Source of the DNA: Candidatus Omnitrophota bacterium
GTDB lineage: Bacteria; Omnitrophota; Gorgyraeia; Zapsychrales; Zapsychraceae
Direction of reading: 5' to 3'
Assembly: GCA_015233115.1 (NCBI GenBank)
Contig: JADFYJ010000015.1
Coordinates: 450 to 64,449 of the forward strand
Length of the DNA: 64,000 bases
The translations under genes and the position numbers were made by a program. The notes below the pieces were generated by a model. That model ran no database searches. It was not told where the DNA came from and saw nothing but the letters and a program-made list of their open reading frames with translations. This document shows, in pieces, positions 1 to 64,000 of this stretch (positions are counted from its first letter, which is position 1; every line of letters starts with the position of its first letter).

Positions 1-120
1 TAAAGGATTCATGGATTCTATTTTACCTATTAAATTTACATCACATCCTTTTGCCAACTTGTTAATCCTGACCAACGGAGTATGGCCTACCGTTTTCGTG
101 ATATCATCGAATATACGCAT
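1..120 (-). CDS. cysK: Cysteine synthase (O-acetylserine sulfhydrylase), N-terminal 40 codons only; the gene runs off the window start
   Basis: Minus-strand translation from the ATG at 118-120 reads MRIFDDITKTVGHTPLVRINKL...NLIGKIESMNPL, a typical CysK N-terminus. AGGAG RBS 8 nt upstream. Not in the ORF track because it is truncated. Confidence 0.6.
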   Translation of the reverse strand, partial: MRIFDDITKTVGHTPLVRINKLAKGCDVNLIGKIESMNPL

Positions 121-136
121 ACGAGCTCCTGATTTA

Positions 137-1743
<1,607 letters not shown>

Positions 1744-2181
1744 TTAAATTGTATAATCCAATGGTTTTAATTTCTTATTGGCCATATTCACCATATCCGC
1801 CAAAGTATATTCTTCAAAAATTTTAGAAATCGATTGCGACACTTCTTTCCAAATCACCTGCGCAATGCATTCCCCGCTACGGCCGCATATAGCGTCATTA
1901 TCCACGCAATCGACCAAAACAATCGGCCCTTCCAGCGTGGATACGATGTCTTTCAATGTTATTTCTTTAGGAAATTTTGCCAGCATGTATCCGCCATGCG
2001 CGCCTCTCACCGTCGATACTAGCCCAGCATTCTTTAACGCAGGCACTAATTGCCATAGATATTTTTCAGAAATATTTTGACGCAGAGCAATATCCCGCAA
2101 TAAGATAGGGCCATGGCCAAAATTCATGGCCAAGTCCAGTAAAAACCGCAAACCATATCGCCCGCGAGTTGTAAGCTTCAT
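1744..2181 (-). CDS. Rrf2-family transcriptional regulator (IscR/CymR-like, three-Cys cluster)
   Basis: 145 aa. MKLTTRGRYGLR...HGGYMLAKFPKEITLKDIV wHTH. CVDNDAICGRSGEC cysteine triad. 12 nt upstream of metY, so cotranscription is likely. Confidence 0.85.
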   Translation of the reverse strand: MKLTTRGRYGLRFLLDLAMNFGHGPILLRDIALRQNISEKYLWQLVPALKNAGLVSTVRGAHGGYMLAKFPKEITLKDIVSTLEGPIVLVDCVDNDAICGRSGECIAQVIWKEVSQSISKIFEEYTLADMVNMANKKLKPLDYTI

Positions 2182-2288
2182 AATAAAATTTAAAAAAACA
2201 ACTGGAACTTAAGTTAATAGAAAAAATAGTTTATTTTCAATCTAAGATTTTATAGTAATAGTAAGAGCTTTTCAATGTAAATAAAGTA

Positions 2289-3098
2289 CTACGAGGAAAT
2301 GATAGAAATTCCATGTTTATTGGCAAGTTTAATCGTTCGCTCTCTATCGATGATGATAGTTTTTCCGGATTCAATGGCTAAGCAGCAACATTTAGATTTT
2401 ATCATGTTCTGAACAGTGCGTGGGCCAATGACCGGCACGTCAAAACGGGAATCTTGTTTGGGTTTGCTCATTTTAACCACTACCGCCCCGCGGCGCGAAA
2501 TATGTCCTCCCCGCAAAATTGTTTTATCTGTTCCTTCCATGGCTTCGATGGCTACAATCGCTTTTTCTTTAACAACGACCGTCTGCCCCACATCCATACC
2601 GCCCATTTGTTTTGCCAAATCCCGGCCAAAACCTATATCCGTCAATTCAGTTTGTGTTGGACCCCGGCGGGTCAAAGTCCCTTTAGGCGCCAAATAATCT
2701 TTGATTAAAGCCGTGGAATCCATGAGCGTCATTCCGTATTCGCTTAATTTATTTCCTATAGCTGAAAAAATAGTATCTGCCTTACGATCCGTCATAGTTT
2801 GAAATAATTTTTGAATTTCTTCGTCATAAGGCACGGAAGGATTAAATAAATTCTTTTGGCTGACTTGGCCAGCCATGATGACTTGTCTCACCCCACGGGA
2901 ACGGAGGTATTCAAAACTTTTTTTGAGGTCGCTCGCCCAAAACATTTGCAATTCATTGACAAAAAAACGCAGAAAAAAAGATGTATCGCCTTTGATCCCC
3001 ATGGCTACGACATGATATCCCTGGCTTCGAGCCTGCTGAGCGAATAAAATAGGGAATTGACCGTTGCCGGCAATAAGGCCAAGAATTTTTTCAGACAT
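2289..3098 (-). CDS. lpxI: UDP-2,3-diacylglucosamine pyrophosphatase LpxI (DUF1009)
   Basis: 269 aa. ILGLIAGNGQFPILFAQQARSQGYHVV N-terminus typical of LpxI. Last gene of the lpx cluster. Confidence 0.7.
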   Translation of the reverse strand: MSEKILGLIAGNGQFPILFAQQARSQGYHVVAMGIKGDTSFFLRFFVNELQMFWASDLKKSFEYLRSRGVRQVIMAGQVSQKNLFNPSVPYDEEIQKLFQTMTDRKADTIFSAIGNKLSEYGMTLMDSTALIKDYLAPKGTLTRRGPTQTELTDIGFGRDLAKQMGGMDVGQTVVVKEKAIVAIEAMEGTDKTILRGGHISRRGAVVVKMSKPKQDSRFDVPVIGPRTVQNMIKSKCCCLAIESGKTIIIDRERTIKLANKHGISIISS

Positions 3099-3258
3099 AA
3101 ATTACAACAAAGTTTATTAATTCACACTATAATTTTTTATGTTGTTTGCATTCACTACGGGTATACGATCCATGCTCAAACAGGCCTGACGGCGAACTGC
3201 GCGCGGACATATACCCTCCGTTCACACAAACAACGCTTATCTCAATTAAATCATTTTT

Positions 3259-3290
3259 TTCTACTTTGTACTCTGTACTTTTTCTTACTC
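3259..3290. repeat. Oligo-repeat arm, family D (GTACTNTG octamer), at the lpxA 3' flank
   Basis: ctactttgtactctgtactttttcttactc. Same motif as the arm at 62456-62490. Overlaps the lpxA C-terminal codons. Confidence 0.5.
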
Positions 3291-4100
3291 TTCTCCAGCA
3301 TGAGCGCCGCTCAGCATGCCCCGCTTTGAAGTCTTGGCGAAAAAAACCAGATGCTGAAGTTCCGGAACCAATTTCAGTTCTCTCTCGATCTTTTCCAGCG
3401 CGGTTTTCTTAGCCAAACCCGAACGGAATAGGATTCTCACTGCTTGTTTGAGCAAAGTCAAAGTTTCCGAACTGATTCCCGCCCGTTTAAGGCCAACGGT
3501 ATTCAAGCCGATTACTTTGGCCGGATGTCCGTCGCATAAACAAAACGGCGGCAAATCCTGAGGCACTTTACTGCAGCCGCCTATCATACTTAACCGTCCT
3601 AAACGGGTAAATTGATGAACTGCCCCAAAACCCGCAATGACGACATTATCCTCAACAACCACATGTCCAGCTAAAGAAGCATTATTAGCCATGATGCAGT
3701 TATTTCCAATAATGCAATCATGCGCGATATGGCAATAGGCCATAATCCAATTATTATTTCCTAAAACAGTTTGAGACCCGCCATCAACAGTGCCGGGATT
3801 AATTGTCACATATTCACGGATCACATTATTGTCGCCAATGTTCAAAAAAACATTATCATCCGCTGAATGTTTTTTATCCTGAGGCGGACTGCCCACGACC
3901 GCGCCGGTATAAATTTTACAATTCATCCCTAACTTGGTTTGGCCGGTCACCACCACATGATTTCCAATAACGGTATGATCGCCAATAACCACATCCGGGC
4001 CAATGATCGCATACGGCCCGATCTTCACTCCGGGAGATATTTTAGCCTTAGGATCAACAATAGCTGTTTCGTGTATCGATATATTTTCCATTACCTTCAC
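3285..4100 (-). CDS. lpxA: Acyl-ACP--UDP-GlcNAc O-acyltransferase
   Basis: 271 aa. Hexapeptide-repeat left-handed beta-helix (IGPYAIIGPDVVIGDHTVIGNHVVV...). Position between lpxC/fabZ and lpxI. Confidence 0.9.
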   Translation of the reverse strand: MKVMENISIHETAIVDPKAKISPGVKIGPYAIIGPDVVIGDHTVIGNHVVVTGQTKLGMNCKIYTGAVVGSPPQDKKHSADDNVFLNIGDNNVIREYVTINPGTVDGGSQTVLGNNNWIMAYCHIAHDCIIGNNCIMANNASLAGHVVVEDNVVIAGFGAVHQFTRLGRLSMIGGCSKVPQDLPPFCLCDGHPAKVIGLNTVGLKRAGISSETLTLLKQAVRILFRSGLAKKTALEKIERELKLVPELQHLVFFAKTSKRGMLSGAHAGEE

Positions 4101-4133
4101 CTTTTGAATATTTCCAATTAATATACCACAAAA

Positions 4134-5447
4134 CTATTCCAATGCAAATTTCATTTCTGCTTCAACCGCCACATCTGGTCCGACCTTCCCCACTACCTTC
4201 GCCTGCGCAATACGGCTTTTCGCTTTGACGATTTCAATTTCCATAATTAATTGATCTCCCGGAACAACCATGCGGCGAAACTTAACCGCATCCACGGTTA
4301 AAAACAACGGGACTTTGCCTAAGTTTTCTTCCATGCTTAACAAACAAACTCCCACTGTCTGCGCCATAGCTTCCAGCATCAAAACACCAGGCATAACCGG
4401 TTTTCCCGGAAAATGACCGGTAAAAAATTGTTCATTCATGGAAACATTCTTGATGCCTACTGCTTTTTTTCCACGTTCTGTTTCTACCACCCTGTCAACC
4501 AACAAAAAAGGATATCGATGAGGAATAATTTTCATGATATCCTCAACACGAAATTCACGCTGGCCTTGAGCCGTAAAAACCGGTACAAAATTTTGAGCCT
4601 TAGATTTTTGATTTAACAACGCGATCTTTTGAACCAATTTAAAATTCAGGTCATGCCCGCTTTTTAAACCGACAAAATGCCCTTTGATGGGCTTCCCCAG
4701 CATAGAAAGATCTCCTAATAAATCCAGGGCCTTATGCCGGGCCGGTTCGTCGGGAAATCTCAGTTGATTATCCAAAACATGGTCATCCGAAAAAACCAGA
4801 GCGTTTTTGGTGCTAGCGCCTTTTGCTAATCCCTGCTCCCGTAAAAAAGCCACTTCCCGCTCCATGCAAAAAGTCCGCGCGCCTGCCAATTTTTCCGCGT
4901 AATTATTTTGATCCACCACCATCTCAAAAAATTGCGTCCCTAAAAGAGGATGGTCATAATCCAATGTATAAGAAATTTTTAATTCATCGCACGGAAAAGC
5001 GAAAATAGAACTATTTTTTCCATCAACGCCCACAGGTTCTAATATTTTAATATACGTCCGGTCCGCTTTCTGCTCCACCAGGCCGGCGGATTTGATCGCG
5101 TTCATAAATTCCAGACCGCTTCCGTCGAGAATGGGCGTCTCGGAAGCGTCAATTTCAACCGTGACATTATCCACGTTCAAGCCTGACAACGCGCTCATTA
5201 AATGTTCAATCGTGTAAACCACAGCAGGACCATTTTTAATGCCGGTACAGCGGTCATATTCTTCCCCTACTGTCACATTTTCCGGACAAATATTTATGGC
5301 TGGCCGTCCTGGAAGATCAGTACGAATAAATATAATCCCCTGATTATCCAAAGCAGGCTTTAAAACCATGTGCACCGGCTGACCTGTATGAACGCCAACC
5401 CCGGCAATTTTTATTTCCGACGCTATAGTTTGTTGTTTTTCAGACAT
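4134..5447 (-). CDS. lpxC-fabZ: Bifunctional UDP-3-O-acyl-GlcNAc deacetylase / 3-hydroxyacyl-ACP dehydratase (LpxC-FabZ fusion)
   Basis: 437 aa. N-terminal LpxC (IAGVGVHTGQPVHMVLKPA...IRTDL). C-terminal FabZ hot-dog (HRYPFLLVDRVVE...FFTGHFPGKPVMPGVLMLEAMAQ). Confidence 0.9.
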   Translation of the reverse strand: MSEKQQTIASEIKIAGVGVHTGQPVHMVLKPALDNQGIIFIRTDLPGRPAINICPENVTVGEEYDRCTGIKNGPAVVYTIEHLMSALSGLNVDNVTVEIDASETPILDGSGLEFMNAIKSAGLVEQKADRTYIKILEPVGVDGKNSSIFAFPCDELKISYTLDYDHPLLGTQFFEMVVDQNNYAEKLAGARTFCMEREVAFLREQGLAKGASTKNALVFSDDHVLDNQLRFPDEPARHKALDLLGDLSMLGKPIKGHFVGLKSGHDLNFKLVQKIALLNQKSKAQNFVPVFTAQGQREFRVEDIMKIIPHRYPFLLVDRVVETERGKKAVGIKNVSMNEQFFTGHFPGKPVMPGVLMLEAMAQTVGVCLLSMEENLGKVPLFLTVDAVKFRRMVVPGDQLIMEIEIVKAKSRIAQAKVVGKVGPDVAVEAEMKFALE

Positions 5448-5460
5448 TAATTGGATCCTC

Positions 5461-5712
5461 TAACGTATATAGTATGTGGTATGTCGTATATGGTGAAAAA
5501 TTTTAAAAAACTAAAATAGATAAAAATATATATACTTTAGTCGGGAAAGTCAATAACCACGTCAAAAAATCACGCTAGTTTATCTTAAAATAATTTAGCT
5601 TATATTTATTGTTTACGAATTATTCCCACTAATCGCTTTTGCCCTGAATATTTCTTAAATCGTTTTTCACTACATACCACATACCACATACCACATACGA
5701 CATACTATTTTT
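5461..5712. repeat. Inverted-repeat-flanked intergenic element, family C (GTATGTG/ACATACC heptamer arms), copy 1
   Basis: Left arm tatagtatgtggtatgtcgtatatggtg. Right arm aatcgtttttcactacataccacataccacataccacatacgacatac, which contains the lpxD stop codon. It splits lpxD from lpxC-fabZ. Confidence 0.7.
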
Positions 5713-6733
5713 TATTCTCTAACTGTTCCACTTTAAATTTCAATTCTTTAATCTGCTCGACATAATGAGCTAAACGGCTTAACATGGCATTTAATTTTTT
5801 CGCCTCATCCATTGGTCGAGCCGGATACCCAAACACCACAGATTGCGGAGGCAGGGATTTTGAAACGCCTGATTGAGCGGCAACAATGCTATTAGCTCCA
5901 ATTGTTAAATGTCCAGCAATTCCCACTTGGCCAGCCAATATGGAATTACGCTCGATCTTTGAACTCCCAGATATCCCCACTTGAGAGACAATAATACAAT
6001 TTTCTTCAATAACCACGTTATGGGCAATTTGTACTAAATTATCTATCTTAGTTCCTCTCCCAATAAAAGTTTTATCAAACCGCGCCCGGTCTATGGTCAC
6101 ATTTGCACCAATTTCAACATCATCTTCGACCACAACAGTACCAACTTGCGGGATCTTCTGGTGTTTTCCATTCACAGTCACATATCCAAATCCGTCAGAA
6201 CCAACCACTGTCCCGCTATGGATGATCACCCGATCGCCGATCAATATTTTTTCTCTGATCGTGACATGTGGATAAATAAAAGTATTGTTACCAATACACG
6301 CTTTAAATCCAATATAGGATCCAGCGCCGATTGTAGTATTATCCCCCACCACAGCTTGCGGTTCAATAACGGCAAAAGGCCCCACATTTACATTTTTCCC
6401 CAATTGCGCGTCCGTGCTTATGACGGAAGACGGATGAATACCGTTAACACGATATTCATCCTCTGCGACAAAGAGAGTCATTATTTTGGAGAAAGCCAAA
6501 GATGGGTTATCGACCCGGATCAAATTCTTACGGGGAATATCGGTTTTTTGATCAACAATAATTCCGCCCGCGCGAGTGACTTGAGCTAATGGCGCGTATT
6601 TAGGATTAGCTAAAAATGTCAAATCGTCAGGACCCGCGTCCTGAATCCCGCTCAAGGAAGCAATCGCGGCTTTTTCATCTCCGCAAACCGTTCCGCCGAC
6701 CAATTGAGCGATTTCGCCTAAAGTTTTTAACAT
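5705..6733 (-). CDS. lpxD: UDP-3-O-acylglucosamine N-acyltransferase
   Basis: 342 aa. LpxD N-terminal domain followed by hexapeptide repeats. C-terminal coiled tail. Confidence 0.9.
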
Positions 6734-6737
6734 GGAA

Positions 6738-7250
6738 CTATTTCTTAGGCTGCGCGTCGTTTAAAATTTTTAAAATTTCTTCTGTGACATTAAAAGCATC
6801 ATTGCCATAGATCAAAACGCGATCATTCAAAACTAATGAAAAACCTTCTTTCGTCGCATAAGAACTGACGATTTTTTCAATTTCTAACAGAATCTCGCTA
6901 ATTTTTTTATTGCGTTCTTTAGTCAACTCGGTTTTTTGCTGACGATCAAAATCCAGTAAATCCTGCTTCATTTTTTCAATCGTTTTTTCCTGTTCAGCTT
7001 TTTTATCTTCTTTTAAGACCGATAGTTTACTTTCCAAATCACGGATAGCATCGACCTTTTCTTTAGTTGATTTTTCATAATCCTGTTGTTTCGCGGATAA
7101 TACCTTATCATATTCTTTGGTTTTATAATATTCATCAAATAAACGGCTCAAGTCCGCATATCCGATTTTTTTCAATTCTGCGGCATGAACAGTCGTAGTC
7201 CATAAACCTACCGCCACCAAAAGAGTTAAAATAATTCCTAATTTTTTCAT
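6738..7250 (-). CDS. skp: Periplasmic chaperone Skp/OmpH
   Basis: Real start is [23 protein letters not shown] (signal peptide) with an AGGAGG RBS. The 35 upstream codons in the ORF track (VNNQQPITNNQQPTT) are a translation of the heptad repeat. OmpH-like coiled coil. Confidence 0.85.
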
Positions 7251-7269
7251 TGAAACTTCCCTCCTAAAA

Positions 7270-7385
7270 TTAATTTTGTTGGTTGTTGGTTGTTGGTTGT
7301 TGGTTATTGGTTGTTGGTTGTTGACATCAAAACTTTCGTTTTTTCCAAAAACCAAAAACTATAAACCATCAACCATAAATTACCT
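7270..7385. repeat. Family A heptad-repeat tract (GGTTGTT/CCAACAA) in the skp 5' leader and bamA 3' flank
   Basis: (ttggttg)n x ~9, then ctttcgttttttccaaaaaccaaaaactataaaccatcaacc. Confidence 0.75.
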
Positions 7386-7390
7386 CTCTT

Positions 7391-9778
7391 CTAGAACCCT
7401 CTACTTACACTAAAATAAAATTTCCCACTCTTGGATTTGCTTTCATCACCTGGTTGAGCGCTAAGCGGAAACCCATAGTCCAAATTAATCGGCCCAATGG
7501 GAGTTTTAACTCTCGCGCCAAACCCAAAGCCCGACTTAAGACCACCTTTACCAATATCGCCTGGGCTAGCCCAAACATTACCCGTATCAAAAAATCCTGC
7601 TAATTTAAAGAAATCAACAATCGGAACTGTCAATTCTATGTTTCCAATCAGCATGCTGTCCCCGCCGATAGGATCTTTTGTGACAGAATCAATCGGCCCA
7701 ATACTGCGTTCGTCATACCCACGAATGGTCCTAGCACCGCCGGCAAAAAACCGTTCAAAAATCGGAACTTTATCTGAATTACCATACGCGTCCATATATC
7801 CGCCACGGCCGCGCAGTTCAACTACCAAACCATATTTTAACGGCACATAATAACTGTTATCTGTTTTTAAACGATAAAAATTCTTATCGCCGGAAAACGG
7901 CCCGCCAGCCAAATCCGTTCCATTGTCTGTAACCCAGCCTTTAGTCGGACTAAACACATTATCACGGGAATCACGTTTGATCGAAGCCCCCATCATACTG
8001 ATCTGGCTGTGTCCCTCTTCAGCTCTTAAATCTGCCGACACATTATCTTCCAAGTTACCAATTTTGACCCATTCATGTTTATACGACAAACCGCCCGACC
8101 AATATTCTGAAAATTGTTTCCCCAAGCGCAAAACTTGTCCTACGCGTTCTTCATCGTATATATAACCTGAGCTATTATCCCGGGAATGAACAGTCCGGTA
8201 TAAATCAAACCCGGCGGAAACAGGATGATCAAATAGCCACGGTTCTGTGAAACTTAACAATAAATTATTTTTCGTTGACCCTGCTTCAGCACGTAACGTC
8301 AATTGCTGGCCAGCTCCGGTAAAAGTCGGCCATTTTGCAAAATCGAAATTGCGTTGTTCAATTTCCACAAAACCAACCACTTTATCTACCGTACTGTACC
8401 CGCCGCCAAAACTGAATGACCCGGTTTTGGCTTCCTTCACATCAACCAGCAAATTTTTTCGGTCCGGCGCAGACGTGTCTTCCATATCAAAATTCACTTC
8501 ATCAAAATAACCCAGATTGGTCAACCGTTCTTTACTGCGCCGAAGTTTACCACCGTCAAACCGGTCGCCAGGGTATAACTTTAATTCCCGGCGGATAACA
8601 ATATCCCGGGTGCGGGAATTCCCTTGAATCTTAACTTTTTCAATATAAGCCAAACGCCCTTCATCAATATTTAACGTCACATCCACTTTAGCGAGTTTTG
8701 AATCAATCCCGGCTTCATCTTTGATATTAGCAAAAATGTAACCTTGATCAAAATATAAATTACGGACATCCGCGATATCCAAAGATAATTTTTGCCGGCT
8801 GAAATATCCGCCTTCATAAGTGTTTTTTAACGCGGTGTGAATCTGTTTTCCAGAAATTATTTTATTTCCAGCAATTTTCAGACTGCTGACCACATAACGC
8901 TTTCCTTCATCAATTTTAACATCAATTTGAATCCAGCCTTTTTGCATCTTATCGACGGAATACACAGCTGTCGCGTCGATAAAACCTTTTTGTTCATAGA
9001 AGGAGGCAATACGTTCCATATCCTCATCCAAAGTCTCTTGCTTTAAAATACCAGAACGGAACCAATTTTTCGTCCGAGTCTTAACCTGTTTCATGACAAC
9101 GCCGTCGCTAAATGTATTATTACCCAAAATATTAATTTTCTTAATCCTGATTTTCTGCCCTTCTTCAATAATAAAATGAAGACTAACTTTATTCGTTACC
9201 TCATCCACCGACTGCTCAACATCCACCTGAGCATTCGTCAAACCCTTCTTCACATACATATCCTTAATCTTTTCCACATCTTCTTTAAGAACTTTCGTGT
9301 CTAAAAACCGGCCCAATTTCGTTTGAATTTTTGTTTTTAATACTTTACTGCTGATATATCTGGTTTTAGAAAAAGACACATCCTCAATCAATTTTTTCTC
9401 GTCCAATAAAAAAATAACCTTAAAACCGCTTTCAAAATCTTGACGGTCAACCCGGACATCGGAAAAATAGCCAGTGTTATACAAACGCTTAAGATCATCG
9501 CTCACAATATTTTGCACATATTCTTGACTCACGCGGGTCTTGATCTTGGATAATATCGTAGCCAAGCTGATGGTTTTATTGCCTTTAACTTCAATCGCTG
9601 TCACCATTTTCTTGACTTCAGGGGATTCCGCAGCAGGCACCGTTGCCTCAGCAGGCGCGGGAACAGACGCGGCTTGAGGAATAGTCCCGGATGGTTCCGG
9701 CTGATTCTGTTGAGCCGCCGCGATACTGGCGAAAATGATTAAATTAACAAGCAGAAGGAAAGATAGTATTTTTTTCAT
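7391..9778 (-). CDS. bamA: Outer membrane protein assembly factor BamA (Omp85)
   Basis: Start moved to MKKILSFLLLVNLIIFASIAAA (signal peptide). The upstream 35 codons are repeat-derived. POTRA repeats and a C-terminal beta-barrel. Followed by skp and lpxD. Confidence 0.9.
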   Translation of the reverse strand: MKKILSFLLLVNLIIFASIAAAQQNQPEPSGTIPQAASVPAPAEATVPAAESPEVKKMVTAIEVKGNKTISLATILSKIKTRVSQEYVQNIVSDDLKRLYNTGYFSDVRVDRQDFESGFKVIFLLDEKKLIEDVSFSKTRYISSKVLKTKIQTKLGRFLDTKVLKEDVEKIKDMYVKKGLTNAQVDVEQSVDEVTNKVSLHFIIEEGQKIRIKKINILGNNTFSDGVVMKQVKTRTKNWFRSGILKQETLDEDMERIASFYEQKGFIDATAVYSVDKMQKGWIQIDVKIDEGKRYVVSSLKIAGNKIISGKQIHTALKNTYEGGYFSRQKLSLDIADVRNLYFDQGYIFANIKDEAGIDSKLAKVDVTLNIDEGRLAYIEKVKIQGNSRTRDIVIRRELKLYPGDRFDGGKLRRSKERLTNLGYFDEVNFDMEDTSAPDRKNLLVDVKEAKTGSFSFGGGYSTVDKVVGFVEIEQRNFDFAKWPTFTGAGQQLTLRAEAGSTKNNLLLSFTEPWLFDHPVSAGFDLYRTVHSRDNSSGYIYDEERVGQVLRLGKQFSEYWSGGLSYKHEWVKIGNLEDNVSADLRAEEGHSQISMMGASIKRDSRDNVFSPTKGWVTDNGTDLAGGPFSGDKNFYRLKTDNSYYVPLKYGLVVELRGRGGYMDAYGNSDKVPIFERFFAGGARTIRGYDERSIGPIDSVTKDPIGGDSMLIGNIELTVPIVDFFKLAGFFDTGNVWASPGDIGKGGLKSGFGFGARVKTPIGPINLDYGFPLSAQPGDESKSKSGKFYFSVSRGF

Positions 9779-9799
9779 AGGCCTCAAGGATATTGGAAT

Positions 9800-10143
9800 A
9801 TATTGGTTTATGGTTAAAAAAATGGTTAATGGTTTTTGGTTGTTGGTTTTTGGTTGTTGAATTTTTTTGTAATTATTAACCAAAAGCTAAAAACCAATAA
9901 CTCTTTCACCGTTTTATTAATGATCTTTTTTAATTGGTCTGATTATAAAGTCATAGGCATATGATGTCAACATTTGACTGGAATTTTTACTACGATTTTT
10001 AAAGCATGAGACGATAGATTATAGTCGACGGGTAATATAATTTGAATTTCAAATTTTTATTGTTAATTTTGGGCTCTTATTTTTAAAAAAGAGCTTCTCC
10101 CCATTCGCTTTTTCCAAAAACCAACAACCATCAACCAAAAACC
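9800..10143. repeat. Family A inverted-repeat-flanked intergenic element between dnaB and bamA
   Basis: G/T-rich arm at 9800-9900 (tggtttatggttaaaaaaatggttaatggtttttggttgttggtttttggttgttg). Complementary arm at 10104-10143 (attcgctttttccaaaaaccaacaaccatcaaccaaaaacc). Confidence 0.7.
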
Positions 10144-10149
10144 TTCAAG

Positions 10150-11481
10150 TTAAGAATTGTGCGCCAAATTTTCAAATCGAATAAATTCTTTGGCAAATTG
10201 CAATTTGACACTACCAACAGGACCATTACGTTGTTTGGCCATGATGACTTCGGCAATGCCTTTATTTTCTTCAGTCGGATTATAATATTCTTCCCGCATA
10301 AGCAACATGACCACGTCAGCGTCCTGTTCAATCGCGCCAGATTCCCTTAAATCGGAAAGTTGAGGCCTATGGTCAGTTCGTTGTTCAACCGCCCGCGATA
10401 ACTGGCTGAGCGCCATAACTGGCACACTCAATTCCCGGGCCAAAGCTTTCAGAGAACGAGAAATTTCTGAAATTTCCTGCTGACGGCTTTCCGGCCGGCC
10501 GGAACTGCGCATGAGTTGAATATAGTCTAAAATAATCAATTGGATATCATAATTCGCTTTTAACCGACGGGCTTTAGCCCTAAGCTCCAAAGCGGAAATC
10601 GCGGGAGTGTCATCAATGATAATCGGGGCATTGGAAAGCATACCTGCGGCTTTGGTGATTTTAGGCCAATCAGATGGGGCCAAAAACCCCGACCGCACTT
10701 TGTGAGCATCAACCTTGGCTTGAGAACAAATCATACGCTGGACCACCTGCTCTTTTGACATTTCCAAACTGAAAACTGCCACCGGACGTTTATAGTCTAA
10801 CGCAACCCTCTCGCCCACAGACATGGCAAAAGCGGTTTTTCCCATAGAAGGCCTGGCTGCCACAATAATCAAATCAGACGATTGCAAGCCGGATGTCATT
10901 TTATCAATCTCATGAAACCCGGTCGGAACTCCGGTAATATGTTCTTTACGCTGATATAATTTATCGAGTTTATCAATGCTCTCTTTTACTAAATCTTTGA
11001 TAAGAAACGCTTTTTGGTGCTGCTTTAAATCCGCGACCTCAAAAATCAGCTGTTCCGCCTGATCAACGAGTTGGTCAACATCACCCTTAGCCTCGTAACA
11101 TTGAGTGACAATCTTCGTTGCATTTTTGATCAAAGCACGGAGCACACCTTTTTCTTTAACAATATGCGCGTAATGGTCAATATGCGCGGAGGTAGGGACA
11201 GACTCAAATATACTGGAGATATAAGAATGGCCTCCTGTTTTTTCCAGAAGGCCATCATTTTGCAATTTATTCGTTAACGTTAAATAGTCAACTTTTTTGC
11301 TGTCTGAATAAAGCTGAACAATCGCTCCATAAATAATACGATGCGGTTCTTCATAAAACCAATTTTCGTCCAGGATTTCGATCGCGATGCCAATGGCTTC
11401 GGAATCAAGCAGCATGGAACCCAATACCGATTTTTCTGCCTCGATATTGTGAGGTGGAATTCTTATTTCTTGGTGACCCAT
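10150..11481 (-). CDS. dnaB: Replicative DNA helicase
   Basis: 443 aa. DnaB N-terminal domain (HNIEAEKSVLGSMLLD). Walker A (ARPSMGKTAFA) and RecA-like C-terminal domain. Confidence 0.95.
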   Translation of the reverse strand: MGHQEIRIPPHNIEAEKSVLGSMLLDSEAIGIAIEILDENWFYEEPHRIIYGAIVQLYSDSKKVDYLTLTNKLQNDGLLEKTGGHSYISSIFESVPTSAHIDHYAHIVKEKGVLRALIKNATKIVTQCYEAKGDVDQLVDQAEQLIFEVADLKQHQKAFLIKDLVKESIDKLDKLYQRKEHITGVPTGFHEIDKMTSGLQSSDLIIVAARPSMGKTAFAMSVGERVALDYKRPVAVFSLEMSKEQVVQRMICSQAKVDAHKVRSGFLAPSDWPKITKAAGMLSNAPIIIDDTPAISALELRAKARRLKANYDIQLIILDYIQLMRSSGRPESRQQEISEISRSLKALARELSVPVMALSQLSRAVEQRTDHRPQLSDLRESGAIEQDADVVMLLMREEYYNPTEENKGIAEVIMAKQRNGPVGSVKLQFAKEFIRFENLAHNS

Positions 11482-11906
11482 ACGCGCACTTTAGCTACCA
11501 CTTCCGGATGAATTTTTACGTTGACATCAAAAATTCCAAGCTCTTCAAGCGGCTTGGCCAGTTCGACCTGTTTTTTGTCAATCTCAAATCCTTCATTGGT
11601 TAAAACTTGTGCGATTTCTGCCGCCGTGACTGAACCATACAACTTCTCGAGGTCATTGACTTCAACCGGTATCGTGCAAGACACTTTTTCTAATTTATCA
11701 GCAAACGCCTGAGCCGCTGCTTTTTGCTTGTCATTTTCAGCTTTGCGTTTTTCTTCCAATTTGGTGATACGCTTCATGTTAGCCGGCGTAGCCAAATATG
11801 CTTTTCCGTTAGGGATCAGGAAATTACGGGCAAAACCATCTTTGACTTTAATCACCTCTCCGATTTTCCCAACGCTTGGGATATCTTCACATAAAATAAC
11901 TTCCAT
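11463..11906 (-). CDS. rplI: 50S ribosomal protein L9
   Basis: 147 aa. MEVILCEDIPSVGKIGEVIKVKDGFARNFLIP. Confidence 0.9.
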   Translation of the reverse strand: MEVILCEDIPSVGKIGEVIKVKDGFARNFLIPNGKAYLATPANMKRITKLEEKRKAENDKQKAAAQAFADKLEKVSCTIPVEVNDLEKLYGSVTAAEIAQVLTNEGFEIDKKQVELAKPLEELGIFDVNVKIHPEVVAKVRVWVTKK

Positions 11907-11923
11907 TAGTTCTCCTTTATAAA

Positions 11924-12226
11924 AGTATGTGGTTCGTAGTATGTCGTATGTAGTAAAAACGAATGATTAAAAAAAATTTAAAACCATATTTATGCTTTAG
12001 AACTTAATTGATAAGTAAGCACATAGAAACAAAATTTATTTATTGTGACTCTATCAAATTTTATTTACTTTATAATTTTATGACCACTGTTATTTTGCAC
12101 GATACCTCTAGCAAAACAACTACTCCTGATTAATGTTTTTTAGCATTAATATATGTTTTTGCAATATATTCTACGCTTTTTGATCAATCGTTTTTCACTA
12201 CATACTACATGCCACATACTACATCC
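11924..12226. repeat. Family C inverted-repeat-flanked element inserted between rpsR and rplI
   Basis: Arm gtatgtggttcgtagtatgtcgtatgtagt. Arm aatcgtttttcactacatactacatgccacatactacatcc. ~250 bp AT-rich core. Confidence 0.7.
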
Positions 12227-12236
12227 GTATCAATTT

Positions 12237-12497
12237 TTATCTAGCACTTCCGCTCGGCAACAATGCCAGAAAACGCGCGCGTTTAATGGACGTTGATAAA
12301 TTGCGTTGCTGCTTGGCTGTGACGCCGGTAATACGACGGGGCAGCATCTTTCCGCGGTCGTTTAAAAATTTCGAAATCAAAGGGATGTTTTTATAATCGA
12401 ACTCAACATCCGGCGTTACTTGAAATCTAAAAGGCATTTTTGTTCTGAAACTCGGCCTTCTTTTTTTAGATGAAGCTTTTTCTCTGTCCAATTCCAA
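12237..12497 (-). CDS. rpsR: 30S ribosomal protein S18
   Basis: 86 aa. Basic S18 fold. Sits in the S6-SSB-S18-L9 arrangement. Confidence 0.85.
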
Positions 12498-12543
12498 TCC
12501 TCCTATTTTATATGGGCGATTTATAAATTGCCCCTATGATTTT

Positions 12544-12975
12544 TTATTCATCCCAAGCAATGTCTTCGGGTTTGATAGCTTCGCCCATCGGAGCGTCTAT
12601 TTCTACATCCGGAGTTTTTGCGTCAGCATCTTTTTCCTTGGCCCCATAACTTCCTAAGAACTGAACTCGTTCCGCGCGGACATCGATGGCGCTGCGTTTT
12701 TCGCCTTCTTTGGTTTCCCAAAAACGCGATTGCAAAACACCTTCGACAAAAACCGGTTTGCCTTTACCCAAATATTGACAGCATGCTTCAGCCTGTTTAT
12801 CCCAAACCGTCACGGTCAAAAAACATACTTCTTCTTTGAGTTCCCCTGAGCTATCCTTGAATCGACGATTAACCGCGATCCCTAAATTAGCCACCGCTGT
12901 ACCACCCGGCGTATAACGCAATTCAGGATCCCGTGTTAAATTTCCGATCAAAAATACTTTGTTTAAATTCGCCAT
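12544..12975 (-). CDS. ssb: Single-stranded DNA-binding protein
   Basis: 143 aa. MANLNKVFLIGNLTRDPELRYTPGG OB-fold. Acidic C-terminal tail. Confidence 0.9.
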   Translation of the reverse strand: MANLNKVFLIGNLTRDPELRYTPGGTAVANLGIAVNRRFKDSSGELKEEVCFLTVTVWDKQAEACCQYLGKGKPVFVEGVLQSRFWETKEGEKRSAIDVRAERVQFLGSYGAKEKDADAKTPDVEIDAPMGEAIKPEDIAWDE

Positions 12976-13003
12976 TTGTTCCTCCTAATAAACCTTTAAA
13001 TTT

Positions 13004-13309
13004 TTATTCAATTTTTATGATCGCAAAACGCAAAACCTTTTCCTTTAAACGCAAGGCCGCGCGGATCTGAGCGATCGACAAAGTCGGACCTTCGAAATTC
13101 GTCAAATAATACGTTCCTTCTTTACAACGCTTAATATCGAACGAGAATTTGTGTTTTTCGAACCAGACCTGACTATTGATAATTTTCGCATTACCTTTTT
13201 GCAAAATTTCCACAACTTCTTTGCAAATGGCTTCTTTTTGATCATTCGTTAATTTCGCGTCAATGATCGTCACTAATTCGTATTTCCTGAATAGACCCTT
13301 ATTTTCCAT
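13004..13309 (-). CDS. rpsF: 30S ribosomal protein S6
   Basis: 101 aa. YELVTIIDAKLTNDQ S6 signature. Conserved position upstream of ssb. Confidence 0.85.
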   Translation of the reverse strand: MENKGLFRKYELVTIIDAKLTNDQKEAICKEVVEILQKGNAKIINSQVWFEKHKFSFDIKRCKEGTYYLTNFEGPTLSIAQIRAALRLKEKVLRFAIIKIE

Positions 13310-13904
13310 TTCCCTTCCTTCTGTTATGCGTCTCCATTGTTTTGCTAATGCCTTCCTTAATCCACATTTCCAAACAATCGCCTGCCTCGGTTATAAATTC
13401 TTTCAACCCTTTTTTTTCTGACGAGTTGAATTCTTCCAAGACATAATCCGCGACATCCGTTCCTTTAGGTTCGCCAATCCCCATCCGTAGCCGGGGAAAA
13501 TCCTGACTGCCCAAATGCTCGATCACCGATTCCAAGCCATTATGGCCGCCGCCGCTGCCTTTGGAACGAAGGCGCAACTGGCCAAACGGCAAATTAAAAT
13601 CGTCGCAAATGACCAAAATATGCTCCAGCGGCGGCGCGTATTTTTCCGTCATCCTGCGAACAGCCGTTCCAGAATTGTTCATAAACGTGGTCGGGAAGAC
13701 CAAGCAAACCTGCTTTCCTTCCCATTGTCCTAAAGCTGTTACTGCCTTTGTAAAAGAACTTGCTTGAAACTTTAATTTTAAACGTTCGGCAAAATATTCT
13801 AAAACTAAACACCCCATATTATGCCGGGTATATTCATATTGACTTCCAGGATTGCCTAATCCGACGATAAGGTAACTATTCTCTGATCCTGAAATATCTG
13901 ACAT
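13299..13904 (-). CDS. pth: Peptidyl-tRNA hydrolase
   Basis: 201 aa. LIVGLGNPGSQYEYTRHNMG signature. Confidence 0.9.
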   Translation of the reverse strand: MSDISGSENSYLIVGLGNPGSQYEYTRHNMGCLVLEYFAERLKLKFQASSFTKAVTALGQWEGKQVCLVFPTTFMNNSGTAVRRMTEKYAPPLEHILVICDDFNLPFGQLRLRSKGSGGGHNGLESVIEHLGSQDFPRLRMGIGEPKGTDVADYVLEEFNSSEKKGLKEFITEAGDCLEMWIKEGISKTMETHNRRKGNGK

Positions 13905-13910
13905 TTTTCA

Positions 13911-14627
13911 TTATTTCTTTTTCGGTTGTTCTTTCGCTGCTCCAGCTTTAGCTGCACCAGCTGCTGATGTTGCCGCAGCTCCAGGCGCTGGCTTCTTTTC
14001 CTTTGTTACTTCCGGCTCTTTTGGGCCGTCTTCAGTTGTCTCAGCCGCCGCTTCTTCACGGATCGCGTGAACCACAGAAAAAACGATAGCAGCGGGATCG
14101 TGTTTCGTCCGCACATTTTCCGGCAATTTTAAATCACTCACGTGAATGGCTTGACCAATATTTAACGCGCTGACATCGACCACGATTCTTTGCGGAAGAT
14201 CTTTTGGCAAACAGATAACTTCAATTTCCCACAAAGCATGTTCCAATGAACCGCCGGCCTTGATTCCAACGGGTTCACCTACCGACTTAACCTGAACTTT
14301 AGCGTTAATCTCATGAGTCGCGGAAATTCGGATGAAATCGATATGAATCAATTCATCGGAAACAGGGTCATGCTGTTCTTCTTTTAACATCGCGGAATAA
14401 TCGCGAAGTTTTTTTCCGTCTTCCATGACATTCAAATGGAACATGACGCTTTGCCCATGATGCTGACGCATCAATTTTTCAAAAATTTTTTTCTCTAACT
14501 GAATCGCGGTCGGCGCTTGTTTTTCACCATAAACAATGGCAGGAACTTGTTCTGCCCGTCTAACCGCCGACGTTCCTTTTTTACCGGTATTTTTTCTAAT
14601 TTGAACATCTAATTTAATTTCTTCCAT
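13911..14627 (-). CDS. rplY: 50S ribosomal protein L25 / general stress protein Ctc
   Basis: 238 aa. L25 N-terminal beta-barrel with a Ctc-type C-terminal extension. Ala/Lys-rich tail. Confidence 0.85.
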   Translation of the reverse strand: MEEIKLDVQIRKNTGKKGTSAVRRAEQVPAIVYGEKQAPTAIQLEKKIFEKLMRQHHGQSVMFHLNVMEDGKKLRDYSAMLKEEQHDPVSDELIHIDFIRISATHEINAKVQVKSVGEPVGIKAGGSLEHALWEIEVICLPKDLPQRIVVDVSALNIGQAIHVSDLKLPENVRTKHDPAAIVFSVVHAIREEAAAETTEDGPKEPEVTKEKKPAPGAAATSAAGAAKAGAAKEQPKKK

Positions 14628-14650
14628 GTGACTTAACCACTTTCTTTATG

Positions 14651-14812
14651 GGTTTTTGGTTTTTGGTTTGTGGTTTTTGGAAAAAACGAATATTTTCGAT
14701 GACCAACAACCAACTGCCATTAACCGTATTTTTTATTTTTTATTGGTTTTACAGTTTTTGGAAAAAACGAATATTTCCGATAACCAATAACCATCAACCA
14801 ACAACCATCAAC
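14651..14812. repeat. Family A element (two tandem sub-copies) between prs and rplY
   Basis: gggtttttggtttttggtttgtggtttttggaaaaaacgaatattttcgatgaccaacaaccaac, then a second ttttggaaaaaacgaatatttccgataaccaataaccatcaaccaacaaccatcaacc. Confidence 0.75.
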
Positions 14813-14816
14813 CGTA

Positions 14817-15755
14817 CTATTTATTTTCAAAAAATAAACAACTTATTGACTGTTCTTCCTTAATCCGTTTGATCGCTTCCGCTAAAAGAGGAGCGACGGA
14901 TACCTGCGATATTTTTTTAATTTTCTTCGACTCATCCAACGGAATGCTATTGGTCACCACCAACTCTTTCAGCGCCGCGCAATTCTCCAGCCGTTGAATC
15001 GCGTTACCCGACAATACCCCGTGAGTGACTGCCGCGTAAACATCTCTAACCCCATGTTTCTCGAGGGCATTGACAGCTTCAACCATAGAACCTGCCGTCG
15101 CGATGATATCATCCACTAACACTACATTCTTGCCCGTTACATTACCCAAAATATGCATAACTTCCGTTTTTTCCGGACTATCGCGCCTTTTATCAACAAT
15201 AGCTAACCCCGCGCCCAAACGTTTCGCGTAAGCCCGCGCCATTTTAATCCCGCCCACATCCGGAGAAACCACAACAAGATCTTCTAAATTTTTGCGTGAA
15301 AAATATTCACAAATCGTGTTAATACCATACAAATGATCAACAGGAATATCAAAAAATCCCTGGATCTGCGCCGCATGAAGGTCCATGGTTAGAACACGAT
15401 GCGCCCCGGCGGCCACAATCAAATTAGCAATCAATTTTGCCGTGATAGGAACCCTCGGCTGATCTTTACGATCTTGACGCGCGTAACCATAATATGGGAT
15501 AACCGCGGTGATCCGTTTTGCCGAAGCTCTACGGACAGCGTCGATCATTATCAACAATTCCATCAAATTATCATTCGCCGGCGAACACGTAGGCTGAACA
15601 ATAAATACATCCCGGCCGCGCACATTATCTTTGATTTCAACCCGGATTTCCCCTTCGGAAAAACGGGATACTAAAGCCTTAGCCAAAGGAATACCTAAAC
15701 AATCCGCCATGCCTTGCGCTAATGCCGGATTTGCGTTGCCAGTCAAAATTTTCAT
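14817..15755 (-). CDS. prs: Ribose-phosphate pyrophosphokinase
   Basis: 312 aa. Typical Prs N-terminus. PRPP-binding loop DDIIATAGS. Confidence 0.95.
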   Translation of the reverse strand: MKILTGNANPALAQGMADCLGIPLAKALVSRFSEGEIRVEIKDNVRGRDVFIVQPTCSPANDNLMELLIMIDAVRRASAKRITAVIPYYGYARQDRKDQPRVPITAKLIANLIVAAGAHRVLTMDLHAAQIQGFFDIPVDHLYGINTICEYFSRKNLEDLVVVSPDVGGIKMARAYAKRLGAGLAIVDKRRDSPEKTEVMHILGNVTGKNVVLVDDIIATAGSMVEAVNALEKHGVRDVYAAVTHGVLSGNAIQRLENCAALKELVVTNSIPLDESKKIKKISQVSVAPLLAEAIKRIKEEQSISCLFFENK

Positions 15756-17011
15756 AAACTCTTTCTCTTTCTCAATCGGGCAGGGACGCCGACAGCCGCA
15801 TAACCCGGCGGAACTTTTGTTCCTGACGTCACCACACTCCCGGCTGCTGTTAACGCGCCGCGTCCGACCGTTACAGGTGCCACTAATATTGAATCAGAGC
15901 CGATAAAAGCTCCGTCACCAATTTTGGTAGAATTTTTCTTAACCCCGTCAAAATTCGCCGTTACTGTTCCACAGCCAATATTCACATTTTTACCTAAGGT
16001 CGCATCGCCCAAATAACTAAAGTGTTTCATGAAACATCCGTCATCCATCGACGAATTATTGATCTCGGTAAAATTCCCGATGTCCACATTATTACCTATA
16101 CGCGTCCCTGGACGGAACCGCGCAAAAGGGCCGACCACACAACGGGCACCCAATTTAACATTATTTTCTATAAATGTAAAGGGTCGAATCAAGGTGTCTC
16201 TTCCGATCGTAACATCCGGGGCAATGAAAGTCGTAGTGGGATCCATGATCGTCACCCCTTCCTCCATCCAATACTTAATAATCTTGTCCCGCATTTTCAA
16301 CCCGACCATCGCCAAATGTTCCCGCGTATTAACTCCTAAGCCCACATCCGGGTCTTCGGTCACTAAAGTTTGAACTTTTAATCCTTGATTCAAAAAAAAC
16401 GCAATAATATCCGTCAAATAAAATTCTTTTTTCTTGGCATTCATTCCCACTTTATCCAATGCCGCGAATAATTCTTTACTCTTTACACAATATACACCGA
16501 CATTGATTTCGTTAATTTTTTTTTCCTCAGCGGTCGCGTCTTTATGTTCCCTGATCGCGATAGCTGCGTTTTTTTCATTCCGAATTACTCGTCCATATCC
16601 GTGAGGATCTCGCAAAATAGCAGTTAAAAAAGTACAAACAGCTTTAGTGCGGTTATGTACATTCACTAGCAGTTTCACCACTTTTTTATCCAGCAAAGGC
16701 GTATCACCGCATAGAATCAATACATTCCCATTAAAATTTTTTAGCAAATTTTTAGTACGCTTGACAGCATCTGCTGTTCCCAACAGTTCAGTTTGTTCTA
16801 CATAGTCGCATTCCGAACCAACCACAGCCCGCACCATCTCTGCCTGATGGCCTAACACAACATAATTTTTCAAAGAACCCACACCTTTTGCGACATCAAG
16901 CACATACTGGATAATTGGTTTGCCCAAAACCAAATGCAAAACCTTCGGGACATCAGATTTCATCCTGGTCCCTTTTCCAGCCGCTAATATAACTGTTCGT
17001 AGTTCAGGCAT
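15752..17011 (-). CDS. glmU: Bifunctional UDP-GlcNAc pyrophosphorylase / GlcN-1-P N-acetyltransferase
   Basis: 419 aa. LAAGKGTRMKSDVPKVLH nucleotidyltransferase motif. C-terminal hexapeptide repeats. Overlaps prs by 4 nt. Confidence 0.9.
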   Translation of the reverse strand: MPELRTVILAAGKGTRMKSDVPKVLHLVLGKPIIQYVLDVAKGVGSLKNYVVLGHQAEMVRAVVGSECDYVEQTELLGTADAVKRTKNLLKNFNGNVLILCGDTPLLDKKVVKLLVNVHNRTKAVCTFLTAILRDPHGYGRVIRNEKNAAIAIREHKDATAEEKKINEINVGVYCVKSKELFAALDKVGMNAKKKEFYLTDIIAFFLNQGLKVQTLVTEDPDVGLGVNTREHLAMVGLKMRDKIIKYWMEEGVTIMDPTTTFIAPDVTIGRDTLIRPFTFIENNVKLGARCVVGPFARFRPGTRIGNNVDIGNFTEINNSSMDDGCFMKHFSYLGDATLGKNVNIGCGTVTANFDGVKKNSTKIGDGAFIGSDSILVAPVTVGRGALTAAGSVVTSGTKVPPGYAAVGVPARLRKRKSL

Positions 17012-17027
17012 AAAATACTAAGCATCT

Positions 17028-17282
17028 TTAAAGTTGCAATGTTGCTCGCAACATCAACTTTAATGTTGACTTGCCCTTTGTAGTCTTAAAATATTTTTCT
17101 CTCCTAAGTGCGTCTTCTTTGCTTTGATAAGCTTCATAAAAAATAAGCTTTAAAGGTCTTCGTGCTTTCGTGCTCGTATTACGACCCTCATAATGGTCTT
17201 TTAATCGAGTTTCGAGGTTTTCACTGAAACCAATATAAAAATTATTGTCTTTTAAACTTAGCAAAACATATACAAAAAACAT
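17028..17282 (-). CDS. GIY-YIG nuclease-domain protein (UPF0213-like)
   Basis: 84 aa. FFVYVLLSLKDNNFYIGFSENLETRLKDH carries the GIY...YIG motifs. Confidence 0.75.
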   Translation of the reverse strand: MFFVYVLLSLKDNNFYIGFSENLETRLKDHYEGRNTSTKARRPLKLIFYEAYQSKEDALRREKYFKTTKGKSTLKLMLRATLQL

Positions 17283-17286
17283 ATTT

Positions 17287-17421
17287 AAAAGAATTCACGA
17301 CCCTGAACTACAAGAGTTCAGGCACTCATTTATTTTAAAGTAGGATTCGGCTGTGCACCCAACTTGGCACACAGCTTATCATATTAAAAGAATTCACGAC
17401 CCTGAACTACAAGAGTTCAGG
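17287..17421. repeat. Duplicated 36-bp hairpin element with an intervening palindrome
   Basis: aaaagaattcacgaccctgaactacaagagttcagg at 17287-17322 and again at 17386-17421; it contains the hairpin cctgaact/agttcagg. Palindrome gctgtgcaccc...ggcacacagc between the copies. Confidence 0.8.
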
Positions 17422-17443
17422 GCCATGAACCCTACGTGGTTCA

Positions 17444-17517
17444 TGGCTGCCCGGCATGGATTCGAACCATGAAAACAAGATCCAAATTCTTGTGTGTTAC
17501 CATTACACCACCAGGCA
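17444..17517 (-). tRNA. tRNA-Gln (anticodon UUG), 74 nt with encoded CCA
   Basis: Hand-folded cloverleaf. 7-bp acceptor stem (one G-U). D-stem GUGU/ACAC with a GG loop. Anticodon stem CAAGA/UCUUG with loop AUUUGGA. T-arm CAUGG-UUCGAAU-CCAUG. Discriminator G then CCA. Confidence 0.8.
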
Positions 17518-17559
17518 AAATATAACAATTCTTAAAAATCAAAAGGTCAAAAATAAAAC

Positions 17560-17634
17560 GGTTAATTGTTATTGGTTTTTTAAGTTTTTCGTTTTGTTGT
17601 TAACCAAAAACTAAAACCAAGAACAATTAACCAA
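17560..17634. repeat. Family A repeat tract upstream of the tRNA-Gln
   Basis: ggttaattgttattggttttttaagtttttcgttttgttgttaaccaaaaactaaaaccaagaacaattaaccaaaa. Confidence 0.6.
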
Positions 17635-17644
17635 AATTTCCAAT

Positions 17645-18052
17645 CTATTCACCCATCTCATGGTCGCTGTATGCCTGCGGCCCTTTGGCTTTTTCCTGAT
17701 TATATGCTTCTAAAATTTTAGACTGCAGATAATCCCGAAATTCCTGAGTTATGGGATGCGCTACATCACGATGATCTGTTTTCGGATCAGCGGGATGCTG
17801 TTCATCTTTGTGCAGGGGAAGACCTTTCCCGCATAGATTACAAAATTTACTACCCACTTCATTTTTAAAACTGCACGCCGGGCAATTCGCTTTAGCCTTT
17901 CTTGATGGCATAGCAATAAAAAGCCCGCTCGCTCCCTGAATCACTTTGATATTACGTACCACAAACTTATTATCAAAAGTTACAGTGACGTATGCTTGCA
18001 ATTTTTTATCTTGCCCCTGTTTGGGGAAAACTCTAATTTCTGTTATTTCCAT
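17645..18052 (-). CDS. spoVG: SpoVG-family protein with an inserted CxxC...CxxC zinc ribbon
   Basis: Real start MEITEIRVFP...VTVTFDNKFVVRNIKVIQGASGLFIAMPSRK...DVAHPI. ~40 aa containing CPACS...CNLCG are inserted in the loop where canonical SpoVG has TPDGEFR. The ORF-track N-terminal extension overlaps ispE and is rejected. Confidence 0.85.
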   Translation of the reverse strand: MEITEIRVFPKQGQDKKLQAYVTVTFDNKFVVRNIKVIQGASGLFIAMPSRKAKANCPACSFKNEVGSKFCNLCGKGLPLHKDEQHPADPKTDHRDVAHPITQEFRDYLQSKILEAYNQEKAKGPQAYSDHEMGE

Positions 18053-18071
18053 AGTGCCATGCTCCTTTCTT

Positions 18072-18929
18072 TCAAAGCGTATGCGCAACAAACACCTGTT
18101 TGAATCGCTTTGAAAAACGTTGAGCGATCTCTCTGGCCTTGGCTTGGTCTTCCACAACAGCATAAACCGAGGGACCGCTGCCTGAGATCAAAACCCCTTT
18201 AATATCAAACAATCCTAGGTTTTCCTTGATGGCTTGAAGTCTCGGAGAAACCTTTAGGATCACAGTTTCTAAATCATTTACTAATAATGACTTTAATGTC
18301 TCTAATCTATTATACTTCAAATTTTGGATAAGAATACTAACATCTACATTTTTGTTTGTCAATGGTAAATTGAGTCCCTGGTAAATCTCTGGAGTATATA
18401 ACTTAATGCACGGTGTTATAATCACATACCAAAGTTTATTTTTAATATTCAGCTTGCGAATAATATCCCCGCGCCCGGTCCCCAAAGCCCACGGAGTATC
18501 ATATAAAAAAAAGGCCACGTCACTTCCAATTTGCCGGCCATATTCAATTTGCTGTTTTTGCTCTAACTTAAGATCCCACAATTGGTTTAATCCCTTAATC
18601 ACAGTAGCCGCGTTGCCTGAACCTCCCGCTAATCCAGCAGCTACGGGAATACGTTTTTTAATATCTATCTTCACTCCCCATTTCACGTTTAAGTCGCGTT
18701 TTAACAAATCTGCCACCTTATAAACTAAATTCCTCATATCCAGAGGGACATCCGGATGGTCGCAGGTGACACTAATCCGGCCTTGGGCATTTTTCGTTAA
18801 TACAATCTCATCCCCCAAGCTGATCCGCTGAAATAGAGTCTCGATATTATGATATCCATCCGGCCGTTTGTTGACGACTTTCAAAAAAAGGTTTAATTTA
18901 GCTGGAGAAAAAAGTTTGAGTTTATTCAT
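18072..18929 (-). CDS. ispE: 4-diphosphocytidyl-2-C-methyl-D-erythritol kinase
   Basis: 285 aa. PAKLNLFLKVVNKRPDGYHNIETLF GHMP kinase. Bacillus-like position upstream of spoVG. Confidence 0.9.
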   Translation of the reverse strand: MNKLKLFSPAKLNLFLKVVNKRPDGYHNIETLFQRISLGDEIVLTKNAQGRISVTCDHPDVPLDMRNLVYKVADLLKRDLNVKWGVKIDIKKRIPVAAGLAGGSGNAATVIKGLNQLWDLKLEQKQQIEYGRQIGSDVAFFLYDTPWALGTGRGDIIRKLNIKNKLWYVIITPCIKLYTPEIYQGLNLPLTNKNVDVSILIQNLKYNRLETLKSLLVNDLETVILKVSPRLQAIKENLGLFDIKGVLISGSGPSVYAVVEDQAKAREIAQRFSKRFKQVFVAHTL

Positions 18930-19923
18930 GAATTTTAGGATTTAAAGCTTGGACTTTATGCCAATCATTAATTTTGGTTTGTACAGTTTTTTGGCCAGGG
19001 TCAAGGACTATGGACATTTTCCAATATTCCAGAGCCTTATCATTTTGATTTAATTGCTTATAAACGTCACCTAAATGATCATATAAAACCGGCTCCTTAA
19101 TCGTTTTCTCTGCTTTCAAAAGCGCATCCAATGACTCTCTGTAAGACCCCTTTTTGAAATATATCCACCCCAAAGTATCCAAATAAGCACCATAGTCAGG
19201 ATGTATTTGAAGAGCTTGTTTGATCATTTTCTCAGCTTGATCCAAATGTTGTCCCTGCTCTGCGTATAGATAAGCCAACGTATTTAAACACCCTTCATGA
19301 TCCGGTGCGAGCGTTAAAGCGTTTTTGAGAACAGTCACGGCATCCTGCTCCCGGCTGACTTCTGTATATAACGAAGCAAGAATATACAAGGCGTCTGCAT
19401 TATCCCGTTCCAGCGCGACAACATTTTCAAATTGCTTGATGGCTTGATCATATTTTTTTTGGGAATAATACAACTGGCCAAGATAAGTATAAAGTTCTAA
19501 ATTCCGAGGATCTAATGGAGAAGATTTATTCAGGATGACTTCATACTCTTCCGCGGCTTTGTCATATTTATGAGTGCCAGAATAAATCAAAGCCAAAAGA
19601 TATCTAGATTCTACATCTTCTGGTTTAAGACGGGTGACTTCCTGAAGTTCACGTTCAGATTCGTTGACCATATCCAGCCGCGCGTAGGAAGTTCCCAAGC
19701 GCAAATGTGCTAAATAATTAGGATTGTCAAACCGGACTGCTTGTTCATACTCAAACACCGCCCGATTTGACAATCCCATAAGATCATAAACTTGACCCAT
19801 CATATAATGAGCCAAACTCTTTGAGGTCGCAACCCTATCATCGCTGGCAAACGCGTGAACATTTTGAGCGGACACCATAATTCCCAACATCAGTATCCCC
19901 AAAATTTTAACATGCGCGGCCAT
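18922..19923 (-). CDS. Secreted TPR-repeat protein
   Basis: 333 aa. Signal peptide MAAHVKILGILMLGIMVSAQNVHA. Multiple TPR-like helical repeats. Confidence 0.6.
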   Translation of the reverse strand: MAAHVKILGILMLGIMVSAQNVHAFASDDRVATSKSLAHYMMGQVYDLMGLSNRAVFEYEQAVRFDNPNYLAHLRLGTSYARLDMVNESERELQEVTRLKPEDVESRYLLALIYSGTHKYDKAAEEYEVILNKSSPLDPRNLELYTYLGQLYYSQKKYDQAIKQFENVVALERDNADALYILASLYTEVSREQDAVTVLKNALTLAPDHEGCLNTLAYLYAEQGQHLDQAEKMIKQALQIHPDYGAYLDTLGWIYFKKGSYRESLDALLKAEKTIKEPVLYDHLGDVYKQLNQNDKALEYWKMSIVLDPGQKTVQTKINDWHKVQALNPKIHE

Positions 19924-19938
19924 CTTGCGTTGCCTCTT

Positions 19939-20040
19939 TTACTTAGTATCGCGTTTTTTCAAGTGACGCAAAGATTTTCTCAACTTCTTTCTCTTATGCG
20001 TTCTAATCTTACACTTTTTTCTTTTTTTTCCGCACGGCAT
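19939..20040 (-). CDS. Candidate small, highly basic protein (33 aa)
   Basis: Minus-strand MPCGKKRKKCKIRTHKRKKLRKSLRHLKKRDTK with a GAGGTGG RBS. Lies between the TPR gene and hisG. Below the ORF-track size cutoff. Confidence 0.3.
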   Translation of the reverse strand: MPCGKKRKKCKIRTHKRKKLRKSLRHLKKRDTK

Positions 20041-20061
20041 AACAATACCACCTCTTGTTTG

Positions 20062-20937
20062 TTAATAAATAAGTTTATTCAATGAGTACTCAATAATTCC
20101 GCTGGCCCCTGCTTCTTTGAGTTTAGGGATCAAATTACGGACAATATTTTCATCAATCACCACTTCTAAAGCCACCCAACCCTGCTTGGTCAAATGCGAG
20201 ACTGTCGGGTCTTTTAAAGACGGCAACAGGCTCAAAATTTTCATCAAATCTTCTTCGCGGACATTCATTTTCAAACCGACCATATGGGTCGCGTCAATCG
20301 CCCCTTTTAACAGCATGACCACCTGGTCCATCTTCTTTTTCTTCCAGGGATCTTTCAGCGATTTCGGGTTCGCGATAAACTGCGTAACTGATTCACAAAT
20401 CGTGTCCACAATGCGTAATTTATGCGCGCGCAAACTACTGCCGGTCTCAGTCAATTCAACTATAGCATCCACCAAACCGTCCGCAACTTTGGCTTCGGTC
20501 GCGCCCCAGCTGAACTCCACATCCGCCTTCACTTTATTTTTCTTCAAATAATTCTTGGTAATATTCACGACTTCCGTGGATATCCTCTTGCCTTCCAGAT
20601 CTTTCACGGATTTAATTTTTGAATCTTCCGGGACAGCCAGCACCCAGCGCACTTTGGTCGCGCTTTGCTTGGCGTAAGCCAAGTCAGCCAGCACCTGAAT
20701 CTTGGAACCATTTTCCGCGATCCAATCCGCGCCGGTGATCCCGCAATCCAAAGCTTCTTCCTCAACATAACGCGACATTTCCTGCGCGCGCAATAAGACC
20801 GGTTCCATCTCGGAATCGTCTATAGACGGAAAATAAGAACGGCTGGACACATAAATATTAAATCCCGCACGCTCAAAAACTTTAACTGTAGCTTCCTGCA
20901 AACTACCTTTAGGTAAACCTAACTTGAGCTTGGCCAT
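20062..20937 (-). CDS. hisG: ATP phosphoribosyltransferase, long form
   Basis: Start moved to [25 protein letters not shown]. The upstream 35 ORF-track codons are repeat-derived. C-terminal regulatory domain present. Confidence 0.85.
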
Positions 20938-20957
20938 AATAACGCCCTTTCGTAACA

Positions 20958-21040
20958 ATGGTTGATAGTTGATGGTTTTTGGAAAAAACGAAAAACTTAT
21001 ATAACCGACAACCAATAACCAACAACCATAAACCAACAAC
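20958..21040. repeat. Family A element in the hisG leader
   Basis: atggttgatagttgatggtttttggaaaaaacgaaaaacttatataaccgacaaccaataaccaacaaccataaaccaacaac. Confidence 0.75.
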
Positions 21041-21185
21041 ATATATCTAAAGCTTACATATTTATAATTCCCAAAAAAGTAACGTATTATATCAATCCGT
21101 CTCTACTTGTAAAGAGTTTATTTTCCTTGTAAAAATATTTTAAGAAATATATAATCATCCGCACAAAACGGTTTTTCTCAAAAAC

Positions 21186-21227
21186 AATCGCTTTTTCCAA
21201 AAACCAAAAACCATCAACCAAAAACCT
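21186..21227. repeat. Family A arm in the leader of the ppiD-like gene
   Basis: aatcgctttttccaaaaaccaaaaaccatcaaccaaaaacc, 17 nt upstream of the ATG. Confidence 0.75.
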
Positions 21228-21244
21228 AAATACACGGAGTTGCC

Positions 21245-22714
21245 ATGCTCAAAATTTTACGTCACAAAGGTGTTGCGAAAAAAGTTCTTTGGTTCATTAC
21301 TGTCATCATTATTCTTTCTTTTGGTTTTTTTGGTTCCGCGTTAATTCTTCGAGACAGGAATGAATCTTTAGCCGGAAAAATCTTTCGAAAAAAAATTGAT
21401 ATCACGGAATTCAAGAAGGCGCATAGTGAAGTTCAACTTCAATATAAATTGCAGTACGGAGAAAATTTTGAAAAAGTCCGTAACATGATTAACCTCGAAC
21501 AAGAAACCTGGAACCGTTTGATCCTGTTGCATGAAGCCAAAAAATCTAAAGTGTCTGATCAAGAAGTGATTGCCTATGTTGAAAAACTTCCTTTCTTCCA
21601 AAGAGACGGAAAATTTGACACTCAACTTTACGACATCATCCTTAGCCGCGTTCTGAGTGTTACACCGCGTACATTTGAAGAAACCATCCGCAACAACATT
21701 AAAATTAATAAATTCGTGGACACTCACATCCAGGCGGTTAAAGTGACCGATCAGGAAGCTTCCGACGCGTTCCAACGTAAAAACGGCAAAGTTCAGGTTA
21801 GTTATGTTTTGGTTTCTCCTGACCAATTCAAAAAAGAAACAACTGTTTCTGAAGAAACTATCAAACAATATTACGACAAATACAAACTCGAATTTCTTAT
21901 GCCACCGGCCATCAGCGTTGCTTACGTCAGCATGCCCTATAACACCCAGAACCCAGTCAATAATGACGCCATCCGCACTAAAGCTTATGAACTTTACCAA
22001 GACTTACAACGGTCAAAAGACCTGGAAAAATCAGCCGTAAAGTATCAAGCGGCCGTCAATACTTCCCCATATTTCTCTATGGAAAACGCGGATTTATCTT
22101 TAGGCTGGACCTATGAATTGCTTCAACAGTTATTTACTCTTAACAAAACAGATGCGGTTGAACCCTTTGAAACGGCCAAAGGAATTCAGATTCTGCAAAT
22201 TAAAGATCGTCGTGACGCTTATATCCCAGAACTAAAAGATATAAAAAACAAAGTTCAAGACGCGGTACTGTTAGATGGTGCAAAAGAAATCGCGGCTAAA
22301 AAAGCAGAAGAATATTTAGCCAAGATTAAAGAACAGCAAAGTTTAACCAAATTAGACGATTTCGGCCGCATCGCGAAATCCCTGGGACTTGAGGTCAGCC
22401 AAACTTCGCTATTTAATAGAGAAGAATATTTACCCAAAATTGGCCTATCCAAAAATTTCCAGGAAGCCGCGTTTAGTTTAAATCAAGATAACAAAATCAG
22501 CCCGGTGACCAAAATTTCTATCGGCTATTGCATTCTTCATTTGGATAACGCTCAGCTGGCAGACCAAAAAGAATTTGAGAAAACCAAAGAGACACTTAAA
22601 AAAGAGCTGTCCCAGGAAAAATATTCTCAGTCCTACAATGAGCTGATTACAGATTTACGATCACAAGCTCAGTTGCAAGATTTGGTGAGCCAGAGGAAGG
22701 ATATGTTACGATAA
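21245..22714 (+). CDS. Membrane-anchored periplasmic chaperone of the PpiD/SurA family (parvulin-like PPIase domain)
   Basis: 489 aa. N-terminal TM anchor VLWFITVIIILSFGFFG. SurA-N-like region. C-terminal rotamase-like segment. Confidence 0.6.
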   Translation: MLKILRHKGVAKKVLWFITVIIILSFGFFGSALILRDRNESLAGKIFRKKIDITEFKKAHSEVQLQYKLQYGENFEKVRNMINLEQETWNRLILLHEAKKSKVSDQEVIAYVEKLPFFQRDGKFDTQLYDIILSRVLSVTPRTFEETIRNNIKINKFVDTHIQAVKVTDQEASDAFQRKNGKVQVSYVLVSPDQFKKETTVSEETIKQYYDKYKLEFLMPPAISVAYVSMPYNTQNPVNNDAIRTKAYELYQDLQRSKDLEKSAVKYQAAVNTSPYFSMENADLSLGWTYELLQQLFTLNKTDAVEPFETAKGIQILQIKDRRDAYIPELKDIKNKVQDAVLLDGAKEIAAKKAEEYLAKIKEQQSLTKLDDFGRIAKSLGLEVSQTSLFNREEYLPKIGLSKNFQEAAFSLNQDNKISPVTKISIGYCILHLDNAQLADQKEFEKTKETLKKELSQEKYSQSYNELITDLRSQAQLQDLVSQRKDMLR

Positions 22715-22716
22715 GG

Positions 22717-22745
22717 TTGACATATACACAAAAACCATGTATATT
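22717..22745 (+). promoter_or_regulatory. Sigma70-type promoter with an overlapping palindromic operator, upstream of vapBC
   Basis: TTGACA (22717-22722), 17-nt spacer, TATATT (22740-22745). Inverted repeat tacacaaaa/ttttgtgta spans the spacer and -10. RBS gaaagga 9 nt before the ATG. Confidence 0.55.
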
Positions 22746-22767
22746 TTGTGTATGAAAGGACAAAGCC

Positions 22768-22968
22768 ATGTCGAGAACTAATGTGGATTTAGATGACGGC
22801 CTTTTACATCATGCTTTAACGCTGACCCATTTACCCACCAAAAAAGCCGTGGTAAATTTAGCTTTGACCGAATTGGTCAAACGCCTCAAACGCCGCGATA
22901 TTATAAAGTTTATGGGTTCAGGCGCTTGGGAAGGAGATTTGCATCATTTAAGAGGAGCCAGAGTTTGA
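22768..22968 (+). CDS. vapB: Type II antitoxin, VapB family
   Basis: 66 aa. MSRTNVDLDDGLLHHALTLTHLPTKKAVVNLALTELVKRLKRR matches the VapB/DUF2191-type antitoxin pattern. Confidence 0.75.
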   Translation: MSRTNVDLDDGLLHHALTLTHLPTKKAVVNLALTELVKRLKRRDIIKFMGSGAWEGDLHHLRGARV

Positions 22969-23384
22969 TCTTAGTTGATACCTCTGTTTGGATTGATTTT
23001 ATTAATCATACTACTTCCGAATCTGCCCATATTTTACGTCGGCTGATTGAATCCGACGCAGAAATATGCCTGGCAGATATCCATTTAACCGAAATTTTGC
23101 AAGGTATCAAGCCAGAAAAAACTTTCATTGAACTAAAAAAATATCTATTGATGTTCCCGGTCTTGAGACCGCAAGGGATTGAGACCTATGTTTTTGCCGC
23201 CCAAATTTCTCGCCTATGCAGCCAAAAAGGAAACCCCATGGTTAAAACTGTTGATACGCTTATCGCGACTATTGCTATTGAAACAGGGGCAGAATTACTG
23301 CACAAGGATAAAGATTTTGATGTAATCGCGAAGCACTTGCCGCTGAAGATTTTTAAAGTCCCAACAACATCCGCAAATTCGTAA
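22965..23384 (+). CDS. vapC: Type II toxin, PIN-domain VapC
   Basis: TTG start, overlapping the vapB stop as TTGA. LILVDTSVWIDF with a conserved Asp. 139 aa. Its 3' end overlaps the 3' end of the convergent giant ORF by 32 nt. Confidence 0.75.
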   Translation: MILVDTSVWIDFINHTTSESAHILRRLIESDAEICLADIHLTEILQGIKPEKTFIELKKYLLMFPVLRPQGIETYVFAAQISRLCSQKGNPMVKTVDTLIATIAIETGAELLHKDKDFDVIAKHLPLKIFKVPTTSANS

Positions 23385-26300
23385 CCGGAACTACGTCGAT
23401 AATGACCGGCACAAAGCCGTTAATATTTTTCAATTGTTCGATCATAGCAGGATCTGTCTTAATCTCAAATCCCCGACCTTCCTGATCAACGTCCACCTTT
23501 AAATGAGCGGCATTTAAATCGATACCGCCGTCTTTGGGAGCAGGATTCGTTATTTGCGCTTGATCGCCTTTCGCCTTTTCAGAATGAGCAAAGTCTGACA
23601 TACGGAACTTTTCCGCCAGCCCATTTCGGTAGACCTGTAAAAGCTCTTCTATATTTTTTTTCAATTCTCTTTCCAACCGCAAAATTTCTTCCTCATAACT
23701 GAACTGTAATTCCCTAATCATTTCGGTTGCATAGAAAAACTCGTCAACCCATTTGTATATAATGTCTCTTTCCTTTTTTAAATCACCGATTTTTTGTTTA
23801 ATTTTTTTTTCCTTACTTTTAAATTTAGCAATTACAAAATCGTCAGCGAATAAATTTCTATTAGTAAGAACCTCCGCTTTTTCTAAATCAGAAAAGGGCG
23901 AATTTAGAATAGCTTCCACCATTTCCGGATTATTTAATATCAGATCACGGATATTCCCCACACTTGAATGGACAAACCCAATGGCTTGCCTCAATTTATT
24001 TAACGATTCCATGTTTTTACTCGTCCTCGTGAAATGAACAAATTTCTCAAGAAACCTTCTTCCGCCGGGGTCTTCTTTTAAAATTGATATCACATTTTGA
24101 AACACCACCCTATAAACTCCAGTATATTGTGATGGTTCTTCCGTTAATAAATCATCGTACCCCGCGATCAACCATACTCCTTCCCCAACAATTTTATCCT
24201 GCAATTCTTTTGTCACTATTTCTTGGGACACTCCCCTGGTAATAATGGTTTTACGATTTTCCACTAAGGATATAACCTGGCCCAGTTTTCCAAATGGCGA
24301 TAATCCTACGGCGCCTGCAGCGCCTCCTATTAATTTCAAAAATCCCCGGCGGGATTCGGAGTAAGCCTCTGGAATTTCGTTCTCTGTATCTTTTGCCTGA
24401 GACGTCATTTCCTGAATCATTAGAGCGATCAGCCCTTCGCGGCTATTCACTATATTGTTATTGTTCGCCAAGATTTTTCCATCTTGAATCATATGGATGA
24501 TTTCTTCCATGATTTGATCCCGCTGGGAATGCTGCAGGACGGAAGACTTTAAACTGTCAACAGCGACGGCGGTTAAAGAAAACGGCTCTTCAATGCCGCC
24601 AAATATTTTCATTTGAACGGCGTTCCATTTCATTCGCATACGGGTAACCAGATCCGGATTCAATATTTTCTCCCACGCCTGATCAGCTAGTTGCATTAAT
24701 AGCTGATGGGCGGGATTGTCCAGCATGGCCGCATCGTTTCGTCTGTGTGAGAGAGCTTGATCCTTTTGCTCCTTCCCCAAACGTAATATTTCCTTTTCAA
24801 TATCTCTAATTATATCTTCCGCTTGCACTATAAAACTCTCATCCCGCACGCGATCGTTTCCTATATTATGGGTTAATTTTTCATGGAAATCCATCATTTC
24901 ACTTAACCCAACTTCCAATTTTACCTGAATGAGAAACTCGAAAGCAGATCTTAAATGATGAAATACAATACGGCGGTCATGAAAAGACTGGAGTGTCAAA
25001 AAGCTAATTTTATTACAAATTGCATCTAGTGAATCGCGATCAACATGAATTATGTGCTTCATGGTGTGTGCGATATCATCGCGCTGTAACAAATTTGCTT
25101 TCTTAAATTTCTTAGTTATTTCCAGGACTGATTGCATTTGCTTTAAATCATTTTCCAACTGCAAAATTTCCCCACTATAAGCGTTAAGAACATCCTCAGT
25201 AGTTTTTGTTCTATAAAAAAATCTCTCGATCCATTTATAAAAAATTTCTCTTTCCGCATTTAATCCAACGATTTTTTGTTGTATTTTCACAATATTTTTT
25301 TCTAATTCCGGAATAGAATCTTCATTTTCCGGAGACTCAGTTTTAACATCAAACAAATCCAGCAATGTTTGTCTTTTTCCATCATTAGATATCGGCAAAT
25401 TCATGACAGAAGACAAAACCTCAGGCGGCGTATTTTCCATTTCTATGATAAATTGAAGAAGGATATTCCTTATGGGTTCCAATTTACCCAGTAAACCTTC
25501 TAAATATTCTATGGAATAATTTCCCAAAAAACTATTCAGATCATTTGTGGATAAAACGTCTGATATTTCTTCTGTATCCAGAGGTTGATTTGTTAATACC
25601 CTATATACAGCTGTTGGAATCCTCAATCTTACCTCGCCAACTAAAACAGGTTGCATTCCAGGCAGATTGTTCTTCCATAAAAAACTGCTATAACGTTGTT
25701 CCACTTGGGTGACCAGACTGTAAATTTTAAAATATAAATCTTGCTTTTTTTCTTGAGCTTGAAATAGCCCATCTACGACAACAGAAGACGGACCCCCAGC
25801 CATTTTCATAATACCAGTTAATTCTTTAGGCATCATCCGTGTACCAGCCGCTGCCACAGCGACAGTTTTCATAAATTCCCGGCGGGACATTCCCGCTTTT
25901 CCGTCCCGTTGATCTTTCCTGTCTTCTGTAACCATTAAATCAAGTAGACCGATTCCTCCATTCATAAACCCATTTTTCCCTGCCCCAATCTCTCCAGATA
26001 ATTTCATGCACTCGATTTCACGCCTCAATACATCTTTCAGTGGATGATTTTCAACGGCTTGGCGCATCTTTTCAGCGGCCATAGCTTTCATCGGTAAAGG
26101 CTGTTTCATATGATCAAACAACATCTTCAATCTTTTTAACCAGGAAGGATTCAATATTTCAGAAGAAATCTTCTCCGCCAGTTGCATTAATATTTGACGA
26201 TTCAGACTATTTTGTTCCAAAGCATACAATTGAGGATGTTCGGGATTATTCAACATTGCCGCGTCGTGATTTTTTCCGCTAACATTATGTGGCCATTTGT

Positions 26301-29300
26301 CAACGCGCGCCTTATTGAATAATCCTAAAATAAATTCAAGATTTTTAAGTTCTTTTTCCAACTGAAAAATCTTTTCATCGTAATTTAATACCCATTTAGT
26401 ATTAATTTCTGTTACGTAAAAAAATTCGTCTAACCATTTAAATATAATGTCTCTCTCTTTGTTTAACTTTGCAATGTTTTCTCGGGTTTCGCTGATCTTA
26501 CTTTTCAAATCTGTCATTGTTTTGGGCTCTAAAAATCCATTAGCATGACCATAATCTAAAAGGATTTTTTGTTTTTGATCTAGAGTAAAATCCGATAAAT
26601 CACGAAGAGTTGAGAACATAGAAGGGTTATTTTCGAGGACACGAAAAAAATTAGCCAAGATGTGATTGGCGGGTTCCAAATCCCCAACTGCTTTTTTTAA
26701 AAATATTGTTGATATTTCATCAGCATGCGGCCGACGGATAAACATTTCAATCACTTCTTTTGGTGTTAGATCTTTTACTGGACCAGCTAACATTTCCAAT
26801 ACAAGATCGTTCCTTTCAGTAGCACCGTAGATAACATTATACGTTTTGGTTATACCCTCCTGAACCAAGTCCACATGCTCTGTGATTTTGGTAAACAATC
26901 GCAAACGTAACAATTCTTGATCCGGCATGGCTACAGTAACCGGGCGCTCTGCCAACTTCATGGCATCTTTCAAACCCTCAGGCAAAAATCCCACCGACAT
27001 GGCGGCAGCAACGGATATTTTAAAAAATTCCCGCCGCTCTATACCCGACTCCAAATCTTCTTTGATCATAGAATCTATTAACCCGCTTCCACCGGTCAAA
27101 AGCGTTTCATTACCAGTTCCATTCTTTCTCATTTGCTTCATCCGCTCGATTTCCTGAATTAACACGTCTCTTTGAGGATGAATGTGAATTGTCTTGCGCA
27201 GATTAGCTGCCGCAAAAGATTCTATGCTAATGGGTTCTTTCAGATATGCAATCGCCCTGCGCAACCTGCCCATCCACCCAGGATTCAAGATTTGTTTCCA
27301 TTCCTGATCTGCCAGTTGCATTAATATTTCACGGGTGGAATTGTTTTGATCGCCTATGCTCAATTGAGAATTTTCCAGCATCGCCGCGTCTGACTTTTCA
27401 CCGCTTAGTTTCAATAGCCAATTCTCTGCGCGCGATTTGTTGAATGCGCCTAAAACAAATTTGAGTTGTTGTAAATTAAATTCTAATTGCAAGATTTCAT
27501 TGTCATAGCTCAGATACGCTTCCTCCGTCAAATTTAAGTAGAAAAATCCGTCCACCCATTTGTGTACAATCTCTCTTTCCTTCTTTAGCTCAATGATCTT
27601 TTGTTTGGTCTCAGTGATCATTGCTTCTATTTTAGGTATTGTTTTCGGTTGAAAATATTTGGTTTTTGCTGCATGCAAATCCATAAGCATTTGTTTTTTG
27701 TCTGTTTCTGAAAAGCTAGGAAGCTCCAATATGTCCCAAGCTGCCTCAAGGTTTTCGGCCATCGTAGAAATATAATCAGCAACAAGTTGAATTTTAAGAT
27801 TTCCTTCAGAAAGTAAGTGTTTATAGTAAGACAAATCACGCGGAAAATTTACGCGTTCATAATTGTTTGGCAATGTTATACTATCCATTTGCAGATGGGC
27901 AAACTGAGGAATAATGATCCCATCTGGATGAAAAGACGGATTAATATGAAAAACATGAAGTCTCAGCGCATTCATCCTTTCATCCAGCTGATGAACTAAT
28001 TGCCATTTTTTCCACCAAGTACTTGACGGGTATTGTGTATCGCCTTTATCCCCTACAGGAATAGAAATTGTTGCGTTCTCAACCATACTCATGACACTTT
28101 TAATGCCGATTGGCATAATACCCATAGCACTGGCCGTACCGCCGGCTAATTTTAAAAATCCACGACGAGACAATTCTATTAAATCCTGCTTTTTAAAGTC
28201 TTCCTGAACCATAAAATCCAACAAGCCTTTTCCGCCAGTTAATAGACGATTATTTCCTGTACCAATATCACCCATATGAATCATCAGCGCAATTTCCTGA
28301 ATTATCTCATCTTTTTGCGGATGTTCATTTATCGCCTGACGCAGTTGAGCAGCCGCAAAAGACTCCATGGTAATTGGTTCTTTTAAAAAAGCAATCGCCC
28401 TGCGCAGTTTGCCCATCCACCCCGGGTTCAATATTTGTTTCCATTCCTGATCCGCCAGCTGTATTAATATTTGACGGGCAGGATTATTTTGATCTACGGA
28501 AGTCAACTGAGAATTTTGCATCATGGCTAAATCAGGTTGTGAATCGCCGTTGTCAGCCGTCATATCTTTCCCGAATTTAAATTTTAAACTCTCCCAAAAA
28601 CTAATAAAATAAAAGACTTCAGGATCATATAATGACTTCTTAGTGATCATACTTGAAGCGCCGGCTTCAATACCACTTATTATAAACCGTAGATCATTGC
28701 CCCGAAGATCATCGCTGTTTTCCCAAATTTGCACCAAAAATCTTTGTTCGGGAGCTGATAATTGTTCTATTTTTTCCAATAAAGCTGTGGCTTGATATGA
28801 TATTTTGTTATTGAATCCCGAATGTGGATATAACGGAAGCTTCATTGGGGTTCCATCTTTGATTTTTTTTAAAAATTTCAGTATTTCCAGATTTTTCTCC
28901 GGAACCCGCAGGTCTGCAACAATCGTATTGACAAGCATCACGAGTTTCTGATCATTAAGCTCCTGGCCAGACAAAGATTCAATCCGTGACGAAACAGCAT
29001 TCATGACCCAAAACACCGGACCCTTTACATCACCCGGAATTCCCAGCATAAACCGATGTTTGCCTTTAAGATCATAAAATAGTACATAATATTTATAATT
29101 GGCCTCTTCCCGGCTGTTAAGAATTTTTCGTTGAAGGTCTTTATCGTCTTTTATATTTTGAAAAAGCGTCACAACTTCGGGGTCCATGCGGTCCAAGTTG
29201 TTTCTGATCTGGCGATTTCGCATCACATCGTCGATAATCTGGCGGGACTCATCAGAACAACGGAAATACATAAAAGCGGTTTTATTACGGACACCTTCCT

Positions 29301-32300
29301 GAGCATCAACTTTCCTTTGTCCTGAAAGAGTTTGCTGTAAAACAAGCTCAAAGCCCTCATCTTCAAAATAACTGATTGCATCCGCGTCACGAACCATGTC
29401 AATATCTTCTTGTCCCCCCGCTTCATGATTCACAATAACCCGGTAAACCCGGCTGATAAGATTATCAGAGGCTCCGGCTTTTTTTAACAGTCCGACCGCT
29501 ATTTTTGCAGACACCATACTATGTGCTTTTTTATACTGATCGTAATAATGCTCTCCCAATGCTTTTTCATAATCTTTTTTGTTCACTTCAAAATGAGGAA
29601 ACGCGCGGTCTATGTCATGAAGCATTCCGGCTATACGCAAATACGCCGGTGCTTGTCTACCATAACGAAGTTGATAAATCTGCGCTGCGTAGTTGCCAGT
29701 GTTCAACAAATGCGGATCCAAACCTGGCAGGGGTTTGTCTCGATATTCGTTTTGGCGCAAATTTCTGATAATTTTTTGTAAAATTCCCGTTACTTTCTGA
29801 ACATAAATTTCTTCTTTGGAATCATATTCACCAAAAATATTTTCATTAGGTTTAACCCAAAATACAGGATTCAATCCGACTTCTACCAATAAACCAATGT
29901 TAGGGAATTTCTTCTGAACCATAGCGCTGTCCGTTGGTGTATTATTCATTAAATCATCAGAACCTCTATCATTCAAATCCGTTTTCATAGCCGCGTCGGC
30001 TAGAGAAGGCTGATATTTATCCAACGATGCTCCAAACGTAGCTTCACCAGCTTTAGGCGCATGATAAACTCGACCGGAAGGGCCTTGCCAAACAAAATAA
30101 TTTCCATTACTAAGTATTTGACTGGCTTGACGGCCAATTTTAAAAAACACCATTTTATATTTTGAATCTTCCTGTGAATTTGCTAAAAGCGCCGCGTCAT
30201 CATACTTAGCTCTGAGGTTGTTAATTGTTTCCCCGTTTTCACCGATGTGACTTTGCAACGCATGGGTTTCATCTTTTTGATGCAATAGATACAATGTTCT
30301 TAAAAAGAAGGATAAAAACAAATGTTCAGCATAATTTCTGTCATTTTTTTTAAACTTGCCATCGTTGTGAAAAAATACCGGATTTAAATATTTATCCAAA
30401 CTCGCTTCATACAAATCATGCACGTAAGGAGTCAGACTGCGAATATCTACTACGGCAGTTGAAACAGGAAGATCGCTGTGAATCTCAGGTGAAAAACGTT
30501 TGAAGGCTTCCGCAATAATGGAACCCGATTGATGCTCTTTTTGCTGATTCAAAAAATCCGCATACATTTGAAATATCACGTTTCCTTGCATTGCTTCATA
30601 AAAGTATGGATCAAGGCTTTTCAGTATTTCAAAGACGTCGTCCGCAGTCATGCGAGCATAAAATTTATTTTGGTTCACGGCCATGTCATAAAAAGGTTTC
30701 AACAAAACCACAGCAGGCAGAAAATCTTCATAAGTCTCAAGCCTGGGTTCAGGTTCACCCTGCCATTTTCCTGCATTAAATCCTTGATAATAAGTCAGCT
30801 TATTAAACCTCTCACCCTGAAGGCCCATGTCGCGTTCAAGAAGTTTGTATAACTTGATGCGGATTCGGTCATGCATCTTTAAAATTTCATTATCTTCTTC
30901 TTTTCCAAAGGTTAAAGCTGGCGTTTTCATCAAAACATTCATATACCAGCGGACAAAATAATTACGAATTCTTTGTGGCGCATCTACATACACATCGCTA
31001 TAGCGAACACCCCAATGATGGCCTAAATCAACATCCGATAAATCATAATTATCGTAAACTCCCGTATCAAGCAAATCCGCGGCGCCATTCGGGTCACCGT
31101 CGATAAAACCAGTTAAAATCCAGTCTAATAATTGAGAGTCATTTGTAGATATAGCCGTATTCAACAATAAGCGACAAAGTGCTCTTCTCTGTTGCATGTT
31201 CGATTGACGCGCCGGAGATTTGATGAATCCGTAAACTTTACGTTTTTCTTCAATATCACTCTTCGCCCAAATACTCATGACGTATATTTTTAAAAATTCT
31301 TGGGCTTCTTTCTCCGACAGTAAGCTTAAAGATTCCATGATCGTGCGTTCACAGTCCTTATTGCCTGCTTTCCGAGACAAAGCCCTCAACTCTTCCAGTT
31401 TATCTTCTCGATGCAATTCACCCACGAAAGAAATCCATAATTTTAAAATTTTTCCGTTTTTTTCGTTTTGATTAAATATATATTTTTCAACAAAAGAGTT
31501 AATTTTTACTCTTTGTTCTGATGTCAACGCGAACTCTCCTTCTAGTTTAAGCACGCTTAATAAATAATTGCCAATAGTATTGAGTTTTACTTCATTTAAT
31601 CCTGATGATTCCATAATGGTAATTTGTTTCCACACTTCCTCAAAAAATCGCGGATCCCCGACTTCTATAAAATATTTAAACGCCTCAACAAAATGAGGAG
31701 ATTTTTTGTCTAAAAATTTTAAAGCTGAAGGCTGGCCAACCGGACTCTGATAAGCAATCAGAATTGAAAAGATATTCTGTAGCGTTTGCGATTTAGAATC
31801 GTCCTGAAAGTCAATATTAATTAAATGTTTAACCAGCAAGTCAATGAGTTCATCTCTTCGATATTCTCGGCGCAAATCGTATTTATCTGAACCTTCTCTA
31901 TCCTGATGCGTCATAAATTCGTTAAAAAAATATGCCACATCCAAAGGCGTTGTTTTAAATAACTGGATAGCGGTATCAATATAATCGACGGTTAAGCGAG
32001 GATCTGTAGAATATTCTATGTAGATACCTTGGACACCAAACTGAAATAAATTCTGGGCTACACGAAAATTCTTTTCCTCTCTTATCATTTTCAAAAGTCT
32101 CTTCGCTATTTTATCGTTTTTGCAAAGTTCGCTAAAAATACCTGAAATTCTTAAAAGCAGCCTTTCATTATGAAATATCAAATTATCATCCGTATCTGCT
32201 AGACCGCAAATGTATCGAAGATTTTCAAAAAAGAATTCTATCGTTGGCTCATCATCTATTTTCCATAAAGAGTTTCTTTCAACTCCGAGATACTCCATGA

Positions 32301-34968
32301 TGTAATGATTCAGAATCAATTCCAAATGGGTAACATGATCTACGGTAAAGCGATTCAATGACTTCAAAAGGAACATCAAGTGATAATCTTCGTCAGAAGA
32401 CGCTGCGATAAAATTAATAAATAGAGATCCATAATGCGTACTGGAAGATTTTGAATAAGACCCTTCAGATAAAATACAATCCATGGCAATAGGCTTGATT
32501 TCTTTTATTCCGTTGTCGATGGCTAACGACAAAAGAAAATCAAACTCTTTGTTAAATTCAGTATGATATCCTCTCCCTATTGCATACATTTTACTCTGAT
32601 ATAAAGCGATGATACTGTCCATCACCCATTTTCTTACCTCTTTATCGTCCATGAGCAAACGAAATACTTGAAACATGGCCATGAATTTATCGCGTTCTCC
32701 ATCTTGAAAGTCGTAAAAAGTAACTTTTTCAAACATTTTTCTAAAGTAAGCAAAGATACGGTGTGCGATTTGCTGCTTTGTTTGGTTTGCTGATAAATTT
32801 ATTTTGGTTTTACCCTTAACTTGACCTGTACCTTTAATAAATGTAAAAGAAAATTTGCCGTCCTGGATTTGTGGGTCTTTTATGGTGTATGTCCGGACAT
32901 CCTCACTTCTATACTTTGTGTTTGCTAATGATTTAAAAGCTTCATTATATTCTTTTACCGTCGGCGCATTCATTGAACCGAAAGCATCAAAATACTCTTC
33001 GGGGTTGTCAATTTGTAGATTTGTTAACTTTTTATCCTGTTGAAACGGTGGGTATGAATATAAAATGTAATAATATTCTCCTTTATTAACCAATAAATCA
33101 TTCTGATGAAAAATTGATTTCATATCAAACATTGAGTCCGTAAAAGCTTGCTGATCTCTCTCCCGAATAATTATTTTTACCGCTTGGGGGTCAAAATTTT
33201 TCGGAGCTTTTTCCGAAATCGCAAAGCGCTTGAGCATCTCCCGAATGGTAATTTTTTCGCCTGAATTAACTATATCGTCAGTATTGATAAAAATATTGGT
33301 TGAATCTGAGTGGAATTCGTTGAGAAATTCCATTTTAGGATCTGTGTTGGCGATAAAACCCGAAAGATCTATCCAACCAACTTTTATAGCCTCTTGTTTT
33401 TCTATTTTACTTTGCTGTTCTATTATTTGTTGAGCTAATTTTATTCTTTGTGATTCATCGATGTTTTTTAAAGCGTCAAAAGTTTTAGGATCAATAAAAA
33501 CACGATCTTCATGACCGATAAAAATAAAATTTGTAAATTTATTTTTGAATAAAGCACCTGCGCTTTCATTTAATCCTTCTAAAAAATAAAGGCTCATACC
33601 TTCCTTTTTCAAATCTTCTTCCGGATCCAAAAATTGATACCGTTCATCACTCGGCTTGATTCTCATTTTTGAGGATCCCAATCCACCCATAAAATATTGA
33701 TCAATTAAAGAAACAACAGCTTGGTAGTTTGCATCCGCTGACAAAGTATCATTAGTACCAGATGAATTGCTCATCATCGCCGCGTCTGCCTGCAATTTCA
33801 CCTGAACCACAACCGCTTTATCCGTCGAGTCCATGGCAGCGTCGAGTTCGGGGTTGGCGCGATTTTCAACGGCCAGCCCGGCCTGATTGCCTGCCCAGCC
33901 GCCGGAAAAATATTTTCTGGAAACAATCTGCTGCGTTTGAGGGTTATATTCCTCTTTAATATAGTTGTAAACGCCTTTCTGGAATGCTTTTAAATACTGG
34001 TCGTAAATTTTTTGATTGGCGGCAGGATCTGCTGTTTCCAAACCTGCGGTTTTTTTCCGGTCAACAAATACCTGGCCTAATATGGATTTTTTCAAGGCTT
34101 GTTTGTACCACAAAGCTAATATCATGGAATTGTAAATCTGCCGAAGATTCGCGAAAATTTCGCCTTCGTTCACTTCTTTTTCGATTTCGGGGATGATGAT
34201 TTGACGTAAAAACTGCGCTTTTAAATCATCACCCATTTTCGATATTCCTTTTTTTATAACCCCCTCATGCTTAGAAAGCGAAACATAATCCTGCTCCAGC
34301 ATAACTTTCAAATGCGTGCTGACTATAAATGCTCCTTTAGAATGTTCATAAATTTTGGCGGTTTCTGGGATAATCCAGACTTTGTTGTAAGTGTCTAACG
34401 GGATATCTGTCGTATGTAATTCATTCTGCGCGCGTTCATAAATCTTCGACCAAAATTTTCTGCCTAATTCGTTTTCCGGATACATGAGCGACGCGGTGAG
34501 TTGTTTTAATAGGTAATCCTGAGCGAGAACATCACGACCCATTTCGGTTTTTCCAAAATTAACCGGGATCATACGGTCAGGCTCATTAGGAGATAAGTTC
34601 ACCCACATTTGGTCTTGCGGCACAGTTAGAGACGCGAGAAAATATTTTATTAGACGGGTGGATTCTTGTTTAAATTCTTCAGGATCCCTCTCCCTTCCCG
34701 ATGAGGGATTATTATCTGTTCCTTTATCGATAATAAAGTTAAATTTTAAGGGATCTTGCGGGTCAATGTTCACACCTTTGATGATGGCCGGGTGAAATGC
34801 CGGCGTAGGCATAAGCATAGTACTCGACACTGGGCCTTCGACTATACTCAGGGCATGTAACTGGGCATAGCCTGTCCCCGTAAACACAGTAGACATAATA
34901 AATGCCCAAGTAAGAAACGCGGCAATTACACGCTTTCCATAGCTGTTAAAAGTAAAAAATGAATTCAT
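23353..34968 (-). CDS. Giant secreted protein (3871 aa) with at least four C-terminal tandem repeat modules
   Basis: 11.6 kb uninterrupted ORF. N-terminal Sec signal KRVIAAFLTWAFIMSTVFTGTGYA. At least four tandem ~370-500 aa modules (DAAMLxN...QLADQEWKQILNPGW...SRRGFLKLAGG...KERDIIYKWVDEFFY) with near-identical DNA blocks at ~24650, 26150, 27290 and 28420. HD-like segment LHDID...VNHE...VRDAD. Confidence 0.85.
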   Translation of the reverse strand: MNSFFTFNSYGKRVIAAFLTWAFIMSTVFTGTGYAQLHALSIVEGPVSSTMLMPTPAFHPAIIKGVNIDPQDPLKFNFIIDKGTDNNPSSGRERDPEEFKQESTRLIKYFLASLTVPQDQMWVNLSPNEPDRMIPVNFGKTEMGRDVLAQDYLLKQLTASLMYPENELGRKFWSKIYERAQNELHTTDIPLDTYNKVWIIPETAKIYEHSKGAFIVSTHLKVMLEQDYVSLSKHEGVIKKGISKMGDDLKAQFLRQIIIPEIEKEVNEGEIFANLRQIYNSMILALWYKQALKKSILGQVFVDRKKTAGLETADPAANQKIYDQYLKAFQKGVYNYIKEEYNPQTQQIVSRKYFSGGWAGNQAGLAVENRANPELDAAMDSTDKAVVVQVKLQADAAMMSNSSGTNDTLSADANYQAVVSLIDQYFMGGLGSSKMRIKPSDERYQFLDPEEDLKKEGMSLYFLEGLNESAGALFKNKFTNFIFIGHEDRVFIDPKTFDALKNIDESQRIKLAQQIIEQQSKIEKQEAIKVGWIDLSGFIANTDPKMEFLNEFHSDSTNIFINTDDIVNSGEKITIREMLKRFAISEKAPKNFDPQAVKIIIRERDQQAFTDSMFDMKSIFHQNDLLVNKGEYYYILYSYPPFQQDKKLTNLQIDNPEEYFDAFGSMNAPTVKEYNEAFKSLANTKYRSEDVRTYTIKDPQIQDGKFSFTFIKGTGQVKGKTKINLSANQTKQQIAHRIFAYFRKMFEKVTFYDFQDGERDKFMAMFQVFRLLMDDKEVRKWVMDSIIALYQSKMYAIGRGYHTEFNKEFDFLLSLAIDNGIKEIKPIAMDCILSEGSYSKSSSTHYGSLFINFIAASSDEDYHLMFLLKSLNRFTVDHVTHLELILNHYIMEYLGVERNSLWKIDDEPTIEFFFENLRYICGLADTDDNLIFHNERLLLRISGIFSELCKNDKIAKRLLKMIREEKNFRVAQNLFQFGVQGIYIEYSTDPRLTVDYIDTAIQLFKTTPLDVAYFFNEFMTHQDREGSDKYDLRREYRRDELIDLLVKHLINIDFQDDSKSQTLQNIFSILIAYQSPVGQPSALKFLDKKSPHFVEAFKYFIEVGDPRFFEEVWKQITIMESSGLNEVKLNTIGNYLLSVLKLEGEFALTSEQRVKINSFVEKYIFNQNEKNGKILKLWISFVGELHREDKLEELRALSRKAGNKDCERTIMESLSLLSEKEAQEFLKIYVMSIWAKSDIEEKRKVYGFIKSPARQSNMQQRRALCRLLLNTAISTNDSQLLDWILTGFIDGDPNGAADLLDTGVYDNYDLSDVDLGHHWGVRYSDVYVDAPQRIRNYFVRWYMNVLMKTPALTFGKEEDNEILKMHDRIRIKLYKLLERDMGLQGERFNKLTYYQGFNAGKWQGEPEPRLETYEDFLPAVVLLKPFYDMAVNQNKFYARMTADDVFEILKSLDPYFYEAMQGNVIFQMYADFLNQQKEHQSGSIIAEAFKRFSPEIHSDLPVSTAVVDIRSLTPYVHDLYEASLDKYLNPVFFHNDGKFKKNDRNYAEHLFLSFFLRTLYLLHQKDETHALQSHIGENGETINNLRAKYDDAALLANSQEDSKYKMVFFKIGRQASQILSNGNYFVWQGPSGRVYHAPKAGEATFGASLDKYQPSLADAAMKTDLNDRGSDDLMNNTPTDSAMVQKKFPNIGLLVEVGLNPVFWVKPNENIFGEYDSKEEIYVQKVTGILQKIIRNLRQNEYRDKPLPGLDPHLLNTGNYAAQIYQLRYGRQAPAYLRIAGMLHDIDRAFPHFEVNKKDYEKALGEHYYDQYKKAHSMVSAKIAVGLLKKAGASDNLISRVYRVIVNHEAGGQEDIDMVRDADAISYFEDEGFELVLQQTLSGQRKVDAQEGVRNKTAFMYFRCSDESRQIIDDVMRNRQIRNNLDRMDPEVVTLFQNIKDDKDLQRKILNSREEANYKYYVLFYDLKGKHRFMLGIPGDVKGPVFWVMNAVSSRIESLSGQELNDQKLVMLVNTIVADLRVPEKNLEILKFLKKIKDGTPMKLPLYPHSGFNNKISYQATALLEKIEQLSAPEQRFLVQIWENSDDLRGNDLRFIISGIEAGASSMITKKSLYDPEVFYFISFWESLKFKFGKDMTADNGDSQPDLAMMQNSQLTSVDQNNPARQILIQLADQEWKQILNPGWMGKLRRAIAFLKEPITMESFAAAQLRQAINEHPQKDEIIQEIALMIHMGDIGTGNNRLLTGGKGLLDFMVQEDFKKQDLIELSRRGFLKLAGGTASAMGIMPIGIKSVMSMVENATISIPVGDKGDTQYPSSTWWKKWQLVHQLDERMNALRLHVFHINPSFHPDGIIIPQFAHLQMDSITLPNNYERVNFPRDLSYYKHLLSEGNLKIQLVADYISTMAENLEAAWDILELPSFSETDKKQMLMDLHAAKTKYFQPKTIPKIEAMITETKQKIIELKKEREIVHKWVDGFFYLNLTEEAYLSYDNEILQLEFNLQQLKFVLGAFNKSRAENWLLKLSGEKSDAAMLENSQLSIGDQNNSTREILMQLADQEWKQILNPGWMGRLRRAIAYLKEPISIESFAAANLRKTIHIHPQRDVLIQEIERMKQMRKNGTGNETLLTGGSGLIDSMIKEDLESGIERREFFKISVAAAMSVGFLPEGLKDAMKLAERPVTVAMPDQELLRLRLFTKITEHVDLVQEGITKTYNVIYGATERNDLVLEMLAGPVKDLTPKEVIEMFIRRPHADEISTIFLKKAVGDLEPANHILANFFRVLENNPSMFSTLRDLSDFTLDQKQKILLDYGHANGFLEPKTMTDLKSKISETRENIAKLNKERDIIFKWLDEFFYVTEINTKWVLNYDEKIFQLEKELKNLEFILGLFNKARVDKWPHNVSGKNHDAAMLNNPEHPQLYALEQNSLNRQILMQLAEKISSEILNPSWLKRLKMLFDHMKQPLPMKAMAAEKMRQAVENHPLKDVLRREIECMKLSGEIGAGKNGFMNGGIGLLDLMVTEDRKDQRDGKAGMSRREFMKTVAVAAAGTRMMPKELTGIMKMAGGPSSVVVDGLFQAQEKKQDLYFKIYSLVTQVEQRYSSFLWKNNLPGMQPVLVGEVRLRIPTAVYRVLTNQPLDTEEISDVLSTNDLNSFLGNYSIEYLEGLLGKLEPIRNILLQFIIEMENTPPEVLSSVMNLPISNDGKRQTLLDLFDVKTESPENEDSIPELEKNIVKIQQKIVGLNAEREIFYKWIERFFYRTKTTEDVLNAYSGEILQLENDLKQMQSVLEITKKFKKANLLQRDDIAHTMKHIIHVDRDSLDAICNKISFLTLQSFHDRRIVFHHLRSAFEFLIQVKLEVGLSEMMDFHEKLTHNIGNDRVRDESFIVQAEDIIRDIEKEILRLGKEQKDQALSHRRNDAAMLDNPAHQLLMQLADQAWEKILNPDLVTRMRMKWNAVQMKIFGGIEEPFSLTAVAVDSLKSSVLQHSQRDQIMEEIIHMIQDGKILANNNNIVNSREGLIALMIQEMTSQAKDTENEIPEAYSESRRGFLKLIGGAAGAVGLSPFGKLGQVISLVENRKTIITRGVSQEIVTKELQDKIVGEGVWLIAGYDDLLTEEPSQYTGVYRVVFQNVISILKEDPGGRRFLEKFVHFTRTSKNMESLNKLRQAIGFVHSSVGNIRDLILNNPEMVEAILNSPFSDLEKAEVLTNRNLFADDFVIAKFKSKEKKIKQKIGDLKKERDIIYKWVDEFFYATEMIRELQFSYEEEILRLERELKKNIEELLQVYRNGLAEKFRMSDFAHSEKAKGDQAQITNPAPKDGGIDLNAAHLKVDVDQEGRGFEIKTDPAMIEQLKNINGFVPVIIDVVPVTNLRMLLGL
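23400..28650 (-). repeat. Intragenic tandem repeat region of the giant ORF (~1.1-1.5 kb period, at least 4 copies)
   Basis: Twin-arginine-like motif codons at ~24350 (SESRRGFLKLIGGAAGAVG), ~25875 (MSRREFMKTVAVAAAG), ~27040 (ERREFFKISVAAAMSVG) and ~28165 (LSRRGFLKLAGGTASAMG). DNA-level identity blocks, e.g. ccagttgcattaatatttgacg. Confidence 0.8.
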
Positions 34969-35064
34969 GGCCTTCTCTAAAATTAATAAAGGATTGTGAA
35001 AACTAGCGAAAGTGTGCCATATATATTTATATTTGGCAAGGCAGATTGAGTTCTTGATTTCTCA

Positions 35065-35352
35065 TTATTTGTGAAGGTAAGAGCGCGGATGTCGATGCTG
35101 GTGGGCTACGGCAGAAATAATTACAGAGTTGTCAATAATCCCATAAAGTATTAAATATGGGAATTTACGTAAAGGACATTTACGGGTATGTCTGGTTAAA
35201 AATTGGTGCCCCTCAGGATAAAGGCGTATGAAATCAATGGCTTCCAAAATTTCATTGCGAAAAAGAACACCCAAGCCGGTCAGTTGTTGTTCATAAAATT
35301 CAATGGTTTGATTCAATTCTTGTTGAGCGATAGGCAAGAAAATGACGTTCAT
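35065..35352 (-). CDS. Type II toxin, ParE/RelE family
   Basis: 95 aa. MNVIFLPIAQQELNQTIEFYE...ILEAIDFIRLYPEGHQ. 4-nt overlap with the upstream antitoxin gene. Confidence 0.7.
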   Translation of the reverse strand: MNVIFLPIAQQELNQTIEFYEQQLTGLGVLFRNEILEAIDFIRLYPEGHQFLTRHTRKCPLRKFPYLILYGIIDNSVIISAVAHQHRHPRSYLHK

Positions 35353-35561
35353 TTGGCTAGTTGTTTTTTAATGGTTTCAAAATTTATGCCTTTTAGTTTG
35401 CCATTTTTATACGCGGCAAGACGTTTATCTGACTCAACGCCCCACTCCCGTTCGATTTCCGGATCAGGTTTATCCAGACTTGCGAGGATATTGTCAACCA
35501 TACGCAGACGCTGAATAGGTGAAAGCTGCAGAATATTTTTTTCAATATTTTTTACTGTCAT
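35349..35561 (-). CDS. Putative addiction-module antitoxin (TIGR02574-like)
   Basis: 70 aa. LSPIQRLRMVDNILASLDKPDPEIEREW...LAAYKNGKLKGINFETIKKQL matches the addiction-module-component pattern. Confidence 0.65.
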   Translation of the reverse strand: MTVKNIEKNILQLSPIQRLRMVDNILASLDKPDPEIEREWGVESDKRLAAYKNGKLKGINFETIKKQLAK

Positions 35562-35850
35562 AAAAAAACTCCTTTTTCGTTAAACAAATTATAACATTAG
35601 AAGGTGGAATGTTCAAGGGAGCGTAAAAATGGTGTCTGATCTCGACTAAAAAATAAGTTGAGGGGAATGCTTTTATATAAAAAGCATAAATCAAAAAAAC
35701 CATTCTTAAAGTAAGATAATTCCAAGTTGCCGTCAAAGTTGATAGACCAAAGTTGCTTTAAAATAAGATAATACCAGGTTGTGATAATGATTTTTTGATT
35801 TTTCCCCTCAACCAGACTTCAAAATCTTTTTTTGAATTCAAACCATCTGC

Positions 35851-36102
35851 TTATTTTTTATATTGTCGATAAATTGCCGCACGAGTCGGACATCCACACA
35901 CATAGGAATAACCAAACGATGTTACATAAGGACACCGTATAGTCATCTGATGTGGTTTGATAAAAATCAAATCCTGAGAAACTACTCCGCTAAATTCACA
36001 CCCAGGACAGCCTTCGTCGGTTAAACATTTAAATTTATGTGGACATTTTGTGGTTTGTTTTACAATAGCGTCATCAATTTGAAAAGACACGGATTCCCCC
36101 AC
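35851..36102 (-). CDS. Small Cys-rich protein (9 Cys in 83 aa), unknown function
   Basis: CPHKFKC...CPGCEF...CPYV...CGCP. No family recognised. Confidence 0.45.
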   Translation of the reverse strand: MGESVSFQIDDAIVKQTTKCPHKFKCLTDEGCPGCEFSGVVSQDLIFIKPHQMTIRCPYVTSFGYSYVCGCPTRAAIYRQYKK

Positions 36103-36260
36103 TCTTTTTTTCCATCAATTCATAGCTGTTATGACTTTAGCAGTAATAATTATTTGTCATTAATATAAGACTTTAGTCTTAATTATGTATATAGGACAAA
36201 TGTCGCATATAGTAACGAGGGGGGATATGGGAAAAGTGAAAGGTAAGAGACAAAAAACAA

Positions 36261-36878
36261 TTACGTCGATATACCAACTTTTTCAAGAGCTTGTACGAGT
36301 TTAGCAACAGAAGACAATCGCATTTTCTTCATGACCCGGCCACGATGCTTACGGATGGTCTTTTCCGCTGTCCCTAATGTTACCGCAATCTGTTTATTGA
36401 GTTTTCCGGTAATGATCTGCCGCATAACCTCATCTTCCCGAGAAGTTAACGTGGCTATTAAAGATAAAATTCTTGCTCGCTGAGCAGCTTCTTTGACATT
36501 TTGTTTATCCAATTTATGCGCGGAAATAATGGCCGAACGTAACTCGCCCGCATTAAACGGCTTTAATAAAAAATCAACCGCCCCTTGTTTTATCGCCTTG
36601 ACGCTCATGGGGATATCACCATGTCCGGTTATAAAAATAATAGGAACAGCAATACCCTTGTCTTGTAAATCCTCCTGCAAAGCAAATCCGTCTAGACGAG
36701 GAAGATACATATCCAACAAAAGGCATGCTGGCCGCTGCACCAAATTCTGTTTAAGAAAATCCTCCGCAGAGCCAAATCCTTGAACCTTATATCCCATTCT
36801 TCCCGTCAATTCCTCAAGACTTTCCCGGAAAGTATAATCGTCATCAACAATATACACAGTTAAGTTTTGAGGATTCAT
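36261..36878 (-). CDS. Response regulator, REC + LuxR/FixJ-type HTH
   Basis: 205 aa. REC domain (VYIVDDD...LLLDMYLPRLDG). C-terminal LTSREDEVMRQIITGKLNKQIAVTLGTAEKTIRKHR. Confidence 0.9.
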   Translation of the reverse strand: MNPQNLTVYIVDDDYTFRESLEELTGRMGYKVQGFGSAEDFLKQNLVQRPACLLLDMYLPRLDGFALQEDLQDKGIAVPIIFITGHGDIPMSVKAIKQGAVDFLLKPFNAGELRSAIISAHKLDKQNVKEAAQRARILSLIATLTSREDEVMRQIITGKLNKQIAVTLGTAEKTIRKHRGRVMKKMRLSSVAKLVQALEKVGIST

Positions 36879-38833
36879 AAACTCTCTTTCTTTTGCAGTA
36901 TCGGCAATGAGAAAAAGAAAGTTACCCCTTTATCCGGATTGTTGTAAACAGACAATTGACCACCGTGCGATTGAATGATGGAACGGCAAATAAAAAGCCC
37001 CATGCCCAGCCCTTCTTTTTTGGTGGTATGAAAAGGCTTGAACAATTGTTCTAAATGCTCCTCATCAATCTTGGGGCCAGAATTCATAACGCTGACTGTC
37101 ACCCAGCCTGGTTTATGAATATCTACCAGAATTTTAATTTGCTTTATAGCCGCTTCAGATAATGCTTCCAGGGCATTCGTAATCAAATTTAAGACAACCT
37201 GCTGTAACTGAACCTTATTACCCATAACCATCAGCCCGCCTGATTTAATATTTGCCGTAAATGTGACGTCTTTGAGAACAGATCTGATTTGCACCAAGGC
37301 TATAACATCTTGAATGACGGCCCCTACATTCAATTCTTCTCTTTCCACTGACTCTTTTTTGATCAAATCGCGAAGCCTCCGAATCACATTTCCCGCGCGC
37401 TCATCTTCATCAATAATATGAGATAAAATTTGCCGAACTTTACGAATATCAGGATTTTTTTCAGACAATATAAGTTCAGCCGTCGATGCCCAATTCAAAA
37501 TAGAACCTAAAGGCTGATTAATTTCATGCGCCAATGCCGCCGTTAATTGACCCAGAACCGCGATCCGCGACACATGCGATAATTCAAAGAACATCTCCTG
37601 AATCTTTACGTTCTGATCGCTAATTTCTTTAGTGCGATCATTAACTTTCGTTTCCAATTCTTCGTTAATTTGCCGAAGTGAGTCTTCAGCCCGCTTACGC
37701 TCTGTGATATCGCGGACAATGCCCCACATCCTCACAGGTTGTCCTTGGTGGTCGCGAACCAGATATATACAGAGCTCAACCGGAAAAATTGTCCCATCCT
37801 TATGCTGGTATTCCTTCTCAAAAACATCCGAATATCCCCGGGGAATAATTTGATCTTTAGTGATCTGGACTTCTAACTCGTGCCATTTCTCGGGAGTCAA
37901 ATCAAAATAGGTCAATTCCTTCAACTCTTTCTCAGAATATCCCAACATTTCCTGGTAAGCGCGATTGGCTTCCTGAATCCGTCCTTCCATATTCACAGAC
38001 ACAAACGCGTCCGTCATACTTTCATGCAGCCGCCGATATTTTTCCTCACTTTCCCGCAACGCATTCTCTACACCCTTACGCTCTGTGATGTCAATGATCG
38101 ACCCCTCCAGTATACCCGTAACAGGATAAACCATTAACGAGGTGATGCATATTTTCACTTGACCCGATTTAGTACGTAATGCAAATTCAAAATTTTCAAC
38201 CCGTCCTTCCGCTTTGAGAATTTTGACCATTTCTTCTCGAGCATTAAGGTCGACCCAAACAATGAGAGACGGCTGTCCTATAATCTCCTCCCTCGTATAG
38301 CCAAGAATGGAGAAATATTTTTCGTTCGCGTCCATAAACTCCGAGCCATCCAACCGTGAGCGGAACATTCCAACCTCTGCGTTATTAAAAAGGTTTCGGA
38401 ATTTTTCCTCGCTCTCTTGCAGCGACACTTCCATCTCCTTATGAAAAGTAATATCCTCAGCATTACCCAAAATTTGTTGTACTTTTCCTTCCTCATCGCG
38501 CGAGAAAGGAGTATCCCGGCTGCGCAGCCAGCGCCACTTGCCGCTAGCATGTTTCATCCGATATTCAATTTCCAGTACATCATCACTTTTAATAGTCCTA
38601 AGGAGGGCATGATGGTGGGTCACGAGAGCAACATCATCCGGATGAAGAATATTCTGAAATAACTCAGGCCCAAACAACTTGATCTGTTCAGGGGTATATC
38701 CCAGAAAAGTTAACACTTCGCGGTTAGCGAAATCATTACAATGATGGACAAGATTATAAATGTAAATAAGATTGGGAGAAGATCCCAAAATCCGTTCAAG
38801 CAAATGATCATTAGTTGAAGAAAAATTATTCAT
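36875..38833 (-). CDS. PAS-domain sensor histidine kinase
   Basis: 652 aa. Multiple PAS/PAC. HisKA with [12 protein letters not shown]. HATPase_c GxGxG (GLGMGL). 4-nt overlap with the response regulator. Confidence 0.9.
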   Translation of the reverse strand: MNNFSSTNDHLLERILGSSPNLIYIYNLVHHCNDFANREVLTFLGYTPEQIKLFGPELFQNILHPDDVALVTHHHALLRTIKSDDVLEIEYRMKHASGKWRWLRSRDTPFSRDEEGKVQQILGNAEDITFHKEMEVSLQESEEKFRNLFNNAEVGMFRSRLDGSEFMDANEKYFSILGYTREEIIGQPSLIVWVDLNAREEMVKILKAEGRVENFEFALRTKSGQVKICITSLMVYPVTGILEGSIIDITERKGVENALRESEEKYRRLHESMTDAFVSVNMEGRIQEANRAYQEMLGYSEKELKELTYFDLTPEKWHELEVQITKDQIIPRGYSDVFEKEYQHKDGTIFPVELCIYLVRDHQGQPVRMWGIVRDITERKRAEDSLRQINEELETKVNDRTKEISDQNVKIQEMFFELSHVSRIAVLGQLTAALAHEINQPLGSILNWASTAELILSEKNPDIRKVRQILSHIIDEDERAGNVIRRLRDLIKKESVEREELNVGAVIQDVIALVQIRSVLKDVTFTANIKSGGLMVMGNKVQLQQVVLNLITNALEALSEAAIKQIKILVDIHKPGWVTVSVMNSGPKIDEEHLEQLFKPFHTTKKEGLGMGLFICRSIIQSHGGQLSVYNNPDKGVTFFFSLPILQKKESL

Positions 38834-38840
38834 CCGATGA

Positions 38841-41201
38841 TTACCTTGTTTCTATTTCCTGCACAGGTAAATAAACTCCAAAGGAAGCTCCTTCTCCTTT
38901 TTTACCGGCTACCTCAATCTTCCCTTTATGTTTTTCAATAATACCATAACTGATTGATAATCCCAGACCTGTGCCTTTTCCAACTTCTTTGGTGGTAAAA
39001 AAAGGATCAAAAATTTTTTGCTTATATTCTTCATCCACGCCCATTCCTGAATCAGCAAAGCTGATGTGAACACACTTGAGATCTAGTTTATAAGACACAG
39101 TAATGACTAAAGTTTTTTTATAGTTCAAATCTGCTATTTTTCCATCCTGAATCAACTTTTGCTTTTCGTCCATAGCGTCGCGAGCATTGCAAATAAAATT
39201 AATCCAAACTTGTTCCAGCTGATGAGGATCGCCTAAAATCGACGGAATTCTCGGGGCTATAAATTGAGTGACTTCAATATCATGCTGTCTTAGCTGTTCT
39301 TCCAATAAGATCAAAGCTGAATCAATGGTTCCTTCCACATTCACAACTTCAAAATCGGTCTGTTCCTGCCGGGCAAACATACGGATATGGTCAATCGTGC
39401 GTTTCATTCGATTCACGGACGCTTTGACATCTTTAATCCCTTTTTCGATTTTATCATCCGTCAAAATTTTCTTTTCCATACACCGGTGCAGAAACTCTGC
39501 CGTAAAATCAATGACGCCCAGCGGCTGATTAATCTCATGAGCAATGCCAGCCGCCATTTCACCGAGCGTGGCCAATTTCCCGGTCTGAAATAATTGGGCT
39601 TGCGTCTCGTCATATGCTTGCCGCATCTTTTTTAGAGCTAATTCTTTTTCTTTGCGTTCCGTAATGTCGCGGATAATACCAACCGCGTGCCAGCCATCTT
39701 CACGATGAATAGAAGATAAAGAAAGTTCTACGGCTATTTCAACTCCATCCTTGCGGATGGCTGCCAATTCCAATGTTTTACCAATCGCGGCACCTTTTCC
39801 GGTACGCTGATATTCTGGATAAGCCATCTCCTGTGCTTGATGAAAACGGCCGGGCGACAGCATTTGATGCAGATTCATGCCCAGAGCTTCTTCCACTCGA
39901 TATCCCAACATCCGTTGAGCCGCGGGATTCCAAAAACTAATATTTCCTTTTGGATCCATCATCAAAATCGCGTTCTGGGTTGAATCAGTAATAGCCCGCA
40001 GCTTTTCTTCACTTTGCAGAATAGCTTCTTCCGCCTGTTTACGCACACTGATATCTTCCACCATCTCCACCGCCGCGATAACTTTTCCGGCTTTATCCTT
40101 AATCGGAGAAGAGATAATTCTAAAATTAAACAGTTGGCCGCCCATGGGGGTTTCGGTCACTGATTCATGAACTGATCCATCCTGCAGGGTCTTTACTGTC
40201 GGGCAATAAGAACAAATTTCTTGTCTGGGCGGATTATTGAACGATCGATAACACGTATGCTTGTCCTTCAAATCAATGTGCGGATTCCATTTTTTCATCT
40301 GATTATTCAAAGATAAAATTTCCATATCCGGGCTAATTAGCGCTATGCCAATGCCTATGTTGTCGACAATACTTCGAAATTGCTCTTCGCTTTGACGCAA
40401 AGCTTCTTCTGTCTGTTTGCGGTCGGTTATGTCCCAGATAATGCCAATAATCATTTGAGGATGACCATTGGCATCATGAATCAATTCACCGCGCGCCGTA
40501 ATATAACGAATACTCCCGTCGGATAAAAAAAACCGGTAGTCGACATCATAAGGGCCGCCGTTCCTGATGGACTGTTCCATTTGTATTTTTATTCTGTCAC
40601 GATCTTCCGGATGCACCACGGCAAAAAATTCTTCAGCCGATCCTCTAAAATTAGCCGGATTGATGCCTAAAAGTGCGCACACCTGATCATCAAAAATGCG
40701 TTTCCCTTCAACCAGGTTAAATTGCCACACGCCCATTTTAGCTGACTTCAAGGCCAGATTGAGTTCTGCCATATTAAGGTGTAACGCTTCTTCCATGTGC
40801 TTGCGCAGAGTAATATCGTTAAAAAACCCAACCAAAAACTTCTTTTCACAAAAAGTAATAATGGAAGTTCTAATGTCCACGTAAAAAATTGTCCCCGTCT
40901 TTGAAAGACACGGTATATCTTCGGCTAAAATCTTCTCACCCCTCGCTTGAGCGTCAAACTCTGCCAAAACGCGGGACTGGAACTCCTTTGGATGCAGATC
41001 CAAAACATTAAGCATTAAGAATTCCTTTTGCGCATATCCAAACATTTGACACATGGCCGGATTGGCATAAAAAAACTTTTTAGTCTCCGCGTCCACGACC
41101 AAAATACCTTCACGAACACCTTCAAATATTATCTTGTACCAAAGATCAGATTTTCCCAACTGCTCAAACGAGTTGTTTTTGTCAGAATCGTCATTTATCA
41201 T
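38841..41201 (-). CDS. Multi-PAS sensor histidine kinase
   Basis: 786 aa. At least four PAS/PAC segments. His[15 protein letters not shown]. HATPase_c GTGLGLSI. Confidence 0.9.
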
Positions 41202-41218
41202 GGCTTAAATACCTCTTT

Positions 41219-41530
41219 TTAAATTACCGAATCGTTAATCCACTTAAGATAATCAAGGTTACCTTCTTCGATAGGGATAGAAACAATTTCCGGGATGGTA
41301 TAACTATGGAGTGATTTAACTCGTTCAATTAATTTATTCATCAGGGTATTTTTCGTCTTCATGATTAACAGGATTTCTTCTTCATATTGGATTTTTTCCT
41401 GCCACCAAAAAACAGATTTGACTTTCTCAATCATATTAACACATGCCGCTAATTTTTCGGCAACAATTGTGTCAGCAATTTTTTTAGCTTCAGATTGGTC
41501 TTTGACAGTGACGAAAACAATAGAATACAT
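41219..41530 (-). CDS. cutA: Divalent-cation tolerance protein CutA
   Basis: 103 aa. IVFVTVKDQSEAKKIADTIVAEKLAACVNMI. Confidence 0.85.
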   Translation of the reverse strand: MYSIVFVTVKDQSEAKKIADTIVAEKLAACVNMIEKVKSVFWWQEKIQYEEEILLIMKTKNTLMNKLIERVKSLHSYTIPEIVSIPIEEGNLDYLKWINDSVI

Positions 41531-41541
41531 AGACGTTTTCC

Positions 41542-42273
41542 TTATTTTTTCATGATCACGCTTATCATTCTCCCCGCCGCGGCTTTTTCCCTGCGGTAGG
41601 AAAAAAATTTATTGGCCTGGCAGCCAGTGCATTCGCCGCTGTCAAAAATCCGTTCCGGATGAACGCCCGCGTTCACGGCTTGCCTGACATTCGCGGCAGT
41701 GATATCAAACTTTCTAAGATTATTAATTACGGCAACATCTAACGGAAAATATTCGGAAAATTCAGGGCCTACTTCATAACAGCACTTTCTTAATGAAGGG
41801 CCCATGACAAGCGTGACCTGATCCAGTTTCGTACCATAAGCGGCATGCATCAACTCTAAAGTTTTCACCAATATATTGAGCTGTGTGCTCTTCCAGCCAG
41901 CATGAACAATGCCAATGGTGTCGGTACCCTGATCATAAATAAAAACCGGCTGACAATCCGCGGTCCGCACCATAATCGGGATTCCCGCCTGCTGACAAAT
42001 AAGCGCATCCCCCTCAACCAAAGACACTCCCTGATCAATTAAATCTTCAGCCTTAAAAACATCCGCGCCGTGAACTTGTTTTAAACTTAAAAGCGGAAAA
42101 TGTTCCAACCCTAAACGTGATTTTAAATAAACGAGTTGTGTGAGGCTAAGGATATGGGACGGCAGGGGAAAAGTAAAATCCACATCTCTGGTCGACGTGA
42201 ATTGGACAACATGCTCAGGAAAAAACACTTTTTTATTCATCTGTTTCGATCGGCCCCAATGTTTCGGGTTCAT
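41542..42273 (-). CDS. pgeF: YfiH/PgeF laccase-domain protein (DUF152)
   Basis: 243 aa. KQVHGADV...VRTADCQPVFIYD...GIVHAGWKS conserved His/Cys/His set. The start could instead be the internal M12. Confidence 0.8.
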   Translation of the reverse strand: MNPKHWGRSKQMNKKVFFPEHVVQFTSTRDVDFTFPLPSHILSLTQLVYLKSRLGLEHFPLLSLKQVHGADVFKAEDLIDQGVSLVEGDALICQQAGIPIMVRTADCQPVFIYDQGTDTIGIVHAGWKSTQLNILVKTLELMHAAYGTKLDQVTLVMGPSLRKCCYEVGPEFSEYFPLDVAVINNLRKFDITAANVRQAVNAGVHPERIFDSGECTGCQANKFFSYRREKAAAGRMISVIMKK

Positions 42274-43447
42274 TACCGGATAAGCCTTGCACTTTATCTA
42301 ACTTGCGTTCAATCGTTCTGGTCTTTCTCGTTGCTGTTTCCAATTCTTTTTGAGCAGATTCAATTTTTTTCTGGGTATTCTCCAGAATTTCGCCAAACTT
42401 GTGAAATTCAGTTTTTACGGATCCTAAAAGCTGCCACACTTCAGAAGCGCGTTTTTCAACCGCCATGGTCCTGAATCCCATATGAAAACTATTTAAGATT
42501 GCCGCGATGGTGGTCGGTCCGGCTACTGTAACCCGGTGCTCGCGCTGTAAAAATTCGAATAACCCGGGTCTGCGCAATACTTCCGCGTATAATCCTTCAG
42601 AAGGCAAAAACATGATCGCGAAATCCGTAGTCTGCGGTGGATCAATATATTTATCCTTAATTTTTTTCGCTTCCAATTTAATCTGTGTTTCCAAAGCTTT
42701 TTGACATTCCAGCATGACAACCGCGTCCGCACGATCCTGCGCTTCGAGCAAGCGTTCATAATCTTCGGTGGGAAATTTTGAATCAATCGGAAGATACACA
42801 AATCCTTCGCCTTCACGTCCGGAAAATTTGACCGCGTATTCCACTAAATCATTACTGCCAGATTTCGTTTTAATATTTTTTTCATATTGTTCCGGAGCTA
42901 AAACCTGCTCCAATAAATTGCCCAGCTGAATTTCCCCCCAACTGCCGCGGGTTTTAACATTCGTGAGCACTTTTTTCAAATCCCCAACGCCAGAAGCCAG
43001 CGTCTGCATTTCGCCTAATCCCTGGTGGACTTTTTCCAGCCGTTCGCTGATCATTTTAAACGAACCGTCCAGCCGTTGATTTAAAGTATGATGCAGCTTT
43101 TCATCCACAGTCAAACGCATCTGCTCCAATTTTTGCGAATTGTCATTCTGCAAATCTTTTAAACGGGCCTCAACCACCTCGCGCATTTTCTCTAAGCGGC
43201 TTTCATTGCCCTGAGTCATGGACGTAATTTGTTTGGTAAACGTTTCGCTGAATTGATTTAAATTTTTGGTAAGCTCACCCCGGTTTTGGGCAATATCATC
43301 CCGCACCATCCGCTCCGTGCGTTCCAGATTTTTTTCCAGGCGCTGAAATTGCCCCGTCACCTGCAAAGAGCCGCCGGTGATTTTACGAAACACCAAAAAC
43401 GCGATCAAGACGGAATCGATAATAATCAAAATATCAAGCCATGACAT
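42233..43447 (-). CDS. rmuC: DNA recombination protein RmuC
   Basis: 404 aa. N-terminal TM, long coiled coil, C-terminal RmuC domain (FAIMFLPSEGLYAEVLRRPGLFEFL...VTVAGPTT). Confidence 0.8.
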   Translation of the reverse strand: MSWLDILIIIDSVLIAFLVFRKITGGSLQVTGQFQRLEKNLERTERMVRDDIAQNRGELTKNLNQFSETFTKQITSMTQGNESRLEKMREVVEARLKDLQNDNSQKLEQMRLTVDEKLHHTLNQRLDGSFKMISERLEKVHQGLGEMQTLASGVGDLKKVLTNVKTRGSWGEIQLGNLLEQVLAPEQYEKNIKTKSGSNDLVEYAVKFSGREGEGFVYLPIDSKFPTEDYERLLEAQDRADAVVMLECQKALETQIKLEAKKIKDKYIDPPQTTDFAIMFLPSEGLYAEVLRRPGLFEFLQREHRVTVAGPTTIAAILNSFHMGFRTMAVEKRASEVWQLLGSVKTEFHKFGEILENTQKKIESAQKELETATRKTRTIERKLDKVQGLSGNEPETLGPIETDE

Positions 43448-43471
43448 GCGCTATCTCCTTAAATTGTCATT

Positions 43472-43607
43472 GAGCTCCTGGTACTACGCGGACATTACGT
43501 CCTTGGTCGCACCACTCGCGGAGCTCCTGGTACTACGCGGACATTACGTCCTTGGTCGCACCACTCGCGGAGCTCCTGGTACTACGCGGACATTACGTCC
43601 TTGGTCG
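43472..43607. repeat. 49-bp tandem direct repeat x2.8 (not CRISPR)
   Basis: Unit gagctcctggtactacgcggacattacgtccttggtcgcaccactcgcg at 43472, 43521 and 43570. No spacers. Intergenic. Confidence 0.9.
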
Positions 43608-43757
43608 TAGGGGCGATCACCCGATCGCCCGCTTACAAAATATTCGCTTTTATATTTTATGTCAGTCAAATAAATAAAGCTGGGTCAAAAAACGCCCTGG
43701 AATGTTAAATTTATAAATCTTTTATAGTCCGGGCGATCAGGAGATCGCCCCTACAAC
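43607..43757. repeat. Pair of mutually inverted 25-bp palindromic elements flanking a ~100-bp AT-rich segment
   Basis: gtaggggcgatcacccgatcgcccgc (43607-43631) versus ccgggcgatcaggagatcgcccctaca (43731-43757), the reverse complement of the same motif. Confidence 0.7.
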
Positions 43758-43787
43758 AGCGCCAATCAAATTAGCAACAATTAGCAC

Positions 43788-44189
43788 TTACCTCTTCCCA
43801 CTTTTCTCATTCGCTTCCGCCAATTCAAACTTCACAAAATTTTCCTGCTCGTCAAAAAAAACATATACTTTAGGAGAATCAAAATATTTTGTGCTATAGC
43901 GATAGAGCCAACGATCCAATTTGCCGCCTTTGTCGTCGATAAATTTATTTAATATCGGCGCGCCAAAATCCCGCTGAAAATCTTTTTCCGTTCGATATTT
44001 ATCCAAATTCCCTTTGCGCGCCAACGCTAACAAATTTTCAAACAAATGATCCTGCTTATCAATCCCCACCTGATTTTGTTTCTGCACATCAGACAAATTC
44101 TTTAAAGTCAAAATCTCCCGGCCGGTTGAACATCCGCACAAAATCATCCCAACCAGCAACATTAAAATCAAACTTTGGGATTTTTTCAT
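43788..44189 (-). CDS. Lipoprotein, unknown function
   Basis: 133 aa. Signal peptide plus lipobox LILMLLVGMILCGCS. Confidence 0.6.
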   Translation of the reverse strand: MKKSQSLILMLLVGMILCGCSTGREILTLKNLSDVQKQNQVGIDKQDHLFENLLALARKGNLDKYRTEKDFQRDFGAPILNKFIDDKGGKLDRWLYRYSTKYFDSPKVYVFFDEQENFVKFELAEANEKSGKR

Positions 44190-44228
44190 AATAATCCTTT
44201 TGAAATTTTTAATTTTTTCGGTTGATGG

Positions 44229-44268
44229 TTTTTGGTTGTTGGTTTTTAGTTTTTAACCCATCATCCAT
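44229..44268. repeat. Family A arm in the lipoprotein gene leader
   Basis: cggttgatggtttttggttgttggtttttagtttttaacc. Confidence 0.7.
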
Positions 44269-44435
44269 CACAGCATTTTTCCTGCCACCCTACCAAGCTA
44301 GGACACCACTAAAACCGTGTCCCAGAGCGAGTTCTGCTCCGCTTAGGAGCAGCTGTTTGAGTCCTTCGACTACGCTCAGGATGGTGAGCCTGTCGAACCA
44401 CGACGGACATGGTTGAAATGATACCCGAGCGAAAT

Positions 44436-44690
44436 TTACTTTTCCCATCTAAAGTGTACAAAAATGCGTCCCCAATTTTTATCGTCTTTTTCAATTCTAT
44501 GATACGCGCCTTTATAATTTTTTTCCAGAAAACGCAGCACAGATTTTTTTAACTGCCCGCTACCTTTACCAGGAATAATTTCCAGCGCCTTGGCCCGCTT
44601 TTCTTTCGCCTCCTGCATACCCCCATGCAAAGCATTTTCTAGTGCTCTACCGTCAGAAAAAATATCGTGCAAATCCAGTTTAATATCCAT
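44436..44690 (-). CDS. Smr-domain protein
   Basis: 84 aa. IKLDLHD...A...L Smr signature. C-terminal basic region. Confidence 0.65.
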   Translation of the reverse strand: MDIKLDLHDIFSDGRALENALHGGMQEAKEKRAKALEIIPGKGSGQLKKSVLRFLEKNYKGAYHRIEKDDKNWGRIFVHFRWEK

Positions 44691-44786
44691 ATATTTTTAG
44701 GAAAATATTTTTAAAATTACCAATCACTTTTCATCGCTTTTTCAAACCTTTATCACCTTTACCACCTCTACCACGTTTACCACTTT

Positions 44787-46736
44787 TTAAGTTTGATTAA
44801 TTTTGTCGCGTTCCGTTATCAATCCATTATAACTCATTTCAATTTCCCGCAAACGGCTTTGAATTTCTTTTAATCTCCGGCCAAAATCTTTCACTTCAGG
44901 AGAATTGAACAATTCCGACATTTTCCGGCCTTTCACATAACTTTCCACTTCCAGATTCTTTTTCTCCTCTTCCAAGCGGCCCATTTCTTCTTTGATTTCC
45001 TTCAACCGTTTTTTCGCTTCCATATGTTTGCGGTGCGCCTCATCAACGACTGAATTTCCGGATTGCCGTTCTTTTTGCTTGCGTTCCTGTTCCTGCTTCT
45101 TTTGCTGAGCTTCTCTCAATTGCCGGGCATCTTCCCGCATTTGCTCATCAGACTGACTTTTCTTTTCCAAATAATAATCCAAACCTCCTGGAAAAACTCT
45201 CAGCTGGCCATGATTAACCTCTACAACACAATCCGCCACTTCACGAATAAAAAATAAATCATGGCTAATAAAACATACCGTACCTTCATATTTTTGAAAT
45301 GCGACAGTCAAAGCTTTAATGCCGTCCAAATCTAAATGCGTCGTAGGTTCATCCAAACACATAAAATTGGGAGGATCAATCAATAACTTCGCCAGAATCA
45401 ACCGGCTCTTCTCCCCGCCGGATAAAATTTTCACAGACTTAAACACATCATCGCCATGAAAATTAAAAAGTCCGAGCAAACTTCTGACACGCACAGACGG
45501 CACGCCATGCGGACACACGGATACCACTTCTTCAAATGCGTTTTTTTCCAAATTTAACACATCCAACCTAGTCTGTGAAAAATATCCAACGTCGACATTC
45601 GTTCCGTATTTTATTTCTCCCGTATCCGGAGTCAATACGCCGGCCAGCATTTTTAACAGCGTGGATTTACCCGCGCCGTTAGGGCCAACCAAACAGACCT
45701 TTTGATCCCGCAAGACTTCAAAATCTAAATTTTTATAAACCGAAATATCTTTATAAGATTTGCTGACTTGATAAGCTCCGGCAACCACATATCCTGGCCT
45801 TTTCACCGGCGGAAAAGAAAATTCACCGACGCTCTTAGTTTCACCCGGTAATTCTTCGCGCTGCTCCGCCAGTTTCTCGAGCATCTTTAACTTATTCTTA
45901 ACCGCCGAAGCCCGATTAGGCTGGGCATGAAAACGCTGAGTAAACCGTTCCAGCTGTTCTTGTTTTTTCTCAATGACCTTTTGCCTCTTTTCCAAAGACC
46001 GATTATCCACATCCTTCTGGGCTTTAAATTCATCATAATTTCCTTTGACCTTAAACATCTGCGAACCTTCCAGTAACACGGTATAATTAGTCACTTCACT
46101 CAAAAAAACCCGGTCATGGGAAATCAGCACAAACGATCCGTCATAATTTTTTAAAAAATCTTTAAGCCACAACGTCGCCTGCAAATCCAAATAATTGGTC
46201 GGCTCGTCGAGTAAAATCAAATCATATTGATAGGTCAGCAATTTAGCCAGCAAAACCCGCATCTGCCAGCCGCCGCTTAACTGCACGATCGGCTTATGAA
46301 ATTCACGTTCTTGAAAACCGAGGCCGGCTAGAATTTTTTCCGCTTTATGCTCGATCTCATACAACCCCAATAATTCCAGCTCATGAAGTATATCGCCGTA
46401 ACGGTCGGTCATGACTTTATCATTATCTTCAAGCTTATGTTTTTCTTCCAGCAAAGATTTAATGCGATTATCACCAGACGCAACTTCGTCCATGACGGTT
46501 TTATCAGAATTAAATTTAGCTTCCTGCGGCAGATGTCCGATATTAATATTTTTCTGAATTTGGACAGAACCGGAAACAGGTTCCATCTCTCTTAAAATAA
46601 TTGAAAATAAAGTTGATTTACCTGCCCCATTAGGGCCAGCTAAACCAATTTTTTCGTTTTTAAAAATACTAAGCGTAACATCTTTAAAAAGGGTCCTCGA
46701 GGAAAACCCCATAGTAATATTATTTAACGTTATCAT
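44787..46736 (-). CDS. ABC-F family ATPase (Uup/EttA-like, two ABC cassettes and a C-terminal coiled coil)
   Basis: 649 aa. Two Walker A motifs (GPNGAGKST twice). Signature LSGG twice. No TMD. Lys/Glu-rich C-terminal coiled coil. Confidence 0.85.
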   Translation of the reverse strand: MITLNNITMGFSSRTLFKDVTLSIFKNEKIGLAGPNGAGKSTLFSIILREMEPVSGSVQIQKNINIGHLPQEAKFNSDKTVMDEVASGDNRIKSLLEEKHKLEDNDKVMTDRYGDILHELELLGLYEIEHKAEKILAGLGFQEREFHKPIVQLSGGWQMRVLLAKLLTYQYDLILLDEPTNYLDLQATLWLKDFLKNYDGSFVLISHDRVFLSEVTNYTVLLEGSQMFKVKGNYDEFKAQKDVDNRSLEKRQKVIEKKQEQLERFTQRFHAQPNRASAVKNKLKMLEKLAEQREELPGETKSVGEFSFPPVKRPGYVVAGAYQVSKSYKDISVYKNLDFEVLRDQKVCLVGPNGAGKSTLLKMLAGVLTPDTGEIKYGTNVDVGYFSQTRLDVLNLEKNAFEEVVSVCPHGVPSVRVRSLLGLFNFHGDDVFKSVKILSGGEKSRLILAKLLIDPPNFMCLDEPTTHLDLDGIKALTVAFQKYEGTVCFISHDLFFIREVADCVVEVNHGQLRVFPGGLDYYLEKKSQSDEQMREDARQLREAQQKKQEQERKQKERQSGNSVVDEAHRKHMEAKKRLKEIKEEMGRLEEEKKNLEVESYVKGRKMSELFNSPEVKDFGRRLKEIQSRLREIEMSYNGLITERDKINQT

Positions 46737-47457
46737 GCTGTCTGCTTTTCTCCACTAACTGCTTTAATTGTTCTACTTCATCTTTAGTCAACTCGCGCCA
46801 GGATCCCGGGCGAGACGCTCCTAATTTCAACGGGCCTTGCGCTGTCCGTTGTATAAACTTCACGCGGTATTTCACTTTGCCGAACATGCGCCGAACCTGA
46901 CGATTCCGTCCTTCATGCAATGTAATCCGCGCTTCTGTTATATTTTTATATTTACGCAAAATTTGAATTTTACAAGGCGCCGTTTTTTTTCCGTCCAGAT
47001 AAATCCCCTCTTCCAGTTTCTTTTTTGATTCGCTGTCTAAATTGCCTTCCATGCCCACATAATATGTTTTTTCAATTTTAAAACTGGGATGAGTAAAACA
47101 ATTCGCCACGTCGCCGTCATTCGTCAACAGAATCAGCCCTTCCGTATCGCGATCCAATCTGCCGACCGGCACGACAAATTGCAAATTCTTCGGCAAAAGC
47201 TCATACACCGTGCTTTTCGCGTGCGGATCATGTTTGGCTGTCGTAACATTCTTGGGTTTATTCAAAAGAATATACTTATACGGATTAGGCTCAATAACAA
47301 TTCCCTTGCACATGACCCGGTCTTTCTTCGGATCAACCTCATAGGATGGTTCGTCCACAACCTCCCCATTCACTTCAACGGAACCGCGCTGGACCAACCC
47401 CAAGGCCTCCCGGCGGGAACTGACACCATTTCTGGATAAAAATACTTGTAAGCGCAT
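46720..47457 (-). CDS. rRNA pseudouridine synthase (RsuA/RluB family, S4 domain)
   Basis: 245 aa. S4 (MRLQVFLSRNGVSSRREA). Catalytic GRLDRDTEGLILLTNDG. Confidence 0.85.
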   Translation of the reverse strand: MRLQVFLSRNGVSSRREALGLVQRGSVEVNGEVVDEPSYEVDPKKDRVMCKGIVIEPNPYKYILLNKPKNVTTAKHDPHAKSTVYELLPKNLQFVVPVGRLDRDTEGLILLTNDGDVANCFTHPSFKIEKTYYVGMEGNLDSESKKKLEEGIYLDGKKTAPCKIQILRKYKNITEARITLHEGRNRQVRRMFGKVKYRVKFIQRTAQGPLKLGASRPGSWRELTKDEVEQLKQLVEKSRQHDNVK

Positions 47458-47476
47458 AATAGGCTGTCCTAATAAT

Positions 47477-47522
47477 TTTGTTATTGTTGGTTGATGGTTT
47501 TCGGTTGATGGTTTTTGGAATG
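47477..47522. repeat. Family A arm in the pseudouridine synthase leader, overlapping the 3' codons of the SpoU methyltransferase
   Basis: tttgttattgttggttgatggttttcggttgatggtttttggaatg. The SpoU C-terminus HQPKTINQQ is encoded by this repeat. Confidence 0.7.
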
Positions 47523-48320
47523 GCCTGAACGTTGCCTCAACGCTTCATACAATAATACGGCAGCCGAGACAGAAACGTTTAATGAATCAGCCAAACCATT
47601 CATGGGAATTTTCACCCGTAAATCCGCGTGACGCATCCAAAATTCACTTAAGCCCGCGTGTTCAGTTCCCATCACCATGGCCGTCGAACTGGTCAAATCC
47701 GTATCCGAATAAATCTGTTTTCCGTCGGGAAATGCCGCGCAGATTTGAATTTTATTGGCTTTAAAAAATTCCAAAGCTTCGTCATTGGAACACGCGACAG
47801 TTTTAATTGAAAACACCGTGCCTAAACTCGCGCGGATCACATTCGGATTAAAAATATCGGTTTTTTTATCGCAAACGATCACTCCGTCAACACCCACCGC
47901 GTCACAGGTCCGCAATACCGCGCCCAGATTCCCCGGCTTTTCCACTGACTCTAAAACCATCATCAAATGCGCCCGTTTCATTTTGTTCAAATCACTTAAA
48001 TGATATGCCTTCGGCTTACACACCGCAATGATTCCCTCTTGCCGCTCACCGTAAGCCATTTTTTCGAATACACTTTCCGGCACTTCAAACAATCTGGCTT
48101 TCTGCCCCTGCAATTGTTCTAAAACTTTTCCGTCATCATATTTTTTCAGCAAAGCCGGACAATAAAAAATTTCTGTGAACTGAAACGCGCACGCCAAAGC
48201 CCGTTTTACTTCCAGATAGCCTTCAACAATTGTCAAACCGGTTTCCTTACGATTTTTACTCTCCCGCAAACTGACCGCGTCTTTGATCTTCGGGTTACTT
48301 GAACTGGTAATAAGGGGCAT
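47481..48320 (-). CDS. TrmH/SpoU-family RNA 2'-O-methyltransferase
   Basis: 279 aa. SPOUT motifs LMMVLESVEKPGNLGAVLRTCDAVG and VMGTEHAGLS. Confidence 0.8.
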   Translation of the reverse strand: MPLITSSSNPKIKDAVSLRESKNRKETGLTIVEGYLEVKRALACAFQFTEIFYCPALLKKYDDGKVLEQLQGQKARLFEVPESVFEKMAYGERQEGIIAVCKPKAYHLSDLNKMKRAHLMMVLESVEKPGNLGAVLRTCDAVGVDGVIVCDKKTDIFNPNVIRASLGTVFSIKTVACSNDEALEFFKANKIQICAAFPDGKQIYSDTDLTSSTAMVMGTEHAGLSEFWMRHADLRVKIPMNGLADSLNVSVSAAVLLYEALRQRSGHSKNHQPKTINQQ

Positions 48321-49508
48321 TTATCCTCGCAATACTTTTAATATTTCTTTATTTAAGGTGAAGTTTTCCGTTTTCCACGATTGAACCATTTCCTGTTTCC
48401 GTTTGGCCCATAAATCCGCAAACGTATCCCAGCCAAAACGCGGGCCGATACGGTTCACCCAGGGAGGATTCGGCACATAACTATACAAACCGTCGGGAAA
48501 AATACTGCTCTTAACCGCTTTATACGTCCAATACGTCCAATGAAAATCAAACTGCGCCATCAATTCAATCATGTCTTTAAGCCAGATATCTTCGCCGTAA
48601 AGGCCTTGTCTGGCATTCACGCCGAACTCACCATTATAAATCGGTCTCTGACGCTGATTGGAAATTTTAGCATATTGTTCCAGATGTTTCTTGAGTGTCG
48701 AACGATTGCACTGGTATTCTTTTGTTTTCAGCGGATATTTTAACAAAGGCTCTAAATTAAACGTGAATTTCAAAGGCTCATAACTGTGAATACTGATCGC
48801 GTAATTATCATCTTCGTAATCATCCATGAAGGTAATATCCGTTGACCATTTATTTCCTTCGATAAATAAAATATGGTTCCGGTCCACGCAGCGAATCACT
48901 TTAATAACATCTTTATAAAATTTATTCAGCAATTTTGTGTCATCCATCACTGTCTCATTCAAAAGATCATATCCTGCCACGCCCGGACGATCTTTATAAC
49001 GATCCGCTAAAAATTCCCAAATCTTACACACGTGTTTTTGGTGAGCCGGGCTGGTCCACAAGCCCGCTTTGCCGTCGCTGTCAGCGTGCCAATCATGGTT
49101 CTGACTGCCCGGCGCGGCATGCAGGTCTAAAATCACCCATAAGCCATATTTCTCCGCCCAATCCACGGCCTGATCTAAATATTTGATGGCGCCTGTTTCA
49201 GACCCTTTGATTTGCGGCTCAAGGATCCGGTAATTAAACGGCACCCGGATACAATTAAAACCCATTCTTTTAATATTTTTGAAATCCTCTTCCCCAATAA
49301 ATGTAGACCGAAATGCTTTTTCAAATTCAGCCAAAGCTTCTGACCCTAATTTTTTCACAAACTCATTTTTAAATTTGTGTTCCGCGTAATTCGGCGCGCC
49401 AAGGATATAAGCTTCCATCATCAGCCACCCGCCGACATTAAAGCCGCGCAATTGAATAGCTTTGCCTTTTTGATCAACGATTTTTGTACCGCAAGTCTTT
49501 AAAAACAT
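48321..49508 (-). CDS. Glycoside hydrolase family 5 (cellulase-like), apparently cytoplasmic
   Basis: Start moved to MFLKTCGTKIVDQKGKAIQLRGFNVGGW; the upstream ORF-track part overlaps the deaminase gene. GH5 catalytic LNET (acid/base) and NGEFG (nucleophile). No signal peptide. Confidence 0.75.
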   Translation of the reverse strand: MFLKTCGTKIVDQKGKAIQLRGFNVGGWLMMEAYILGAPNYAEHKFKNEFVKKLGSEALAEFEKAFRSTFIGEEDFKNIKRMGFNCIRVPFNYRILEPQIKGSETGAIKYLDQAVDWAEKYGLWVILDLHAAPGSQNHDWHADSDGKAGLWTSPAHQKHVCKIWEFLADRYKDRPGVAGYDLLNETVMDDTKLLNKFYKDVIKVIRCVDRNHILFIEGNKWSTDITFMDDYEDDNYAISIHSYEPLKFTFNLEPLLKYPLKTKEYQCNRSTLKKHLEQYAKISNQRQRPIYNGEFGVNARQGLYGEDIWLKDMIELMAQFDFHWTYWTYKAVKSSIFPDGLYSYVPNPPWVNRIGPRFGWDTFADLWAKRKQEMVQSWKTENFTLNKEILKVLRG

Positions 49509-49518
49509 AGGTGCCTTT

Positions 49519-49992
49519 TTATTTTTTTGCAGAAGTATATTTTTCCAAATCATAAACAATATCTTTGCTCGGCATAGGGACCTTATCAATCTGGACTTTA
49601 GCTTTAGCAAAAAAATCCGTAGCCAGCGTGCTGTGATAATCAGAAAAAACCACCACCCTTTTGATTCCTGCCGCGATAACCGCTTTCGCACAAGTCGTAC
49701 AAGGCATGTTTGTGACATACGCAGTAGAGCCCTCAACCGCATTGCCGTGTTTCGCCGCCTGCATGAGCGCGTTCATCTCCGCGTGATTCGTCCGCTGACA
49801 ATGATTCTCCACCACCAAACACCCCACATCCTCACAATGCGCATCACCCGGAATAGACCCGTTATATCCCGTTGCAATCACACTTTTACCCTTTACCAAA
49901 ACACACCCGCAATGCATCCGCGGACACGTCGCGCGTTCCGATGCCAACATCGCCAATTTCATAAAATATTGATCCCAATCAGGACGCCCCAT
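49519..49992 (-). CDS. dCMP deaminase (zinc-dependent CMP/dCMP deaminase family)
   Basis: 157 aa. HAEMNAL and PCTTCA zinc ligands. Confidence 0.85.
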   Translation of the reverse strand: MGRPDWDQYFMKLAMLASERATCPRMHCGCVLVKGKSVIATGYNGSIPGDAHCEDVGCLVVENHCQRTNHAEMNALMQAAKHGNAVEGSTAYVTNMPCTTCAKAVIAAGIKRVVVFSDYHSTLATDFFAKAKVQIDKVPMPSKDIVYDLEKYTSAKK

Positions 49993-50011
49993 AAATACTC
50001 CCTTTTAATAA

Positions 50012-50255
50012 TTTTGATAGTAACAGAGTAACCGAGTAACCGAGTAACCGAGTAAAAGCAAACAAAAAAACATAAGCTATAAAATTATGATAGTAACAAA
50101 GTAAAAGCAAAAAAAAGCAAAAACCATAAAAAATTTGATAGTAACCTAACCATTCGCTATAAAAATATATTTCTAATTCACGTTATCCCTTGCCTTTTCG
50201 CTTTTCATCAATCGGTTTTGCTCTGTCACTCTGTTACTCTGTTACTCGGTTACTC
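50012..50255. repeat. Family B inverted-repeat-flanked element, copy 2
   Basis: Arm ttgatagtaacagagtaaccgagtaaccgagtaaccgagtaaaagc. Complementary arm aatcggttttgctctgtcactctgttactctgttactcggttac. Two internal partial ttgatagtaac copies. Confidence 0.75.
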
Positions 50256-50305
50256 ACACAGCTCGTCCATTCTACCAGACCGACGATTAACTGACAAGCC
50301 ATGGT

Positions 50306-51472
50306 TTATTGCAAAAACTCCATAATGCCGTTTATGCCTTGCATAAATATAGTCTGCGGAGTTAACAACGAAACGATCATGCACGGTTCATCCTGAAAAT
50401 CAAAAAAATAACCCGGATGCACAAACACCCCTTTTTCATCCAACAAACGCAGAATCAAGTCATCTTCGTCCATAGGCTGTTCAACCCGGCAAACCGCGTA
50501 CCATCCTCCGTCACAGTTCAACATCCTGATCCCTGAGCCAGCCACGACCTTTTCCTTTAAGTATTTGCGGTTAAACTCCAGTCGTTTCACAATTTGTTCA
50601 CGGATATTTTTTTGTATATTCATCCACGACGGCAAAGCGTTTTGGGACGGCGCATTCACCGACAGATAGGTGTCAGCAATAACTTCCAAACGACTCACCG
50701 CTTCATCCACTTCCCTCTCCGGCCCATTAATCACAATCCACGATAATTTCATTTGCGGCATAGCCAAAGCCTTGGAAACCCCTCCTAACACAAAAGTCAG
50801 ATTAGCCGTATTAGCTGCTAAACTGGGATAATCAATGCGGCCGTCAAACAAATAGTCCAAAAAAACCTCGTCGGAAATAATAGCTGATTGCGCGGTTCTG
50901 GCTGCCGCGTTAACCACAGCCAGATCATCCACATTAATCAGTGAACCGGTCGGGTTGTTGGGATTAACCAGCACAATCGCGCAGCAATTTTCTTTGATCC
51001 CCGCCTGCATACTGTTCGCGGAAACAGCCCATCTGGAGCCAGTATAATCTAACTGATACGTCTTCATTTTAAGATCATTGATATCAACCAAAAACTGAAA
51101 CAGCGGATAACTCGGTTCGGGAAATAAAATCGTATCTTTAGGGTTCCCCAAAAGGCGAAATAAAAACGAATACCCTTCTGACGTGCTGGCTGTTAAAAAT
51201 ATCCTCTGCAAAGGAACATTGATCCCCCGCGCCGCGTAATAATTTTGCACTGCCTCCCGCGCGGATTTAAGGCCCTGTGATGCCGGCTCATAAACCAAAT
51301 TCCGCTTATCCCCTAACGCGGCTAAAATTTCTTCTTCCGGATACTCAAACTGACATTGCGTCGGGTTCGACACCGTCAAATCGAAAAACAGCTTCCCCTG
51401 CGCTTTCAAATCCGCGATTTTAAGCGAAATCTCATTCGGTTCCATTTGCCAGTTTGTTCTTTGGGAAAACAT
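50306..51472 (-). CDS. PLP-dependent aminotransferase, class I/II
   Basis: 388 aa. Fold-type I pattern. SKALAMPQMK lysine region. Confidence 0.8.
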   Translation of the reverse strand: MFSQRTNWQMEPNEISLKIADLKAQGKLFFDLTVSNPTQCQFEYPEEEILAALGDKRNLVYEPASQGLKSAREAVQNYYAARGINVPLQRIFLTASTSEGYSFLFRLLGNPKDTILFPEPSYPLFQFLVDINDLKMKTYQLDYTGSRWAVSANSMQAGIKENCCAIVLVNPNNPTGSLINVDDLAVVNAAARTAQSAIISDEVFLDYLFDGRIDYPSLAANTANLTFVLGGVSKALAMPQMKLSWIVINGPEREVDEAVSRLEVIADTYLSVNAPSQNALPSWMNIQKNIREQIVKRLEFNRKYLKEKVVAGSGIRMLNCDGGWYAVCRVEQPMDEDDLILRLLDEKGVFVHPGYFFDFQDEPCMIVSLLTPQTIFMQGINGIMEFLQ

Positions 51473-51487
51473 AGTGATAATCCTATC

Positions 51488-52693
51488 TTAAACCCTGATC
51501 TTTTTTTTGAGCAAATTTGCGTATTCGTGAAATCCTAAGTAATCAGCATCTTTAACCGATTGCGTTTCATCATCTAAAGAAACAACCAATCCTTTTCCGG
51601 TATTCAACTTAGCAAACAATTCTCTGAATCTTTTTATGCTATCCGACATTTCTGATTTTTTTGTCATACTCATTTTAAATTCAACAGGAATGACTTGACC
51701 CCGGATTTCTATCAACAGATCAACTTCTAACTGATTGGCGGTTCTAACATAATAAACATTATCTCGTTGGCCAGCATTTAAAATAGTTTTAATGGTTTCT
51801 TCAACACAAAAATTTTCAAATATATTTCCGGCCAAATAAGATTGAAATATCTGTGTCTTAGTTTCCAATCCTAACAAATAACACAAAAATCCGGAATCTA
51901 AAAAATATACCTTGGGACTTTTAATGACCCTCTTACCAAAATTTTCATAATAGGGCTTGAGTAGATACACAATTTTCGAACTTATTAAAACGGAAACCCA
52001 ATTTTGAATTGTCGGTACTGCCACACCTATACTGGCGGCTAAATCTGAATAATTTAATATTTGCCCGCATCGGCCCGCCAATAGTTGCAATAGTTTATGA
52101 AATTGCAAAACATTTCCGACACCAAAATAATTTTTTATATCCCTCTCTAAATAAGTCCCCAAATAACTTTTATACCAATTATTTCTGTCCGCTTGGTTTC
52201 TTTTTAATAATAACGCGGGATAAGATCCATTAACACAAGACTTAACAAAAAGGTTTAAACTTTTTTGTTCCGGTTTAATATTTTCTTTTTCCAAAGATGA
52301 AAACGATAATAATTCGAGAATGGCAATCCGACCAGCTAACGTTTCCGATAAATTTTTCATCATACTAAACTGCTGAGAACCGGTTAATATATATCTTCCG
52401 AATACCTGCGGGTTCTCGTCAATTTTAATTTTAAGATATGGTAAGATTTCCGGGCAATATTGAATTTCATCCAAGATGAATTTACCATCCAAATTGTCCA
52501 AAAATAATTTTGGATCTGTTTTCGCGAAATCAACTGAGGAAACATCGTCAAAGGTCAAATATTGATAATGAGGAAACAAATGTCTGAGTAAAGTCGATTT
52601 TCCGGACTGCCGCGGGCCGGTTAACACGACCCCGGGAAATGACTTTAAACACCCAAGCACGGTTGCTTCTATGGCGCGTTTATAATATTTCAT
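51488..52693 (-). CDS. AAA-superfamily ATPase with a DUF4143-type C-terminal domain
   Basis: 401 aa. Walker A GPRQSGKSTLL. Architecture typical of the AAA_14+DUF4143 family. Confidence 0.7.
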   Translation of the reverse strand: MKYYKRAIEATVLGCLKSFPGVVLTGPRQSGKSTLLRHLFPHYQYLTFDDVSSVDFAKTDPKLFLDNLDGKFILDEIQYCPEILPYLKIKIDENPQVFGRYILTGSQQFSMMKNLSETLAGRIAILELLSFSSLEKENIKPEQKSLNLFVKSCVNGSYPALLLKRNQADRNNWYKSYLGTYLERDIKNYFGVGNVLQFHKLLQLLAGRCGQILNYSDLAASIGVAVPTIQNWVSVLISSKIVYLLKPYYENFGKRVIKSPKVYFLDSGFLCYLLGLETKTQIFQSYLAGNIFENFCVEETIKTILNAGQRDNVYYVRTANQLEVDLLIEIRGQVIPVEFKMSMTKKSEMSDSIKRFRELFAKLNTGKGLVVSLDDETQSVKDADYLGFHEYANLLKKKIRV

Positions 52694-52870
52694 GCTTAAT
52701 TTATAACATTTTCCTACACAGTAGTCAATGCAAATTTAATCTATTACTTTAAATATGCATTATACAAATACGCCCCCATTCCTTCACTTGTCAAGCGCGC
52801 CATTGGCGGTAAACTTCCCCGGCCCAATGATTTCTGGAGAAATTCTTATTTAAAATTTACTCTAAAGTAT

Positions 52871-53569
52871 CTACTCCGCGCTTCTAGGTCTAAATTCTGT
52901 ACTTCTCGCTAATCTGGCTTTTAATTCTTTCACCTGCTGTTCTAACTGCAGATAATCGGTTTTGGCAACCCACTCGGTGTCTTTTTTCTCTTGGGATAAT
53001 TCCTGATTTTTCCGTCGCAGATCATTAACTTGGACTTTTAATCCTTCGACTTCGGCATTTAAGCGCATATTGTCCGTATCCAATTTACGGCGGATTTCTT
53101 CCTGATCTGCGGTAAGACGGCGCAATTCCGCGAGCTCTTTTTCCATTCGGATATTCTGACCGTGTTCATGGCTATAGGTTTCCTGCAGATGCGTCAAATC
53201 AGTTTTTAACTTCTGCATTTCTTCTTTGCGCTTTGTAATATCCTGTTCTTCTTTTTTATGCCACACCCGTTCCTGTTCCAGCCTCTCATCAAGTTTTTTT
53301 AATTTAGCCTGCTCAATTAATATCAGCTTATCCTTAGCCGCGGATTCTTTTTCCAATTTGCCGATCTGCTCACGAGCGGCCTGCACATGTTTTTCAAGTT
53401 TTAAACAAGCCTCTTTCCAATCTTTCTGCTCTTTAGGCAGTTCTTCCGGCTTAACCTTCGCCGCTTTCTTTTTTGCCGATTTTTTCTGCTCCGGCACCAA
53501 ATAAATCGCGATCATCGCGACAATGATCAAAGTGATCAAAGCTATTCCCCAAATCATGTATGAATCCAT
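52871..53569 (-). CDS. Membrane-anchored coiled-coil protein
   Basis: 232 aa. N-terminal TM IWGIALITLIIVAMIAIYLV, then a long Lys/Glu-rich coiled coil. Confidence 0.55.
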   Translation of the reverse strand: MDSYMIWGIALITLIIVAMIAIYLVPEQKKSAKKKAAKVKPEELPKEQKDWKEACLKLEKHVQAAREQIGKLEKESAAKDKLILIEQAKLKKLDERLEQERVWHKKEEQDITKRKEEMQKLKTDLTHLQETYSHEHGQNIRMEKELAELRRLTADQEEIRRKLDTDNMRLNAEVEGLKVQVNDLRRKNQELSQEKKDTEWVAKTDYLQLEQQVKELKARLARSTEFRPRSAE

Positions 53570-55260
53570 TACTTTCCCCCTTTAAGTGCCTTAAGGCACA
53601 AATCTAAATTTTTCTGTGCCGCCGCGTTATCCGGCTTTATGGCTAATACTTTCTCATAATATTTCTTCGCCATTTTATGCTGTCCGCTGAAACTATAAAT
53701 AACCCCTTCCAAATTGAGAGCTTCAATATTTGTATCGTAATAGCGCAAACTCTTTTTCACCATGACTAACGCGTCAATACGCTGATTCAATCCTAAATAC
53801 GCTGTGGCAGCCTCATAATAGACTTTACCGGCAAACTTCCCATAAAGAATTTTAGCGGCGGGTAATGTCGTGTTGCTACGATAATAAAGAAATCTCTGCC
53901 CAGCTACTTCATACTGCTCTAAAGCCTTATGATATAAACCCCGATCCGCATAGGCCACGCCCAGGAGTTCCCTGCCTCTGCCAAAATCAGGTTCATACTT
54001 TATGGTCTTTTCGAAAATGGGAATTTCTCCGCGCCACATCCAGACTTGAAGGAATGACAGTGTTAAAAAAACCGCAGATATCAGCCAACAGATATTTAAC
54101 CTTAATTGTATCTGTTCCGTAGGCACAAACGCATCTCCCACCGCATAAAAAAAAATCAGGATACCGGCCAAAGGCAAATATAAAAAATGTTCCGCGGACA
54201 AAATAAAAGAATATTCATTGATCAACGGCACAATGTTTAAAACCGGCAGTAAAAAAATGAAAAACCAAATCAATCCAAAAACAGCCATCCTCCTGCGGCC
54301 GGGATCCATACGCTGTAAGATCCAAATCACGGCCAACGCGGCCATCCATAACCCAAGGCACGGGACAGCCCAGGGAGAAAATATATCCGTACTCCGGTAA
54401 TAATGTAAGCCTGATGGAAAAATAATAATTTTAAAATAATTGAGCAACGTTAAAGGAATAACCCGGACTCGCAGCCATAATTCTTCACTAAAACTGAAAA
54501 AATAAAATTCATTCGCCGTATGCGCCACAAAACGACGGAATAAAAAATATAAAACAAAAATTACCAGCAATCCCGTCCATATAAGCCATTTATTTTTTAC
54601 GACCTGAATAATTTTTTTTTCTCCTAATAACCAATCCGCCGCGAATAACACGATCGGCAACGCCACGGCCTGTTCTTTGGCCATTAAACCCGCAAAAAAA
54701 CTTAAGCCAAGAACCAGCCCCCACCATGATTGATTTTCCATTTTTTGATAAGACAAAAAACACCACAAAATAAAAAACGCATAAACAATATTGGACATGC
54801 CGGAAATACAGGCCACAGATTCGGTCTGCACTGGATGAATGAGAAACAATAAAGACACCCAAAAGGCTGCATGCGTACTCAAGAGAGAGCTCCCCGTCAC
54901 ATTTTTTTTCAGCCAACCTTTTAAAACACTAAAAAGTAAAACCCCATTAATAAAATGCAAAATAAAATTAAAGGCATGATATCCGGCAGGAAACGGCCCA
55001 AAAACTCGATATAACAAACGGTTTATCAATTCTAAAACCGGCCGGTAATAACTGTTGACCAACGCTTCCCCGGTGCTGAAAACTTCCGTCTGAAATATGG
55101 TTTTTATATCTAAACTATGAATGTAGGGATTTAATAAAATGAAAAACTTTTCATCATGTACAAAAGGAAACAGCATGGTACAAACATAAATCAGGATAAC
55201 GCTGATGAAAAAAACGCCCCAAACCAGCGATCGCGTGACAGGGAGATTACGCAGGGCCAT
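53569..55260 (-). CDS. Polytopic membrane protein with a C-terminal TPR domain
   Basis: 563 aa. ~10 predicted TM helices, then TPR-like repeats (AYADRGLYHKALEQYEVA...). Resembles ArnT/PMT-like or O-antigen-ligase-like TPR membrane proteins. Confidence 0.6.
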   Translation of the reverse strand: MALRNLPVTRSLVWGVFFISVILIYVCTMLFPFVHDEKFFILLNPYIHSLDIKTIFQTEVFSTGEALVNSYYRPVLELINRLLYRVFGPFPAGYHAFNFILHFINGVLLFSVLKGWLKKNVTGSSLLSTHAAFWVSLLFLIHPVQTESVACISGMSNIVYAFFILWCFLSYQKMENQSWWGLVLGLSFFAGLMAKEQAVALPIVLFAADWLLGEKKIIQVVKNKWLIWTGLLVIFVLYFLFRRFVAHTANEFYFFSFSEELWLRVRVIPLTLLNYFKIIIFPSGLHYYRSTDIFSPWAVPCLGLWMAALAVIWILQRMDPGRRRMAVFGLIWFFIFLLPVLNIVPLINEYSFILSAEHFLYLPLAGILIFFYAVGDAFVPTEQIQLRLNICWLISAVFLTLSFLQVWMWRGEIPIFEKTIKYEPDFGRGRELLGVAYADRGLYHKALEQYEVAGQRFLYYRSNTTLPAAKILYGKFAGKVYYEAATAYLGLNQRIDALVMVKKSLRYYDTNIEALNLEGVIYSFSGQHKMAKKYYEKVLAIKPDNAAAQKNLDLCLKALKGGK

Positions 55261-55627
55261 ATTCTTTCCGGACTAATTGCATCTGTTCGGTTAATTTCGC
55301 ATACTCCTCATCCAATTGGACCAACACGGCCTCAGCTCCATCAAGGGTGTTATTTTTTCCCATCATCTCTAATTTCATACACACTTCACGGACTAGTTTG
55401 GCCGATATATTTCCGGAAGCACCTTTGACAGAATGAGCTACACCCCGGATATTTTCAAAATTTTTTTCTTTAATAGCCTCGCCTAATTGTTGTCGTTTTC
55501 CAGGAAAGTCTTCCATAAAAATGTCAAACAATTCCAACATCAATTCTTTGTCATCTTGAACCCGTTCTAACAACTCCGGAACATCAATAATTGGATCATT
55601 CATCTGCATTCCTTTTTTGTAAAACAT
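55247..55627 (-). CDS. Hpt (histidine phosphotransfer) domain protein
   Basis: 126 aa. [15 protein letters not shown] Hpt signature. Overlaps the hybrid kinase gene. Confidence 0.75.
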
Positions 55628-57950
55628 CTTCTATTTCTTTAATTAATTTTTTCCGGTCAATCGGTTTTGAAACATATCCGTCCATCCCCGCATCTAAACA
55701 AATTTTCCGGTCTTCCTGCATCGCCCGCGCTGTCAAAGCAATAATCGGAATATGTTTCCCCGTATTCTTTTCCAAATCCCTGATCGTACGGGTTGCTTGC
55801 AAACCGTCCATCTCCGGCATATAAGAATCCATCAGAACTAAATCAAACTGTTCACTGCGCATCGCCTTTAACGCTTCTTTTCCATTGATGACGGACAAAA
55901 CTTCCCAACCCTGTTTTTCCAGCATCCGGCTCGCAATCTTTTGATTAACTAAATTATCTTCGGCTAAAAGAATTTTCAAATACTTGATCCCGGAGGATGC
56001 ATCACTGGACGGCATATCCCCCATAGACTCAATGATCTGGCTGGAACCTTTTTTCACTAAGTCAAATGTGGCGGTAAAAAGAAATGTACTCCCTTTGCCT
56101 TCCACACTCTCAACCCAAATTCTGCCTTCCATCATTTCCACTAAACGTTTACAAATCGCCAATCCCAGTCCTGTCCCTCCGTACCGCCGGGCGGTTGATT
56201 CATCCGCCTGCGTGAATACTTCAAAAATTTTATCGATCTTATCCGCTGGAATACCAATTCCTTCATCCTGGATAGCGAACACCAACGTCACTTTTTCTCC
56301 CTTACGCTGATCGAGTTTGATCGAAGTACGAATTTGCCCTTGCGGCGTAAACTTAATCGCATTATTAATCAAATTAATGATAATCTGCCGTACTCTGACG
56401 GGGTCTCCCATAATCAATTCGGGAACGTCAGGGGCAACATTTAACACGAGTTCCAAATTTTTATCCTTAGCAATCACCGCCAAACCTTTACACGTGTTTT
56501 TCACCACGTTAGGCAAGTGAAAATCAATATGCTCGAGTGTAATTTTTCCAGCTTCAACCCGCGACAAATCCAAAATATCATTCAACAAACCCAATAAATT
56601 ATCCGCGGCTTCGCGGGCCACCACCAAATTTTCACGTTGTTCCGTACCGAGCGTCATATCCAAAGTTAAATCCAACATTCCTAAAATCGCGTTCATAGGC
56701 GTCCGCACTTCATGTGACATATTGGCCAGGAACATAGACTTTGTCTGATTAGCTTCTTCGGCGGCTAACTTGGCTTGTAGTAATTTTTCTTCCAATCTTT
56801 TCCGTTTGGTAATATCCACCAAAATACCAACAGATCCCATGACGGCTCCGTCTTCGTCTTTTAAAATATTAACCGACAGATCCACATCAATTAAATCCCC
56901 CGTCTTGGTCTTCACCTGAATTTCCAAATGGTGTTCACTGCCTTTTTTACGGATTTCCGCCGAACGAATTTTTTCCCATTCCTGAACAGGATATAATTCC
57001 TTGATCATCTTCAAGTGTAATTCTTCATTAGAATAACCCAATAATTGTTCCGTATATTTATTCCAAGACACAATCTGTTCTTTATCGTTTGTTAAAATAA
57101 TCGAGGCGGGAGAATTATCTAATAAAATGCGGATCTTTTGTTCAGACTCAATCACTTTTTTTTCAGCCACTTTTTGACAGGTAATATCCCGCATGATCGC
57201 GATCAAGCCCATCGGTTTATTCTCTGCGTTTTTCAAAACCGATATGGTTAAATGTACATCAAACAAGCTTCCGTCTTTACGGCAAAATTGCGTTTGAATA
57301 TCAGACAAGACATTGCGGTCACCGGTCGCCAGCGCCATTTTAATGCGTTTCCACTCCTTGCCTGGACAAAGCTCTTTAATCACTTTGTTGAACAAGTCTC
57401 CTTTTTCCATCAAAAGCATTTTTTCAGAAGAAGGATTCCAAGCCACAATCCGGTCATTTTCATCTGTCACAATAATCCCAGCCGACGTTGTATCAAATAT
57501 GGTCTTAAATAATTCCTTGGATTCGGATAATTCAATCTCATATCTGCGCTGACGGGAATTCTCAAATAAAGAAATATCTATAAAATCCTGCTCAGTTTTA
57601 GTGTCAACAACTCTCTGCCCATACGCTAAACAGCTCAAAGGTTCTTTACTGTTGCCTTTCAGATATACCTGAAATTCTTCGACCGTACCTTGATCCTTAA
57701 GGATATCCATCAAATCTAAATAGTTTCCTGATTGCACAAACAAATCTTGAACCAACATTTGGGATAAAGCTTTGGCTGGCAACCCCAACATCCGGCTCAA
57801 TCCAAAATTAAAATATACAATCTTCGGTTTAGCTCCGCCTTTGGCCCTAAAAATTCCAACCGGTAGATGCTCCGTTAACTCAGCTAAGGAATTATGTTCC
57901 ACTGCCATAACGCCGTTTCCTTTTAATTTTAAAGTTAACCAATACCGCAA
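55596..57950 (-). CDS. Hybrid sensor histidine kinase (PAS x at least 3, HisKA, HATPase_c, C-terminal REC)
   Basis: 784 aa. [16 protein letters not shown] (H-box). [25 protein letters not shown]...[13 protein letters not shown]. Confidence 0.9.
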
Positions 57951-58209
57951 TCACATTAAAAATCGCGACCGCTGCGGTCAAAAAACCCATGCACATCGCG
58001 AATACCATGCGCCACTCTTTACCGGACGGAAAAAAATTTAATTCTTTCCCCAAATACCAGATCAAGACCAACGTCACTAATAACGTGGCGCCCGCAATCA
58101 CAAACACGAACAGAGAAAACAAAAAAGAAATCAAAAGCACATAAAGATTGTAAATCAGAAGCCGTCCCCGCGCAATTTTGCTGGCAGCAATCCCTATCCG
58201 TTTCATCAA
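57892..58209 (-). CDS. Small membrane protein (two TM helices)
   Basis: 105 aa. [38 protein letters not shown]. The start may be the internal Met, given the 59-nt overlap with the kinase. Confidence 0.4.
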
Positions 58210-58845
58210 TTACCTTTCAAATTTAACCACATTCTCCCACCATTTTCCGCTATCCCAGTCTTTCATGGAATCCCACAATTGACGGGCAGTTACAGTTTTT
58301 AAATGGTCCGGAGCGGCACGAAAAAATTTTTTTGCCTGCGGGTGTCCGCAATCGTAATATTCTTTGGCCTGCAGCAAACATTCGAGGATATCCGCATCCC
58401 GGGCGACAATGGCTTCTGCTGTTTGCTGAGCGTCATAATCTCCCCGGATCCCCGCCATTTCCCGGCTGACCTTTTTGTCTAACGGCCTGATTTGGTCCGC
58501 GAAAACTTTTTTCTCCGCTTCTTTAAAATCAATATAATAATGACCCATTTTGTGCAGATCATTAATCCGCGCTTCATGAATATCATTAAACAAAGTCATT
58601 AACAAAACTTTGTATGGATCCACGCCTTCCAAATGCGCCATATAATACCCCATGACCGCACAGCGGAAACAATGTTCAGCCACAGTCTCCGGATCTTTAA
58701 TCCCGGCGACCCACCAGCCGCTTCGTTTGATTTTTTTCAAAAGCCCGGCTTCCGCGAAAAAATCAACGGCCGCCCCGAAATCAATCTTTTTCAAGGGCGA
58801 AATTTTTTTGTTTTTGACGTTTTTGTCTAGTAATTTCATAAGCAA
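58210..58845 (-). CDS. HD-superfamily phosphohydrolase (YfbR-like 5'-nucleotidase family)
   Basis: 211 aa. ETVAEHCFRCAV...LFNDIHEARINDL HD-domain metal ligand pattern. Confidence 0.6.
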   Translation of the reverse strand: MLMKLLDKNVKNKKISPLKKIDFGAAVDFFAEAGLLKKIKRSGWWVAGIKDPETVAEHCFRCAVMGYYMAHLEGVDPYKVLLMTLFNDIHEARINDLHKMGHYYIDFKEAEKKVFADQIRPLDKKVSREMAGIRGDYDAQQTAEAIVARDADILECLLQAKEYYDCGHPQAKKFFRAAPDHLKTVTARQLWDSMKDWDSGKWWENVVKFER

Positions 58846-59527
58846 TAATGGTTAAAGCTTGTGCGGCATTAAAAGAAATTGTTTCAGCATACATAGGGAT
58901 TGAAATTCGTTCATCCACCTGGGCCAGCACCACATCGCGTATGCCTTTTTGCTCTGACCCAATCACAACTCCGACTAATGGAGGAAATTCGTTTGTTCCT
59001 AAAAATTGACCTTTAGATACATCCGCCGCGATAATCCAAAAATTCTCTTCCTTGGCTTTTTTGATCGCGTTAACAAGATTGGGGACCCGGCATATCGGCA
59101 CATAATTATCCCCGCCGGACGCGATTCGCAAGACTGCCTCAGTCACGCTCACAGAATTGTGCGTCGTTAAAATAATCGCGAAACGTCCTAAACAGGCCAG
59201 ACTACGGATCATGACGCCCAGATTCTGCGGATCATTCAATCCGTCCAAAAAAATTAAAGTCCGGTGTTTTTCCGCCGCATTCGACAACACCACATCCAGC
59301 TCCGCGTATTCGAAATCTTCCACATCCGCGATGAAACCTTGGTGATTTTTATCGCGTCCAATTTTCGACATCTTAGATTCGTGTACTAAAATAAACGGCA
59401 CATGGTTCTGCGCTGCTTTTTTCTGAATAGGGCCGCCTTGCACTCCTTGTTGAATATATATTTTTTTTACTGATGCCGGATTAGCGCGGATCCGCTCTAA
59501 AACCGGATTGATTCCGTATAATTTCAT
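58781..59527 (-). CDS. rlmB: 23S rRNA (guanosine-2'-O)-methyltransferase, RlmB/SpoU family
   Basis: 248 aa. N-terminal SpoU substrate-binding domain (MKLYGINPVLERI). SPOUT motifs FLDGLNDPQNLGVMIRS and VIGSEQKGI. Confidence 0.8.
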   Translation of the reverse strand: MKLYGINPVLERIRANPASVKKIYIQQGVQGGPIQKKAAQNHVPFILVHESKMSKIGRDKNHQGFIADVEDFEYAELDVVLSNAAEKHRTLIFLDGLNDPQNLGVMIRSLACLGRFAIILTTHNSVSVTEAVLRIASGGDNYVPICRVPNLVNAIKKAKEENFWIIAADVSKGQFLGTNEFPPLVGVVIGSEQKGIRDVVLAQVDERISIPMYAETISFNAAQALTIIAYEITRQKRQKQKNFALEKD

Positions 59528-59796
59528 AGATTCGGCCCTTGTAATTTCGAGTCACGCTCGGAAACTTCTTTCGTGTATTTCGCGTCCAAATCGCTCATTT
59601 TTTGTGTGTAGTCCGCGTAGGTAATTTCCTTTTTCAAATACTGGCTTTCCAGCACGTCACGCTCTTCTTTATATTGCTGAAAATGAGGATCTTTAATAAT
59701 TGATTTCGGATCATCAATATAATCGCTCAATTTTTTCCCCTGATAAGAACAACCTAAAACCGCCAACCCCAATAATAAAATCAACCAACGTTTCAT
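59524..59796 (-). CDS. Small lipoprotein
   Basis: 90 aa. MKRWLILLLGLAVLGCS lipobox. Confidence 0.55.
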   Translation of the reverse strand: MKRWLILLLGLAVLGCSYQGKKLSDYIDDPKSIIKDPHFQQYKEERDVLESQYLKKEITYADYTQKMSDLDAKYTKEVSERDSKLQGPNL

Positions 59797-59816
59797 ATGT
59801 GCTCCTTTGTGTTAAT

Positions 59817-60098
59817 TTTGATAGTAACCTAGTAACAAAGTAACCGAGTCAAAACAAAAACATTCAAAACTACCAACAAAATAATGACAAAATAAAAAAT
59901 TGAAAAAATCTTTAAACAAAAATTTATAAAAACCTATCAGCTAAAATTTTTTAAATATAATATTTTTCATCTTATAATTTATCGCTTGTAATTTCTCTCT
60001 ACTCCTTGCGACTTGCTGTTTTTTCTCTGTCATTTTATTACAATTCACCCAATCGCTTTTGCTCTGTCACTCGGTTACTCGGTTACTTTGTTACTTTT
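59817..60098. repeat. Family B inverted-repeat-flanked element, copy 3
   Basis: Arm ttgatagtaacctagtaacaaagtaaccgagtc. Complementary arm aatcgcttttgctctgtcactcggttactcggttactttgttac, which supplies the stop codon of the glycosyltransferase. Confidence 0.75.
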
Positions 60099-60831
60099 TT
60101 AGGCCCAGACCCAAATACACCAACGGTCTTAATATGCTCCACCAGCCGGTTAATGGTTTCATTTTAGTATAACCCAGTTTCTTAGAAGGATAAATTTTAG
60201 TCACTGGCGCTTCCGTAAATTTATACCCTAGCTTTAAAGTCTTAAACAATAAATACGGTTCTAATTCATATTTATCCAGCCATTCCTGATTGAGATTAAT
60301 CCGGGGATCATTTAAAATCGACAGCCGGAAAGCCCGGAATCCATTCGTCGTATCTGTCACTTTAACCCCCGTAATCACAGTCATTAAAAAAGGATGCAAT
60401 CTCGTCGCTAATTTTCGATAGAACGGCATATCGCCGCCGATCCCGTTTTTTCCTTTATAACGGGACCCTTGCACAAAATCGTATTGATCATTAACAATCG
60501 GATCAATCAATAGCGGGATCTGATCCGGATTGTCTTTATCGTTGCCTGCCATAATCACCAGAGCATCATATTGATTCTTTTGCGCGTAACGGATCACGGT
60601 ACGGATCGCCGCGCCCACGCCGCTGCGGTGGTCATGCCGTAAGGTCTTAACTCCTGATGCCGCGTAAGAACTGATCATTTCCGTCGTACCATCATCCGAA
60701 CAATCATCCATCACTAAATAGTCTACTCGTCCCCGTGCTGAACACTTTAGAAAACGTTTGATCGCATTCTCTAATTTCACATTCTCATTATACGCGATTG
60801 GACTCACTAATATTTTAAGCATCCGAAGCAA
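60091..60831 (-). CDS. Family 2 glycosyltransferase (dolichyl-phosphate mannosyltransferase-like)
   Basis: 246 aa. [15 protein letters not shown] with a DxD-type motif. Confidence 0.8.
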
Positions 60832-61420
60832 CCTTCCCTTTTTCCATTTTATATTTCTTCCCGCATGGACATTTCAAGTCGGTATTTAATTTTCGTCCAC
60901 ACCGGCAAGCTAGGCCAACGATGCGCGCCGGATTGCCAACCACGATCGTGTAGGGAGGAACATCTTTGGTTGCCACAGCACCCGCGCCCACAAACGCATA
61001 TTCACCTACAGTGATCCCACACATGACAACCGCGTTCGCCCCTAAAGTCGCTCCTTTTTTCACCGAAGTTTTTTCCAGCGTCCATGCGTCTTCGCGATGA
61101 CTCCGGGGGCAACGGTCATTAATAAAGGCAATATTCGACCCAATAAAAACATCATCCTCAATAGTTACGCCGTCAAAAATCGAAACATTATGTTTAATCG
61201 TCACATGATCGCCGATGACCGCGCCGCGCTCAATAAATGACCCGTTACACACATTGCACTCCCGTCCGATAACCGCGCCTTTTTGGATATAAACATTAGC
61301 CCAAACCCGCGTCCCGTCACCAACGATCGCGCCATCATCAACCATAGCTTTCTCATGTTTAAAAAATCCCATACCGCTCCTAATTTTGCTAGTAACCATG
61401 TGACAATGTAGCAGTGTCAC
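60815..61420 (-). CDS. Hexapeptide-repeat sugar N-acetyltransferase (WbpD/PglD-like) with a C-terminal CxC...CxC zinc ribbon
   Basis: 201 aa. Left-handed beta-helix repeats. Tail [19 protein letters not shown]. Confidence 0.75.
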
Positions 61421-62434
61421 TTATAAATTCACACATTCCCCTTTGGCATCCATTGACTTTTGAATGGCGATCAAAGTTTTGACAACGTCAGCGGCTTTTT
61501 GCGCATCAGCTTTCGACGGAGGATTATCTTTTGACATACATTCGATAAAATATTGCGCTTGCGCTTTTAATGGTTCATTCAAATTGATTTTCGGGATCAT
61601 AATACTCCCTACTTTAGATAAAAGCTGAAACTCTCCGTAAGTTTCATAAAAAGTATCCGTCTTTTCCACATGCTTATCATAAATCTTAACTGGACATTCA
61701 CTATCCAGATCATCCCAAACCAGCATTTTTTTATCGCCGACAATCGTGATCTGACGAACCTTACGCGGATCCAACCAGCTCACATGCAAATTAGCGACAA
61801 TATTATTCGGATATTCCAGAGTCGCGAAAGACAAGTCTTCTAGACGGCCGCCCAACACTTTATGTCCCCGGGCTGAAACGTTCACCGGACAATTATTAAA
61901 AAAATAATTAAAGATCGAAATATCATGCGGCGCAAGATCCCATAACGCATTCACATCATAACGGAAAGGTCCCAAATTGACGCGGGTCGCATAAGCATAA
62001 AAAATATTCCCCATATCTCCGGAATCAATGTAATCTTTGACCCAGGCAATCGTGGCGTTAAACACAAATACATGGCCGACCAGCAAGACCCGTTTTTGTT
62101 GTTCCGCTATTTTTTTTAAATCCTCGCATTCCGCGACCGTAACCGCCAAAGGCTTTTCACACAACACATGCTTATTTTTTAAAAGTGCCGCTTTCGCGAT
62201 TTCGTAATGACTTTTAGTGGGCGCCGCGATACAAACCCCGTCGATTTGAGGATTATTTAAAATTTCCTGATAATCTTTAACCGCTTGAATATTAGGATAT
62301 AATTGTTGGATGGCCTTCAGTCGATTCTCATCCAAATCCGCGCACATCAAAGAATTTGAATTAGGAAGCTGGTTAAAAATGCGGATATGATTAGGCCCCC
62401 AATGTCCGCACCCGATAACGCCCATGTTGACCAT
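61421..62434 (-). CDS. Gfo/Idh/MocA NAD-dependent sugar oxidoreductase (WbpB-like)
   Basis: 337 aa. Rossmann GCGHWG. Catalytic EKP. Confidence 0.8.
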   Translation of the reverse strand: MVNMGVIGCGHWGPNHIRIFNQLPNSNSLMCADLDENRLKAIQQLYPNIQAVKDYQEILNNPQIDGVCIAAPTKSHYEIAKAALLKNKHVLCEKPLAVTVAECEDLKKIAEQQKRVLLVGHVFVFNATIAWVKDYIDSGDMGNIFYAYATRVNLGPFRYDVNALWDLAPHDISIFNYFFNNCPVNVSARGHKVLGGRLEDLSFATLEYPNNIVANLHVSWLDPRKVRQITIVGDKKMLVWDDLDSECPVKIYDKHVEKTDTFYETYGEFQLLSKVGSIMIPKINLNEPLKAQAQYFIECMSKDNPPSKADAQKAADVVKTLIAIQKSMDAKGECVNL

Positions 62435-62455
62435 ATAAAAACCCTCTCAAAAGTT

Positions 62456-62770
62456 AGAGTACAAAGTACAGAGTACAAAGTACAGAGTATTGGTAAGTTA
62501 AACTGTCGTATTATATAGGTTTTAAGAGGGAATTAAAAGATTTTTGTTGAGGAAATGTTAGGTAATAATTTTGAAGTATGTCGGATGTAGTACGTGGTAT
62601 GTGGTGAAGAAAAAAACTTATATTTTAAATGTGCCCATAAGAAATAAATTACAAGCTTTAAAAATTCGTTATTGCTTATTAATTATTAATTTTTATCACC
62701 AACTGTGCTGATCCTGCCGAACCTGCGCTTGTTTTCTCTACATACGACGTACGACATACCACATACCGTT
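62456..62770. repeat. Composite element between greA and the oxidoreductase: family D arm plus family C inverted arms
   Basis: (agagtacaaagtac)n at 62456-62490. ggatgtagtacgtggtatgtggtg at 62583-62606 versus ctacatacgacgtacgacataccacatacc at 62738-62767. Confidence 0.7.
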
Positions 62771-62771
62771 T

Positions 62772-63242
62772 TCAAGGTCTGGCAATTTTCATAATTTTAT
62801 AACGTAAAATTCCGGCCGGAACTTTAATGGTAAGTTCTTCACCGACAGCATGGCCCATCAACGCTTTCCCGATAGGAGAGGTCATGGACAATTTATTTTC
62901 TTCGTAATTAGACTCTTCCGGAGAAACCATCATATAATGGAGATCTTCCTTTGTATCCAAGTCCTTCAAGTCAACGATCGCGCCAATAAAAATTTTATCA
63001 GAAGGGATATTCTGGTCTTCCACAATCCTGACACTCATCAATCTTTCTTCCAACTCTGAAATCCGTGCCGCGTTATGCGCCTGGGCGTCTTTGGCCGCGT
63101 CATATTCCGCATTCTCTGAAATATCTCCTTGCAAACGGGCTTCTTCAATCGCGTGAGCAATTTTTAAACGCTCCGATTTTAAAGCTTCCAGTTCTGCCAT
63201 AAATTTATGATAACCAGCCCTGGTTAAATATACTTCTGCCAT
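62772..63242 (-). CDS. greA: Transcription elongation factor GreA
   Basis: 156 aa. N-terminal coiled coil with DISENAEYDAAKD. C-terminal FKBP-like domain. Confidence 0.9.
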   Translation of the reverse strand: MAEVYLTRAGYHKFMAELEALKSERLKIAHAIEEARLQGDISENAEYDAAKDAQAHNAARISELEERLMSVRIVEDQNIPSDKIFIGAIVDLKDLDTKEDLHYMMVSPEESNYEENKLSMTSPIGKALMGHAVGEELTIKVPAGILRYKIMKIARP

Positions 63243-63265
63243 TTCATCTTCTCCTTATTTGAACA

Positions 63266-63296
63266 GAAAAAAGCGCGAAGCAATTTCGCGCTTTTT
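63266..63296 (-). terminator. Rho-independent terminator downstream of the 63349-63582 gene
   Basis: aaaaagcgcgaagcaatttcgcgcttttt: a GC stem with a T-run on the minus strand (A-run on plus). Confidence 0.6.
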
Positions 63297-63348
63297 ACTG
63301 ATCTATCACCTATCTCTTCTCACATATCACATTACAAAATTTTAAAAA

Positions 63349-63582
63349 TTACATTTGACCTACGGCCTTTTGCATTAAAGGCAAAACAGCTTCAGTTTCA
63401 TCTTTAGTCATACGGCCTAATTTAGCAAACCGCCATTCACCTTCAGCTGTTTGATTTTCACGAGATAATTGCAATTTCTTAGCGCCTTCATTATAAGAAA
63501 AAACGCCGACTGTCACTCGGGTATCACCTAATTCAATAATCTCTTTAAATACTGACACATCTTTTGCTGGTTCGTAAGGCAT
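63349..63582 (-). CDS. Small hypothetical protein (possible PC4/YdbC-like fold)
   Basis: 77 aa. RVTVGVFSYNEGAKKLQLSRENQTAEGEWRFAKLGRMTKDE. Weak resemblance only. Confidence 0.35.
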   Translation of the reverse strand: MPYEPAKDVSVFKEIIELGDTRVTVGVFSYNEGAKKLQLSRENQTAEGEWRFAKLGRMTKDETEAVLPLMQKAVGQM

Positions 63583-63612
63583 GTTATTCTCCTTTATTGA
63601 TATTATATTTTC

Positions 63613-63700
63613 TGGTTGATAGTTGATGGTTTTTGGTTTTTAGAAAAATGTTTTATTTCAATAACCAACAACTAGCAACTAAAAACCACCAACCAAAAAC
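63613..63700. repeat. Family A element between ybaB and the downstream small gene
   Basis: tggttgatagttgatggtttttggtttttagaaaaatg...ataaccaacaactagcaactaaaaaccaccaaccaaaaacc. Confidence 0.75.
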
Positions 63701-63725
63701 CCGCGCATAAAAAATTATGCCGCGT
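63695..63725 (-). terminator. Hairpin plus T-run immediately after the ybaB stop
   Basis: Minus strand: CGCGGCATAATTTTTTATGCGCGGGTTTTTGG. Confidence 0.45.
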
Positions 63726-64000
63726 TTAAAATCCCGGCAGTCCCGGCATGAGCGCGCGCATTTTTTCAGCGGCTACGCCTTGAGATTTTTTCACCGCACC
63801 GTTAAAACTCCGCATCAAATCTTTTTGAAGCCGGTCTTTATTTTTTTCGCCTAACATAGCCGAATCTATATCAATGGCTTTTATAGACTGCGCGCCATTC
63901 ATGGTAATCTTAATTCCGCGCACTTCTTCACATTGCACATCCGTCGCTTCCAGCTCGCGCTTGATGCGATCCGCTTGATTCTTCATCTCCATCAATTCTT
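63726..64000 (-). CDS. ybaB: Nucleoid-associated protein YbaB/EbfC, N-terminally truncated by the window end
   Basis: NGAQSIKAIDIDSAML...RALMPGLPGF, a typical YbaB C-terminus. The first ~15 codons lie beyond the window. Confidence 0.75.
   Translation of the reverse strand, partial: ELMEMKNQADRIKRELEATDVQCEEVRGIKITMNGAQSIKAIDIDSAMLGEKNKDRLQKDLMRSFNGAVKKSQGVAAEKMRALMPGLPGF

Follow-up and report, generated by a model that had tools for sequence, protein, structure and literature searches.

The C/A-rich heptad tracts that precede genes of this Omnitrophota genome are probably the gene-proximal arms of a non-coding foldback family which has recently expanded in its spacers. In the 64,000-nt stretch of DNA which was analyzed (the window), nearly every C/A tract was accompanied by a complementary G/T-rich array shortly upstream, in most cases immediately behind the preceding stop codon, and other 7–9-nt units (GTATGTG, AGTAACCG, AGTACAG and GGTAAAGGT) occurred in the same architecture. 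The elements were judged to be akin to known heptamer-repeat and foldback (REPIN/MITE-like) elements.

C/A tracts upstream of eight genes and their effect on ORF calling

A preliminary description of this DNA had placed C/A heptad tracts (CCAAMAA)n, in sense orientation, directly 5' of the ribosome binding site of eight named genes. Tracts were present at all eight, and the identities of the genes were confirmed with NCBIfam and Pfam. The tracts were 27–48 nt long, G-poor and without start codons, and ended 3–15 nt before the SD and 14–51 nt before the ATG (ppiD-like gene, 14 nt; rplY and hisG, 21; lipoprotein gene 43788–44189, 25; pseudouridine synthase gene, 26; gene 63349–63582, 27; bamA, 51). 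Upstream of skp the minus (gene) strand reads (CAACAAC)~7 at 7323–7274, ending 23 nt before the ATG at 7250. The complementary arm at 7345–7379, within the same stretch (7270–7385), had been passed over in the preliminary description, which also missed the arm pairs as a rule and the non-C/A unit classes in the same layout.

It had further been proposed that the tracts inflate ORF predictions, and the spurious extensions given for skp, bamA, hisG and SpoU matched the sequence exactly. Since the arrays lack stop codons in some frames, ORF callers over-extend N and C termini, with false extensions '...VNNQQPITNNQQPTTNK..' for skp, 'LVNNYKKIQQPKTNNQKPLT' for bamA and '..' followed by 13 protein letters (not shown) for hisG. 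The C-terminus of the SpoU methyltransferase was repeat-encoded ('..NHQPKTINQQ*') and that of the metC-like gene was likewise extended by an array. In MAG pipelines, mis-called starts are to be expected in every genome where elements of this kind abound.

Array census and architecture of the elements

Using TRF, 29 arrays of period 7/8 and at least 20 nt were detected in the window, compared with 0–3 in 20 dinucleotide-preserving shuffles of it. Non-coding DNA, which makes up 8.8% of the window, held 27 of the 29 arrays; 16 of the 23 spacers of at least 60 nt carried arrays, and element density was about 17 per 64 kb. The arrays thereby show both the tandem head-to-tail 7-nt arrangement of heptanucleotide simple-sequence repeats and their enrichment in non-coding DNA and at ORF ends with strand polarity.

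On the gene strand the layout runs from the upstream stop codon through an array of 3–7 tandem 7–9-nt units (G-rich, C-poor), an inner motif, a loop or interior and a reverse-complement array (C-rich, G-poor) to the SD and ATG. Between the arms lies either a loop of ~20 nt, which gives hairpins of 80–130 nt, or an AT-rich interior of 150–250 nt, and arm spacing ranged from 20 to 260 nt. Inverted arm pairs were 85%–93% complementary, the arm arrays had no internal dyad and both loop orientations were present among the elements. The inner motif, G-A5-(G)CGA(T/A), was common to at least five unit classes and was found after arrays of classes a–f; its consensus GAAAAARCGAW occurred 12 times against 0.86 expected, with 8 of the 12 occurrences adjoining arrays. 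A second sequence, CAAAATTA, lay directly 3' of five gene-proximal arms from three classes. With Rfam 15 at the gathering threshold the only match in the window was the tRNA at 17447–17517, and the elements had no family match. The elements and associated features were as follows.

138–440, minus strand: E1c, class c, (AGTAACCG)n + AGAAAAAGCGAT ... (CGGTTACT)n, 93% over 41 nt, z −10
3262–3284, minus strand: E10d, class d stop-proximal arm AGTACAG AGTACAA AGTAG + AAAAAAATGAT, after lpxA
5465–5705, minus strand: E2b, class b, (GTATGTG)n + GTGAAAAACGAT ... (CACATAC)n, lpxD to lpxC/fabZ, 34 arm-arm pairs, z −8.4; lpxD and lpxC/fabZ abut in the relative
7274–7323, minus strand: E3a gene-proximal arm (CAACAAC)~7, homogeneous, 95% matches
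7335–7379, minus strand: E3a stop-proximal G/T arm TTTATGG TTGATGG .. TTTTTGG + inner motif GAAAAAACGAA (7335–7345)
7274–7323 with 7335–7379, minus strand: E3a hairpin of the bamA-skp spacer, MFE −28.9, z −3.0
9820–9906, minus strand: E4a right hairpin in the bamA leader, 3' of the conserved promoter, C/A arm 9826–9865
9942–9970, minus strand: promoter-like TTGACA-17-TATAAT between the two E4a insertions, conserved in relative L001
10104–10148, minus strand: E4a stop-proximal arm GGTTTTT GGTTGAT GGTTGTT GGTTTTT + GAAAAAGCGAA, 8 nt after the dnaB stop
11924–12224, minus strand: E5b, class b pair, rpsR-rplI, inverted pair with predicted pairing
14649–14825, minus strand: E6a + E7a, two tandem 81-nt hairpin units (period 81), prs-rplY; loop motif opposite in orientation to E3a; C/A arm 14649–14680, 21 nt before the rplY ATG
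17562–17640, minus strand: E8a hairpin GGTTAAT.. / ..ATTAACC upstream of the tRNA, z −5.8, absent in L001
20959–21040, minus strand: E9a hairpin before hisG, C/A 20959–20985, G/T 21001–21040, motif 20982–20992 (plus strand)
21187–21230, plus strand: C/A arm + ATCGCTTTTTC before the divergent ppiD-like gene, pairs with 20959–20991 across the divergent spacer
44215–44255, minus strand: E11a, C/A arm before lipoprotein gene 43788–44189, rudimentary partner only, z −1.85
44733–44787, minus strand: E11e, 9-mer array (GGTAAAGGT-like) + GAAAAAGCGAT, after the ABC-F gene stop
47484–47515, minus strand: E12a, solo C/A array overlapping the SpoU/RlmB C-terminus, then CAAAATTA + pseudouridine-synthase RBS
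50019–50255, minus strand: E13c, class c pair preceding the dCMP-deaminase gene, then CAAAATTA
59822–60101, minus strand: E14c, class c pair, GT2 to gene 59524–59796, 48-nt junction in the relative
62456–62766, minus strand: E15, class b pair 62740–62766 / 62576–62605 + class d arm (CTGTACT)n 62456–62489, the latter preceding a GFO-family gene
63268–63332, minus strand: E16f, weak heptamer array (GTGATAT..), then AAAAAGCGCGAA-ATTGC-TTCGCGCTTTTTT, an intrinsic-terminator-like hairpin, before greA
63610–63701, minus strand: E17a hairpin, ybaB to gene 63349–63582, z −4.7, 32-nt junction in the relative

Solo arms exist (47484–47515 and 44215–44255).

The preliminary description had offered a protein-binding array as an alternative. 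Periodic binding sites on DNA or RNA would give the regular 7–8-nt periodicity, and (AACAACC)n has A-R-N triplets like those recognised by the distal face of Hfq. However, a single architecture is common to five or more unrelated unit sequences, a repeat of 7 nt does not keep in phase with the helix of DNA and unit order and number vary freely between copies, and we regard sequence-specific arrays of this kind as highly unlikely.

The elements are absent from the same junctions in relatives

In a close syntenic relative (L001; BamA 83% identical, about 80% nucleotide identity) and in outgroup Omnitrophota, junctions measured 0–108 nt where the present genome has 140–370 nt. For the window and the relative respectively the spacers were 189 and 12 nt at prs-rplY, 330 and about 0 at rpsR-rplI, 371 and 52 at dnaB-bamA, 140 and 34 at bamA-skp, 257 and about 0 at lpxD-lpxC, 143 and 32 at ybaB-g77 and 294 and 48 at GT2-g90. 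Junctions were short too in the outgroups L125, L127, L128, L129 and L131. The greA gene was used as a second synteny anchor; a protein search with the TPR/GT39-like gene 53569–55260 as such an anchor returned only paralogs of at most 39% identity. Heptamer hairpins with other units were seen in the distant Omnitrophota L127 and also in L001 and L222, and the bamA leader of the relative contains a 2-unit proto-array, CCATAAACCAAAAT, at the same place.

Judged from the compact junctions in the relative and the outgroups, the elements are lineage-specific gains, some of them within core operons, with the timing of gain resting on few genomes since there is a single close relative. Omnitrophota are known for compact genomes, and here one lineage of the phylum has inflated 16 of its 23 larger spacers in the window, including rpsR-rplI, lpxD-lpxC and bamA-skp. 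A relative with the same junctions at 0–50 nt offers a natural before-and-after comparison of insertion tolerance in operons.

Arm modules are shared between loci

The modules at 10148 and 21230 were 97.5% identical over 40 nt, with variant heptads in the same order, and E1c and E13c were 92.6% identical over 68 nt. Interiors were unrelated between loci, whereas arm modules were copied. No transposase, recombinase, RAYT or reverse transcriptase was found among the proteins of the 64-kb window, and comparison of seven empty/filled site pairs, whose flanks are AT-rich and about 25% diverged, gave no convincing target-site duplication. Mobility is thus inferred only from presence/absence and from the shared arm modules. 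At dnaB-bamA the two arms flank the ancestral promoter, and since they lie on either side of it, two insertions are needed there and not one. When metagenomes were scanned with GGTTTTTGGAAAAARCGA, the matches inspected were all chance or coding ('EWFLEKAT', in an RsmE-like gene) and had no array context.

Could each array have arisen in place? Pure microsatellites, formed by slippage in each spacer with template-switched inverted copies and with neither dispersal nor function, would fit the local homogeneity of the arrays (the E3a arm has 95% matches) and the proto-array in the bamA leader of the relative, and heptanucleotides are the commonest long SSR class in prokaryotes according to Mrazek 2007 as cited in PMC4679880. 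Against this stand the 40–68-nt arm modules common to different loci, which include non-repeat flanks and the order of variant units, as well as the inner motif in all classes and the shared outer CAAAATTA, which make an origin purely in situ quite improbable. The units of the E3a C/A arm do not match those of its partner and pairing there is imperfect; slippage alone covers part of this pattern.

Predicted pairing of the arms and strand polarity

Folding predictions paired the arms with each other in all eight long elements (26–38 bp, z −4 to −10), and the short hairpins gave z −1.9 to −5.8. The predicted pairing loops out the insert and leaves SD and AUG free. At 10 of 13 junctions the closing helix begins between −3 and 12 nt past the stop codon, and it ends 16–45 nt before the AUG. 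The C/A arm is predicted to be paired whenever both arms are transcribed and to be free only in transcripts starting between the arms.

The two arms differed sharply in composition: gene-proximal arms contained 4 start codons, no SD-like 4-mers, 32 G and 153 C, compared with 60 start codons, 153 G and 27 C in stop-proximal arms. A comparison of G·U with A·C mismatches as a sign of RNA-level selection was rejected: because G/T arms face C/A arms on both strands, wobble pairs cannot tell the strands apart. Arrays differing in unit number also have no unambiguous alignment, which would rob covariation pair counts of meaning. The elements resemble REPINs and MITEs in being extragenic, with two inverted repeats that form a predicted hairpin and with terminal inverted repeats. 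The interior conserved within a family and the related IS of MITEs were not found (no IS in the window), and the arms are tandem arrays and not the short imperfect palindromes (REP) of REPINs.

We also considered that these are intercistronic RNA hairpins under selection as signals for mRNA processing, stability or insulation, comparable to REP/BIME or Correia elements; the roles named were protection of the 3' end of the upstream cistron, partial termination and provision of RNase III sites. The predicted imperfect stems of 26–45 bp have the length of RNase III substrates and lie exactly between cistrons, the inner motif AAAAAGCG...CGCTTTTT is like a bidirectional terminator core, E16f carries the terminator-like hairpin, and Correia elements are both bound by RNase III and equipped with promoters (PMC2649163). 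Yet the same operons in the relative do without the elements, which are thus not required; terminator-like sites were not in excess, there was no Rfam match and sense-strand promoter-like sites were not present in all long elements, so that we consider selection as hairpins unlikely.

Several interiors do carry promoter-like sites. E1c, E2b and E4a (twice) hold sigma-70-like sites of at least 10/12 aimed at the downstream gene, and inverted repeats of 30–45 bp flank segments of 150–250 bp, as would be expected if the arms were sites for a trans-acting invertase that flips a promoter-bearing interior. Such invertons have very little probability here, given that no recombinase was found in the 64 kb, half of the elements are short hairpins without an interior, the operons targeted are housekeeping ones, E13c, E14c and E15b lack promoter-like sites on the sense strand of their interiors and known invertons are far less dense than the about 17 per 64 kb seen here. 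Promoter donation by every long element was likewise dropped as a general property, with those same three elements lacking a sense-strand promoter-like site.

C/A tracts as possible translational enhancers

A sigma-70-like promoter site (12/12), conserved in the relative, lies upstream of the bamA tract, and with this site upstream the tract very likely lies within the mRNA leader. C/A-rich or ACA elements 5' of the SD and single-stranded CA-repeat tails have been shown experimentally to be enhancers or standby sites of initiation, with S1 as a candidate binder (PMC3879156, PMC5934652). A G-poor C/A tract of this kind, of about 16 nt at least and just 5' of the SD, was found in classes a and b only.

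Arrays of C/A heptamers were also present in unrelated phage contigs, up to 60 nt upstream of ATG-ORFs, 30 in C/A sense vs 6 in G/T sense, and (GGTTGTT)n was 3–5 times commoner than permuted units. These phage arrays are partnerless, and a C/A tract may be functional by itself. The class b array had one viral match. Class c arrays in viral contigs were examined as relatives and rejected, being unrelated inverted GTAACC iterons round an AT-rich segment in one phage family, without the inner motif.

It is possible, if doubtful, that the C/A tracts were selected as unstructured, S1-bound leader enhancers or standby sites and that the remainder of each element is incidental, by analogy with the published enhancement of initiation by C/A, ACA and CA repeats. 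The preliminary description had favoured unstructured enhancer leaders, and with regard to position 5' of the SD, G-poverty and the bamA tract downstream of a conserved promoter this was borne out, while the phage orientation bias and unit preference point the same way. The lack of structure was not, as a complementary arm is predicted to pair with each tract in read-through RNA and to sequester it in operon transcripts, nor was selection of the tracts as leaders, as the orthologous genes of the close relative have no tracts. C/A-richness does not serve as the explanation either, since sister classes c and d, e.g. CGGTTACT and CTGTACT, are not C/A-rich yet have the same layout, and gene-proximal arms do not consistently exceed their partners in length. 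Finally, the sense orientation at eight of eight genes is not independent evidence: an element whose 5' arm is G/T and whose 3' arm is C/A offers the C/A arm to the downstream gene on either strand, and foldback polarity alone yields sense C/A. For a free C/A arm, the phage arrays upstream of ATGs and the known C/A leader enhancers make the enhancer idea plausible. It leaves the partner arm, the non-C/A classes and the lack of tracts in the relative unaccounted for.

Proposed origin and behaviour of the elements

Under the foldback explanation, which we prefer, arm modules would have spread by copy-and-paste (REPIN/MITE-like, or by gene conversion) and the arrays would then have lengthened and homogenised locally through replication slippage. 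Pairing of the arms in read-through (operon) RNA or in ssDNA would form a stem of 26–38 bp with the insert looped out, which would return the upstream stop codon to about 20–50 nt from the next AUG and leave SD and AUG free; insertions may be tolerated inside core operons for this reason. The polarity, with the G/T arm after the stop and the C/A arm before the start, may be what selection permits beside an RBS, as the C/A arm has neither GTG/TTG/ATG nor SD-like G runs. A C/A arm without a partner, as in transcripts starting inside an element or in solo arms, might act as an unstructured standby or enhancer tract, and the upstream G/U arm would be a cis-encoded mask, by analogy with GcvB pairing to C/A-rich enhancers. 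Every RNA-level step of this explanation is a prediction.

A stronger version, which we think rather improbable, is that the elements are self-insulating intercistronic cassettes, in which predicted loop-out would keep translational coupling and the C/A enhancer would be switched by the cis G/U mask. The C/A tract would be masked in read-through transcripts and exposed after an internal start or RNase III cleavage. The elements are a genome-evolution curiosity with a plausible effect on translation, and the paired C/A and G/U arms lend themselves to a direct test of the enhancer-plus-mask idea.

Comparison with known systems

Heptanucleotide repeats at gene boundaries have been described for GGGNATC in Xanthomonas and Nostoc (PMC4692102) and for TAACTGA in Beggiatoaceae, Cyanobacteria and Bacteroidetes (PMC4679880). 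Like them, the present arrays consist of tandem 7-nt units, show a strong preference for non-coding DNA no more than about 50 nt from a stop or start codon, have unrelated housekeeping neighbours and differ in copy number between relatives, and the coding strand carries the G-rich unit after stops and its complement before starts (PMC4692102). Unlike them, they form inverted pairs with a conserved non-repeat inner motif, occur as several unit classes in one genome without G-quadruplex potential and, within core operons, surround inserts as long as 250 nt. The cyanobacterial STRR are another heptanucleotide-repeat case. The phylum Omnitrophota is new for the phenomenon, and the polarity shared by Xanthomonas, Nostoc, Beggiatoaceae and now Omnitrophota and phage contigs points to a general gene-boundary constraint or function. 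To our knowledge the cause of this G-after-stop/C-before-start polarity has never been explained.

With REPINs and REP-BIME (PMC3116915) the elements share short extragenic inverted-repeat hairpins, found in many spacers and both orientations and differing between close relatives. Their arms, however, are tandem heptamer/octamer arrays, whereas REPIN units are imperfect palindromes of 20–40 nt; the window has no RAYT, arm spacing varies from 20 to 260 nt and interiors are unrelated. Terminal inverted repeats and intergenic insertion next to genes are found in MITEs and in the Correia elements of Neisseria, whose co-transcribed hairpin RNA is an RNase III substrate and which can supply promoters (PMC2649163, PMC3184786). 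The present elements would likewise give hairpin RNA when co-transcribed, as predicted here, and possibly supply promoters. They differ from MITEs in that neither a target-site duplication nor a parent IS was identified, members of a class have no conserved interior and the conserved part is subterminal (inner), the termini being variable arrays. Eukaryotic Foldback (FB) transposons also have long inverted termini of short tandem repeats around a variable middle, are of kilobase scale and are transposase-associated; the resemblance to the present elements is architectural only.

As in C/A enhancers and their masking by GcvB (PMC3879156, PMC5934652), a G-poor C/A tract of at least 16 nt stands before the SD together with a pairable G/U-rich RNA. 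Unlike GcvB, the G/U-rich partner is a cis-encoded segment from farther upstream within the spacer itself, and the non-C/A classes do not fit. If the cassette reading were true, the elements would amount to GcvB-type enhancer silencing that is built in and acts in cis, spread across the whole genome by a mobile repeat.

C/A tracts and their partner arrays

The window comes from a Candidatus Omnitrophota MAG, has a coding share of 91% and carries nearly all of its genes on the minus strand. Sense C/A heptad tracts were found before all eight genes named in the preliminary description (skp, bamA, rplY, hisG, the ppiD-like gene, the 43788 lipoprotein, the pseudouridine synthase and the 63349 gene), with the ATG 14–51 nt from the tract; the identities of these genes were verified, and the ORF extensions and SpoU C-terminal tail quoted there were reproduced exactly. 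Period-7/8 arrays of at least 20 nt numbered 29 (4.5 per 10 kb) compared with 0–3 in twenty dinucleotide shuffles, a pattern beyond chance. All but two of them (27/29) lay within the 8.8% of non-coding DNA, and arrays were present in 16 of the 23 spacers of at least 60 nt.

The C/A tract proved to be one half of a dyad. Nearly all tracts had a G/T-rich complementary array upstream, usually 0–30 nt past the previous stop codon. On the gene strand the bamA-skp junction reads bamA stop, TTTATGG TTGATGG TTTATAG TTTTTGG TTTTTGG, AAAAAACGAAAGTTTTGATGT, (CAACAAC)~7, AAAATTAATTTT, AGGAGG and the skp ATG at 7250. The arms are built from the following units.

Array units in the window
Class a: GGTTTTT / GGTTGTT / GGTTGAT with AAAAACC / AACAACC
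Class b: GTATGTG with CACATAC; 5465-5705, 11924-12224, 62576-62766
Class c: octamer AGTAACCG with CGGTTACT; 138-440, 50019-50255, 59822-60101
Class d: AGTACAG / CTGTACT; 3262-3284, 62456-62489
9-mer array: 44746-44787
Weak GTGATAG array: 63304-63332

Going inwards along the arms, all classes terminate in one shared non-repeat motif, G-A5-(G)CGA(T/A). GAAAAARCGAW occurred 12 times against 0.86 expected, and 8 of the 12 adjoin arrays. The 8-mer CAAAATTA directly follows five gene-proximal arms (classes a, b, c); it is not enriched overall, so its placement after arms is the signal. Elements occur in two sizes, 80–130-nt hairpins with a loop of about 20 nt and long forms with an AT-rich interior between arms 160–260 nt apart. 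The hairpin loop was found in both orientations relative to genes, and the sole divergent spacer (hisG / ppiD-like) has a C/A arm for each outward-facing gene.

Short hairpins in the window
7274-7379
9820-9906
14649-14825, two tandem 81-nt copies
17562-17640
20959-21040
63610-63701

Two genes, for a Cys/Met PLP enzyme (436-1731) and the SpoU/RlmB methyltransferase (47481-48320), have their stop codon only inside an array (436-445 and 47481-47515), so that a change in unit number would alter both C-terminal tails. Repeats different in kind from the heptamer arrays were seen at 43472-43757, in the spacer of 340 nt that separates the lipoprotein gene from the RmuC gene: 2.8 copies of a 49-nt unit (100% identity) and, next to them, an inverted repeat (43604-43631 / 43730-43757) that contains GGGCGATC...GATCGCCC palindromes. 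A 26-nt-period repeat lies at 35708-35781. A giant 3871-aa ORF (23353-34968), almost without Pfam domains, is flanked by a VapB/VapC pair (22768-23384) and a ParE/antitoxin pair (35065-35561).

Comparison with other Omnitrophota

The syntenic relative JADFYE010000001.1 was compared over two regions (L001 and L222). Its genes share 72–80% nucleotide identity with those of the window, and its BamA, L9 and GreA proteins are 83%, 88% and 81% identical.

Junction lengths, window versus relative
prs-rplY: 189 nt versus 12 nt
rpsR-rplI: 330 nt versus about 0
dnaB-bamA: 371 nt versus 52 nt
bamA-skp: 140 nt versus 34 nt
lpxD-lpxC: 257 nt versus about 0
ybaB-g77: 143 nt versus 32 nt
GT2-g90: 294 nt versus 48 nt
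greA-GFO: 337 nt versus 104 nt

Short junctions were also found in less closely related Omnitrophota that keep this gene order, indicating that the compact state is ancestral and that the elements were gained. A perfect TTGACA-17-TATAAT at dnaB-bamA is conserved between window and relative. In the window this site is preceded by one insertion and followed by a complete hairpin, which places the bamA tract very probably within the leader. At greA-GFO the array of the relative, (ACAGAGT)n, follows the greA stop (L222 10478-10505), and that of the window, the complementary (ACTCTGT/ACTTTGT)n, precedes the GFO RBS (62456-62489), with a conserved TATAAT between the two positions. This suggests that a class-d pair existed earlier and that each lineage retained one of its arms.

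The heptamer-pair phenomenon is sporadic within Omnitrophota. The outgroup locus L127 has two clear inverted pairs with units other than those of the window, (GAGTTAA)n...(TTAACTC)n followed by an RBS and (GCTCATT)n...(ATGAGCC)n followed by ATG. One pair was found in L001 and none in five other loci examined. Heptamer hairpins placed after a stop codon and ahead of the following RBS lie in L127 at 1470-1570, 18090-18156, 1262-1360 and 9560-9620 (units GAGTTAA/TTAACTC, GCTCATT/ATGAGCC, GGTTAAC/GTAAACC and CGAGTTG), and the inner motif of the window is absent from them.

The relative carries non-array hairpin insertions of its own. At its HD-to-next-gene junction (3 nt in the window) there is a 30-bp, 97% complementary GC-rich palindrome (L222 14477-14542), so that the sister lineage has hairpin insertions of other types. 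The DUF4143/AAA_14 ATPase gene (51488-52693), between a 232-aa gene and an aminotransferase gene, is missing from this junction in the relative (L222 19903-20130), where a foldback-like spacer of roughly 200 nt is found instead. Next to the tRNA at 17447-17517 the window has, within 17028-17433, an inserted stand-alone 84-aa GIY-YIG nuclease gene with two copies of a 29–45-nt palindrome (17294-17322, 17389-17433), and L001 has different genes at this site. Between hisG and a TPR gene, a 33-aa extremely basic ORF (19939-20040; MPCGKKRKKCKIRTHKRKKLRKSLRHLKKRDTK) had no match in a Pfam search; it is kept in distant Omnitrophota (L125 1054-1155; L127 about 1360-1465) and may encode a small ribosomal-type protein.

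Probable copying of arms and predicted folding

Similarity between elements is limited to the arms and the adjoining 15–30 nt, the interiors being unrelated. Arm modules at 10148 and 21230 are 97.5% identical over 40 nt, and those of the class-c elements E1c and E13c 92.6% over 68 nt. Some are near-identical down to the order of variant units, which argues for copying between loci over independent growth. Arrays are also homogenised locally: the seven near-identical units of the skp tract are mismatched to those of its partner, the signature of slippage. No transposase, recombinase or reverse transcriptase was found among the proteins encoded in the window, no target-site duplication could be defined between window and relative junctions, and an Rfam search recognised only a tRNA.

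The short elements are predicted to form long imperfect hairpins (z -1.9 to -5.8), and each of the eight long elements has its two arms paired in the minimum-energy fold (26–38 bp, z -4 to -10). When each spacer was folded from stop codon to AUG, the predicted closing helix began, for 10 of 13 junctions, -3 to 12 nt past the stop; it ended 16–45 nt before the AUG, leaving the SD and AUG mostly unpaired. With the helix so placed, the insert would be looped out of a read-through transcript and the stop-to-start distance brought back to roughly the ancestral one.

Arm polarity and possible leader function

Polarity is uniform across elements. In the 516 nt of gene-proximal arms there are 32 G, 153 C and 4 start codons, and SD-like 4-mers are absent; the 482 nt of stop-proximal arms have 153 G, 27 C and 60 start codons. 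The same polarity is shown by the GGGNATC heptamers described by Rehm et al. in Xanthomonas and Nostoc (PMC4692102) and by the TAACTGA repeats that MacGregor located just upstream of starts (PMC4679880). We also tested polarity in unrelated viral contigs. (GGTTGTT)3+ was present in 45, in none of which was the inverted partner or inner motif found; permuted-unit controls were present in 13 and 8, and GGTTTTT in 14. With the four unit types pooled (66 distinct arrays), the start of an ATG-ORF of at least 60 aa lay within 60 nt downstream of 30 arrays in the C/A sense versus 6 in the G/T sense. In one phage family (IMG/VR L132, L135-L140) inverted GTAACC(G) arrays surround about 80 nt of AT-rich sequence and look like an iteron-type replication origin; despite a common 22-mer they are unrelated to the class-c elements.

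The tracts had been proposed to act as translational enhancers in leaders. For a free C/A arm this is credible by analogy with published experiments, in which ACA and C/A-rich elements located before the SD raised initiation and were silenced when GcvB paired with them through its G/U-rich region (PMC3879156), and single-stranded CA-repeat tails of 16–18 nt were efficient standby sites (PMC5934652). The proposal leaves the partner arm, the non-C/A classes and the tract-less genes of the relative unexplained. Nor is the sense orientation before all eight genes independent support for it, since foldback polarity is identical on both strands and makes this orientation automatic. Promoter-like sites (at least 10/12) pointing downstream were found inside E1c, E2b and E4a (classes c, b and a) and none inside E13c, E14c or E15b, so promoter donation is occasional and not defining.

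Relation to known repeat families

The preliminary observation was confirmed, and its interpretation found support in part. The evidence best supports foldback elements that expanded specifically in this lineage and have a common chassis, with heptamer or octamer arrays as arms; on this reading the C/A tracts are arms tolerated, or favoured, by selection beside ribosome-binding sites. Both the way in which the elements spread and any function of theirs are inferred. The window offers a striking, clean case in which the long-noted, unexplained polarity of bacterial heptamer repeats is now open to experiment. A literature search found no paper tying Omnitrophota to such repeats.

The window arrays show all the defining features tested of heptanucleotide simple-sequence repeats at gene boundaries. 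MITEs and Correia-type elements (PMC2649163, PMC3184786) are similar in terminal inverted repeats and position, but the window elements have no conserved interior, demonstrable target duplication or parent IS. REPINs share the hairpin doublet and extragenic dispersal, although their arms are REP palindromes and those of the window are not; no RAYT gene was seen within the window. In architecture the window elements resemble the eukaryotic Foldback elements, which have inverted termini of short tandem repeats and a variable middle.

Follow-up and report, generated by a model that had tools for sequence, protein, structure and literature searches.

A giant Omnitrophota protein carrying four tandem modules, each with a Tat-leader-like segment, behind a single Sec-type signal

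How a bacterial protein that opens with a Sec-type signal comes to carry, four times over and deep within its chain, a segment resembling the leader of a Tat precursor is the question raised by the locus described here. The gene lies on a contig of a short-read metagenome-assembled genome (MAG), within a window of 64 kb (the whole stretch of DNA that was analyzed), and its product is deposited as GenBank MBF0479490.1 (locus tag HQL26_08405), annotated as a hypothetical protein of a Candidatus Omnitrophica MAG. The initial annotation, made from the letters of the window, had proposed a single 11.6 kb reading frame, which we confirm as 3,871 aa without interruption. The gene is intact and chromosomal, and its source is an uncultured Omnitrophota bacterium. 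Its extent and nearest neighbors are as follows:

23353..34968, minus strand: whole ORF, uninterrupted; 3,871 aa plus stop codon, 11.6 kb
22768-22968, plus strand: VapB-like gene, convergent with the giant gene
22926-23384, plus strand: PIN/VapC gene, convergent, with a 32-nt overlap with the 3' end of the giant gene
35065-35352, minus strand: ParE-like toxin gene, upstream of the giant gene
35349-35561, minus strand: small ORF, upstream of the ParE-like gene

The pair formed by the ParE-like gene and the small ORF begins 96 nt upstream of the giant gene start, and besides these toxin-antitoxin genes of VapBC and ParE type the neighbors of the giant gene include hisG, a SurA-like gene and two-component genes. 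A match to the TatC family was absent from all 41 ORFs of at least 150 aa in the scanned 64 kb window.

It is worth considering whether such a gene might be an assembly artefact with wrongly joined modules or a wrongly joined reading frame, or else a gene in decay, as the contig belongs to a short-read MAG and the modules were found nowhere else. This seems very improbable, with 11.6 kb free of stop codons and with both family termini (described below) intact and in frame. The module copies also differ by 18-40% in DNA, so an assembler can neither collapse nor duplicate them, and the conservation between copies follows a protein-level pattern.

The two ends of the protein identify it as a member of a very large unannotated family, found mostly in Omnitrophota-labelled MAGs, in which a Sec-type signal, an N-domain of ~330 aa and a C-domain of ~60 aa ('GGIDLN...PVII...LLG') bracket a variable cargo. 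In the giant protein the brackets are:

34861..34968, minus strand: Sec-type signal-like segment, aa 1-36, with K12 R13, hydrophobic residues 14-32 and 'GYA|Q' (by inspection)
33898..34860, minus strand: family N-domain, aa 37-357, with WVNLSP, TEMGRD and AQDYLLKQ, and YFSGG at its end
23356..23577, minus strand: degenerate junction (GDQAQ) and family C-terminal domain 'GGIDLN...GFVPVIIDVVPVTNLRMLLGL', aa 3798-3871, aligned with 71 family C-termini

The N-terminal Sec-type signal that had been claimed is thus borne out by K12 R13, the hydrophobic stretch and 'GYA|Q', and the segment at aa 14-32 has a Kyte-Doolittle value of 1.68, AF2 places a helix at aa 9-30, and A35 and Q36 are nearly invariant among 121 family members. 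The protein had also been called secreted, which is a prediction from this signal. For the N-domain 1,219 homologues were found (the best with E 7e-127 at 57% identity) but no match among solved PDB structures, and the copy in the giant protein contains all of the invariant family residues (WVNLSP, TEMGRD, AQDYxLKQ and YFSGG). The C-domain, described by the pattern GGI[DN][LF]N...GF.PVII.I.P..NL..LLG over ~60 aa, is carried by 71 of 87 complete family ORFs; here GGIDLN stands at aa 3814, 58 aa before the C-terminal end, the family window being 50-110 aa. At least 589 genome loci of the family exist, nearly all in Omnitrophota-labelled MAGs and often several per genome, in tandem, and at least seven ORFs among the fetched loci that open with the same N-domain exceed 3,680 aa.

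Between the brackets the chain is punctuated by a short motif, D-x-A-M-[LIV]-[ASGV], sited behind the N-domain, between cargo units and ahead of the C-domain. The giant protein has eight D[ASL]AM motifs (at aa 376, 395, 1658, 1680, 2146, 2527, 2902 and 3412) compared with 0.11 expected. The last four open the tandem modules, and the first four form two pairs:

33775..33843, minus strand: junction motifs DAAM 376 and DAAM 395 (aa 376-398), directly behind the N-domain
29920..29997, minus strand: junction motifs DAAM 1658 and DSAM 1680 (aa 1658-1683), between cargo units 1 and 2

Family-wide, D.AM occurs 156 times in 173 kaa versus 20.2 times in shuffles (shuffle maximum 28), within 80 aa past YFSGG in 31 of 102 family ORFs and within 40 aa ahead of GGID in 15 of 71. 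DAAMLxN had been read as a conserved block of the modules, and it is indeed present in them, but DAAM is the junction motif of the whole family rather than specific to the modules. Neither the papers on Omnitrophota giant proteins nor the other literature consulted mention the N-domain, 'GGIDLN', the D-x-A-M motif or Tat motifs.

The codons of DAAM show synonymous variation and a Shine-Dalgarno-like sequence precedes none of the eight junction Met codons, which argues for protein-level selection on the motif. Internal translation starts at these Met codons are rejected on the same absence of Shine-Dalgarno-like sequences; one such match does lie ahead of the M108 codon of the first module (M1) and is absent from the third (M3). 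A second candidate, in which captured genes would have contributed their own start codon as the Met of D-x-A-M, was set aside with the help of a relative's aldolase unit (L016, residues 3180-3590), which spans profile positions 42-328 of 349 and in which the profile would begin ~25 aa past the junction. The motif is therefore a linker element rather than the relic of a start. Cargo units of the relatives are whole proteins (malate synthase, isocitrate lyase, class I aldolase, protein kinase, methyltransferase), and in six relatives with several junctions not one of 12 Pfam family hits extends across a junction. In addition, about 18 of 102 family ORFs have Sec-type signal-like segments directly behind the N-domain, e.g., '...LASVALRSPAYA|QD' in L049.

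The cargo of the giant protein begins with two single units. The N-terminal part had been described as ~2100 aa of non-repetitive sequence, and aa 1-2145 do prove to be free of internal repeats:

29998..33774, minus strand: cargo unit 1, about aa 399-1657; non-repetitive orphan of ~1,260 aa
28534..29919, minus strand: cargo unit 2, aa 1684-2145; probable HD-superfamily phosphohydrolase domain
29074-29721, minus strand: HD domain of cargo unit 2, aa ~1750-1965; 'GMLHDID', PF01966

Cargo unit 1 is without a match in Pfam or the PDB, and a single distant homologue was found, the hypothetical protein P0126 (22% identity, E 5e-17). Cargo unit 2 probably carries an HD-superfamily phosphohydrolase domain, a weak assignment that draws on the 'LHDID' motif and on weak matches to PF01966 (23.1 bits, cutoff 22), DUF4202 (26 bits, cutoff 35) and Cas3-HD (27.4 bits, cutoff 43), with no sequence match for the domain in the PDB. 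A stand-alone HD_3 gene lies in the same window (58210-58845), and no similarity between the two was found, so the unit is not taken to be a copy of it.

Behind these come the tandem modules. At least four of ~370-500 aa had been claimed, and we find four of 375-510 aa, at aa 2146-2526, 2527-2901, 2902-3411 and 3412-3871, the last of these spans including the C-domain:

27391..28533, minus strand: module M1, aa 2146-2526, first residues DLAM
26266..27390, minus strand: module M2, aa 2527-2901, first residues DAAM
24736..26265, minus strand: module M3, aa 2902-3411, first residues DAAM, with ~130 aa extra at its C-terminal end
23578..24735, minus strand: module M4, aa 3412-3797, first residues DAAM
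27538..27582, minus strand: conserved block KEREIVHKWVDGFFY of M1, with long helices behind it
26416-26460 (M2), 25213-25257 (M3) and 23731-23775 (M4), minus strand: equivalents of the M1 block, repeat family D2

All of the sequence blocks quoted for the modules by the initial annotation (DAAMLxN, LMQLAD, ILNP, HPQKD and KERDIIYKWVDEFFY) are found. Module pairs are 26-37% identical as proteins (BLASTP E 2e-21 to 2e-81). For M1, the AF2 model built from the four-row alignment of modules gives helices at 299-330 and 337-378 with pLDDT up to 83 in the conserved block; as a whole, with a pLDDT of 48, this model is unusable. The DNA of the copies had been called near-identical over blocks of 80-180 bp, from which recent duplication or gene conversion was concluded. 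This does not hold, as DNA identity between copies ranges over 60-82%, is at best 75% over 300 nt (M1 vs. M2) and is 63-82% in the short conserved blocks. Such divergence rules out recent gene conversion and speaks against recent duplication, and instead it implies an old duplication under protein-level selection.

Searches for the modules elsewhere returned little. A word-indexed search with M2 gave no homologues, and neither did scanning GTDB genomes and JGI metagenomes for sequence patterns. A profile search of 1.84e9 protein representatives returned the giant protein itself and three weak hits, two of which are coiled-coil matches to NRPS-like proteins that we regard as spurious. The ~250 aa behind each module's leader-like segment have no Pfam, NCBIfam or PDB match. 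As judged from sequence and prediction, the modules are orphan, all-helical units of ~375 aa, four old tandem duplicates known from one MAG. An earlier suggestion that the protein is a surface or adhesion factor finds no backing here, since Pfam and NCBIfam profiles identify no adhesin domains in it and the cargo of its family consists of cytoplasm-type enzymes.

Each module had been said to contain a twin-arginine motif followed by an Ala/Gly-rich stretch, and this is the case in all four, with RRxF[LFM]K at aa 2268, 2645, 3029 and 3540 (SRRGFLK, ERREFFK, SRREFMK and SRRGFLK for M1 to M4). When the four modules are aligned, R, R, F and K never vary, and behind each motif follow ~13 uncharged A/G-rich residues, then Pro, then Lys within 6 residues:

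28099..28173, minus strand: Tat-leader-like segment of M1, LSRRGFLKLAGGTASAMGIMPIGIK; TIGR01409 18.8 bits, hydropathy 1.29
26968..27039, minus strand: Tat-leader-like segment of M2, ERREFFKISVAAAMSVGFLPEGLK; the most degenerate, with no TIGR01409 hit; hydropathy 1.31
25816..25887, minus strand: Tat-leader-like segment of M3, (M)SRREFMKTVAVAAAGTRMMPKELT; TIGR01409 15.3 bits, PF10518 17.3 bits
24283..24354, minus strand: Tat-leader-like segment of M4, SRRGFLKLIGGAAGAVGLSPFGKL; TIGR01409 18.5 bits

With a TIGR01409 cutoff of 16.7 bits, M1 and M4 score above and M3 just below, while Pfam TAT_signal (PF10518) gives 16.8-17.3 bits per module, under its cutoff of 22.7; summed over the whole protein the Tat signal profile reaches 31 bits. 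The hydropathy of the h-regions is 1.25-1.31 or lower (Kyte-Doolittle, 19 residues), compared to 1.68 for the N-terminal signal. The profile of the module finds as its sole matches among PDB sequences the Tat leaders of hydrogenase and NapA, which are weak (E 0.5-0.6). The resemblance to Tat signal peptides (TIGR01409 / PF10518) thus covers S/T-R-R-x-F-L-K, a short and weakly hydrophobic A/G-rich h-region running to a Pro, and a basic residue after it. Unlike Tat signal peptides, the segments stand mid-chain (residues 2268-3540), ~120 aa past a junction rather than at the N-terminus of a precursor, four in tandem, in a protein that already has a Sec signal. By inspection, no AxA or other small-x-small signal-peptidase site follows the h-regions, and the modules show neither a recognizable cofactor-type passenger nor a cofactor motif or a fold of the kind that Tat passengers typically have.

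The giant protein contains four RRxF[LMF]K motifs versus 0.007 expected from composition, and it had been argued that four such motifs are unlikely by chance. That reasoning miscounts the events, since the modules are homologous and the four motifs therefore represent one ancestral motif followed by conservation. Among the 9-residue blocks of the module the RR block ranks sixth by conservation, at a pairwise identity of 0.57 vs. a mean of 0.217.

Relatives place similar leaders at their own junctions. A Tat-type leader stands directly behind the junction in P0097 ('NQAMKRVVSRRKFLKTASLGGAAALPA', TIGR01409 21.5 bits), L053 ('DRAMSSDMGRRQFLSKLG') and L077 ('DEAVLSRRDFLRDLGG...VPAFGQ'); in L013/L014 a leader 'M/I-SRRxFLG' lies deeper in the cargo, and in P0068 one is found at residue 408, just past the N-domain, where we found no D.AM motif. 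Family-wide the enrichment of strict Tat-like motifs is weak (3 observed vs. 0.84 in shuffles, maximum 3). A stand-alone protein of 342 aa, P0123, has an N-terminal leader 'MTRRGFLGNILAAAASKG', and its alignment with the module starts at the RR motif; the match is marginal (hmmsearch E 6e-5, hhalign probability 95%) and comes mostly from the leader region. Another Omnitrophota MAG encodes a molybdopterin oxidoreductase with N-terminal TRREFLK, which is a canonical Tat substrate, so the Tat pathway is used by at least one further member of the phylum.

Taken together, it is fairly well supported, on sequence comparison, that the RR segments go back to the in-frame capture of a Tat-precursor-like protein, leader included, by the ancestral module. 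One reading offered by the initial annotation was that a Tat-exported protein had been fused in tandem without losing its leader, and this part gains support from the relatives' post-junction leaders, P0123 and the constrained RR block, whereas the recent duplication that had also been proposed falls. The ancestral module would have consisted of a helical pre-domain of ~107 aa followed by the captured precursor, i.e., an n-region from an invariant Met, S-R-R-x-F-L-K, a 13-aa A/G-rich h-region to a Pro and a basic c-region. Tandem duplication would then have given the four copies, with selection retaining the leader in all four.

Whether the leaders still do anything is a separate matter. They may be relics or mere look-alikes that now serve as a structural helix, a hinge or a protein-binding element within an uncut, Sec-exported chain in which Tat plays no part. 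We consider this somewhat unlikely, although several observations favor it: with the N-terminal Sec signal and no stop-transfer segment over aa 33-2271 the whole chain is predicted to be exported, the motif stands inside each unit, ~120 aa from its start, the AxA site is absent and M2 degenerate, the Pfam TAT_signal scores fall short of 22.7 in every module, and AF2 draws a low-confidence helix at 124-136 over the segment. Against it, RR, F, K, a short A/G-rich h-region, Pro and Lys are all kept in four copies that are otherwise 26-37% identical. A buried structural helix needs no such exact grammar, and the same leader grammar recurs independently behind junctions in family cargo unrelated to the modules.

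The segments could also be transmembrane anchors, so that the N-terminal signal and the four RR segments would together hold an uncut multi-pass surface or coat protein. Many predicted TM helices have been reported for giant ORFs of Omnitrophota (10.1101/2023.11.21.568195; PMC10066038; 10.64898/2026.06.07.730766), and some family members have strongly hydrophobic internal segments. This arrangement nevertheless seems improbable, as Sec insertion would call for longer and more hydrophobic segments than these (at most 1.31 over 19 residues, 13 uncharged residues in each, with Gly and Pro). The positive charges lie N-terminal in all four, which favors one shared orientation, and there are no return helices between them. 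Among the closest known systems are the dual Sec/Tat proteins, i.e., the actinobacterial Rieske, Sco3746 and polyferredoxin families (PMC5449189, PMC3471235), which have an even number of Sec helices before the RR motif, a single and last Tat-dependent helix and an extracytoplasmic cofactor domain (PMC5449189). The giant protein shares with them an internal twin-arginine motif, a low-hydrophobicity segment after it and positive charge on the C-terminal side. Unlike them, it has one hydrophobic segment (aa 14-32) before the first RR and four RR segments without return helices or a cofactor domain.

The reading we prefer, at a confidence a little short of even, is that the leaders have been kept by selection and can work as targeting or anchoring peptides only if the units are separated at the junctions. 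With one N-terminal signal, no stop-transfer segment and all four leaders oriented N-in, they cannot all act in an uncut chain. Separation of the chain at the D-x-A-M junctions would be the most likely mechanism, after which the leader of each released unit would act as a Tat-type targeting or anchoring peptide of low hydrophobicity, with the pre-domain staying cis and the helical coiled-coil part of ~250 aa crossing, or being held at, the membrane. Several observations argue against this mechanism. With ~120 aa between the junction and the RR motif, a released unit would have an unusually long extension ahead of its leader, and if the entire chain is exported, as its N-terminal Sec signal predicts, the leaders would be on the wrong side of the membrane for the producer's Tat. 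Furthermore, the giant protein has no protease domain detectable by Pfam or NCBIfam, the motif of M2 is degenerate and there are no AxA sites.

The protein or its units might also be effectors delivered into a host or prey bacterium, with the leaders routing each unit to the Tat translocon or membrane of the target cell. In favor of this, cytoplasm-type enzymes dominate the cargo behind a Sec signal and are hard to explain in the producer's periplasm, Omnitrophota have been proposed to be predatory or host-dependent (PMC10066038), and the bracketed, hypervariable design with many paralogues recalls polymorphic effector families. The proposal is wholly inferential, however; no secretion-system genes were found beside the gene in the 64 kb window, no toxin/immunity pair was found for the giant protein, and the only predator of the phylum with an identified target attacks an archaeon (10.1101/2023.11.21.568195). 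We rate delivery into another bacterium as quite improbable, slightly more so than the multi-pass arrangement.

Polymorphic toxins carry demarcation motifs such as 'VENN' in CdiA and 'DPxGL' in Rhs proteins, and the effectors of MARTX toxins are freed by interdomain cleavage. With these the bracketed family shares conserved termini, swappable hypervariable cargo, many paralogues and a short boundary motif. Unlike them, the giant protein has no TPS, FHA, Rhs/YD, PAAR or CPD domains according to Pfam and NCBIfam and no adjoining immunity gene, and in its relatives the cargo comprises, among other things, enzymes of central metabolism and not toxins. The two groups were found to be related neither in sequence nor in domains, and by this comparison the resemblance is one of design only.

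Viral polyproteins offer another comparison, since in them as well whole proteins are joined in one ORF with a short recurring boundary motif; unlike them, ours is a cellular chromosomal gene in whose product no protease was found, and its cleavage is hypothetical. We advance as a speculation, and one we hold to be rather unlikely, that the bracketed proteins are bacterial polyproteins with D-x-A-M-[LIV] as the processing site and separately routed units, and that the same may perhaps apply to the giants of the phylum. If so, the four modules would become four paralogous proteins, each separately Tat-targeted or anchored, and the family would follow an 'operon in one ORF' strategy whose units are sometimes complete precursors with Sec or Tat leaders of their own. 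To our knowledge, this strategy has so far been essentially viral.

The giant protein shares with the published Omnitrophota giants ('Archaeovorins' and the Dockerin-type proteins) the phylum, a very long ORF, few recognizable domains and a string of cytoplasm-type enzymes. Those giants include three Dockerin-type proteins of at least 30,000 aa and the 39,678-aa protein of V. archaeovorus (10.1101/2023.11.21.568195; PMC10066038), and they have N-terminal regions without known domains, with proteolytic processing raised as a possibility (10.1101/2023.11.21.568195). By their published description our protein stands apart from them, being about ten times shorter at 3,871 aa and without SecA_DEAD, C39, S8, dockerin, TPR or GT1 domains or strong TM helices. 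Long and giant proteins of Omnitrophota are an acknowledged puzzle: according to published work, the topologies that follow from their many predicted 'TM helices' are implausible, and the lack of known cleavage points stands in the way of studying their processing (10.1101/2023.11.21.568195).

A gene of 3.9 kaa provides a tractable case, one that exposes the grammar of a family: a conserved head and tail, a short junction motif that marks off whole-protein units, and export-leader-like segments retained within the chain. Should the junction prove to be a processing site, it would supply concrete and testable cleavage points for the whole class, and the odd 'TM helices' would be explained as retained leaders. 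If it is not, four conserved Tat-type leaders within a protein that has a Sec signal would constitute a natural test of what a Tat motif does in mid-chain.

The giant gene (window 23353..34968, minus strand) is a single open reading frame without interruption, as the initial annotation had it, and encodes 3,871 aa identical to GenBank MBF0479490.1 (HQL26_08405), a hypothetical protein of a Candidatus Omnitrophica MAG. The proposed N-terminal secretion signal is indeed Sec-like, with K12 R13, a hydrophobic stretch at residues 14-32 (hydropathy 1.68) and 'GYA|Q'. Compared segment against segment by BLASTP, residues 1-2145 show no repeats, as had been stated, and the four tandem modules are recovered at 26-37% identity.

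Modules of the giant protein, delimited by segment BLASTP
aa 2146-2526, module M1
aa 2527-2901, module M2
aa 2902-3411, module M3
aa 3412-3871, module M4

The DNA copies had been described as near-identical over blocks of 80-180 bp, which does not hold: they are 60-82% identical, the best being 75% over 300 nt. This means that the duplications are old, with no sign of gene conversion, and that an assembly artefact is very unlikely; with module DNA so diverged, we regard artefact as a far-fetched account of the arrangement. M3 carries, after the coiled-coil block, an extra helical, His-/Arg-rich insertion of ~130 aa (window ~24736-25140, aa ~3277-3411; 'HTMKHIIHVDRD...HDRRIVFHHLRSAFEF...') that is missing from M1, M2 and M4 and has no database match. 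The structure prediction proposed for one module was run with AF2 on M1 using a four-row alignment, and the resulting all-helical model (pLDDT 48) is unusable except as confirmation of the long C-terminal helices.

By sequence comparison the modules are orphans. A word-indexed search with M2 as query returned no match, a four-module profile run against 1.84 billion cluster representatives returned the giant protein itself and three weak matches, and neither the 185,579 species genomes nor the JGI metagenomes that were scanned yielded a relative.

Around the giant gene, the 64 kb window is unremarkable diderm core chromosome (lpxA/C-fabZ/D/I, bamA, ompH, dnaB, prs, pth, L25, hisG, SurA-like, two-component genes and greA). 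Within the lpx/bamA/ompH cluster, LpxC and a FabA/FabZ-like dehydratase domain share one ORF (window 4134-5447, minus strand); bifunctional LpxC plus FabA/FabZ-like genes occur in other phyla. Toxin-antitoxin genes lie on both sides of the giant gene.

Toxin-antitoxin genes flanking the giant gene
window 22768-23384 (+), VapBC-type pair (VapB-like gene and PIN gene), convergent with the giant gene, whose 3' end the PIN gene overlaps by 32 nt
window 35065-35561 (-), ParE-type pair (ParE-like toxin gene and small upstream ORF), 96 nt upstream of the giant gene start; it may be co-transcribed with the giant gene

Each module does hold a Tat-like motif, as had been claimed; it takes the form RRxF[LFM]K and lies at residues 2268, 2645, 3029 and 3540, followed in every case by 13 uncharged Ala/Gly-rich residues, a Pro, and a Lys within six residues. 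The Tat signal profile TIGR01409 (cutoff 16.7 bits) scores 18.8 bits in M1, 15.3 in M3 and 18.5 in M4, with no hit in M2, and the only PDB sequences matched by the module profile, weakly, are the Tat leaders of hydrogenase small subunit and NapA. That four such motifs are improbable by chance does not follow, since they are paralogous: the motif arose once and was then conserved. The statistic that carries meaning is this conservation: at a pairwise identity of 0.57 vs. a mean of 0.217, the RR block ranks sixth among the module's 9-residue blocks. Ahead of the leader come a conserved helical pre-domain of ~107 aa and an invariant Met, which in M1 lies 14 residues before SRR, similar to the start-to-RR distance of the database protein P0123.

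P0123 (L081:193-1221 (+), 342 aa on a 1.3 kb contig, start 'MKIRELISEAKGPEMTRRGFLGNILAAAASKGIDPTGL'), one of the three weak profile matches, answers in part the search for a stand-alone module homologue with an N-terminal Tat leader: it has such a leader and helical repeats, and is the one protein that may be a free-living relative of the module core. What aligns is the stretch from the RR motif on (hmmsearch E 6e-5; hhalign probability 95%, E 4e-8), and most of its signal comes from the leader region.

The head of the giant protein belongs to a very large family. For residues 1-375 the word-indexed database yields 1,219 homologues at E <= 1e-3 (best E 7e-127, 57% identity), nearly all from MAGs labelled Omnitrophota/Omnitrophica, and no Pfam family covers this N-domain. 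At least 589 N-domain loci are confirmed in species genomes; among the matches listed, most are Omnitrophota-labelled MAGs, many others carry the record label 'uncultured Planctomycetales', and a single MAG holds up to six loci, with tandem genes common. The N-domain (window 33898-34860, aa 37-357) gives a confident AF2 model, with long helices and in their midst a long beta-hairpin (197-224), to which no PDB structure is significantly similar; the first Foldseek rows, themselves non-significant, belong to NheA and SmhA, alpha-pore-forming toxins that likewise pair a helical bundle with a beta-tongue. Ser126 (WVNLSP) and several Lys, Asp and Glu are invariant in the domain.

We assembled 110 family ORFs starting with the N-domain, from 80 loci and ranging from about 400 to >3,700 aa. 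A common tail, the C-domain ('GGI[DN][LF]NP...GF.PVII.I.P..NLP.LLG', 51-112 aa from the end), is found in 71 of the 87 with a complete C-terminus. The giant protein closes with the same element (GGIDLN at residue 3814), so that it has both brackets of the family and is a complete member.

The DAAM motif opening each module is not specific to the modules. The giant protein contains eight copies of D[ASL]AM (376, 395, 1658, 1680, 2146, 2527, 2902 and 3412) vs. 0.11 expected, and the 110 family ORFs contain 156 of D.AM vs. 20.2 in shuffles (shuffle maximum 28). The next residue is [LIV] in 63% and the one after it [ASGV] in 73%; DxAILS, DxAVLS and DxAQLS are further variants. The motif is concentrated directly after the N-domain (within 80 aa of YFSGG in 31/102 ORFs), directly before the C-domain (within 40 aa of GGID in 15/71) and between cargo stretches. 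In the giant gene its codons vary synonymously (GCT, GCC, GCG, GCA) with no ribosome-binding site in front, so the motif is under protein-level selection and does not serve as an internal start. In six many-junction relatives none of 12 Pfam family matches is broken by a junction, each lying within its own unit, so the units are whole proteins joined by short motif-bearing linkers.

Enzyme-cargo family ORFs at fetched loci, with Pfam cargo
L016:9974-21082 (+), malate synthase (627-1281), isocitrate lyase (2114-3079), class I fructose-bisphosphate aldolase (3180-3590, profile positions 42-328 of 349)
L051:9977-21148, 2-hydroxyacid dehydrogenase (two Pfam families), OGFr_N
L026:9962-21058, protein kinase, methyltransferase (two Pfam families)
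L046:9989-21070, protein kinase
L012:9893-16864, AAA_16, Sa_NUDIX

In these ORFs whole cytoplasm-type enzymes (central metabolism, signalling, SMODS-associated NUDIX) stand behind the same Sec signal and N-domain. The cargo of the giant protein itself comprises an orphan 1,260-aa unit, a unit with a weak HD-hydrolase match (PF01966, 23.1 bits vs. a cutoff of 22) and the four modules. The first of these (window 29995-33783, aa 396-1658) is distantly related to one protein only, P0126, a hypothetical protein of 807 aa from Omnitrophota that has a signal of its own at the N-terminus and no family N-domain, which again suggests that the unit is a captured free-standing exported protein.

Leaders also occur inside other family chains. 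An independent Tat-type leader stands directly behind a junction in each of P0097 ('NQAMKRVVSRRKFLKTASLGGAAALPA', TIGR01409 21.5 bits, followed by hydrolase-like cargo), L053 ('DRAMSSDMGRRQFLSKLGIAIAGVSAGVMLP') and L077 ('DEAVLSRRDFLRDLGGLLVVSAAMVAGVPAFGQ'), and P0068, in which no D.AM motif was found, has a similar leader at residue 408, just past the N-domain. Deeper in the cargo, L013/L014 contain a Tat-type leader of lipobox-like character ('MSRRSFLGLAVVGLCSAC'; 'SRRSFLGLAVVGLCSAC' at aa 1379); these ORFs (L013:9974-15634 and L014:9974-15385) are orthologues from two MAGs, with a response-regulator receiver domain at aa 591-665 and an internal cargo duplication ('...GGYEKGFVLLRERDP.TGE...' twice). 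Sec-type signal-like segments, basic and then hydrophobic, lie within ~130 aa after the N-domain in ~18/102 ORFs, as in L049 ('KKTFTRLFQGVVAGVVMLASVALRSPAYA|QD'), where the family's 'AYA|Q' cleavage-like site is repeated; strongly hydrophobic examples with a basic N-flank are at aa ~382 in L049, ~448 in L003, ~420 in L025, ~375 in L058 and ~424 in L072. Two signals of N-in orientation cannot coexist topologically in a chain that stays uncut. We read the leaders as a sign that complete precursor genes were captured in frame together with their leaders. The sole ordinary N-terminal Tat leader in 1.5 Mb of fetched MAG DNA belongs to a molybdopterin oxidoreductase (L075), so the Tat pathway and its usual substrates are present in at least one other Omnitrophota MAG.

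Could the uncut giant chain thread back and forth as a multi-pass coat protein? This seems quite improbable, as the RR segments have neither the length nor the hydrophobicity (hydropathy <=1.31) of Sec stop-transfer helices, each has its charge N-terminally, and the chain between them contains no return helices. Dual Sec/Tat membrane proteins, which have an even helix number before the RR, one Tat-dependent helix that comes last, and a cofactor domain (PMC5449189), resemble the giant protein in low hydrophobicity and C-terminal positive charge, but it lacks all three of those features.

The conservation of all four leaders leaves two options, namely that the units are separated and the leaders serve in Tat-type targeting or anchoring, or that the leaders have a non-export role. 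We tentatively favor separation, while holding it at somewhat less than even confidence, because junction grammar, whole-protein units and retained leaders recur across the family. The units would be cut apart at the D-x-A-M junctions, and each leader of a separated unit would then act as a Tat-type targeting or anchoring peptide; no protease for this was found. The RR motif sits 120 aa behind the junction, and by its N-terminal Sec signal the entire chain is predicted to be exported from the cytoplasm, with its leaders out of sight of the producer's Tat system. The main rival, a relic leader with a structural role, is somewhat unlikely. That the units are effectors using a target cell's Tat system is a still less probable reading than the coat protein. 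A wider view of the bracketed proteins as polyproteins seems doubtful.

Giant modular proteins are already known from Omnitrophota, with domainless N-terminal regions, many dubious TM predictions, cytoplasm-type enzymes and processing that is possible and unmapped (10.1101/2023.11.21.568195; 10.64898/2026.06.07.730766; PMC10066038). In a limited search of that and other literature we found no description of the N-domain, C-domain, D-x-A-M junction or Tat-type motifs. The specific finding here is a moderately long modular protein from Omnitrophota, in which the orphan tandem units have retained a Tat-type leader in mid-chain.
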